Origin: Amoebidium appalachense
Lineage: Eukaryota; Protista; Ichthyosporea
DNA: 64,000 nt
Assembly (NCBI GenBank): GCA_963693365.1
Contig: CAVNZM010000013.1
Span: 3,562,722-3,626,721 of the forward strand
Direction of reading: 5' to 3'
Part shown: positions 1-64,000 of the stretch, piece after piece
Layout of the letters: every line of letters starts with the position of its first letter
Numbering within the stretch: the stretch's first letter is position 1
Notes under the pieces: generated by a model
What the model saw: the letters and a program-made list of their open reading frames with translations, nothing else
Databases searched by the model: none
Told to the model about the DNA's origin: nothing
Position numbers and translations under genes: made by a program

Positions 1-350
1 CGTTGCCTTTTCACGTTCATGAACCAGCGACTGTGGGCACTACTTTTGCTGTTAGCACTATAGCTATCATCCCCTCCCCCAGTCGTTCAAGCTATTTTCT
101 GCTTCTCTAGACTTCATAAGTTCTGGTCCGGGTTTCCGTCCTTACTAAGTTTGAGGTTGGTTCTGTCGACTCTTTTTTTGCCCTCCGCAGGTCGCGCAGC
201 CACCGTGCTGAATGGTTTCGACCATGCTGCATGCTGCAGCTTCTTCGCCTAACGGCTGAAAGGCCGTTTGAAGGTTAGTTTTGTGTTGCCTGCTTTTGTG
301 CATGTGGCGTTTGTCTGTCTGGTCTGTGTACTGTGTCTGTGTGCGTGTGT

Positions 351-386
<36 letters not shown>

Positions 387-1941
387 GCGTGTGCCTGCTG
401 GCTGCAGATGCACGTTGCCTTTTCACGTTCATGAACCAGCGACTGTGGGCACTACTTTTGCTGTTAGCACTATAGCTATCATCCCCTCCACCAGTCGTTC
501 AAGCTATTTTCTGCTTCTCTAGACTTCATAAGTTCTGGTCCGGGTTTCCGTCCTTACTATGTTTGAGGTTTGTTCTGTCGTTTTTTGCCACTCTAGAGGT
601 GGGTACAGGCTCTTTGTCCTATGGCTGCTGTTGTTTCCGTTTTTCGTTTCTGTGTTGCCCCAGCCCAGCCTGTTGTGCTTGTGTGGTAGTTTTCTTTTTC
701 TTTTTTCTTCTTTTTTTCTTCTTTTTTTGTCATGATTCTTTTTGGTATTTTTTGTTTGCATAAGAGTAATGTTGATACGAGATGCGAGATAAAGTAGATA
801 GTAGAGAACGGATGCCACCTGGGGTGGTATGTTAGTTGTGTTGTTAACTTGTGTGCTGTAGGATGCCACCTGGGGTGGTATATTAGTTGTGTTGTTTACT
901 TGTGTGCTTGATGCCACTATCCAACCGAAGTTAATAAAGTGACCATACGGAACACGTATGGATGTCGACATGGTGCAATACATTGGCAATTTATTGACAA
1001 TGATCATGGGGCTGTGCTTACCGTACCGTGATGATATTGCCAATATATTGAGCATGTGATTGAGGTATCAATAAAGTTATTATTAATACAATGGCAATGT
1101 TCGTCATACGTATTATTCTTAGATATAAGACGTTACTCCGATATGCCTTTCATATTATAAGCGCACTTATACTGTACTTTGCATGCATTCGTTCCCATTA
1201 TCAATTTATTGGCAATGTATTTGGATAATATAGTGTGATATTTATAATATATATGTAATGCATTATCAACACTTATATCTTTATGGTGGTGGTATCATTC
1301 GTATGTTGGCAATATATGCTTGATATGGAACATACTTACATATTTCTTATTTGTAATGTGTTGGGAGTGTATTAATCATACCTCTGTTTATGTCATCAAT
1401 ATACTCACGATATATGAGCAACCTATCGGCGATACCGCATTTATATATTGATTATAGTTGGATCATATGTTGGCAATACATTGTTTATATGTTTCTTGAT
1501 ATTTAAATCTTTGTATTTCTATGAATTACATAGTGGCAATACATTAATAATGCGTTCATAGTGCAACTACAATGCGAAAATACAGTATTATCCATATCAT
1601 TATCTGTATTTTTGATATTATTTGGTTGTTATTGTAATATCGCCCGGGTATAATTGATATTGGCAATACGTCTATAATGCTAGCGCAATAGTAATGCAAT
1701 GGCAATGTAATGGCACTCTAATGTATTGGCGATATTGATGTAACATATACTGGATAATATATTCATATCAGCGGGATATCGACAATAGAGGGTATTGGTA
1801 CTGTATTACCATTGACAATACCAAAGCAATGTTATTGCAATATGGCGTTCCTATTGGCGGCAAGGGGTTCTATTGCCAATATCGCCAATAGCGCCAATAG
1901 CAAAAAATACGTTGGCAATACTTCCGGGAAGTTTGCTGATG
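1..1941 (+). mobile_element. Right arm of a non-autonomous TIR element (CACTA/EnSpm-like, tentative)
   Basis: Ends in TTGGCAATACTTCCGGGAAGTTTGCTGATG (1912-1941), the reverse complement of the terminus at 30625-30654 (28/30 match). Many subterminal TTGGCAATA/TATTGCCAA motifs. About 200-1120 recurs collinearly at ~39820-40410 and ~43400-43727. An internal ~145-bp block is duplicated (1-146 vs 412-558). Confidence 0.55.
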
Positions 1942-2824
1942 GTGTACATGAATATCTTATGTTGTAACTGTGCTATCGTGTTCATGTTTGTTGTTCTGTG
2001 TTCCTCTCTTTTTCTCTCTTCTCTTCTTCTCTTCTCTTTCCTCCTTTTCCCTGGTGTTCATATGTGTGATCACTGTTCTTTCTCACTAATATACGTTGAG
2101 TCAATTCGTGTGAAGTAGATGTGTTTTGATTGGAAGAAAAACACATAGGCTACACCATGTACTATTACAGTGTGTCAATAGTTTATTCAACTATGTTTGT
2201 TTTGCGAATTGCCGCGGTCTAACCAATCACTAGACTAGTCATAACGTGTCCCTGCCGTTAACCTCAATAATACTAGTAGGTTAGAAATTAGTGTCAAGGT
2301 TTACAGTTTCTTCGTGACTGTGTTCTTATGCCTTGCCGTGATCTATTGCGAGTGTTGGATCTATTGCTGTAGTGATCAGTCCATTATGATTGGTCTATCC
2401 GATATCTATTCTGATTTCCGACTGGTCGGAAATCACACATAGGTTTGACTTAGTGATTGCAGTTATATAAGCACATCTCAAAATAAATTCAGTTTAGTTG
2501 TGTTTAAACATTGATGTCTGTTCTGTACACTTCTCCGATCGGTTCCGTCTGTGTGTTTGTCTGTGTGTCTGTGGTGTTTTTACACTGCACCACTGCCGTG
2601 TCTCTGCTTCCCCGACATAGTCAGAATACTTATAAAATTTTTCAGTCTCTGCAGGCGCAGGGCAGGACCCCATCAGCTGGAGCAGCCGACCAATAGGATT
2701 AGTATTAGTGTATAGGATACATTTTAGGCGGGACTTAGGAATGCAATAAGTTCGGGCAGATGCCCTGGTAAATATTGGCAAGTTTTGATAGTGTATTCTG
2801 CCAAACGTATATATATATATATAT

Positions 2825-3174
2825 AGGTTTTATTTGTGGAAATTATTGGCATAAATATTTTTCTGGGTAAACACGTAGGATGGGTGTTCGATACCAACAT
2901 AACCATGTAGGCTTCATTTCGTGTTTTAGCAGTTAGCGGTTGGCTGCCCGCACACGGGCACCTATTAGCCAGTCAAAACATCAGATACCACAGATCACTA
3001 GACCGAGTTATGATTGGCTCGGATCAGATTTCACATATCACTAGATCGATTTTTGATTGGCTCAGATCGGTAAGCTTAGGTATATAAGCACGACAGTTTT
3101 TAGCAGATCAGCAAGCTACAAACACATCTTCTGTGTTTAGCATCCACAGCCTTACAGCTATATATTCCTTTTCA
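2825..3174 (+). repeat. Split direct repeat A1 (350 bp)
   Basis: Nearly identical to 13592-13941; related copies start at 29781, 40442, ~42670, ~49522 and, on the minus strand, ~44293. Confidence 0.92.
2990..3090 (+). promoter_or_regulatory. Probable Pol II promoter of the YR retrotransposon
   Basis: Two tandem ~44-bp units each carry GATTGG (reverse CCAAT box), followed by TATATAAG at 3081-3088, ~120 bp upstream of the gag ATG. Conserved in all A copies. Confidence 0.6.
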
Positions 3175-3204
3175 TTCTCCCTATCTTTCCCTACGCCGGT
3201 CAGC

Positions 3205-4374
3205 ATGCCGCCGAAAAAGCGCCAGGCCTCAGCAGCCGCCCCTGCCGCGGCACCTAAGCGCCTGACCCGCAGCGACCTCCGCCACAGGCTGACCAACGCT
3301 CCCGCGGACACTGACGCGCCTCCAGCGGCCCATACCACCACGGACCCGGACCCGCCGGCTACTCTCCCCTCCACTCCTGAAGTCCCCCCTCAGGCCCCGC
3401 CGTCCCCGCAGATGACTTCTCAAGACGCCGTCCTGGCCGCCCTCACCGCCATCAGCACCCAGATGGCTGGCGTCCTGGCTGCTCTCACCAACCGCGACCC
3501 TCCCGCGCCCCCCGCCGCGCCCTCCACACCCGGGGAGGTTTCCCCGGGGCTGCATCTCGGCCCTGACCTAGACCTACCTGCCCTGCCCGCGCCCCCCATC
3601 AGAGGTGAGAACACTGGCGACATTCAGCCGGGCACACTTTCGCTTCCCCCCGCGGATGTGCTGGCAGATTTGCGCGCCAATCGTTTCGTCGACCTGTATA
3701 AGTTCACCCCCGCCGCCCTCCTGGCCCCATCCAAGAAAGGTCAGCATCTGCGCATGGCCGACGACGGCAGCATCGAGACTTTTCGCCAAGACAAACCCGT
3801 TCCCCTGCGTTCACTCGTCATTTGGAGCCAAGCTTGGACCCATTACATGGCCGCCAAGCACCACCTCGGCCTCCCCACGGACAAAGACGTACTTTGGACT
3901 CAGCACATCACTCGCCTCAGCACCCGATACCCGTGGGCCCAGATCCACAACTATGACGTATACGCCCGCACCGTTGCCCACCAGCAGGGTCGGGCTCCGA
4001 TCGAGTGTCCCAACCTGCTCGCCCAACTCCACCAGGATCTCCTCCTGCCACCCACTCTGCTCACCCCGGACGCATGTCAGCGCTGTGGCTTCCCCGACCA
4101 CCCCAGCGCGGCCTGCCCCATGTACCCCAAGCCCGGCTGCGGTCTTGACGGCTTTAAGCCGCCCCACAAGCCCGGCGGGGGTCAAACCCCTAACCGCCCT
4201 GGCCCGCAACCCGGCCCGGCAAAACCGGCCCGACCCGTGGATCTCCCCGCGACGCACTGCAGGAATTTCCACATTAAAGGTCGGTCCTGCGCTAAGCAGC
4301 CCTGCCCCTTCTCCCACGTGTGCCCGCTCTGCTCTGGCACACACCCCCGCAAAGACTGCAAGCACAATGCCTAG
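3205..4374 (+). CDS. Gag-like ORF1 of the YR retrotransposon
   Basis: ATG at 3205 (MPPKKRQ, NLS-like), Pro-rich N-terminus, C-terminal zinc fingers CQRCGFPDHPSAAC (CCHC) and CRNFHIKGRSCAKQPCPFSHVCPLCSGTHPRKDC, as in DIRS/Ngaro ORF1. Confidence 0.85.
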   Translation: MPPKKRQASAAAPAAAPKRLTRSDLRHRLTNAPADTDAPPAAHTTTDPDPPATLPSTPEVPPQAPPSPQMTSQDAVLAALTAISTQMAGVLAALTNRDPPAPPAAPSTPGEVSPGLHLGPDLDLPALPAPPIRGENTGDIQPGTLSLPPADVLADLRANRFVDLYKFTPAALLAPSKKGQHLRMADDGSIETFRQDKPVPLRSLVIWSQAWTHYMAAKHHLGLPTDKDVLWTQHITRLSTRYPWAQIHNYDVYARTVAHQQGRAPIECPNLLAQLHQDLLLPPTLLTPDACQRCGFPDHPSAACPMYPKPGCGLDGFKPPHKPGGGQTPNRPGPQPGPAKPARPVDLPATHCRNFHIKGRSCAKQPCPFSHVCPLCSGTHPRKDCKHNA

Positions 4375-4769
4375 TCTACGCGCACACCCACACACACAGC
4401 TCTAGAACATAGGGGTTAGGAGCTAGGACACACGAGTACAGGGAAACGGAGCTCGGGAGAACGGGCCAATAGGGCTGAGTACAAAATTTCGCAGGCCAAC
4501 TACGGCGCCCGCGCGCGTCAAGAATAAATGTCCCTACACAAAGACGTTTATTCTGGCCACTGCACATAATTTTACTCCCCCCCCATCCCACGAGCCTCCC
4601 CCCCCCCTTACACTCACCTGGCACTCCCTCCCCCCCCCCCCTTCTTCTACCTCTGTGTCCGCCCACACCCCCGCGTGCTCGGGCACATTCCCCTGCACAG
4701 GGCCCCGCTGCCCTCCCTGCCAACCCTCACTTGGGCCCAGCTGCCCTACTCTAACCCCCCGGGGCCCTG

Positions 4770-4815
<46 letters not shown>

Positions 4816-4876
4816 CTGCCGGGATCTCCCCAAGGGTACACCACCCTTGCTAACCACCCCTTCCCCCGAGGCTCAG

Positions 4877-5905
4877 ACCCGGAGGCCCGCCCGCTGCCCC
4901 AGCACCACATTGACACCTCCCGCCTCCGGGAACTGCTGGCCTCCTACCCGGACCAACCATTCGCCGCACAACTCCTCCACGATGTCGAATTCGGCGTCGA
5001 CATCGGCTATCGCGGCCCCTCCACCTCTCGGGTGGGCGCCAACCTACCCACCACCCCGGAGGCAGCTGCCGCTATCACGGTGGATATTGCCAAAGAAGTT
5101 GCCCTCGGCCACCTGCGCGGCCCCCTCTCCCCGGCCCAATTCTTTGACGAATTTCCGGTCCACCGTTCCTCCCCCATCGGCGCCGTTACCAAGAAAGGGA
5201 ACCCCCCCAAGTACCGTCGAATCCACCACCTCTCCTGGCCCCGGGGTAGCAGTGTCAATGACAGCATCACCTACCCCGACGAACTTCAGTACATTCGCGC
5301 CCGGGATGTCACCCAACTCATTCTCGACGCAGGCCCCGGCTGCTACATGGCCGTGGCAGATGTGCAGGCTGCCTTCCGGCACATGCCCATCCGACCGGAA
5401 GACCACCACTTAATGGCATTCAAATGGCAAGGGCATTTTTACGTTGAAACCAGACTGCCCTTCGGCCTGAAATCTAGCCCAGCCATCTGGGAACGGATCG
5501 CGGCCACCCTACAGTGGCTGGCACACCAGCACGGTATTACCCTCATCCGCCACTACGTAGACGACTGGATTATAGTCGCCCCCACACAAGAGCAGTGCCA
5601 ACGTCACCTATCCACCTTCCTGCAACTCTGCCGAGAGCTGCACATTGCCATCTCCGAAGACAAGATGCAGGGCCCGGCTACCAGTGTCGTCTTCATCGGT
5701 ATCGAATTCGACTCCATCACCATGGAGGCACGAATCCCGGCTTCCAAGCTCTCGGACCTACTCGACCTCACTTCCCACCCAAAGCCCACCATCACCATTC
5801 GGGACCTCCAGTCCCTCCTCGGCAAACTCACCTGGTGTGCCCAGCTGGTTCCCCCCGGGAGGGCCTTCTCCCAGCGCCTATGGGCCCTTCTCCGGACCCA
5901 CCCAC
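4877..5905 (+). CDS. Reverse transcriptase (DIRS/Ngaro type), 5' part, cut by the copia insertion
   Basis: Motifs SSPIGAVTKK, YRRIHHLS, ADVQAAFRH, LPFGLKSSP, HYVDDW, FIGIEFDS, LQSLLGKL. Frame is open from 4675 but the first in-frame ATG is at 5347; the start given is the inferred splice acceptor. Confidence 0.9.
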
Positions 5906-6670
5906 TGTTGGAGTACACTGGTACTCCCGGCTAGCAATGTCTGTTAGAGAAAGTTTCTGAGCAATTGAATAACTGTTTCAACACTCACTCGAGTGCATAG
6001 AGCTTTTGTTTACGGTCATATTCATATATGGTAGTTATATGTTTGAGCCAAAACTGTACCAATGACGAGCTTCACTAGCAACGTGCTAATTGTGCTCATT
6101 AATTAATATTCCCGGTTCAGATGATGTCATGTCTATATTTGCCACAGGATTCTATTCTTAGAGTGGTAGTGTGCTTTATTCCCGGATATTCTCAGAATAT
6201 TTTTAGTTGTGTGAAGCAAGATTTACGTTTAACTGCAATTGGTGTGTTAAACACGTTTATTTGTGTGCTTTAGTGCAAGTTAACTAGCCACTCAACGTGC
6301 ACAGTTAACTTTTATATCTTTAACGACTTGTTTTCATTGTGCTCTCTTTTCGGCCATGCTGTACATGGCCCACCACCAGGGTGCACACGAGGCCACCATG
6401 AGGTGGCCAACGACTATATAAAGCAGTGCCTCCCATGTCACAAACATGGGAAGCAGAACGTTTGATTTACACTTTTCTACTGTCGTTTCCAGTGCACAAA
6501 ACACATAGACTAGCTACCCATCATACACGACACTATGTCTGACAACTTACAGTTGCAGCAACTAGTCCAACTACTGGAGCAGAGGTTGGCCTCACAAGAT
6601 GCAATCATTTCTGACTTACAGAAGGAACAACGTGCACTAGAACTAGCTTCTATGAACACAATGTCCAACA
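5906..6670 (+). repeat. 5' LTR of copia element
   Basis: TGTTGG...CCAACA termini, TATATAAA at ~6415; only one C/T difference from the 3' LTR noticed by eye (6514 vs 11625). Confidence 0.95.
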
Positions 6671-9600
6671 GGGTTATGGGCCCCTCACGTAATGATTCCA
6701 TCAAGTTCAAGGTCGACATCCCTCTCTTCACTGGCATTGATAATGATTCAGGCACGGACTACCACACATGGGCCGAAACCATGTATGTCCAGCTTTCTGG
6801 TGCTGGTCTTCTCCACACCATCGCGCCCAGTACGGAGCACCCGGCTACCCGTGAACAGGTCGACACTGCCCGTTCCTACCTGTGGCAAGCACTCTCGGTT
6901 GACGTGCGTTGTATCCTAGGGTTAACACGCACCACCACACCTGCGGAGATATGGTCGGCCCTATCTGCCCACTACCTGGAGCAATCTGAGGCCAATCAGT
7001 ACGACCTTATCGGGCTGTACATGAATTCTACGCCTGAACCTACGGACACCGCGACGAAATACGCCATGAAACTCCGCGGCTACGTGCGGCGCCTGGCCGA
7101 TTACGGCACACAAATTGGTGATGCTCAAGTGCTGACCAAGCTCACCAACGACCTCGGCAAGGTGCCTTACTACGAAATGCCTGTAATTGCCTACAAGATG
7201 ACACCCAAGCCTACCGTGATGGGCCTCCTCCAACAGCTACGGGCATATGAGACCAGCCACCCACGTGCACGTGTGACTACCAGCTCCGGGCCGGCCGCCT
7301 TCACCACACGGGCTCCTCAACCTGTCATCTGCCACGGCTGCGGCAAACCAGGTCACATCAAGTCTCAGTGCCCCAACGGCAACGGCCAACACAGCAACTC
7401 TGGCAACAACCGTGCCAGCACCTACCCCAAGGGTTCCTGCGTCAACCACCCACTGTCTACCAGTCACACTACCGCCATGTGCAAGGGGGGCAACCGTGCC
7501 AACGGCCGCAAACCTAAGGGTGGTCCCCTCCCGCCTGGGTCCTGCATCAACCACCCTGCCTCTACTACCCACACTACGGCACAGTGCAAGGGGGGGCTGC
7601 CGCTCCCCGGGCTTTCCTCATGTCTAGCAACGACTGTGGCACCAACAAGGTGCTCCTCGACTCTGGAGCCACTGACCATGTGTGCCCCCGGCCCGATGTG
7701 TTCGTCAACATGCGTGCGGCGCCTTACTCCACGGTCCAAGTAGCCGACAAGGGTGCATGTGCAGTGCTTGGGGTGGGCGACGTGTTCTTTTCCAGCACCA
7801 TCGACGGCGTTACTGCGGTGCATCAGCTGACGGATGTACTCTACGTGCCCTCCATCCCCGACACTCTCATCAGTGTGTTCACGGCATCTACCAACGGCGT
7901 TTTACCCCGCTTTGACACCCGCGGCGGCGTTAAGTTGTGCTACGGCGATCAAATTCTGGCCACCGGCTCGGCTGTCGGCACCAAGCTGTACCACATGGCG
8001 GTGTCTCTTCTGCGCACGGACACAACCCCGGACGCCCAAACCACCACTGCTCCGCGTATCCTCAAGGTTACTGCCGACCTCAACACGTGGCACTACCGTC
8101 TGGGCCATGCTGGCATTGACGCTGTACGCTCGGTCATCAAGTCTGCAGGCCTGTTGGTGGGTGGCGGTGCCAAGTCTCCGGGTGTGTGTGAGCCCTGTGC
8201 CCTCGGCAAAGCCCACCGTGTTGCCTTCTCCGAATCAACCAGCCAAGCTCCCCGGGTCCTAGCCAAGGTTCACAGCGACATCAGCGGCCCCTTCCCTCCC
8301 GCGATCGGTGGTGCTCAGTACTTGGCGACGTTCCACGACGACTTCACCGGCCACACCACGGCCGTGCCCCTCGTCAAGAAGTCGGACACACTGGCTGCAT
8401 ATGTGACGTACCACAAGGCGGCGGTTACCCAACACGGTGTTCCCATGCAGGTGTTTCAGTCCGACGGGGGGGCGAGTACATGGGCACGGCCTTCGGGGAC
8501 TACAACCGTGAGCACGGCATTCGCCATCAGATCACTACCACCGGCTCTCCTCAACAGAATGGGACTGCCGAACGACTGAACCGGACCCTCCTCGACATGG
8601 TTCGGGCACTCCTGCAGCTGTCCGGCCTTCCGGTGGGATTCTGGGCCGAGGCAGCTGTGACCGCGGCTTTTATACGCAACATGCTCCCGTCGCGAGCCAC
8701 CGGCAGCCAATCGTCTCCCGCCCTGCTGTGGACCGGCATTCCTCCCGACTACAGCCGGCTCCGTGTCTGGGGCTCTCCCTGCTACGTCCATCAACAGGAT
8801 ACACCGAAACTGGCGCCTCGTGCCGTCAAGGGCATCTTCGTGGGCTACCCTCCTAACATCAAGGGCTACAAGGTCTGGATTCCAGCAGCACACAAGATGA
8901 CCGTCAGCCGTGACGTGCAGTTCGACGAGGCTGCTATTCTGCACCCCCTCCGTGATGTCCCATCTGATTGGTCGACCGCACCGGCAATTCATCATTTTTT
9001 GGAGTCATCTGATTCGTCAAATCAGCCAGCCAATCACATCGTCCGGAATGATCAGCAATCTGATTCGTCTCGTCTGTCAGCCAATGGGACAGCGCCGAGT
9101 GATCAATTGGACATTCCGATCCTGCCCGAGCCTGCACATCGGCTCCCCCGGACGACCCGTAGTGGCGCTGTGTACAACGACCCACGTCGAGGCCCGACTG
9201 CCAACGTGGCTGCTGCTACGGCCCCCCTTGCCTCCCAGGCTACGGCTCCTGCATCAACACCCATCAAGGCTTCCACCATTGTTGTCCCCAAGACTGTCCG
9301 GGCTGCACTCAAGAGTCCCCAGCGTCTGAAATGGGAGGAGGCTGCACACCGTGAGCTCAAGGCCCTGGAAGACAACGGCACCTTCACCCTTGTGCCCCGT
9401 CCAGAGGATGGCTCCACTGTCATTCCGGTCGGCTGGGTCTTTACGGTCAAGCAGGACAACGTCGGCAACGTCACTGCTTTCAAGGCCCGGCTTGTGGCCC
9501 GGGGCAACTACCAGCAGCCTGGCCAGGACTATTTCGTCACCGAGTCACCTGTGGCTGCGCTGGCTACCATCCGGCTGGTTTTGGCTACCTCCGTGGCCCA

Positions 9601-10831
9601 AGGTCTGCCTCTGCGCCACATCGACGTCAACACAGCATTCCTCAACGGCACCGTCAACGAGACCATCTACATTGAGCAGCCCCCTGGCTTCGTCAACCCC
9701 TCGGCCCCCCATGCTGTCGGCTTGCTCCACAAGGCGCTCTACGGCCTAAAACAGGCACCGCGCCAGTGGTATGAGGCCCTCCGTGACCATCTCCTCGACC
9801 AAGGCTTCATTGTGAGTGCTGCTGACCCGTGCCTGTTCATCAAGAATGCCGGGACCCCAACGTTTATTGCCCTTGCTGCCTACGTGGATGACTTCACCGT
9901 GACGGCCGCCACTGATGCGCTCATCGACGATTTTTTCACCAAGCTGGATGCTCGTTTCTCTGCCAAGGACCTGGGTCGTCCTACCCTGCTCATCGGGCAC
10001 ACTCTTACCTGGCTGGAGGACGGGTCTCTGCGTCTGGGCCATCGTCAACACATCATCGACTTGGCTGCCCGTTTTCGTCTCACCCACATGTCCGGCACCA
10101 AGACCCCCATCGTCCCGGGCCAGGCCAGTGAAAGCAACAAGACCCCAGCCCACAGCAAGAAGGAGGACTATGCCAGCCTGGTCGGTGCCCTGCTGTGGAT
10201 TGCGCGTACCACCCGCCCCGACATTTCCCAGGCTCTGGGAGTCCTTACTCGACACATTCATGCGCCCACCGTCACCCACTGGACTATGGCTACCAGAGTT
10301 GTAAGCTACCTGCTGGCCACCATCGACCTGGGTATTGTCTACCGTCCCGGCCCCCCCACCCTTGTTGGCTACTCCGACTCCGACTACGCCGAGGACCGCG
10401 ACACCCGGCGCTCCACCACGGGCTATGTCTTCTTCATCAACTCCTCCCCTGTGTCCTGGGTGTCTCGGCTCCAGTCCATCACCACCCACAGCTCCACTGA
10501 GGCTGAATTTGTGGCCATGTCTGCTGCTACGAACGAGGCCATATGGCTCAACTATGTGATGGACGACCTGGGCCTTAATCCTATCGATGAGCCCACCCCG
10601 GTGCCCATCCATGGGGACAATGAGTCTGCCCGGGCCCTGCTGGACACCCTGGGGGTTAAGCCCAAGACCAAGCACATCGACGTCCGCTACTGCTCCGTCA
10701 AGGAACATCACCTGCTGGGCAACATCACTGTGGTCCCGGTGGCTTCTGCTGACAACAAGGCCGACATGTTCACCAAGGCCCTGTCTGCCTCTTTCTTCAC
10801 CAAGGCCGTGGGGATGCTCAACATGTGCTGA
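6535..10831 (+). CDS. Copia gag-pol polyprotein, with two single-G frameshifts at G7 runs (7590-7596, 8466-8472)
   Basis: CCHC knuckle CHGCGKPGHIKSQC; protease LLDSGATDH; GAG-pre-integrase WHYRLGH...CEPC; integrase HSDISGP, SDGG(G)EY, PQQNGTAER; RT KARLVARG, LYGLKQAPR, YVDD; RNase H YSDSDYA, SSTEAE, KHIDVRY. Confidence 0.92.
6672..6683 (+). other. Primer-binding site GGTTATGGGCCC (half-molecule initiator tRNA-Met type)
   Basis: Directly follows the LTR; matches the internal tRNAiMet-complementary PBS of Drosophila copia-type (Hemivirus) elements. Confidence 0.85.
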
Positions 10832-11016
10832 GCACCCGTCATCAACCAACTGCGCCCTCATACTTCAGGGGGGGGAGAGAGTTGCATCCGACTGTGCAAC
10901 TACGTGTACCATACTAAAATTGAGTAGGGGAATCTTTATTGTCTGTATTTTGTGCACCTGAAGCACTCGAGCTCAGTTGCATTAATTCATACCACAATTA
11001 TCCAATTGAGTAGGGG

Positions 11017-11781
11017 TGTTGGAGTACACTGGTACTCCCGGCTAGCAATGTCTGTTAGAGAAAGTTTCTGAGCAATTGAATAACTGTTTCAACACTCACT
11101 CGAGTGCATAGAGCTTTTGTTTACGGTCATATTCATATATGGTAGTTATATGTTTGAGCCAAAACTGTACCAATGACGAGCTTCACTAGCAACGTGCTAA
11201 TTGTGCTCATTAATTAATATTCCCGGTTCAGATGATGTCATGTCTATATTTGCCACAGGATTCTATTCTTAGAGTGGTAGTGTGCTTTATTCCCGGATAT
11301 TCTCAGAATATTTTTAGTTGTGTGAAGCAAGATTTACGTTTAACTGCAATTGGTGTGTTAAACACGTTTATTTGTGTGCTTTAGTGCAAGTTAACTAGCC
11401 ACTCAACGTGCACAGTTAACTTTTATATCTTTAACGACTTGTTTTCATTGTGCTCTCTTTTCGGCCATGCTGTACATGGCCCACCACCAGGGTGCACACG
11501 AGGCCACCATGAGGTGGCCAACGACTATATAAAGCAGTGCCTCCCATGTCACAAACATGGGAAGCAGAACGTTTGATTTACACTTTTCTACTGTCGTTTC
11601 CAGTGCACAAAACACATAGACTAGTTACCCATCATACACGACACTATGTCTGACAACTTACAGTTGCAGCAACTAGTCCAACTACTGGAGCAGAGGTTGG
11701 CCTCACAAGATGCAATCATTTCTGACTTACAGAAGGAACAACGTGCACTAGAACTAGCTTCTATGAACACAATGTCCAACA
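11017..11781 (+). repeat. 3' LTR of copia element
   Basis: Direct repeat of 5906-6670, preceded by the polypurine tract GAGTAGGGG (11008-11016). Confidence 0.95.
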
Positions 11782-11786
11782 CCCAC

Positions 11787-12376
11787 ACCTTGCCGGCCAC
11801 CACCACATACGACTGACTGCTGCCGCCCGGGCCGACATAGCCGAATGGCACCAGTTCCTCACATCATGGAATGGGGTGCACCTCATCACACCCCCCACAT
11901 ACACCACCCTGGCCACTGATGCTGCCGGATCGGTGGGTCTAGGAGGCCACTGGCTCGACCAATGGTTCTTCATGCCCTGGTCCCCCTCCACCCAAGCCCT
12001 CTATGCTCATGAGGGTAAACTCGGTTCTTCCGTCATTGACCTCCTGGCCATCGCAGCCGCCGTGGCCCTCTGGGCCCCCTCCTGGTCCACCCACCATGTC
12101 CGTATTTTATGCGACAACACGGGTGCTGTGTCTGACCTACACTCCCGGTCTTCCCCCCACCCCGTGATGGCCAAACTTATTCGGTTCATCACCCGCATGG
12201 AAATGCAATACCAATTTACGTTACAGGCATCCTACCTACCAGGACCCCTCAACCATCTGGCCGATGCCATTTCTCGTAACCAACTTCCCCGGGCCCGACG
12301 ACTCCGACCTTCCCTGCAACCGGAGCCCTGCCCCTTCCCCTCCTGGGTCCACGAGTTCCTATCCCTTCCCTTGGGC

Positions 12377-12379
<3 letters not shown>
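11787..12379 (+). CDS. RT connection/RNase H of the YR retrotransposon (continuation after the copia element)
   Basis: TDAAGSVGLGG, IDLLAI, CDNTGAV, YLPGPLNHLADAISR; contiguous with RT in the uninterrupted copy 47698-49347. Confidence 0.9.
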
Positions 12380-12411
<32 letters not shown>

Positions 12412-12413
12412 AG

Positions 12414-13475
12414 ATCTCCCGTTCCGGAGCAACGCTGGCAGATTGGCCCCCCACTTTGCTCCGGCCGAGCTGCTTCGAGCCACCACTACCCTGCAGGAAT
12501 GCCAGGCCCTGAGTCTCAACCTCGACTCTCGGGCCTTTTACTCCCGGGTGCAAAAAGTGTTCATCGATTTCTGTGTGGCATCTCGGCTGCAATCCTCCTC
12601 CGGGTCCTCCCTCCCGGCCTCCCCACACACCGTGCAACTTTTTCTCGCCTGGTGTGCCCAACCAGGGGTACAGGCCTCTTCCTTAACCGGCTACAATTCG
12701 GCCATCACCAGGCTCCACCTCGACATGGGCCTCCCTGCTCCCTACCCCCACGACAAGTCTCTGGCCTGGTTCCTACGGGGGGTGGGCCGATGGCAGCTTT
12801 CTCACAACATCCGACCCCGCTCATCCACCAGGGAACCCCCTCCTCCCCTCCCACCTCCGCCTACTCCATGGCCAGTGCCCCACCAAGGCCTCCTCGGCCA
12901 ATCTCCGGCTATGGACGGCCCTCATCGTCGGTTTCTGTGGTCTCCTCCGTTCAGGGGAATTTACCTCCAAGACCCTGACTTCTTTCGACCCGTCCCGTCA
13001 CGTTAAACGGAAGGACGTGACCTTCAGCTACACCCCCACCGGTACTTTGTCCCATGCCACCCTCCACCTGCCAACCTCTAAGACGGATGTATAGGCCCGA
13101 GGTGTCAACGTCACCCTAGCTGCCCTGCCCCTCACCCACTTCTCCCCAGCCCATCTCCTCCGGCAGTTCCTGGATACAACGTCCGGTCAACCCGACGACC
13201 CCCTCTTCAGTCTCGGTGGCATCCCCTACACCAAGAGTGCTTTCTCTGCCGATTTCCGTGCCCTCCTCTCCCGGGCAGGCCTCTCACCCTCCCGGTTTGC
13301 CGGACACAGCCTCCGCATCGGGGGGGCCACAGCACTGGCTGAGGCCGGGGTCGACGACTCCCGGATCAAACAACTCGGCAGGTGGTCCTCCGACTGCTTC
13401 CTGATCTATACCCGACTTCGTCCGGCCTCCATTGCTGCCACCACCACACGTGTATTCGCCTCTATTCTTAAGTGA
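12414..13475 (+). pseudogene. Tyrosine recombinase of copy 1, with +1 frameshift in a C-run near 12840
   Basis: Near-identical to the intact ORF 41523-42554; the extra C in GAACCCCC may be a homopolymer error. Confidence 0.8.
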
Positions 13476-13503
13476 AACCTTTGGAGCAAGCATACTGCTC
13501 TCG

Positions 13504-14160
13504 TGCCGTGGTTTACAACCATTGCAGGTTCACTTTCGTCCAAGGGGATGTCCCCCTAGAGGCAACACACCTCCCGGAGTAGTTTTCATAGAGGTTTTAT
13601 TTGTGGAAATTATTGACATAAATATTTTTCTGGGTAAACACGTAGGATGGGTGTTCGATACCAACATAACCATGTAGGCTTCATTTCGTGTTTTAGCAGT
13701 TAGCGGTTGGCTGCCCGCACACGGGCACCTATTAGCCAGTCAAAACATCAGATACCACAGATCACTAGACCGAGTTATGATTGGCTCGGATCAGATTTCA
13801 CATATCACTAGATCGATTTTTGATTGGCTCAGATCGGTAGGCTTAGGTATATAAGCACGACAGTTTTTAGCAGATCAGCAAGCTACAAACACATCTTCTG
13901 TGTTTAGCATCCACAGCCTTACAGCTATATATTCCTTTTCACCCACCCACCTACACCCACACACAACCCCCATTGATCCACACATACGTGCTGTTTTTTC
14001 ACGGGGGGAAGACTTCCCCCGTTTTTTGGGCACATGGACCTCACGGATCAATAAATTGATGACTGGGGGCTTGCCGTGGTTTACAACCATTGCAGGTTCA
14101 CTTTCGTCCAAGGGGATGTCCCCCTAGAGGCAACACACGTCCCGGAGTAGTTTTCATAGA
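13504..14160 (+). repeat. 3' terminal B1-A2-spacer-B2 block
   Basis: 89-bp B repeats at 13504-13592 and 14072-14160 contain hairpin GGGGA-TG-TCCCC; AATAAA at 14050-14055 lies just before B2. Confidence 0.92.
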
Positions 14161-14949
14161 TATATATATATATATATATTGATGAACAAGAAGGAGTAGA
14201 GGGGGGGGGGGGAAATAGTATGAATTATAGACTTAGACTCCGCGATGCCACTAGGGGGAGGGAGAGGGGTGAGACAAAGATATGTGTATTATAGTGAGCC
14301 GATAGACTTAGCTCGTGCAGGCGCACGATAGACTAAGTCTTCATTAGATCGGTATATGCATGGAATGTGGCATCGTGGGGGGGCCGGGTGACGATGATCT
14401 TTGAGGGCACGGCCTTGATGGCCGCAGTTGTGACTTAGCTTGGATCCGTTAGGATCTCAGGCTGCCCGTCGGAGCCTGGCCTAGAATAAACTTTACGGTT
14501 TTTTCGTACACGTTCGTTCCTTTCCGTGTGTGTACACTTAGAAGAGTGCCGCGTCTCCTAATACATACACGTTAGGATACGACAAGCTACACCCCCTAAG
14601 TAAATACGGTTTAGGGTTTAAAATATTAACGTTTCTTGGCCGTAGGGCCCATTATCTTATCCCCCCTCCCCCTCCCCCCCCTCCCCCTCCCCCCTCCCCT
14701 CCCCCCCCCCCCCCTCCCCCCCCTCCTCCCCCCCCCCCCCCCCCCCCCCCCCCCCGGGCCCCCCCCCTCCCACCGCCCGCCCGCCCGTCCGCCCCCACCC
14801 GCCCGCCCGCCCGCCCGCCCGCCTGCTTGCCCCGGCTGCCCGCCCCGGTCATTTGGGTCCTTCTTCTGGGCTGCGGGTGTTTTTTTTTTTTTTTTTGGGG
14901 GGGGGGGGGGGGGAGACACACACACACCCGGAGACACGGAGACACACAG

Positions 14950-16160
<1,211 letters not shown>

Positions 16161-16164
16161 TGCA

Positions 16165-16500
16165 TGGTTCGTTGATATCACTTAGCATCCTTTTCACCGT
16201 GTCACGTGTTTTTGACCAATTTTTGGTATAGGTGTAAAATCGGTACGCCTTTGATTTTTGATCAGAAGAATCCAGTTCGTTCTCTAAATAATCAAGTTTT
16301 TTAGAAGAGAAAACTATGTCATAACCCGACCGCGTAATAACCCTTTCTGCCGGCGCATCGACATCTCGCAGACGCTGCATTATCTCGGGGTATCGATCTG
16401 AGCCACGAAATGCTGCCCGCATGTACTCAAGACTGATATTGTCGGGGCTGAGTGAGCCCATGTCGATATCGGCACTGAACCGTTTAGGGGGAGGAACCAC
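16165..16500 (-). other. Orphan non-repetitive reading frame, possible exon of an unknown protein
   Basis: ~110 codons of ordinary composition (RFSADIDMGSLSPDNISLEYMRAAF...RMLSDINEPC) amid microsatellites; no recognisable domain. Confidence 0.3.
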
Positions 16501-17173
16501 TGGGGGGGGGACCGTGTCCGTTTTCTTCGGTGCCTTTTCAATTTAATAGAAGTACGTTATACAATCTGTAAGAATAGTAACAATCTATCAATGCGTTGTG
16601 CAGCTTCACGTGTACGCGCATGTTTGTGCGAGCTTCCGTGTGTGATTCTGTCCTTGTGTGTCCAATGTGGTGCATGTTTATGTGTTCAAGGGTTGGTATA
16701 ATATGGGGTGAGAGCTCCGTGTGTGTGCATGTGTGCATGTGTGTGTGTGCATATGCATGTGTGTGACTGAGTGCGCTCACCTACATTGTGCGTCGTTTCC
16801 CCGGCATCCCCATTTTCTTTGGTTCCTCAGGGTATACGGTGCAGACTCCATGGGTGTTGGAGACTGGGTGACAGGCACAGGTGAAGGAGACTGGGTGTCA
16901 GGTAAGCTGTCGTGGGGTTGGGGGTTCACTGTGGCAAAGACGGTGATGGTAAGTAGTTATAAATTGAGGCAGGCAACCAAACTTTAAGTTATCAAAAGAA
17001 AGCGCCGGCATCAATGATACGATACCTATTGATTGGATACACACTGTTTGTGTATTGCCTGTCATATCTTTGGGCAGACGTCCTTTATATCTACATGTAT
17101 TAGAGGGGAATAAGGGAATGGTTCATAGTTTTCCCTAGCTCAACTCCCAAAAGACGCCGGGGGGGGGGGGGGG

Positions 17174-18111
17174 TGTTGCAGGCCAAAGTGTCGTCCCTGC
17201 AGGCCAAAGTGTCGTCATCTCTAATTAAAATCCAGGTCGTCAAATTTGGCTGGTCTAGGGGGAATATCGGGCAGGCCAAAATGCACCCCCCCCCCCCCCC
17301 CCCTCCCCCGCCTACTACCCTGGGTGACAAGGGGGGTCAGAGGGTTTGTATGACGTGGTGGGAGAAACTGTGTGTGCGTAATAAACAATCATTGTCGTGA
17401 CCTTAGCTTATGACATGTGTTGGGAAAAAAATCATGTCTACTGTTAACAGTTTTTTATCCTCTTGTGTTCGGGGGGGGACCAGAGGGGGGGGGGGGGGGT
17501 TGTGGTATAATCATTAAAGTGTCCTGAGCTTGTAGCTTTGTGTGTTGGTCGAAAAGAAACCATGGCCACTGACAGCAGGATTTTACCAACTCGTTGCAAA
17601 TGGTGTAGTATCATGTGGTTTGTATGTATTTATCGCCATTGCATTTACAAGTTACTAGAAGCCATAATACACATTATAATATAGCCGTAATCATCTTGTA
17701 TTCTTAATCATTCTTACGTCACAATGTTAAATTGGGTTCACATAGACTAAGTACCGCTCACATGGAATAAAACCCCCCCGCCGGCGGACAGCATATATAT
17801 TTTGTATGTTTTAGTTGTCACCACGTTAAAGAACCATACACAGCAGCCAATTCAATGTTATATTCGTAAAAATCTTCTATGCATAATTTTCAATCTTGAT
17901 CTTATACTTATACACCTACATGAAATAAATCCAGACAGCATGCAACCAGCACATTCATGGTGTATCTAAATACGAGAAGGCATTATGTCCTTCATTCAAT
18001 TCAAACGATAATGGCATGTTGGCAGCAAAAAATAACAAAAAAGCCCCCCCCCAAAAAAAAAACAAAAAAAAAAAACTCCGATATCCACAAGGCCGTCTAC
18101 AATACATCCAC
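17174..18111 (+). repeat. Truncated copy of the TGTTGCAGGCC-terminated repeat unit
   Basis: Matches ~20214-21180 and, inverted, ~27835-28820; broken at ~18111 by the copia fragment. Confidence 0.85.
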
Positions 18112-20180
18112 ACATCAGGATGGGTTACGGGTTTAGGATGTCCCAGACTGGTTTGAGACGGGAAAAAGATGCCGGGAGATGTTTGCTGATGTGGCTCAAG
18201 AGTAGAGAAGTACTTCTTTACTGGGCACACGTGGACGTTTGAAGCCGAGTCCCAGCAGGGGTCCATGGGTAGGGAGGCCGTGGTGGACACGAGGGCAAAA
18301 TGCACCTCTTTTCCAGACTTGGTGTTGGCACGGTGACGACGGGCAATTGAGCAGCCAGGTTTGTCACACTGTGTGACATGATGGTCTTCGTGACAGTAGG
18401 CACAGTCGAGGGAGCCAGTGGTCTTGGCTCGGGGTGGCTGGGAATGACGGTTACCCCCTTTACGTGGGGGGTAGGGTGACCGGGAACGATAGCCGGGGGA
18501 ACGGGACCCGGAGTAATCACGGTCAACTGAGGGGGATCGATCGGTGGAACGACCGCGGGGGTGACGGGAGACGGAGCTGTCACGTCGGGGGATCCGGTGT
18601 CTGAGGTCGTCCTTGGTGAGGACACGGCTTTGCAGGGCACGTGCTGTTCGGACGGTGGAGGAGGACCCGGACCCAGAGTCGATGAGACCTTCACGGATCT
18701 CTGCAGCTCGGATGTCACTGATTAGACGGTTGTAGGTCTCGTAGTTGATGGTACGACGGAAGTAGTCGGCAATCATGGCCTGGATGTCGGTACAAACTAA
18801 CTTACGGTTCTTCTTGAGGTGGATGAAGAAGTTATCAACCATAGTCTTGTGAGGGATGGGCTCTTCGAGGATGTGCAGGGTAGTGCACAGACGGCGTGCC
18901 ATGGTGAGGTAGGCCGTGACGGTCTTGAAGTCTTTGAGTTCAAGCTCATGGTAGTCGAGGAGGATTTGACGAGCACGATCTTCACGTTCAGCCGCATAGG
19001 TCATACGGAGGTTGTGGAAAGCTTGGGCAGGTGACACATCATCGTGGATTTGACCAGAGTTATACAGCTCATCATTGGAGACGAGTTGAGTAAACATCTG
19101 TTCAAGGAAGTTGGAAGCCTCGGTGTAGGCCTCCTCAGTGTCATAGCCGTGCCACTCGTTCTCGTCGGAAGGGTCGACCCACTCGGGGGCCTTGATGACG
19201 GGCACTAACTTGGCCGCGGTGGTAGTACGTAGGTACCGGAAGATGACGGGTTCCCACTCATAATAGGTGAGACGTTTGCCGGACTTCTTGTCCGTGGTGT
19301 CATCCCCTTTCCAGGGGGTGAGGTTGAGATACGCAGGTTTCTCCGACATGGTGATCAATCAGTCAGATGATGCGTGAGAGAGGAATCAGATCGGTATTCA
19401 AATTTGAATATTTTCGATTGCAGCGAGAGTATGTGTTGCGAGGGCGTGCGAAAATGGGCCCATAACCTGTTGTTTTGTACGGGTCTAAGGGAGCAGAGTG
19501 CACAGAGGTGTCATGTAAAACACGACTAACACATTAATGAGAGGGCAATCGGAGTTGTTCACGAGACATTGAAAGATTCAAACAACAACTGATTCTTTAT
19601 TGTGCTCTCGGTTCCTTTTGTACTTGCGACTTATCACCTTATCACAACTAAAGAGGGAGAACCAATCGGTTCTATCAGAAGATAGAAAAACACATTCCGA
19701 CAGAGCATACGCATTCCAACTTCCGATTAAACTAAAGTTTAGAAACTCTTACTTAAATAAATTAAGTAATTATACATCTAGTCACTATTAACTCACATAT
19801 ATATTTATGTTCGTCTCTATAAAGAAACTTATTAAAATACATATATTTCCTAATAGTCGACACTCTCAAAGTGAAGACACTTTGCAATAAACCGAATTCC
19901 ATATATATCTATTGTCCAATCACAACACACATATATTAATAGACAGGAATGCACAACACAATCTACAGATGTACTCGCTCGCGACTATTGGCGAGCCATC
20001 CTTTTGAGAACAAAACTAAGCCATTTTGAAATAAAGGAAAGACAACGAGTGAGGCTAGCCAATCATGCTACCTCTCAGATAAACAGAGGAGAGCAAACAG
20101 AAATAAAAATACAATAAGTTCTTATCAGGCAAGAGAGGCAGGTGTGCACAGATCTACAGATATCTGTGCCCACAGAAACA
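18112..20180 (-). mobile_element. 5' fragment of a second Ty1/copia family (LTR, PBS, gag, start of protease)
   Basis: Minus strand reads ...CAACA (LTR end at 19468) then PBS GGTTATGGGCCC (19467-19456). The outer LTR boundary near 20180 is uncertain. Confidence 0.8.
18200..19349 (-). pseudogene. Copia gag plus N-terminal protease fragment
   Basis: ATG at 19349; YYEWEP gag N-terminus, knuckle CAYCHEDHHVTQC, protease-like CWDSASNVHVC, then truncated. Confidence 0.8.
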
Positions 20181-20213
20181 AGGGAGAGAGAGATACGGGG
20201 GGGGGGGGGGGGG

Positions 20214-21102
20214 TGTTGCAGGCCAAAGTGTCGTCCAGGCCAAAGTGTCGTCATCTCTAATTAAAATCCAGGTCGTCAAATTTGACTGGTCTAGGGGGAA
20301 TATCGGGCAGGCCAAAATGCCCCCCCCCCCCCCCCCACTACCCTGTGTGACATGGGGGGGTCAGTGGGTTTGTATGACGTGGTGGGAGAAACTGTGTGTG
20401 CGTAATAAACAATCGTTGTCGTGACCTTAGCTTATGACATGTGTTGGGAAAAAAATCATGCCTACTGTTACCAGTTTTTTATCCGCTCTTGGTGCAAATG
20501 ATGTGTTCGGGGGGGGGACCAGAGGGGGGGGGGGGGGGGGGGTTTGTGGTATAATCATTAAAGTGTCCTGAGCTTGTAGCTTTGTGTGTTGGTCGAAAAG
20601 AAATCATGGCCACTGACAGCAGGATTTTACCAACTCGTTGCAAATGGTGTAGTATCATGTGGTTTGTATGTATTTATCGCCATTGCATTTACAAGTTACA
20701 GAATCCATAACTTACCATTATAATATAGTCGTAATCATCTTGTATTCTTAATCATTCTTACGTCACAATGTTAAATTGGGTTCACATGCTAAGTACCGCT
20801 CACATGGAATAAAACCTCGCCGCCGGCGGACAGCATATATATTTTGTATGTTTTAGTTTTAGTTGTCACTACGTTAAAGAACCGTAGTACACAGCAGCCA
20901 ATTCAATGTTATATTCGTAAATATCTTCTATGCATATTATTAATTTTCAATCTTGATCCTATACTTATACACCTACATGAAATAAATCCAGACAGCATGC
21001 AACCAGCACATTCATGGTGTATTTAAATATGAGCAGGCATTATGTCCTTCATTTCAGTTCAAACGATAATGGCATGTTGGCAGCAAAAAAAAACAAAAAA
21101 GC

Positions 21103-21141
<39 letters not shown>

Positions 21142-22140
21142 ACTCCGATATCCACAAGGTCGTCTACACTACATCCACAGTTGACTTTGCATACGTCAGT
21201 TTGCGGGAGCCCACGCCTACCAGTGGTTCCTGGGCGGGCACATACACCATGAAGTTGAGATGCACATCCTTAATGCGTGCCCAATTCAACTTAACATATA
21301 ATGGGCACCAGCCTTCGCACTCGCCACCTTCCCGAGACATTTGGACAGAGACATTGGTAGGTCCCGTGTTGCTCTCTCATAGCTCAGTGTCTGGTTTTTC
21401 CGTGGTCATACCGAAACGTTTGCAGTGGAGATGATATGGTCTCCCGTTTTTCCATGTGAATGAGGGTGCCACACCGAAAAACTGACCTGGTTTGTGAAGA
21501 CCAATGTAGGCAAGATGGTATTGGCGCCCCATAAAGTTTACGCAATTCATGACATGAACAGGCGGCACGGATTGCACTGACATGTGGACGAAGAGAATTC
21601 TAGGAAGTATTAAAACGTTGCCCCGCACCGTACCCTTGAAATTGCACGTTGTGCAAACCGAGGTTGGGCTTTGAAATTCCCTGCCATATTCAGTGCAGTC
21701 GCCATCGAAGAAGTGGGTACCCGCTATGTTTTCTATGGGATTGACAATGTAAATCTCCTTGTGGTCCATCCTTTCACGGCGACGTCGGGTGCGAAGCTCG
21801 GCATCGATGGAACACAACACACGCGTACACACGCCAGTGCATTTAACGCATGGTAGCGGTTATGATTGTCACGTGAGGGGGTACCACGTTGTCTCGGAAT
21901 AGCGGACGACTAGACCCATCCAGCGGGACACCCGTGAGGTAATACGAACCGCTAATGTCACATTGAAGCGCGTCAAACAACTTGTCCGTTGAACTTATGT
22001 CCCCAATCCTGTATCGTGTTACCTTCCACACCCGTGCCAGTCGATGAGCAATGGCCCGGATATTTGCTGTATGCTTCTCGCGGTGCTTTAAGGCAGCAAT
22101 CATCCGGTCCCAAACGTCCAGTCCGGTTGGCTTAAGATGT
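20214..22140 (-). repeat. Left arm of ~1.9-kb inverted duplication, carrying a decayed protease copy
   Basis: Reverse complement of 26871-28820; its protease frame has a frameshift (~21845), a premature stop (21377), and PGHF>PGQF and CDG>CKR changes. Confidence 0.85.
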
Positions 22141-23715
22141 CCCCCCCCCCCCCCCCCCCCCCCCGATCTCGATCGTAGACTTAGGCTGATCTGCTGAGAC
22201 GGATTAGTATATGTCACTTGCCCCTATACTTCACCTTGGCTTACCTGTTAGAGCCTGTTAGAGCCGCTCACAAAACCCGAACTTGGCAAAGTCACAGTAG
22301 CAGGTTCAAGGACCTGCGATGGGGAAGAGACTTTCAGAACCTGCTAGGGGTACGGTGTTATATAAGGCCAAAAAGGAGGCAACACAACGTGCACGTGGCC
22401 TTCTCTGTAATACTGATGCAGCATAGATTGCAAGAAGCATAAACTAATAACAGAGCAACAAAGGCTCGAGGATATACAGATGCCTATGCACGGCTGGACG
22501 TGGACGCCCAAGTTCGACCAAGGCAAGCGCAGAAGCGCTTACAAATTTAGGTTGTATCCTTCTTGCCGTGTGACCTCACAAGACAAAAGCCTAGTATGTA
22601 AGTCAGAGGGTTCGTGAAGATGAGTTTCTAAAAAAAAACTCACCTTGCCTGTGGCGCATAGCTCCGTTTTTCCAGACTCAAACTCCTGCCTGCCCAAAAA
22701 CAATCTGCTTAAAAACACCAACTATTACTATTCTACGCAGTCTTGGGCCACGGCCCACTGCTGTGTATGCAAGTTGTAGATGGAGCCGCAGGAATCTCAC
22801 CAAACACAAGACAAAAGCGAATGCGTGCAAGCGAGTTTAGAGTCGGCTGTTTCTTTACACCAAAACTTGCCAACGGTTGTCTTTGACGACCAGCTGCTGT
22901 CTAGGAATCTTTGCTACTAAATACGCGCGAGTGGTTGCACTTGACCGATACTTGCAAGTCTTTTTCTTGTTTGGTGTGACCGTTAGGCCGCACATGGCAT
23001 CACATTGATTCGGGCCGGGTCAAATTTGCCATAGTCGGGAAGAATTCCGGACGAAATCAGGAATATATTTAGACCTCATTACAGTCTACCAATCAGAATA
23101 GCTGGCTTAATTCGTGATCGGGGATCATCGGGAGCCGGATTCGCACTTTTTTTTTTTGCTGTCCCCCCCCCCCCCCCCCCCCCCCCTCCCCCCCCCCCCC
23201 CCCCTTCCCCCCCGCGGGAAACAGGGAGGGGGTACATGGGTGGTAAGGTTGCAAATGTAAGGTTTACGCTGTATTTTATGGTGTGTGTGTCATTCCACAC
23301 ACACACACACACATACATCAGTGTAAGCGCATCCAAGCACGACATTATCTAGTACTCTTTGACAATGTATAGACTATGTCCAATCATGTTATTGTATCGT
23401 GTGTGTGTGCACTTCAATGTGTCAAAATAAACCACACCCAGACTTGTTATTGTATCGTGTGTGTATGCACTGCGCGCTGTTCAGGAGGGAACCACCTGGA
23501 CAGGGCGGTTAAAGCGGGATAGCTGCTCCAATAATTCTGGGTCTCATTCACAGACTAAACAGATACAATTTTAAAGTCCATAGTACATCATACGTACAAG
23601 AAACACTAACGAACCAACAACTGAATTCAAGCAAATAAATCGTTAATCAATGGTGCATACGTATATAATAAGTATTCAATCGTGGAAAACTCACATAGCA
23701 ACACACGCAACTTAC

Positions 23716-24002
23716 CTATTGACGACAGACTCCATCTTCTTGCCTGAGTGGACGGGACGGACCAAGACCCCACTGTTCCATCCCCCAAAACGGAAACTCG
23801 ACAACGGTGCCCAACCTTTGAACACAATCCACTTATCCAGGGAAGCCTTCGCTTTGGCTTCCTTGTCAAACACAATGGGGTCGATATCCGTTGGGCCGCA
23901 CTGGGACAGACACCTTGGCTCAACAATCTTGGAAAGGCGCTTGATATCATCGAAGGAAATATCAAAAATAGACCGAACCAACGTGGGAAGGTGGGACGCC
24001 AT
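23716..24002 (-). other. Candidate exon of an unknown gene
   Basis: Open frame (MASHLPTLVRSIFDISF...MESVVNR) bounded by TTTTGCAG| and AG|GTAAGT. Confidence 0.35.
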
Positions 24003-24059
24003 CTGCAAAAATAAATAAATAAAAATGAATACGCTTAGTTACAATGCGAATATTATATT

Positions 24060-24336
24060 ATCCGGAATATCAAACCCCCCAAGCGAATATAATATTCGCT
24101 CGGATCCTGATTAATAATATCCAACCATTCGATCCGAGCGAATATTATATTTGCTTATACGAGCGAATATTATATTCGCTTGGGGGTTGTACTAATCAGG
24201 ATGCGAGCGAATATAATATTTGCTCGGATCCTGATTATCCAACCCATATATATATATATATTTGCTCGGATCCTGATTATCCAACCCCCAAGCGAATATA
24301 ATATTCGCTCGGATCCTGATTATCCAACCCCCAAGC

Positions 24337-24386
<50 letters not shown>

Positions 24387-24628
24387 TTGCTCGGATCCTG
24401 GTTATCCAACCCCCAAGCGAATATAATATTCGCTCGGATCCATATATATATATGTATATATATTTGCTCGGATCCTGGTTATCCAACCCCCAAGCGAATA
24501 TAATATTCGCTCGGATCCTGATTATCCAACCCCCAAGCGAATATAATATTCGCTCGGATCCTGAGTATCCAACCCCAAAGCGGAAATAATATTCGCTCGC
24601 ATCCTAATTATCCATCCGCCCAGGTGAA

Positions 24629-24665
<37 letters not shown>

Positions 24666-24976
24666 CTCGGATCCTGATTATCCAACCCCCAAGCGAATAT
24701 AATATTCGCTCGGATCCTGATTATCCAACCCCCAAGCGAATATAATATTCGCTCGGATCCTGAGTATCCAACCCCAAAGCGGATATAAGATTCGCTCGCA
24801 TCCTAATTATCCATCCGCCCAGGTGAATAAATTAAAAAAAAATAAAAAATAAAAAAAAAATGCTCGGATCCTGATTATCCAATCCCCAAGCGAATATAAT
24901 ATTTGCTCGGAACCTGAGTATCCAACCCCCAAGCGAATATAACATTCGCTCGCATCCTGATTATCCATCCCCCCAG

Positions 24977-25011
<35 letters not shown>

Positions 25012-25349
25012 CTCGGATCCTGATTATCCAACCCCCAAGCGAATATAAATTCGCTCGGATCCTGAGTATCCAACCCCCAAGCGAATATAACATTCGCTCG
25101 CATCCTGATTATCCATCCCCCCAGGCGAATATAATAAATAAAAACTAAAAAAAATAAAAATGCTCGGATCCTGATTATTCAACCCCCAAGCGAATATAAT
25201 ATTCGCTCGGATCCTGAGTATCCAACCCCCAAGTGAACATAATATTCGCTCGCATCCTGATTATCCATCCCCCCAGGCGAATATAATATTCGCTCGCATC
25301 CTGATTATCCATCCCCCCAGGCGAATATAAAAAAAAAAAATAATAATAA

Positions 25350-25388
<39 letters not shown>

Positions 25389-25469
25389 ATTTGCTCGGAT
25401 CCTGATTATCCAACCCCCAAGCGAATATAATAATCGCTCGCATCCTGATTATCCATCCCCCCAGGCGAA

Positions 25470-25508
<39 letters not shown>

Positions 25509-25908
25509 GGATCCTGATTATCCAACCCCCAAGCGAATATAACATTCGCTCGCATCCTGATTATCCATCCCCCCAGGCGAATATAATAAATAAAAAATAA
25601 AAAAAATAAAAATGCTCGGATCCTGATTATTCAACCCCCAAGCGAATATAATATTCGCTCGGATCCTGAGTATCCAACCCCCAAGCGAACGTAATATTCG
25701 CTCGCATCCTGATTATCCATCCCCCCAGGCGAATATAATATTCGCTCGCATCCTGATTATCCATCCCCCCAGGCGAATATAAAAATAAAAAAAATAATAA
25801 TAATAAATAAATAAATAAATAAATAAATAAATTTGCTCGGATCCTGATTATCCAACCCCCAAGCGAATATAATAATCGCTCGCATCCTGATTATCCATCC
25901 CCCCAGGC

Positions 25909-25943
<35 letters not shown>

Positions 25944-26326
25944 TCGGATCCTGATTATCCAACCCCCAAGCGAATATAATATTCGCTCGGATCCTGAGTA
26001 TCCAACCCCCAGGCGAATATAATATTCGCTCGCATCCTGATTATCCATCCCCCCAGGCGAATAAAAAAAAAAAAAAAAAAAAAAAAAATCGCCCGCATCC
26101 TGATTATCCATCCCCCCAGGCGAATATAATATTCGCTCGCATCCTGATTATCCATCCCCCCAGGCGAAAACCCTAAATAAAATAAAAAGAAAAGAAAAAA
26201 ATATTTGCTCGGATCCTGATTATCCAACCAACATGTTAACCCCCAAGAGAATATTATATTTGCTCGGAACCTGAGTATCCAACCCCCAGGCGAATATAAT
26301 ATTCGCTTGCATCCTGATTATCCATC
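24060..26326. repeat. 43-bp palindromic minisatellite interrupted by poly-A, (TA)n and (TAAA)n tracts
   Basis: Unit GCTCGGATCCTGATTATCCAACCCCCAAGCGAATATAATATTC and variant GCTCGCATCC...CATCCCCCCAGG; contains palindrome AGCGAATAT-A-ATATTCGCT. Confidence 0.92.
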
Positions 26327-26480
26327 TAAACCTAAACCCTATCTGTCGCATCCGGCAGGTACACAAGTTCTCTCTGAGCCAGAACACAACACAGGGTCGT
26401 CGGATCCTGCTTCGCCATGTTCGTCGTCGGGTTTTACTAGTGCAGGTGACGGCGCCCAGTCACAAGTACCACCTTCGCCA

Positions 26481-27795
26481 ATGGCACAACCACCCCGTAA
26501 GCGTGCCAAGGTGACACTGGAGCCCGAGGTAACTGACTCAACGTCGTATACACCCGAAGTGGACCCACCAGTGTCGCCGGTCCCATCAACCAGTGATTGC
26601 AACCCTTGCCCCACTGTGCCCACAATCCCCGTCTCTCTCCGGTCAAAATGGCCCAGGAATGTCAGTGAGTCTGTGTTTACACATTATGTACTGCAACAGC
26701 GCAGACCCAATTTATGACGTCACCCCCGTGCCGATGGATGCTTTCTCATTCAACCGCAACGACACCTTTGGTTTCCGTCCAAGATTTTCATGGGAAATGA
26801 ATTTCTGTTTCATCATCACCGCATTGGACGGATTAAACTGTGGGCTGATAAAATCCAACGTGCCACCCGTACATCTTAAGCCAACCGGACTGGACGTTTG
26901 GGACCGGATGATTGCTGCCTTAAAGCACCGCGAGAAGCATACAGCAAATATCCGGGCCATTGCACATCGTCTGGCACGGGTGTGGAAGGTAACACGATTC
27001 AGGATTGGGGACATAAATTCAACGGACAAGTTGTTTGATGCGCTTCAATGTGACATTAGCGGTTCGGATTACCTCACGGGTGTCCCGCTGGATGGATCTA
27101 GTCGTCCGCTATTCCGAGACAACGTGGTACCCCCTCACGTAACAATCATAACCGCTACATGCGTTAAATGCACTTGCGTGTGTACGCGTGTGTTGTGTTC
27201 CATCGATGCCGAGCTTCGCACCCGACGTCGCCGTGAAAGGATGGACCACAAGGAGATTTACATTGTCAATCCCATAGAAAACATAGCGGGTACCCATTTC
27301 TTCGATGGAGACTGCACTGAATATGGCAGGGAATTTCAAAGCCCAACCTCGGTTTGCACAACGTGCAATTTCAAGGGTACGGTGCGGGGCAACGTTTTAA
27401 TACTTCCTAGAATTCTCTTCGTCCACATGTCAGTGCAATCCTTGCCGCCTGTTCATGTCATGAATTGCGTAAACTTTATGGGGCGCCAATACCATCTTGC
27501 CTACATTGGTCTTCACAAACCAGGTCACTTTTTCGGTGTGGCACCCGCATTCACGTGGAAAAATGGGAGGCCATATCATCTCCACTGCGACGGTTTCGGA
27601 ATGACCACTGAAAAACCAGACACTGAGCTATGGGAGAGCAACACGGGACCTACCAATGTCTCTGTCCAAATGTCTCGGGAAGGTGGCGAATGCGAAGGCT
27701 GGTGCCCATTATATGTTAAGTTGAATTGGGCACGCATTAAGGATGTGCATCTCAACTTCCAGTGGTGTATGTGCCCGCCCAGGAACCACTGGTAG
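26481..27795 (+). CDS. Putative USP-like (papain-fold) cysteine protease
   Basis: Cys box-like FSWEMNFCFIITAL, Cys pairs CVKC and CTTC, LPRILF, His box-like YHLAYIGLHKPGHFF, then HCDG. A possible first exon from ATG 26481 (PPRKRAK NLS) joins in frame via a 40-nt GT-AG intron (26665-26704, tentative). Confidence 0.55.
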
Positions 27796-28820
27796 GCGTG
27801 GGCTCCCGCAAACTGACGTATGCAAAGTCAACTGTGGATGTAGTGTAGACGACCTTGTGGATATCGGTGTTTTTTTTTTTTTTTTTTGGGCTTTTTTGTT
27901 TTTTTTTGCAGCCAACATGCCATTATCGTTTGAACTGGAATGAAGGACTTAATGCCTGCTCGTATTTAAATACACCATGAATGTGCTGGTTGCATGCTGT
28001 CTGGGTTTATTTCATGTAGGTGTATAAGTATAAGATCAAGATTGAAAATTGTGCCGCATGGAAGATATTTACGAATATAACATGAATAATTGGCTGCTGT
28101 GTATGGTTCTTTAACGTAGTGACAACTAAAACATACAAAATATATATGCTGTCCGCCGGCGGGGGGCCCGGGGTTTTATTCCATGTGAGCGGTACCTAGT
28201 CTATGTAAACCCACTTTAACATTGTGATGTAAGAATGATTAAGAATACAAGATGATTGCGACTAAATCATAATGGTGTATTATGGCTTCTGACTTGAAGG
28301 TAAATGCAATGGCATGATAGTGACATACAAACCACTCATTTGCAACGAGTTGGTAAAATCCTGCTATCACTGGCAGTGGCCATGACATTTTTTCGACCAA
28401 CACACAAAGCAACAAGCTCAGGACACCGTGACCATAATGATTATACCACAACCCCTCCCCCTCCCCCCCCCCCCCCCCCCCTGGTCCCCCCCGAATACAT
28501 CATTTGCACCAAGATGATAAAAAACTGGTAACAGTAGACATGATCTTTTTCCGGCCAAAACATGTCATAAGCTGAGGTCACGACAATGATTGTTTATACC
28601 CCCCCCCCTCCCCCCCCCCCCCCCCCCCCCCCGCACACACTGTGTTTCTCCCACCACGTCATACAAACCCTCTGACCCCCCTGTCACCCAGGGTAGTAGT
28701 AGGGGGGGGGGGTGCATTTTGGCCTGCCCGATATTCCCCCTAGACCAGTCAAATTTGACGACCTGGATTTTAATTAGAGATGACGACACTTTGGCCTGGA
28801 CGACACTTTGGCCTGCAACA
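26871..28820 (+). repeat. Right arm of the inverted duplication
   Basis: Ends in GGCCTGCAACA (28820) followed by poly-G and (AG)n; inverted match to 20214-22140. Confidence 0.85.
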
Positions 28821-28837
28821 GGGGGGGGGGGGGGGGG

Positions 28838-28907
<70 letters not shown>

Positions 28908-29780
28908 ACAAAGAAGGAAAGCAGACACGAATACAAACAAGCTAAGACACATACATACTTCAAGGCTCTTCCTGTCATACATGGTGACGTATTCCAACAC
29001 TGGCACACCGTCACCGATATAAAAGTGTCACCTGCGTACGTGCACACTAGACTAAGTACTCCCATGGCCACCCACCCGTCATGGCGCACGCGCGCACACA
29101 CACTAAGTCTTACACGCAAGTGTGACATGCATGCATGCATGCACGCCCGCAAGCACACACACACACTCCCCGACTACACAATTGCAATACCTACAAACCA
29201 AGCTAAAATCCCGGTTTGCGCAAACACTAATAGCCTGACTTTCTAATGGAACGACTCAGAACTACCCGTAAAGGAACAACCTGCAAACGAACAGTAGTTC
29301 CTCCGGATCCCAGTCGGTACTGTAAGCCATTGGACACCTCCGGAGCCCCCCCCCCCCCCCCCCCCCCCCCCCAAAAGGCCCGCCCGCCGCACGGATGTCT
29401 CTGTCGCAGGATCTCAAAGACGTGGGGTCGCGGTAGTTACCGTGTTGCTCACTTGCTATCAGCAGAAAGCATCAATAGACATGTTTTATCATAACACAAT
29501 CTAGATAGCATATAATAAGTATAATAGTATCGCGATATACTTATTAATATACTACATATTTGATGTTGTCGATTTTACCATAGTGACTTTTGAAATAGTT
29601 TGTTCGCGGGCCGCCGAGCGGTGAGCTGAGCGCCGCCGCCGCCCCCGCGACCCTGGTGCGCATTCCGATGCGGCCTCCCCCCAATCAAAAGACGATCTGG
29701 CCTGAGATATCATATCACAATGTTGTATATCTTTTGGCCCCCTCATATGAGTGATATACGAGCTTTTATCCACTTTTCAT

Positions 29781-30624
29781 AGGTTTTATTTGTGGAAATT
29801 GTTGACATAAATATTTTTCTGGGTAAACACGTAGGATGGGTGTCCGATATCAACATAACCATGTAGGCTTCGAATTCGTTTCATGTTTTAGCAGTTCGCA
29901 TTCGGCTGCCCGCATACGGGCACCTATTAGCCGATCAAAACATCAGATTCCACAGATCACTAGACCGATTTTGATTGGCTCAGGATAAGATTTCACATAA
30001 CACTAGATCGATTTTGATTGGCTCAGTTCGGTAGCCTGAGGTATATAAGCACGACAGTTAAATTAGCAGATCAGCAAGCAACAGACACATCTTCTGTGTT
30101 TAGCACCTACAGCTTTACAGCTATATTTTCTTTTTCACTCTCCCTATCTTTCCCTACGCCGGTCAGCATGCCGCCGAAAAAGCGCCAGGCCGGCAGCCAC
30201 CGCCCCTGCCGCGGCACCTAAGCGCCTGACCCGCAGCGACCTCCGCAACAGGCTGACCAACGCTCCCGCGGACACTGACGCGCCTCCAGCGGCCCATACC
30301 ACCACGGCCCCGGACCCGCCAGCTACTCTCCCCTCCACTCCTCAAGTCCCCCCTCAGGCCCCGCCGTCCCCGCAGATGACTTCTCAAGACGCCGTCCTTG
30401 CCGCCCTCACCGCCATCAGCACCCAGATGGCTGGCGTCCTGGCCGCTCTCACCAACCGCGACCCTCCCGCGCCCCCCGCCGCGCCCTCCGCACCCGGGGA
30501 GGTTTCCCCGGGGCTGCATCTCGGCCCTGACCTAGACCTACCTGCCCTGCCCGCGCCCCCCATCACAGGTGAGAACACTGGCGACATTCAGCCGGGCACA
30601 CTCCCGCTTCCCCCCGCGGATGTG
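29781..30624 (+). mobile_element. Ngaro-like copy 2, 5' fragment (A1 plus gag start)
   Basis: A repeat from 29781; gag is frameshifted near 30190 and cut at 30624 by the CATCAGCAAAC terminus. Confidence 0.9.
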
Positions 30625-32329
30625 CATCAGCAAACTTCCCGGCGGTATTGCCAATATTGTGAGGCTATTATCTATTGCCAATATCGTAAAAATACCAGAT
30701 TAATACTGAAGTAATATCAATTATCCATTGCCAATGTATTGCGAGTAGAGATTTTCTGTGGTAGAGACGCTATAGAAGTGTAATAGAACTGTAATATTGA
30801 CGTAATATCGGCAACATATTTTGATATTATTGTCATACCATGCCGGGTCTACCACCAATAACTATATACCGTATGAGTAATGTACTGGCAATATCTCAAA
30901 ACGCGTGTACGTGTGCCTATTAACAATACAATTTCGATATTGTCAATGTATTTATTCGGTATTATACTATTGCTTGCGGAGTATTGTCAATAAGTTATGA
31001 ATATATAAAATGTAGGATAATTTTGTGTCAAATTATGGTATTGTCCAACGTGGCAAGACTATTGCCAATATATTATGAATGTATTATTCCTGACCATTTT
31101 GGGTTATTGGCAATATACCCAACACATATGTCCCATATGGCCGATACAAACATAACGTCGCTATTGGTTATAGGGTTGTGATATGCTTATAATAGGGTCT
31201 CAATACGGTTCAAATGTATTGCCAATGTATCCGTCACAATATCAAGACTATTATGCACCTATTATCAATAGGTAAAAGCAACCGAAAATATGGGGCGTGT
31301 ATTTTATTGCCAATATATTGGTACAATATTGGGGATGAAAGAACAGGTCACTTTACCTATGTAGTTGCAATATTGTGAATGTATTGCCAACACATGTTCA
31401 ACAAACATGTTCGGAGTGTAGTCCTTGTATGCGCAGTACATTGCTAATACCGTGGTATTAGGGTGGACATATACTGACATTATGTAGATCATATCCTACC
31501 CATATCACATCCATATTAGTAGGACATAAACATGATATAGCAAGAAAACTTTTATCCTATTGCGAATATCTAAGGCACAAGTGGTATTGGCAATGTCACG
31601 AATACATCTATAATACTGTCACCAATACGGACACAGCTAAGGACACCATATATTGGTTATAGTCTCAGTATATACTGCCAGTATGTTCGAATGCGAACAA
31701 ATCATTACGTAGGAGGTACTATCAATATACTACCAGTACCTGTACGATATACACACGTCATATACAATACATTTGCAGTATAATATGGGTGCATTTCCGT
31801 ACCAAGATTGAGAAGGGCAACGGCCATAACAAGTGGTCCTCACGTTTTTAGCACCTCAAAATATAAAAGTCCTTTGTTTTGAACACTGTTCCTGGGGAAG
31901 ATGTTCCCGTGGTCCGTGGTACAAACGTCACCGAACGTCCTACCATTAAACCTTTCACCAGCCTACATCCTGTGTAAGCGGTAGGGTATAAAACTTGAAG
32001 TAGCATAAAGGATAATACAGGAAAGTAATGACAACCCCCCCCCCCCCCCCCCCCCAACCCAACCCAACCCTAAAAAAAATATAAAAAAAACCTGGAGGAA
32101 TAGAGTAAAAATTCTGAAATGCAAATCTAAGAGAACTCGCAGTCCCTACACGCGTCCCCGAGACGCATCAAAGTTTACAGCATCCCCCCCCTCCTCCCCC
32201 TCCATTTTGTTTTAGTCCTATGTCTTTATGCCCCCTTGTTACTTGCAATACTTTTCTTTCTCCGAAACATCCCTCACTCCCCTCACCCCCTTCCCCCCCA
32301 AACCCATCACCACGGACGCTGCCAGTGCA

Positions 32330-32343
32330 ACCACTCACACACA

Positions 32344-32414
<71 letters not shown>

Positions 32415-32418
32415 CAAC

Positions 32419-32465
<47 letters not shown>

Positions 32466-32685
32466 CCACCCACCCATGCATACACGCACACACACAAACT
32501 TCCCCTTCTTCCTCTCAACTCTCTACCCTCTTTTACGTTTCACTGTGTGTTTCCTCTCTCGTTCTAGCACCAGTTTTGCTAACCGTTACAAACTTCACCT
32601 ACTCTTGTTCAAGCCTCGACTGGTTGCTGAAATCACCTCCTTTCCTTGTCCTTTTATGACCCCCCCCACCCCTCCTCCCTCCCCT

Positions 32686-32716
<31 letters not shown>

Positions 32717-32997
32717 CTTCCCGACTGAAGCCTTAGTCTGTACTGAATAATCTCTGTCTTGTGACCCACCCTCTCGTCCTTCACTCCCCCCCCCCCCCCC
32801 CCCCCCCCCCTTCTTCCTGCCCGGTTCCCCCCATACCTGTTCGCCTCGATTACTTGCAGTATTTCTTCTTATCCCTCCCCGATAACTATTAATCCCTCTT
32901 CTCCCATTGATCCTGTTTTGGTCCTGTGTCCCTCTATTCCAATGTCCTTTGCGATGCTTTGCTTCTTTGGCTGCCACCCTCGAATGCACACATCATC

Positions 32998-33035
<38 letters not shown>

Positions 33036-33211
33036 TTCCCTCTCGTTCCAGCGCCGGTTTCACCCATTATGGACTTAACCTGCTTTTGCTCAAGCCTCCA
33101 CATGTCTGAAATTCTACCCCTTTCTCTCGTACTCTTTACCACCCCCCCCCCCCCCCCCCCTCTTGTCCTCCTACTACCCCTCTCCCCCCAACAAAACACA
33201 CACGCACACAG

Positions 33212-33249
<38 letters not shown>

Positions 33250-33390
33250 AACACACACAGCATTCGACACCGTCCAATCTTGTTCTCACCAAGGCATCCA
33301 CATGCTCGCACACAATGCAAAAACATGCACTCCAAAAACATGCACTCACACACACGCACGCACATGCACACCGGGACACACACACACACC

Positions 33391-33458
<68 letters not shown>

Positions 33459-33685
33459 ACACACACACCACGTACACAGACATGCTCACACACACAAACA
33501 CACAACACACACACACACACATACAGAGAGACACACACACATATGCACACACACGGTGCATTTCCTCCCCTCCCCTTCCCTCTCCACAGAGCACACACAC
33601 ACACACACGTGCACACATGCACACACACGGTGCATCCCCCCCCCCCCCTTCCCTCTCAACTGAGCACATACACACACACATACAT

Positions 33686-33724
<39 letters not shown>

Positions 33725-33868
33725 CACACATGCACACATGCACGGACACGAATCCCCCCCCTTGCCCTTCCCTCTCCACCGAGCACAGGCACACATGCAC
33801 AGACATGCACATACACACACACACCACACACGACGCACACAGACATGCACACACAGACAAACACACAA

Positions 33869-33924
<56 letters not shown>

Positions 33925-34389
33925 CACACACACGGTGCATTTCCCCCCTCCCCTTCCCTCTCCACAGAGCACACACACACACACGTGCACACATGCACAC
34001 ACACGGTGCATCCCCCCTCTCCCCCCCTTCCCTTTCAACTGAGCACATACACACACACAGACATACACACACACACAACATACACAGACATCCACACATC
34101 AGACACAGACACGCATACACACACACACACACACACATGCACATATGCACACACAGACACACACACATGCACATGTACACTCACACATGCACACACACAC
34201 ACACGCAAACACGCACACACACATACACATACAGATATGCACACACACACACAGTCTCTCTCTCTTTCTCTCCCTCCCTCCCTCCCTCCCTCCCCCCTCC
34301 CTCCCTCCCTCCCAACCATCCCTCCCTCCCTCCCTCCGTCCCTCCCTCCCTCCCTCCCTCCCTCCCTCCCTCCCTCCCTCCCTCCCTCC

Positions 34390-34434
<45 letters not shown>

Positions 34435-34502
34435 ACACACATGCACATGCACATGCACATGCACATGCACATGCACACTCACATATGCACTCACACACAC
34501 AC

Positions 34503-34539
<37 letters not shown>

Positions 34540-34740
34540 GACATGCACACTCTCTCTCTTTCTCTCTTTCTCTCCCTCCCTCCCTCCCTCCCTCCCCCCC
34601 CCTCCCTCCCCCCCCCCTCCCTCCCTCCCTCCCTCCCAACCCTCCCTCTCCTCCCTCCCTCCCAACCCTCCCTCCCTCCCTCCCTCACACATACACACAT
34701 ACACACACACGTACACACGTACACACGTACACATATAACC
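32330..34740. repeat. Microsatellite-rich region: (CA)n, (CCCT)n, poly-C, with a ~390-bp tandem duplication
   Basis: Direct reading; block CACACGGTGCATTTC...CTCTCCACAGAGC recurs at ~33550 and ~33930. Confidence 0.85.
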
Positions 34741-35068
34741 CTCTCTTCTCTTATGTAGTATCGTAGGAACGCTTGACAAAGGTACTACACGGGTGTTGGT
34801 TGGATGATGACAGTACATGTACCAGTGGGATAGACGCTGTTTACTCCAGGCAATGTACCAGTGTGTCGATTGATTTAGCTAATATTAGATCTATGTTTAG
34901 CTGTGTGTTGTTTTTTCTCCTTTTTGTATTTAAGGCCTGGCCGGCCTCATAAAATGCTATCTAATCTTACTCGAGATCGAGCTTTTTTGGCCTTGAAGGC
35001 CGATCTTAATAAAGTACTGTGAATGTGTCCCCTGATGAAGGACTCTAGTCGATATATCTGCAAAACGA

Positions 35069-35094
35069 CCCCCCCCCCCCCCCCCCCCCCCCCC

Positions 35095-35172
<78 letters not shown>

Positions 35173-36097
35173 AAAACAAACAAAAAAGAAAGAAAAAAAG
35201 AGCGAGAGAATCCTTGTTTCTCGTATGTTACCAGCACGTAAGCAAGTATTTTATTCATTCACAATACATTGTTAGGTATGTGTAGTATATTATGGTGTTA
35301 TTATTTTTTGGTTTACAATATGGTGTCCACATTCCCAATATATCGTTATTGTCGACCAACTACTATGGTAGTGTAATGCTATGATGACAATTTGTGCATG
35401 CGTTACTTATAAGCATCGGGTTTTTTCACTAACTACCCACAGAGTAGCTTCTAGCACGATAAATTCACCACAAATTATAAGGGGAGATGGTGAATGTGCC
35501 CTTGGAGTACGAGGGCCACACGAAAAAAACACAACGTTGTAGCTCGAATAGAACCCCCCTTGTAGCATAGTAATGTACATGTGTTACTTACACATTATTG
35601 GTTTTTTCAATAACTACCCACAGAACAGCTTCTAGCACGAGACATTTACCGCAAAGTTTAGAGGCGTTGCAAATATGGTTTTTGCATGTATTTTGCTTTG
35701 CTTGGTCACTGTGCTATTCTTAATTGACAACCCTCGCCTAGGTAAGTAGTGTTAAAAAATTTATTATTATATTCTTAATGTGCATAGGGAAAGTAGACTT
35801 GAATTTGTACATACCTAAGACGCGGCCACCTGATGAGCCTCATCCGCTTTCCATGAGGCGTGCAAAAACGAATTCACATGTCAGTTGCGCCCGTTAGATA
35901 ATCTCCTTGTGATCACTATGATGACCGTATGGATATTGGTATGTGATCATTATGATGATCGTATGAGGCATAGAATGAGATCACTATGATGATCGTATGG
36001 GGGTATAACTAGCGATCCTTATGGTGGTCGTATGGGGCATATAATGAGATCACTATAATGATCGTATGGGGGTATACCCCCCCCCCCCCCCCCCCCT

Positions 36098-36160
<63 letters not shown>

Positions 36161-36660
36161 AACACAAAAACAAACAAAAAAGAAAGAAAAAAAGAGCGAG
36201 AGAATCCTTGTTTCTCGTATTTTACCAGCACGTAAGCAAGTATTTTATTCATTCACAATACATTGTTAGGTATGTGTAGTATATTATGGTGTTATTATTT
36301 TTTGGTTTACAATATGGTGTCCACGTTCCCAATATATCGTTATTGTCGACCAACTACTATGGTAGTATAATGCTATGATGACAATTTGTGCATGCGTTAC
36401 TTATAAGCATCGGGTTTTTTCACTAACTACCCACAGAGTAGCTTCTAGCACGATAAATTCACCACAAATTATAAGGGGAGATGGTGAATGTGCCCTTGGA
36501 GTACGAGGGTCACACGAAAAAAACACAACGTTGTAGCTCGTATAGAACCCCCCTTGTAGCATAGTATATGTCCATGTGTTCAACCTGGGCATTTTTGGTT
36601 TTTTCAATAACTACCCACAGAACAGCCTCTCGCCCGAGAAATTTACCACAAAGTTTATGG
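35069..36660. repeat. ~600-bp direct duplication separated by a ~32-bp minisatellite
   Basis: 35069-35660 matches 36077-36660; GATCACTATGATGATCGTATGG units at 35910-36070. Confidence 0.8.
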
Positions 36661-38640
36661 GGGGGATGGTGAATGTGCCCCTGGAGTACGAGGGCCACAC
36701 CAAAAAAACACAAGTTTGTAGCTCGAATAGAACCCCCCTTGTAGCATAGTATATGTACATGTGTTACTTACACATTATTGGTTTTTTCAATAACTACCAA
36801 CAGAACAGCTTCTAGCACGAGACATTTACCGCAACTTTTATGGGGGGGATAGTGAATGTGCCCCTGGAGTACGAGGGTCACACGAAAAAAACACAACGTT
36901 GTAGCTCGAATAGAACCCCCCTTGTAGCATAATATATGTACATGTGTTACCTAGACATTTTTGGGTTTTTCGATAACTACCCACAGAACAGCTTCTAGCA
37001 CGAGACATTTACCACACAGTTTATGGGGGGGATGGTGAATGTGCCCTTGGAGTACGAGGGTCACACGAAAAGAACACAACGTTGTAGCTCGTATAGAACC
37101 CCCCTTGTAGCATAGTATATGTCCATGTGTTACCTAGACATTTTTGGGTTTTTCAATAACTACCCACAGAACAGCCTCTAGCACGAGAAATATACCAAAA
37201 CGTTTATGGGGGGGGATGGTGAATGTGCCCCTGGAGTACGAGGGGCACACGAAAAAACCACAACGTTGTAGCTCGTATCGAATCCCCCTTGTAGCATAGT
37301 ATATGTACATGTGTTACCTAGACATTATTGGTTTTTTCAATAACTACCCACAGAACAGCTTCTAGCACGAGAAATTTACCACACAGTTTATGGGGGGGAT
37401 GGTGAATGTGCCCCTAGAGTACGAGGGTCACACAAAAAAAACACAACGTTGTAGCTCGAATAGAACCCCCCTTGTAGCATAATATATGCACATGTGTTAC
37501 TTACACATTATTGGTTTTTTCGATAACTACCCACAGAACAGCTTCTAGCACGAGAAATTTACCACACAGTTTATGGGGGGGATGGGGAATGTGCCCCTGG
37601 AGTACGAGGGTCACACGAAAAAAACACAACGTTGTAGCTCGTATAGAACCCCCCTTGTAGCATAGTATATGTCCATGTGTTACCTAGACATTATTGGTTT
37701 TTTCAATAACTACCCACAGAACAGCTTCTAGCACGAGACATTTACCACAAAGTTTATGGGGGGGATGGTGAATGTGCCCCTGGAGTACGAGGGTCACACA
37801 AAAAAAACACAACATTGTAGCTCGAATAGAACCCCCCTTGTAGCATAGCATATGTACATGTGTTACCTAGACATTATTCGTTTTTTCAATAACTAACCAC
37901 AGAACAGCTTCTAGCACGAGAACTTTGCCACAAAGTTTATGGGGGGGATGGTGAATGTGCCCCTGGAGTACGAGGGTCACACAAAAAAAACACAACATTG
38001 TAGCTCGAATAGAACCCCCCTTGTAGCATAGCATATGTACATGTGTTACCTAGACATTATTCGTTTTTTCAATAACTAACCACAGAACAGCTTCTAGCAC
38101 GAGAACTTTATCACACAGTTTATGGGGGGGATGGTGAATGTGCCCTTGGAGTACGAGGGTCACACGAAAAGAACACAACGTTGTAGCTCGTATAGAACCC
38201 CCCTTGTAGCATAGTATATGTCCATGTGTTACCTAGACATTTTTGGGTTTTTCAATAACTACCCACAGAACAGCCTCTAGCACGAGAAATATACCAAAAC
38301 GTTTATGGGGGGGGATGGTGAATGTGCCCCTGGAGTACGAGGGGCACACGAAAAAACCACAACGTTGTAGCTCGTATCGAATCCCCCTTGTAGCATAGTA
38401 TATGTACATGTGTTACCTAGACATTATTGGTTTTTTCAATAACTACCCACAGAACAGCTTCTAGCACGAGACATTTACCACACAGTTTATGGGGGGGATG
38501 GTGAATGTGCCCCTAGAGTACGAGGGTCACACAAAAAAAACACAACGTTGTAGCTCGTATAGAACCCCCTTTGTAGCATAGTATATGTACATAGTATGTT
38601 ACCTAGACATTATTGGTTTTTTCAATAACTACCCACATGC
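36420..38640. repeat. 183-bp tandem satellite, about 12 units
   Basis: Marker GTGAATGTGCCC recurs at ~36484, 36669, 36852, 37035, 37219, 37403, 37585, 37768, 37951, 38134, 38318 and 38501. Confidence 0.95.
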
Positions 38641-39256
38641 GGCATGTGTTACTTTCACGTTATTGGTTTCCTAGCACGGGATATTCAGCACACAGTTGGG
38701 GATGTGGGGGCAGTGTACACCTCAATATTGGTAAGGTGGTGGTGGGTGGGTTGGGGGGGGGGGGGGGTTGGGGGGGGGGGGTTCCACACAACCGAAACTG
38801 TCGGTGTTACAAGTGGTTCGGTCTTAGGAAGTTAGAACGGTGATTTTTTTTTTTATTAGCGGGAAACAATATTATCCCCATTGCATATGGGGGGAACGAG
38901 GAGGGGGGAGGGGGGGGGGGGGGGGGGGTTTCACAACGAATTCTATCGACTGTGCATAATTAATGTATATTGCACATGTAGCCTGAAAGATTAAAAGTGA
39001 ATGTGTGTATGTATATGTGCGAGTATATTTGTGTATGCAATACATGTACAATGTTTTCGTCTTTGTAGGTGGGTGGGTGGGGTGGGTGGGGGGGGGGGGG
39101 GGGGGGGGGTGCGCGGGGGGGGGAAGAGGGAGGGGGGAGGGGGCATCATGATCAGGGATAACAGGGTGTGTGCGTGTGTGCGCTTGTGTGTGCCTGTGCT
39201 GTGTGTGTTGTGTAGGTGTGCGCCTGTGTGTGTGTGCGTGCCTGTGTGTGCGCGCC

Positions 39257-39288
<32 letters not shown>

Positions 39289-39318
39289 GTGCATGTGTGA
39301 GTGTGTGTGCGTGCGCGC

Positions 39319-39349
<31 letters not shown>

Positions 39350-39702
39350 TGTGTGTGTGATTTCAAAGAAGTCGAAAGCGCCAGTGACACCCATGTTGAA
39401 AAAAAGACAAGCAAGCACGCTAAGTAGGACAGCAAGAAGTAACAGAAACCCTTTCATGCCGAAAAAATGGTCAAGAACAAAGAAGTGGAGGACACGTAAC
39501 TATAGTCTGATAGTTGTGACTAAGGGCACTAAGGGTAGCGCTAAGGGCACCAAGCTGATGCACGCGCGCGCGCGAGCCGAAATCTATTTTTATCTTTTTC
39601 CCAATCTGGCGCGGCGAATAGTGATTGGCTAAATCCCAATCCGGTTTGCAATTTTTTCTCCATTTAAGCCTGTACGCACGTTGTTTGCTCCATTTCTCTT
39701 CC

Positions 39703-39830
39703 CCCTTCCCGCAGGTCCGCAGGTCCTTTCCCGCAGGTCGCCTGGTCGCAGGTCCCTTCCCGCAGGTCGCCTGGTCGCAGTTCCCTTCCCGCAGGTCGCC
39801 TGGTCACAGATCCCCTCCGCAGATCGCGCA
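39703..39830. repeat. 29-bp GC-rich tandem repeat
   Basis: CCCTTCCCGCAGGTCGCCTGGTCGCAGGT, about 4 copies. Confidence 0.8.
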
Positions 39831-40441
39831 GCCACCGTGCTGATTGTTTTGGACCATGCTGCCCTTTGAAGGTTAGTTTTGTGTTGCCTGCTTTTGTGCA
39901 TATGGCGTTTGTCTGTCTGGTCTGTGTCCGTCCTGTGATTATGTCTGTGTCTGTGTCTGTGTGTGTGTGTGTGTATGTGTGTGTGTGTGCGTGCGTGTGC
40001 GTGTGTCTGCTGGCTGCAGATGCACGCTGCCTTTCACGTTCATGAACCAGCGACTGTGGGCACTACTTTTGCTGTTAGCACTATAGCTATCATCCCCTCC
40101 ACCGATCGTTCAAGCTATTTTCTGCTTCTCTAGACTTCATAAGTTCTGGTCCGGGTTTCCGTCCTTACTATTTTTGAGGTTGGTTCTGTCGACTCTTTTT
40201 TTGCCACTCTCAGTCAGCCCCCTCAGTCCCCCCCCCCCCCCCCCCCCCCACTTCTCGCAAGTAGGATGAGCTAATTCTTAGCTCGAGTTCCTTTACAGGT
40301 TTTGGCAAGGTTGGCCCATGAAGTCATCAGCAGCTATAAGGCTACGTTATCATCTAGAGGTGGGTACCGGCTCTTTGTCCTATGGCTGCTGTTGTTTCCG
40401 TTTTTCGTTTCATAGGTGGGTACCGGCTCTTTGTCCTGTTA

Positions 40442-41459
40442 AGGTTTTATTTGTGGAAATTATTGACATAAATATTTTTCTGGGTAAACACGTAGGATGG
40501 GTGTCCGATATCAACAGGCTTTGTTTCATGTTTTAGCAGTTCGCGTTCGGCTGCCCGCATACGGGCACCTATTAGCCGATCAAAACATCAGATTCCACAG
40601 ATCACTAGACCGAGTCTGATTGGCTCAGGATAAGATTTCACATAACACTAGATCGGTTTTGATTGGCTCAGTTCGGTAGCCGTAGGTATATAAGCACGAC
40701 AGTTTTTAGCAGATCTCGGACCTACTCGACCTCACTTCCCACCCAAAGCCCACCATCACCATTCGGGACCTCCAGTCCCTCCTCGGCAAACTCACCTGGT
40801 GTGCCCAGCTGGTTCCCCCCGGGAGGGCCTTCTCCCAGCACCTATGGGCCCTTCTCCGGACCCACCCACACCTTGCCGGCCACCACCACATACGACTGAC
40901 TGCTGCCGCCCGGGCCGACATAGCCGAATGGCACCAGTTCCTCACATCATGGAATGGGGTGCACCTCATCACACCCCCCACATACACCACCCTGGCCACC
41001 GATGCTGCCGGATCGGTGGGTCTAGGAGGCCACTGGCTCGACCAATGGTTCTTCATGCCCTGGTCCCCCTCCACCCAAGCCCTCTATGCTCATGAGGGTA
41101 AACTCGGTTCTTCCGTCATTGACCTCCTGGCCATCGCAGCCGCCGTGGCCCTCTGGGCCCCCTCCTGGTCCACCCACCATGTCCGTATTTTATGCGACAA
41201 CACGGGTGCTGTGTCTGACCTACACTCCCGGTCTTCCCCCCACCCCGTGATGGCCAAACTTATTCGGTTCATCACCCGCATGGAAATGCAATACCAATTT
41301 ACGTTACAGGCATCCTACCTACCAGGACCCCTCAACCATCTGGCCGATGCCATTTCTCGTAACCAACTTCCCCGGGCCCGACGACTCCGACCTTCCCTGC
41401 AACCGGAGCCCTGCCCCTTCCCCTCCTGGGTCCACGAGTTCCTATCCCTTCCCTTGGGC

Positions 41460-41491
<32 letters not shown>

Positions 41492-43230
41492 AGATCTCCC
41501 GTTCCGGAGCAACGCTGGCAGATTGGCCCCCCACTTTGCTCCGGCCGAGCTGCTTCGAGCCACCACTACCCTGCAGGAATGCCAGGCCCTGAGTCTCAAC
41601 CTCGACTCTCGGGCCTTTTACTCCCGGGTGCAGAAAGTGTTCATCGATTTCTGTGTGGCATCTCGGCTGCAATCCCCCTCCGGGTCCTCCCTCCCGGCCT
41701 CCCCACACACCGTGCAACGTTTTCTCGCCTGGTGTGCCCAACGAGGGGTACAGGCCTCTTCCTTAACCGGCTACAATTCGGCCATCACCAGGCTCCACCT
41801 CGACATGGGCCTCCCTGCTCCCTACCCCCACGACAAGTCTCTGGCCTGGTTCCTACGGGGGGTGGGCAGATGGCAGCTTTCTCACAACATCCGACCCCGC
41901 TCATCAACCAGGGAACCCCTCCTGCCCTCCCACCTCAGCCTACTTCATGGCCAGTGCCCCACAAAGGCCTCCTCGGCCAATCTCCGGCTATGGACAGCCC
42001 TCATCGTCGGTTTCTGTGGTCTCCTCCGTTCAGGGGAATTTACCTCCAAGACCCTGACTTCTTTCAACCCGTCCCGTCACGTTAAACGGAAAGACGTGAC
42101 CTTCACCTACACCCCCACCGGTACTTTGTCCCATGCCACCCTCCACCTGCCAACCTCTAAGACGGATGTACAGGCCCGAGGTGTCAACGTCACTCTAGCT
42201 GCCCTGCCCCTCACCCATTTCTCCCCAGCCCATCTCCTCCGGCAGTTCCTGCATACAACGTCCGGTCAACCCGACGACCCCCTCTTCAGTCTCGGTGGCA
42301 TCCCCTACACCAAGAGTGCTTTCTCTGCCGACTTCCGTGCCCTGCTCTCCCGGGCAGGCCTCTCACCCTCCCGGTTTGCCGGACACAGCCTCCGCATCGG
42401 GGGGGCCACAGCACTGGCTGAGGCCGGGGTCGACGACTCCCGGATCAAACAACTCGGCAGGTGGTCCTCCGACTGTTTCCTGATCTATACACGACTTCGT
42501 CCGGCCTCCATTGCTGCCACTACCACACGTGTATTCGCCTCTATTCTTAAGTGAAACCTTTGGAGCAAGCATGCTGCTCTCGTGCCGTGGTTTACAACCA
42601 TTGCAGGTTCACTTTCGTCCAAGGGGATGTCCCCCTAGAGGCAACACACGTCCCGGAGTAGTTTTCATAGAGGTTTTATTTGTGGAAATTATTGACATAA
42701 ATATTTTTCTGGGTAAACACGTAGGATGGGTGTCCGATATCAACAGGCTTTGTTTCATGTTTTAGCAGTTCGCGTTCGGCTGCCCGCATACGGGCACCTA
42801 TTAGCCGATCAAAACATCAGATTCCACAGATCACTAGACCGAGTCTGATTGGCTCAGGATAAGATTTCACATAACACTAGATCGGTTTTGATTGGCTCAG
42901 TTCGGTAGCCGTAGGTATATAAGCACGACAGTTTTTAGCAGATCAGCAGGCAACAACACATCTTCTGTGTTTAGCACCTACAGCTTTACAGCTATATTTT
43001 CTTTTCACCCACCCACCTACACCCTACACTCAACCCCCATTGATCCCCACATACGTGCTGTTTTTTCACGGGGCGAAGACTTCCCCCGTTTTTTGGGCAC
43101 AAGGACCTCACGGATCAATAAATTGATGACTGGGGGCCTGCCGTGGTTTACAACCATTGCAGGTTCACTTTCGTCCAAGGGGATGTCCCCCTAGAGGCAA
43201 CACACGTCCCGGAGTAGTTTTTATAGAGGT
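40442..43230 (+). mobile_element. Ngaro-like copy 3: internally deleted (no gag, most of RT missing), termini and YR intact
   Basis: A1 is cut at ~40715 and fused to the RT position equivalent to 5752; then RH, YR, B1-A2-B2. AGGT occurs at both junctions. Confidence 0.9.
41494..42554 (+). CDS. Tyrosine recombinase, intact reading frame
   Basis: Catalytic set LLRSGEF (R), SKTD (K), GHSLRIGGAT (H-x-x-R), LGRWSS (W), FLIYTR (Y). No N-terminal ATG; preceded by CTAAC-polyC-CAG. Confidence 0.92.
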
Positions 43231-43727
43231 AAATAAAGTATGGAGGCAAGACCCTGTGGGTCTGGTGCTCTTTGTCCTATGGCTGCTGTTGTTTCCGTGT
43301 TTCGTTTCTGTGTTGCTCTTATAGCACATGAATGATCATGTGCATGTTTAGCACCCATAGGTGGGTACCGGCTCTTTGTCCTGTTAAGGTAAATAAAGTA
43401 TGGAGGCAAGACCCTGTGGGTCTGGGGCTCTTTGTCCTATGGCTGCTGTTGTTTCCGTGTTTCGTTTCTGTGTTGCTCTTGGGGTGGTATATTAGTTGTG
43501 TTGTTTACTTGTGTGCTTGATGCCACTATCCAACCGAAGTTAATAAAGTGACCATACGGAACACGTATGGATGTCGACATGTGCAATACATTGACAATTC
43601 ATTGATAATGATCATGGGGCTGTGCTTACCGTACCGTGTGCATATTGCCAATATATTGAGCATGTGATTGAGGTATCAATAAAGCTATTATTAATACATT
43701 GGCAATGTTCGTCATACGTATTATTCT

Positions 43728-46213
43728 TCTATGAAAACTACTCCGGGACGTGTGTTGCCTCTAGGGGGACATCCCCTTGGACGAAAGTGAACCTGCAATG
43801 GTTGTAAACCACGGCAAGCCCCCAGTCATCAATTTATTGATCCGTGAGGTCCTTGTGCCCAAAAAACGGGGGAAGTCTTCGCCCCGTGAAAAAACAGCAC
43901 GTACTAGTATGTGGGGATCAATGGGGGTTGAGTGTAGGGTGTAGGTGGGTGGGTGAAAAAGAAAAATATAGCTGTAAAGCTGTAGGTGCTAAACACAGAA
44001 GATGTGTTTGTTGCTTGCTGATCTGCTAAAAACTGTCGTGCTTATATACCTAAGGCTACCGATCTGAGCCAATCAAAATCGATCTAGTGTTATGTGAAAT
44101 CTGATCCTGAGCCAATCAAACTCGGTCTAGTGATCTGTGGAATCTGATGTTTTGATCGGCTAATAGGTGCCCGTATGCGGGCAGCCGAACGCGAACTGCT
44201 AAAACATGAAACGAAGTCTGTTGATATCGGACACCCATCCTACGTGTTTACCCAGAAAAATATTTATGTCAATAATTTCCACAAATAAAACCTCTATGAA
44301 AACTACTCCGGGACGTGTGTTGCCTCTAGGGGGACATCCCCTTGGACGAAAGTGAACCTGCAATGGTTGTAAACCACGGCACGAGAGCAGTATGCTTGCT
44401 CCAAAGGTTTCACTTAAGAATAGAGGCGAATACACGTGTGGTAGTGGCAGCAATGGAGGCCGGACGAAGGCGGGTATAAATCAGGAAACAGTCGGAGGAC
44501 CACCTGCCGAGTTGTTTGATCCGGGAGTCGTCGACCCCGGCCTCAGCCAGTGCTGTGGCCCCCCCTATGCGGAGGCTGTGGCCGGCAAACCGGGAGGGTG
44601 AGAGGCCTGCCCGGGAGAGGAGGGCACGGAAGTCGGCAGAGAAAGCACCCTTGGTGTAGGGAATGCCACCGAGACTGAACAGGGGGTCGTCGGGTTGACC
44701 GGACGTTGTATCCAGGAATTGCCGGAGGAGATGGGCTGGGGAGAAGTGGGTGAGGGGCAGGGCAGCTAGAGTGACGTTGACACCTCGGGCCTGTACATCC
44801 GTCTTGGAGGTTGGCAGGTGGAGGGTGGCATGGGACAAAGTACCGGTGGGGGTGTAGCTGAAGGTCACATCCTTCCGTTTAACGTGACGGGACGGGTCAA
44901 AGGAAGTCAGGGTTTTGGAGGTAAATTCCCCCGAACGGAGGAGACCACAGAAACCGACGATGAGGGCCGTCCATAGCCGTAGATTGGCCGAGGAGGCCTT
45001 GTTGGGGCACTGGTCATGGAGTATGCTGAGGTGGGAGGGCAGGAGGGGCTCCCTGGTGGATGATCGGGGTCGGATGTTGAGAGAAAGCTGCCATCTGCCC
45101 ACCCCTCGGAGGAACCAGGCCAGAGACTTGTCGTGGGGGTAGGGAGCAGGGAGGCCCATGTCGAGGTGGAGTCTGGTGATGGCCGAATTGTAGCCGGCCA
45201 AGGAAGAGGCCTGTACCCCTCGTTGGGCACACCAGGCGAGAAAAAGCTGCACGGTGTGGGGGGAGGCCGGGAGGGAGGACCCGGCGGAGGATTGCAGCCG
45301 AGATGCCACACAAAAATCGATGAATACTTTTTTTTTTTTTGCACCCGGGAGTAAAAGGCCCGAGAGTCGAGGTTGAGACTCAAGGCCTGGCATTCCTGCA
45401 GGGTAGTGGTGGCACGAAGCAGCTCGGCTGGAGCAAAGTGGGGGGCCAATCGGCCAGCGTTGCTCCGGAAGGGGAGATAGGTAAGGTCGGAGTCGTCGGG
45501 TCCGGGGAAGTTGGTTACGGAGGAGCTGCGCGGCGAATGATTGGGCTGGGTAGGGGGGCCAGCAGCTCCCGGAGGCGGGAGGTGTCAACGTGGTGTTGGG
45601 GCAGCGGGCGGGCCTCCGGGGGCTGAGCCTCGGGGGAAGGGGTGGTTAGCAAGGGTGGGGCACCCTCGGGGAGATCCCGGCATCGGGGGGGGGGGGGGGG
45701 CAGCAGGGCCCCGGTGGGTTTAGAGTAGGGCAGCTGGGCCCGAGGGAGGGTTTGCAGGGAGGGCAGCGGGGCCCTGTGCAGGGGATGCCCGAGCACGCGC
45801 GGGTGTGGGCGTACACAGAGTTAGAAGAAGGGGGGGGGGAGGGAGTGCTAGGTGAGTGTAAGGGGGGGAGGCTCGTGGGATGGGGGGGGGGGAGTAAAAT
45901 TATGTGCAGTGGCCAGAATAACGTCTTTGTGTAGGGACATTTATTCTTGGCGCGCGCGGGCGCCGTAGTTGGCCTGCGAAAATTGTTACTCAGCCCTAGT
46001 GCCCCGTTTTTCCCGAGCTCCGTGTCCTTGGACCCGTGTAACCTAGCTCCTAGCCCCTATGTTCTATCTGTGGGTGTGGGTGTGCGCGTAGACTAGGCAT
46101 TGTGCTTACAGTCTTTGCGGGGGTGTGTGCCAGAGCAGAGCGGGCACACGTGGGAGAAGGGGCAGGGCTGCTTAGCGCAGGACCGACCGTTGTGGAAATT
46201 CCTGCAGTGTGTC
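43728..46213 (-). mobile_element. Ngaro-like copy 4, inverted and rearranged
   Basis: Minus-strand gag end, intergenic region, RT start deleted to RH end, YR (44410-45480), then B1-A2-B2 ending at 43728. Confidence 0.85.
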
Positions 46214-49200
46214 GCCAATAGGGCCGAGTACAAAATTTCGCAGGCCAACTACGGCGCCCGCGCGCGTCAAGAATAAATGTCCCTACACAAAGACGTTTAT
46301 TCTGGCCACTGCACATAATTTTACTCCCCCCCCCCCCAATCCCACGAGCCTCCCCCCCCCCCTTACACTCACCTAGCACTCCCTCCCCCCTTCTTCTACC
46401 TCTGTGTCCGCCCACACCCCCGCGTGCTCGGGCACATTCCCCTGCACAGGGCCCCGCTGCCCTCCCTGCCAACCCTCCCTCGGGCCCAGCTGCCCTACTC
46501 TAACCCCCGCTCCCCCCCGCGGATGTGCTGGCAGATTTGCGCGCCAATCGTTTCGTCGACCTGTATAAGTTCACCCCCGCAGCCCTCCTGGCCCCATCCA
46601 AGAAAGGTCAGCAGCTACGCATGGCCGACGACGGCAGCATCGAGACTTTTCGCCATGACAAACCCGTTCCCCTGCGTTCACTCGTCATTTGGATCCAAGC
46701 TTGGACCCATTACATGGCCGCCAAGCACCACCTCGGCCTCCCCACGGACAAGGACGTACTTTGGACTCAGCACCTCACTCGCCTCAGCACCCGATACCCG
46801 TGGGCCCAGATCCACAACTATGCCGTATACGCCCGTACCGTTGCCCACCAGCAGGGTCGGGCTCCGATCGAGTGTCCCAACCTGCTCGCCCAACTCCACC
46901 AGGATCTCCTCCTGCCACCCACTCTGCTCATCCCGGACGCATGTCAGCGCTGTGGCTTCCCCGACCACCCCAGCGCGGCCTGCCCCATGTACCCCAAGCC
47001 CGGCTGTGGTCTTGACGGCTTTAAGCCGCCCCACAAGCCCGGAGGGGGTCAAACCCCTAACCGCCCTGGCCCGCAACCCGGCCCGGCCAAACCGGCCCGA
47101 CCCGTGGATCTACCCGCGTCGGACGCACTGCAGGAATTTCCACATTAACGGTCGGTCCTGCGCTCAGCAGCCCTGCCCCTTCTCCCACGTGTGCCCGCTC
47201 TGCTCTGGCACACACCCCCGCAAAGACTGCAAGCACAATGCCTAGTCTACGCGCACACCCACACACACAGCTAGAACATAGGGGCTAGGAGCTAGGACAC
47301 ACGGGTACAAGGAAACGGAGCTCGGGAGAACGGGCCAATAGGGCTGAGTACAAAATTTCGCAGGCCAACTACGGCGCCCGCGCGCGCCAAGAATAAATGT
47401 CCCTACACAAAGACGTTTATTCTGGCCACTGCACATAATTTTACTCCCCCCCCCATCCCACGAGCCTCCCCCCCTTACACTCACCTAGCACTCCCTCCCC
47501 CCCCCTTCTTCTACGGTACTCTGTGTCCACCCACATGTGGGCACCTTCCCCTGCACAGGGCCCCGCTGCCCTCCCTGCCAACCCTCCCTCGGGCCCAGCT
47601 GCCCTACTCTAACCCCCCGGGGCCCTGCTGCCCCCCCCCCCCCCCCCCCCCCCCCCTCCCCCCCCGCTGCCGGGATCTCCCCGAGGGTGCCCCACCCTTG
47701 CTAACCACCCCCTTCCCCCGAGGCTCAGACCCGGAGGCCCGCCCGCTGCCCCAGCACCACATTGACACCTCCCGCCTCCGGGAGCTGCTGGCCTCCTACC
47801 CAGACCAATCATTCGCCGCACAGCTCCTCCACGATATCGAATTCGGTGTCGACATCGGCTATCGCGGCCCCTCCACCTCTCGGGTGGGCCCCAACCTACC
47901 CACCACCCCGGAGGCAGCTGCCGCTATCACGGCGGATATTGCCAAAGAAGTCGCCCTCGGCCACCTGCGCGGCCCCCTCTCCCCGGCCCAATTCTTTGAC
48001 GAATTTCCGATCCACCGTTCCTCCCCCATCGGCGCCGTTACCAAGAAAGGGAACCCCCCCAAGTACCGTCGAATCCACCACCTCTCCTGGCCCCGGGGCA
48101 GCAGTGTCAATGACAGCATCACCTACCCCGACGAACTTCAGTACATTCGCGCCCGGGATGTCACCCAGCTCATTCTCGACGCAGGCCCCGGCTGCTACAT
48201 GGCCGTGGCAGATGTGCAGGCTGCCTTCCGGCACATGCCCATCCGACCAGAAGAACATCACTTAATGGCATTCAAATGGCAGGGGCATTTTTACGTTGAA
48301 ACCAGACTGCCCTTCGGCCTGAAATGGCCAGCCATCTGGGAACGGATCGCAGCCACCCTACAGTGGCTGGCACACCAGCACGGTGTTACCCTCATCCGCC
48401 ACTACGTCGACGACTGGATTATAGTCGCCCCCACCCAAGAGCAGTGCCAACGTCACCTATCCACCTTCCTGCAACTCTGCCGAGAGCTGCACATTGCCAT
48501 CTCCGAAGACAAGATGCAGGGCCCGGCTACCCGTATCGTCTTCATCGGTATCGAATTCGACTCCATCGCCATGGAGGCACGAATCCCGGCTTCCAAGCTC
48601 TCGGACCTACTCGACCTCACTTCCCACCCAAAGCCCACCATCACCATTCGGGACCTCCAATCCCTCCTCGGCAAACTCACCTGGTGTGCCCAGCTGGTTC
48701 CCCCCGGGAGGGCCTTCTCCCAGCGCCTATGGCCCCTTCTCCGGACCCATCCACACCTTGCCGGCCACAACCACATACGGCTGACTGCTGCCACCCGGGC
48801 CGACATAGCCGAGTGGCACCAGTTCCTCACATCATGGAATGGGGTGCACCTCATCACACCCCCCACATACACCACCCTGGCCACCGATGCTGCCGGATCA
48901 GTGGGTCTAGGAGGCCACTGGCTCGACCATTGGTTTTTCATGCCCTGGTCCCCCTCCACCCAAGCCCTCTATGCTCATGAGGGTAAACTCGGTTCTTCCG
49001 TCATCGAACTCCTGGCCATCGCAGCCGCCGTGGCCCTCTGGGCCCCCTCCTGGTCCACCCACCATGTCCGTATTTTATGCGACAACACGGGTGCTGTGTC
49101 TGACCTGCACTCCCGGTCTTCCCCCCGCCCCGTAATGGCCAAACTTAATCGGTTCATCACCCGCATGGAAATGCAATACCAATTTACGTTACATGCATCC

Positions 49201-50096
49201 TACCTACCAGGACCCCTCAGCCATCTAGCCGATGCAATTTCTCGTAACCAACTTCCCTGGGCCCGACGACTCCGACCTTCCCTGCAACCGGAGCCCTGCC
49301 CCTTCCCCTCCTGGGTCCACAAGTTCCTATCCCTTCCCCTGGGCTAACCCCCCCATTGCTGCCACTACCACACGTGTATTCGCCTCTATTCTTAAGCTTA
49401 AGTGAAACCTTTGGAGCAAGCATACTGCTCTCGTGCCGTGGTTTACAACCATTGCAGGTTCACTTTCGTCCAAGGGGATGTCCCCCTAGAGGCAACACAC
49501 GTCCCGGAGTAGTTTTCATAGAGGTTTTATTTGTGGAAATTATTGACATAAATATTTTTCTGGGTAAACACGTAGGATGGGTGTCCGATATCAACATAAC
49601 CATGTAGGCTTCGAATTCGTTTCATGTTTTAGCAGTTCGCGTTCGGCTGCCCGCATACGGGCACCTATTAGCCGATCAAAACATCAGATTCCACAGATCA
49701 CTAGACCGAGTTTGATTGGCTCAGGATCAGATTTCACATAACACTAGATCGATTTTGATTGGCTCAGTTCGGTAGCCTTAGGTATATAAGCACGACAGTT
49801 TTTAGCAGATCAGCAAGCAACAGACACATCTTCTGTGTTTAGCACCTACAGCTTTACAGCTATATTTTCTTTTTCACCCACCCACCTACACCCTACACTC
49901 AACCCCCATTGATCCCCACATACGTGCTGTTTTTTCACGGGGCGAAGACTTCCCCCGTTTTTTGGGCACAAGGACCTCACGGATCAATAAATTGATGACT
50001 GGGGGCTTGCCGTGGGTTACAACCATTGCAGGTTCACTTTCGTCCAAGGGGATGTCCCCCTAGAGGCAACACACGTCCCGGAGTAGTTTTCATAGA
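46214..50096 (+). mobile_element. Ngaro-like copy 5 (3' gag, RT/RH, YR deleted, B1-A2-B2)
   Basis: gag resumes at ~46510; RT/RH is open; YR is removed by a junction from the C-tract (49353) to the YR tail; B2 ends at 50096. Confidence 0.88.
47698..49347 (+). CDS. RT-RNase H, uninterrupted frame
   Basis: All RT and RH motifs in one 549-codon frame; small in-frame deletion gives GLKWPA instead of GLKSSPA. Confidence 0.88.
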   Translation: MLTTPFPRGSDPEARPLPQHHIDTSRLRELLASYPDQSFAAQLLHDIEFGVDIGYRGPSTSRVGPNLPTTPEAAAAITADIAKEVALGHLRGPLSPAQFFDEFPIHRSSPIGAVTKKGNPPKYRRIHHLSWPRGSSVNDSITYPDELQYIRARDVTQLILDAGPGCYMAVADVQAAFRHMPIRPEEHHLMAFKWQGHFYVETRLPFGLKWPAIWERIAATLQWLAHQHGVTLIRHYVDDWIIVAPTQEQCQRHLSTFLQLCRELHIAISEDKMQGPATRIVFIGIEFDSIAMEARIPASKLSDLLDLTSHPKPTITIRDLQSLLGKLTWCAQLVPPGRAFSQRLWPLLRTHPHLAGHNHIRLTAATRADIAEWHQFLTSWNGVHLITPPTYTTLATDAAGSVGLGGHWLDHWFFMPWSPSTQALYAHEGKLGSSVIELLAIAAAVALWAPSWSTHHVRILCDNTGAVSDLHSRSSPRPVMAKLNRFITRMEMQYQFTLHASYLPGPLSHLADAISRNQLPWARRLRPSLQPEPCPFPSWVHKFLSLPLG

Positions 50097-50904
50097 TCTT
50101 CTTTTTCGCGATTTCACCAAACCGGGCATCTGTACGACATTTATATCATATACTATCTACATTGGTGGGATAGTAAAACATGTCTCGTGTGTCCACTCTA
50201 CTATTAAAATAGCCCCCCCCCCCCCCCCCCCCGCCAACCCACTCACCCTCCCTCCGGACCCTTCCGTGCCCCGAGTCTTACCCCCCCCTCCGCTGAGATC
50301 CTCATGTGCACCTTCCTGGTCCCACCCCGACTTGCTATTTCTGGTTAGTAAGTAAAACCGGAAGTGTACACATGTGCACTGGCATACGATTATGCTCTAG
50401 TCGGCCATTCAACGTCAACAGACCAATTCGAAAGCTTAAGTTGTCTGGCACCACCGACCACTACACCACGTTGGGAACACACGCGCACGCGCCACGCACA
50501 CTGCACACGCTCCCCCCCCCCCCCCCCCCCCCTTCCCCCCCAAAACACACACACACACCGTACTACACACGCAGTCCACAAGTATCATGCACACACACAC
50601 ACACACCCACAGTAACACACCCACACAGTAACAAATTCAACCAACCACTTCTGGGAAGTTTCCGTGCATCCGGGCCGTGCCGCCATCAGATATAACCAGC
50701 ATTCAAATTTAATCACGGTACGTTTACATCATTTGCCACAGTTGCCACATTGTGTGCCAGACACAACTTGCAGAACTCCAAGCGATGATTTGGTGTAAAC
50801 TCCCAAGACAGACAACGCCCTACTGAATGTACGGTAGATTTGGTTGGAAAAACGACGCGCACAGCTAACACGGTTGTTGGCTGCATGGTGGGGGCCGGAC
50901 AGGG

Positions 50905-50963
<59 letters not shown>

Positions 50964-51180
50964 ATGATTGAAAATAAACATTGGTGGGTATCTGAGAGTC
51001 TACTAGTAGATGCATTGCCACTGAGGTAAGTTTTAAAACTTTGAGTAAGCTGAGGCATGTTTTCTTATTTTTCCTTCCTCCCACTACGCCCAACAGTCTG
51101 TACACAAATGCACACACAATCACGACTTGTCAATGAAGCAGGCACAACTAATGGTTTAGTACATGAATGCATGTACACTT

Positions 51181-51246
<66 letters not shown>

Positions 51247-51253
51247 ATCCACC

Positions 51254-63791
<12,538 letters not shown>

Positions 63792-63935
63792 CTGGTGGAA
63801 AAAAACAATGCCCCGTGTGAATACTGGGAAAAAAAACAAGACATCGAAACGAAGAAATGAACATGTGGAAGTGTCACTTATTTGAGATGTAAGGGCAGAT
63901 ACAAGAGCAAACAAGCGTTACCCTTTATCATGACA

Positions 63936-63969
<34 letters not shown>

Positions 63970-64000
63970 CCGCCCCCCCCCCCGGGGCTCTATGTTTCGA

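Follow-up and report, generated by a model that had tools for sequence, protein, structure and literature searches.

How can a retrotransposon make its enzymes when the reading frames that encode them have no start codon? The question concerns how tyrosine-recombinase (YR) retrotransposons translate such frames, for which the published model is a proposed frameshift, and it is raised by an element of Amoebidium appalachense in the window studied here (the whole stretch of DNA analyzed, 64,000 nucleotides). As the original prediction held, neither its reverse transcriptase (RT) nor its YR has a usable ATG: the first in-frame ATGs, at 5347 and 12725, both lie inside the domains. The RT-RNase H (RT-RH) frame of copy 5 and the YR frame of copy 3 are intact yet likewise lack an ATG. 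The prediction was that one donor within gag is spliced alternatively to acceptors before RT and before YR. The first copy of the element is laid out as follows.

2821..3174, plus strand: split direct repeat A1, 99% identical to 13588-13941
3081-3087, plus strand: TATATAA within A1, seen in the sequence; likely promoter
3205..4374, plus strand: gag-like ORF, 389 aa, with C-terminal Cys/His fingers (gag-core profile from related elements, E 1.2e-12)
3602..3610, plus strand: predicted 5' splice donor (from sequence), cutting at 3604/3605 in phase 1, behind codon 133
4375..4876, plus strand: non-coding gag-RT spacer, with stops in all three frames, poly-C tracts, AATAAA at 4523 and a second CTAAC at 4751
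4850..4876, plus strand: predicted acceptor for RT, a phase-1 CAG, and its predicted branch point CTAAC, with a host-like spacing of 24 nt
4877..5905, plus strand: RT, 5' part of RT-RNase H, without its own ATG (PF00078, E 4.9e-19)
5906..11781, plus strand: inserted Ty1/copia LTR element, foreign to the Ngaro element (765-nt LTRs, 5-nt target duplication)
11787..12379, plus strand: remainder of RT-RNase H (3' part), closed by a TAA stop; copy 5 has the intact frame at 47729-49347
12376..12413, plus strand: predicted branch point CTAAC, poly-C and YR acceptor CAG, phase 1; same in copy 3
12414..13475, plus strand: tyrosine recombinase, without its own ATG (PF00589; frame broken in copy 1)
13504..13592, plus strand: split direct repeat B1 (repeat comparison)
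13588..13941, plus strand: split direct repeat A2 (repeat comparison)
14072..14160, plus strand: split direct repeat B2 (repeat comparison), with AATAAA at 14050 just 5'

By its sequence organization, the element is a Ngaro-type YR retrotransposon. Passages in PMC13465315, PMC4157794, PMC8547959, PMC3783388 and bioRxiv 10.1101/2021.08.05.455354 define Ngaro elements by gag, RT-RH, YR, split direct repeats and the lack of a methyltransferase. Here, a gag-like ORF (itself without a Pfam match) and an RT-RH ORF are followed downstream on the same strand by a YR, the split direct repeats are ordered A1 ... B1, A2, B2, and no methyltransferase domain comes after RNase H: Pfam matched none in copy 5, whose RT-RH frame is complete and stops about 33 codons past the last RH motif. 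A YR start that overlaps the end of RH in the -1 frame, typical of Ngaro though not universal, is not found here. The DIRS-like class, marked by inverted terminal repeats, an internal complementary region and a methyltransferase, does not fit, the repeats being direct and the methyltransferase absent by Pfam; nor does the PAT-like class, where the split direct repeats agree but the methyltransferase is absent.

All five Ngaro copies in the window are broken or deleted. Copy 1 is interrupted by the copia insert (Pfam domains Retrotran_gag_2, rve and RVT_2), and its YR frame is broken; open frames occur elsewhere in the window, for YR in copy 3 (ending at 42554) and for RT-RH in copy 5. Contigs of sequencing runs X1 and X3 span the 5906..11781 site without the insert. 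The copies differ by only 2-4% and have their splice signals in common. In an RT-RH tree of relatives, the window sequence forms a long, compositionally odd branch with a best identity of 36%. No protein search returned a relative more than 53% identical, so this Ngaro family is not represented among database proteins. Locus searches with a single RT query in metagenomes, by alignment to viral contigs and in prokaryote genomes gave no result.

The signals first described within the element are indeed there. The gag donor at 3604/3605 is in phase 1, closes an exon 1 of 400 nt counted from the ATG at 3205 (133 codons plus 1) and reads GAG/GTGAGA in copy 1 and CAG/GTGAGA in copy 2; at position 3602, C in place of G is the sole letter in contigs of all three covering runs (X1-X3), which preserve the donor. 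It is the only GTRAG in the 4514-nt sense body, and 8% of synonymous shuffles reach its score taken alone. The stop codons said to separate gag from RT occupy all three frames of the spacer, where copies 1 and 5 differ by 9 indels in 477 aligned nt; their RT-RH shows a single 3-nt indel over 1619 nt. An AATAAA at 4523 in the spacer had been overlooked. The branch point before RT is CTAAC at 4850-4854, followed by the two AGs previously proposed as acceptors, at 4870 and 4876. Both are in phase 1, but the first is GAG and unlikely to be used, since host AROM introns here use only CAG. A further candidate, also overlooked before, consists of CTAAC at 4751, poly-C and AAG/GAG at 4834. For YR, the CTAAC (12376-12380) overlapping the RH stop, the poly-C tract and the phase-1 CAG at 12413 are all as described. 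With donor and acceptors all in phase 1, both joins translate open, as claimed.

The host gene used for comparison, AROM, was rebuilt as a single open frame across 15 introns, with CAG acceptors in 15/15. The four CTAAC sites attributed to it exist, 21-24 nt before the acceptor in 4/15 introns, and two more introns combine a C/CA tract with a CTAAC lying farther away. In the sense body of the element, only two CTAAC..YAG sites occur, and they are the RT and YR acceptors. Their number is ordinary (1.7 expected); the chance of their placing and phase is about 2e-4 with a strict branch motif and 4e-3 with a loose one, both figures post hoc.

Sequencing evidence consisted of contigs from nine runs, none on record as RNA, and six runs were compared with the element: X1, X2, X3 and X8 on 2830-5905, and X1, X9, X3 and X4 on 11787-14071. 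Among the joints and loose ends listed for these contigs (all but four loose ends), none falls at the donor or at an acceptor. This speaks neither for nor against splicing, since X1 may be DNA and covers neither acceptor, and the reads are cut at poly-C. A deletion in copy 4 (minus strand) from 12316 to 12413 ends exactly at the YR acceptor. It was rejected as a trace of splicing, because the sequence at its 5' end would make only a poor donor, of the GC type, and because one contig of X4 that has the copy's other deletion continues to 12367.

If YR is indeed reached by splicing, one might look for the same acceptor in relatives. Those available were metagenomic, 80 loci in 44 clusters, less 7/44 clusters without an RH end and 2/36 loci without a YR start. 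Of the YAGs that lie in the YR frame no more than 135 nt from the domain, the first is in phase 1 in 33/34 elements, compared with 47% of YAGs inside YR (P 2e-10, a value, like others here, that overstates independence because the families are related). The exception is L054, where it is in phase 0. An in-frame Met for YR is missing in 15/34 relatives, and L005, L013, L017 and L079 are exceptions in having a Met at the start of the YR domain. Where YR overlaps the end of RH, the protein motif A-D-x-x-S-R-x-Q spells CTGAY..pyrimidines..CAG, with CAG in 20/20 (9.6 expected) and GCT in 21/25 (7.2 expected). When 100 conserved RT-RH columns were compared across 16 families (median identity 42%; 4/35 without an intact RT-RH frame were left out), the codons for Q, A, S and R of this motif proved the most strongly fixed, each within its own class. 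In relatives whose YR stands apart from RH, the motif codons are relaxed (GCT in 2/7), and 8/9 such families have a phase-1 YAG that precedes the domain by 20-32 nt and usually follows a T-rich tract.

The donor has its counterpart too. At a protein-homologous gag site, covered by 19 clusters with one locus taken from each, a phase-1 xGT is present in 17/19 families (6.4 expected), with GAG in 16/16 (6.9 expected); Gly or Arg may be swapped while GT is kept. L042 and L080 lack GT, and L075 lacks GAG. L028 (CGT) represented the L021/L028 cluster, the decayed L021 having CCT, and L075 represented L074/L075. The donor in the window lies about 25 codons upstream of this conserved site. The protein-homologous-site test replaced one based on the best-scoring donor, which was weak (phase 1 in 16/18 against 11 expected, with 12/18 also in an RT control). 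An 841-nt gap between L037 and L077 that starts with GTGAG was considered as an intron and rejected: it has no AG end and is a microhomology deletion.

Proteins joined in the predicted way are also on record. Among 26 database proteins matching a related gag N-terminus, three continue into YR, at a junction identical to that obtained by splicing L002 in silico. The three are known from protein records alone and may reflect an intron-aware gene model. A second gag profile search returned 0/64 Gag-YR fusions. Conservation across distant families and the three fusion proteins from a related group together give strong support to a Gag-to-YR splice, and the predicted splice to the acceptor at 12413 very probably occurs.

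The conservation expected of the splice model extends to the donor equivalent and the YR acceptor but not to the RT acceptor. For Gag-to-RT, the support comes from this window, where the CAG at 4876 stands 10 codons before the RT domain in host-like fashion and is retained in 3/3 copies covering it, copies 4 and 5 included. In most relatives, among them the 21 related ORFs aligned, RT overlaps gag in the +1 frame; no conserved acceptor column appears in that alignment, and eight other spacer-type or nearer loci offered no clear counterpart. Gag-RT fusions numbered 0/26 in the first search, whose limit of 791 aa is shorter than such fusions, and 0/64 clear cases in the second. The YR half of the splice interpretation is strongly supported. 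The RT half agrees well with the local sequence but is not conserved in these relatives; the splice to 4876 probably occurs.

The chief competitor accepts the splicing of YR onto Gag and has RT-RH made otherwise: on the full-length RNA, through initiation at a near-cognate codon (CUG) or through re-initiation, or on an RNA that begins within the spacer. The CTAAC..CAG ahead of RT would then be a chance or minor site. Perhaps so: beyond the missing conservation, the chance of finding a phase-matched acceptor close to any one given domain is 0.015-0.06, and in-frame CTGs stand at 4816 and 4894. But the contexts of these CTGs are weak, the sole spacer ATG (4528) closes after 13 codons, both slippery-type heptamers come after the gag stop, and the acceptor persists in every covering copy at host spacing. 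Moreover, two related proteins, P0001 and P0002, share 89% identity starting about 8 residues ahead of the domain but cannot be aligned any further upstream, as would be expected if the upstream part is non-coding. Such a mixed arrangement seems unlikely, though it deserves to be taken seriously.

Much less probable is translational recoding, which would yield an RT-RH-YR polyprotein, here when ribosomes read through the UAA that ends RH and in relatives by -1 frameshifting. A review by Poulter and Butler (2015), quoted in PMC13003380, calls frameshifting probable for Ngaro YR, and according to PMC3783388 the YR of fungal Ngaro may be in the same frame or shifted. In copies 1 and 3, the two that retain the junction (poly-C of 32 and 29), YR is in the same frame after the RH stop, so readthrough may operate locally. 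However, no slippery heptamer occurs near the RH end, and the closest YR relative, P0027 (53%), judged on its protein, appears to run over the end of RH of P0001 in a different frame. Nor could recoding serve the nine relatives in which YR stands apart from RH, since they do so in all three relative frames. Exact Gag-YR fusion proteins exist, and RT would still be left without a start. Least credible of all is that the splice signals arose by chance in a C-rich element that has decayed and lost its true starts, for although all five copies are damaged and two CTAAC acceptors are the expected number, the copies are only 2-4% apart with signals in common, their intact RT-RH and YR frames also lack an ATG, and the same logic is conserved across distant families.

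The preferred reading, alternative splicing from gag, could work as follows. One promoter in A1 would drive all RNA forms. Gag would be translated from unspliced RNA, and the AATAAA at 4523 may end a short gag mRNA. The single phase-1 donor after gag codon 133 would feed both predicted splices, that to 12413 likely giving a Gag(1-133)-recombinase fusion and that to 4876 probably a Gag(1-133)-RT-RNase H fusion, and the shared basic N-terminus might bring the enzymes to the particle or nucleus. That one transcript gives these three proteins is a shade less probable than the RT splice itself. Slightly less probable again is the general form of the proposal, that the Ngaro group makes YR as a spliced Gag-YR, and that this family extends splicing to RT, the unspliced RNA doubling as genome and as mRNA for Gag.

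If true, the frameshift model for the Ngaro recombinase would be overturned, and splice signals would lie hidden inside the coding sequences of gag and RNase H. The real recombinase would bear a Gag N-terminus, which matters for the annotation and expression of the enzyme for biochemistry and bears on reported links between ORF1 and integration-site choice (PMC8547959). As in retroviruses, the unspliced genome RNA would also need protection. The model makes exact predictions, two junctions, for any species with active Ngaro elements.

Like the element described here, Ngaro-like elements of the order DIRS (Xenopus DIRS-53_XT, Cafeteria and fungal clades) carry gag, RT-RH and YR on one strand, with A1-B1-A2-B2 split direct repeats and, in the descriptions sampled, no methyltransferase. 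Those descriptions speak of overlapping or shifted frames, whereas here the ORFs do not overlap and a 500-nt non-coding spacer separates gag from RT. The passages sampled from published accounts do not mention a gag-to-YR or gag-to-RT splice, and literature searches turned up no splicing model for Ngaro. Foamy viruses are similar in mechanism, their Pol coming from a spliced mRNA (PMC6669543): RT is made from a spliced subgenomic RNA, not by frameshift or readthrough, as proposed here. Foamy Pol is made independently of Gag, whereas in the Amoebidium element RT and YR alike would bear the N-terminus of Gag, and integration would fall to a tyrosine recombinase with a predicted mRNA to itself. 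In the Arabidopsis Ty1/Copia element EVD, splicing and premature termination produce a Gag-only RNA (PMC5580714), so that host splicing and the choice of 3' end set the ratio of Gag to enzyme. The same is proposed here, except that in EVD the spliced RNA gives Gag and the unspliced RNA the enzymes, and in the Amoebidium element the roles would be reversed.

The set of splice signals in the Ngaro-like retrotransposon is a real feature of the window, and the element very likely produces its tyrosine recombinase (YR) through a splice out of gag, a device that appears to be group-wide. A splice from gag to the reverse transcriptase (RT) is probable and, among the families examined, is seen only in the window's own. 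No methyltransferase domain was found in the element, which is therefore Ngaro-like by published definitions, as worded in the passages available.

The element and its copies in the window
2821-14160, plus: whole element, bounded by split direct repeats A1 to B2
2821-3174, plus: repeat A1
3205-4374, plus: gag-like ORF
within element, plus: RT-RNase H (RH), PF00078 match
5906-11781: copia element inside RT-RH, 5-nt target duplication
within element, plus: tyrosine recombinase, PF00589 match
13504-13592, plus: repeat B1
13588-13941, plus: repeat A2
14072-14160, plus: repeat B2
about 29774-30625: partial copy
about 40442-43230: partial copy
about 43728-46215, minus: partial copy (copy 4)
about 46214-50096: partial copy (copy 5)

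The copies diverge by 2-4% in coding parts. Copies 4 and 5 (43728-50096) lie head to head, with internal deletions and rearrangements mostly at microhomologies; the copy 4 deletion 4978>12275 recurs in sequencing runs X3 and X4. The inserted copia is young (LTRs 99.9% identical), its gag and pol do not share a frame, and the duplicate of its 3' LTR takes in the start of the gag frame. (TA)n flanks the whole element on either side (2808-2826, 14160-14180), as if a TA microsatellite were the insertion target, and loose contig ends at repeat B in X3 and X4 reveal other insertion sites. Across the A and B repeats (13504-13999), contigs of runs X1, X3 and X4 reach a far greater depth than over the body, by as much as about 100-fold in X1; together with loose ends that join A to B early, this hints at numerous solo or short non-autonomous A-B units. 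Elsewhere in the window are two long ORFs with no Pfam match, one (17955-19358, minus) gag-like by eye with a Cys/His finger, the other (26533-27795) inside one of two long inverted repeat arms (about 20200-22140 and 26870-28820), as well as a complex repeat array that is based on 43 nt and carries A tails (24206-26229) and a tandem array of 12 copies of a 183-nt unit (36413-38637).

The original prediction placed a donor in gag (cut at 3604/3605) and CTAAC-led acceptors at AG 4870 or 4876 (RT) and CAG 12413 (YR), and all coordinates of donor, branch points and acceptors check. Also as predicted, neither RT nor YR has a usable ATG (the first are at 5347 and 12725), and stops part gag from RT, the spacer being closed in all frames. 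Between copies 1 and 5 the spacer has 9 indels in 477 nt (homopolymer errors may inflate the count), and RT-RH has one, in frame, in 1619 nt. The donor is the sole GTRAG of the 4514-nt body. Only two CTAAC..YAG sites (YAG, the acceptor triplet) occur there, before RT and before YR, both in phase 1; their number is ordinary, and the chance of their placing, calculated post hoc, is about 2e-4 to 4e-3. The contigs aligned from the sequencing runs, none on record as RNA, show no splice junction and carry no weight for or against.

The eukaryotic host has an AROM gene rich in introns; the 3' part of this gene (51254-63798, minus, 16 exons) was rebuilt as one frame across 15 introns, three exons being confirmed by Pfam. 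All 15 introns end in CAG, some with long C tracts, and four carry CTAAC 21-24 nt before the acceptor. The distance from branch point to acceptor reaches about 160 nt, one GC-AG intron follows 60171, and around 53250-53490 the start of one exon recurs as several tandem near-copies.

An RT alignment retrieved 80 related metagenome loci, which fall into 44 clusters and share 30-41% identity with the window RT. Among the 34 elements with a YR start, 33 have phase 1 at the first YAG that lies in the YR frame and no more than 135 nt from the domain, as the window does; for comparison, 47% of YAGs inside YR are in phase 1. Most relatives embed the acceptor in the end of RNase H, within the motif A-D-x-x-S-R-x-Q, spelled GCT GAY ... 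TCN CGN ... CAG (CAG in 20/20, GCT in 21/25). To control for kinship, 100 conserved columns from 16 families were ranked by codon fixation, and Q (16/16), A (14/15), S and R of the motif top their classes (class medians 0.6, 0.4 and 0.38). In nine families with YR apart from RH, the motif is relaxed (GCT 2/7, Q mostly lost), and eight of these have a phase-1 YAG 20-32 nt before the domain, mostly behind a T-rich tract. Since the motif relaxes and a separate YAG is found where YR stands apart, the constraint moves with the acceptor, through few independent events, because seven of the nine families form one branch of the tree.

The protein-homologous gag site of relatives reads xGT in 17 of 19 families, and Glu codons there are GAG in 16/16, which yields GTGAGT in phase 1 even as the residue varies between Gly and Arg. 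The window donor lies about 25 codons upstream of this site and so is a shifted or separate one. Of 26 proteins matched in a search with the N-terminus of a related gag, three (P0150, P0158 and P0169, with 90%, 54% and 44% identity to the query) run from gag directly into YR, at the very junction obtained by in-silico splicing of L002, a related metagenome locus. P0150 starts in the contiguous leader frame and its end is frameshifted; its record resembles an ORF called on uninterrupted DNA, which would be a retrotransposed spliced RNA. A second profile search, with other gag types, gave a Gag-YR fusion in 0 of 64 matches.

For RT, the relatives give no such support. In 21 aligned relative ORFs, RT overlaps the end of gag in the +1 frame, with no conserved acceptor column before it; eight further loci have no clear counterpart, and the gag search matches include no clear Gag-RT fusion. 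For this reason the RT splice rests on the window, where the acceptor (CTAAC-24 nt-CAG) is in the right phase and kept in copies 1, 4 and 5. Its host-like form, the missing ATG, the lack of an overlap to shift into and the non-coding spacer make the splice probable. Between the two closest RT relatives, identity is 89% starting just ahead of the domain, and the sequences further upstream cannot be aligned, a break that would fit an RT splice and is no proof of it. In the related elements L047, L054 and L060, the gag-RT spacer ends A-rich and then TTTAG, a short way before an RT that has its own ATG; the TTTAG may be an acceptor within a non-coding leader, in the manner of foamy viruses. In the loci L024 and L078, RT lies in the same frame behind the gag stop, without Met before the domain, and these are candidates for readthrough or for other acceptors.

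Formally, YR might also come from local readthrough of the RH stop, as YR is in frame with that stop in both copies that keep it. Under the splicing model, unspliced RNA from A1 would likely give Gag and the genome, and a short gag RNA may possibly end at AATAAA 4523. The splice 3604>12414 would yield Gag(133)-YR (about 490 aa), and 3604>4877 would yield Gag(133)-RT-RH (about 670 aa).

Some YR retrotransposons reportedly contain spliceosomal introns, a finding ascribed to Goodwin and Poulter; their work and Repbase may anticipate part of the splice model. With Goodwin and Poulter 2004 and Repbase outside the search, no published description of a gag-to-YR or gag-to-RT splice in the Ngaro-type group was found: none appears in the passages available of PMC7192593, PMC6681497, PMC8547959, PMC3783388, PMC3266345, PMC4157794, PMC13465315, PMC13003380, PMC6669543 and bioRxiv 10.1101/2021.08.05.455354 and 10.1101/2022.06.16.496473, or in the abstract and outline of PMC5580714. 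Poulter and Butler 2015, as quoted in a passage of PMC13003380, hold a programmed frameshift to be the probable route of YR translation.
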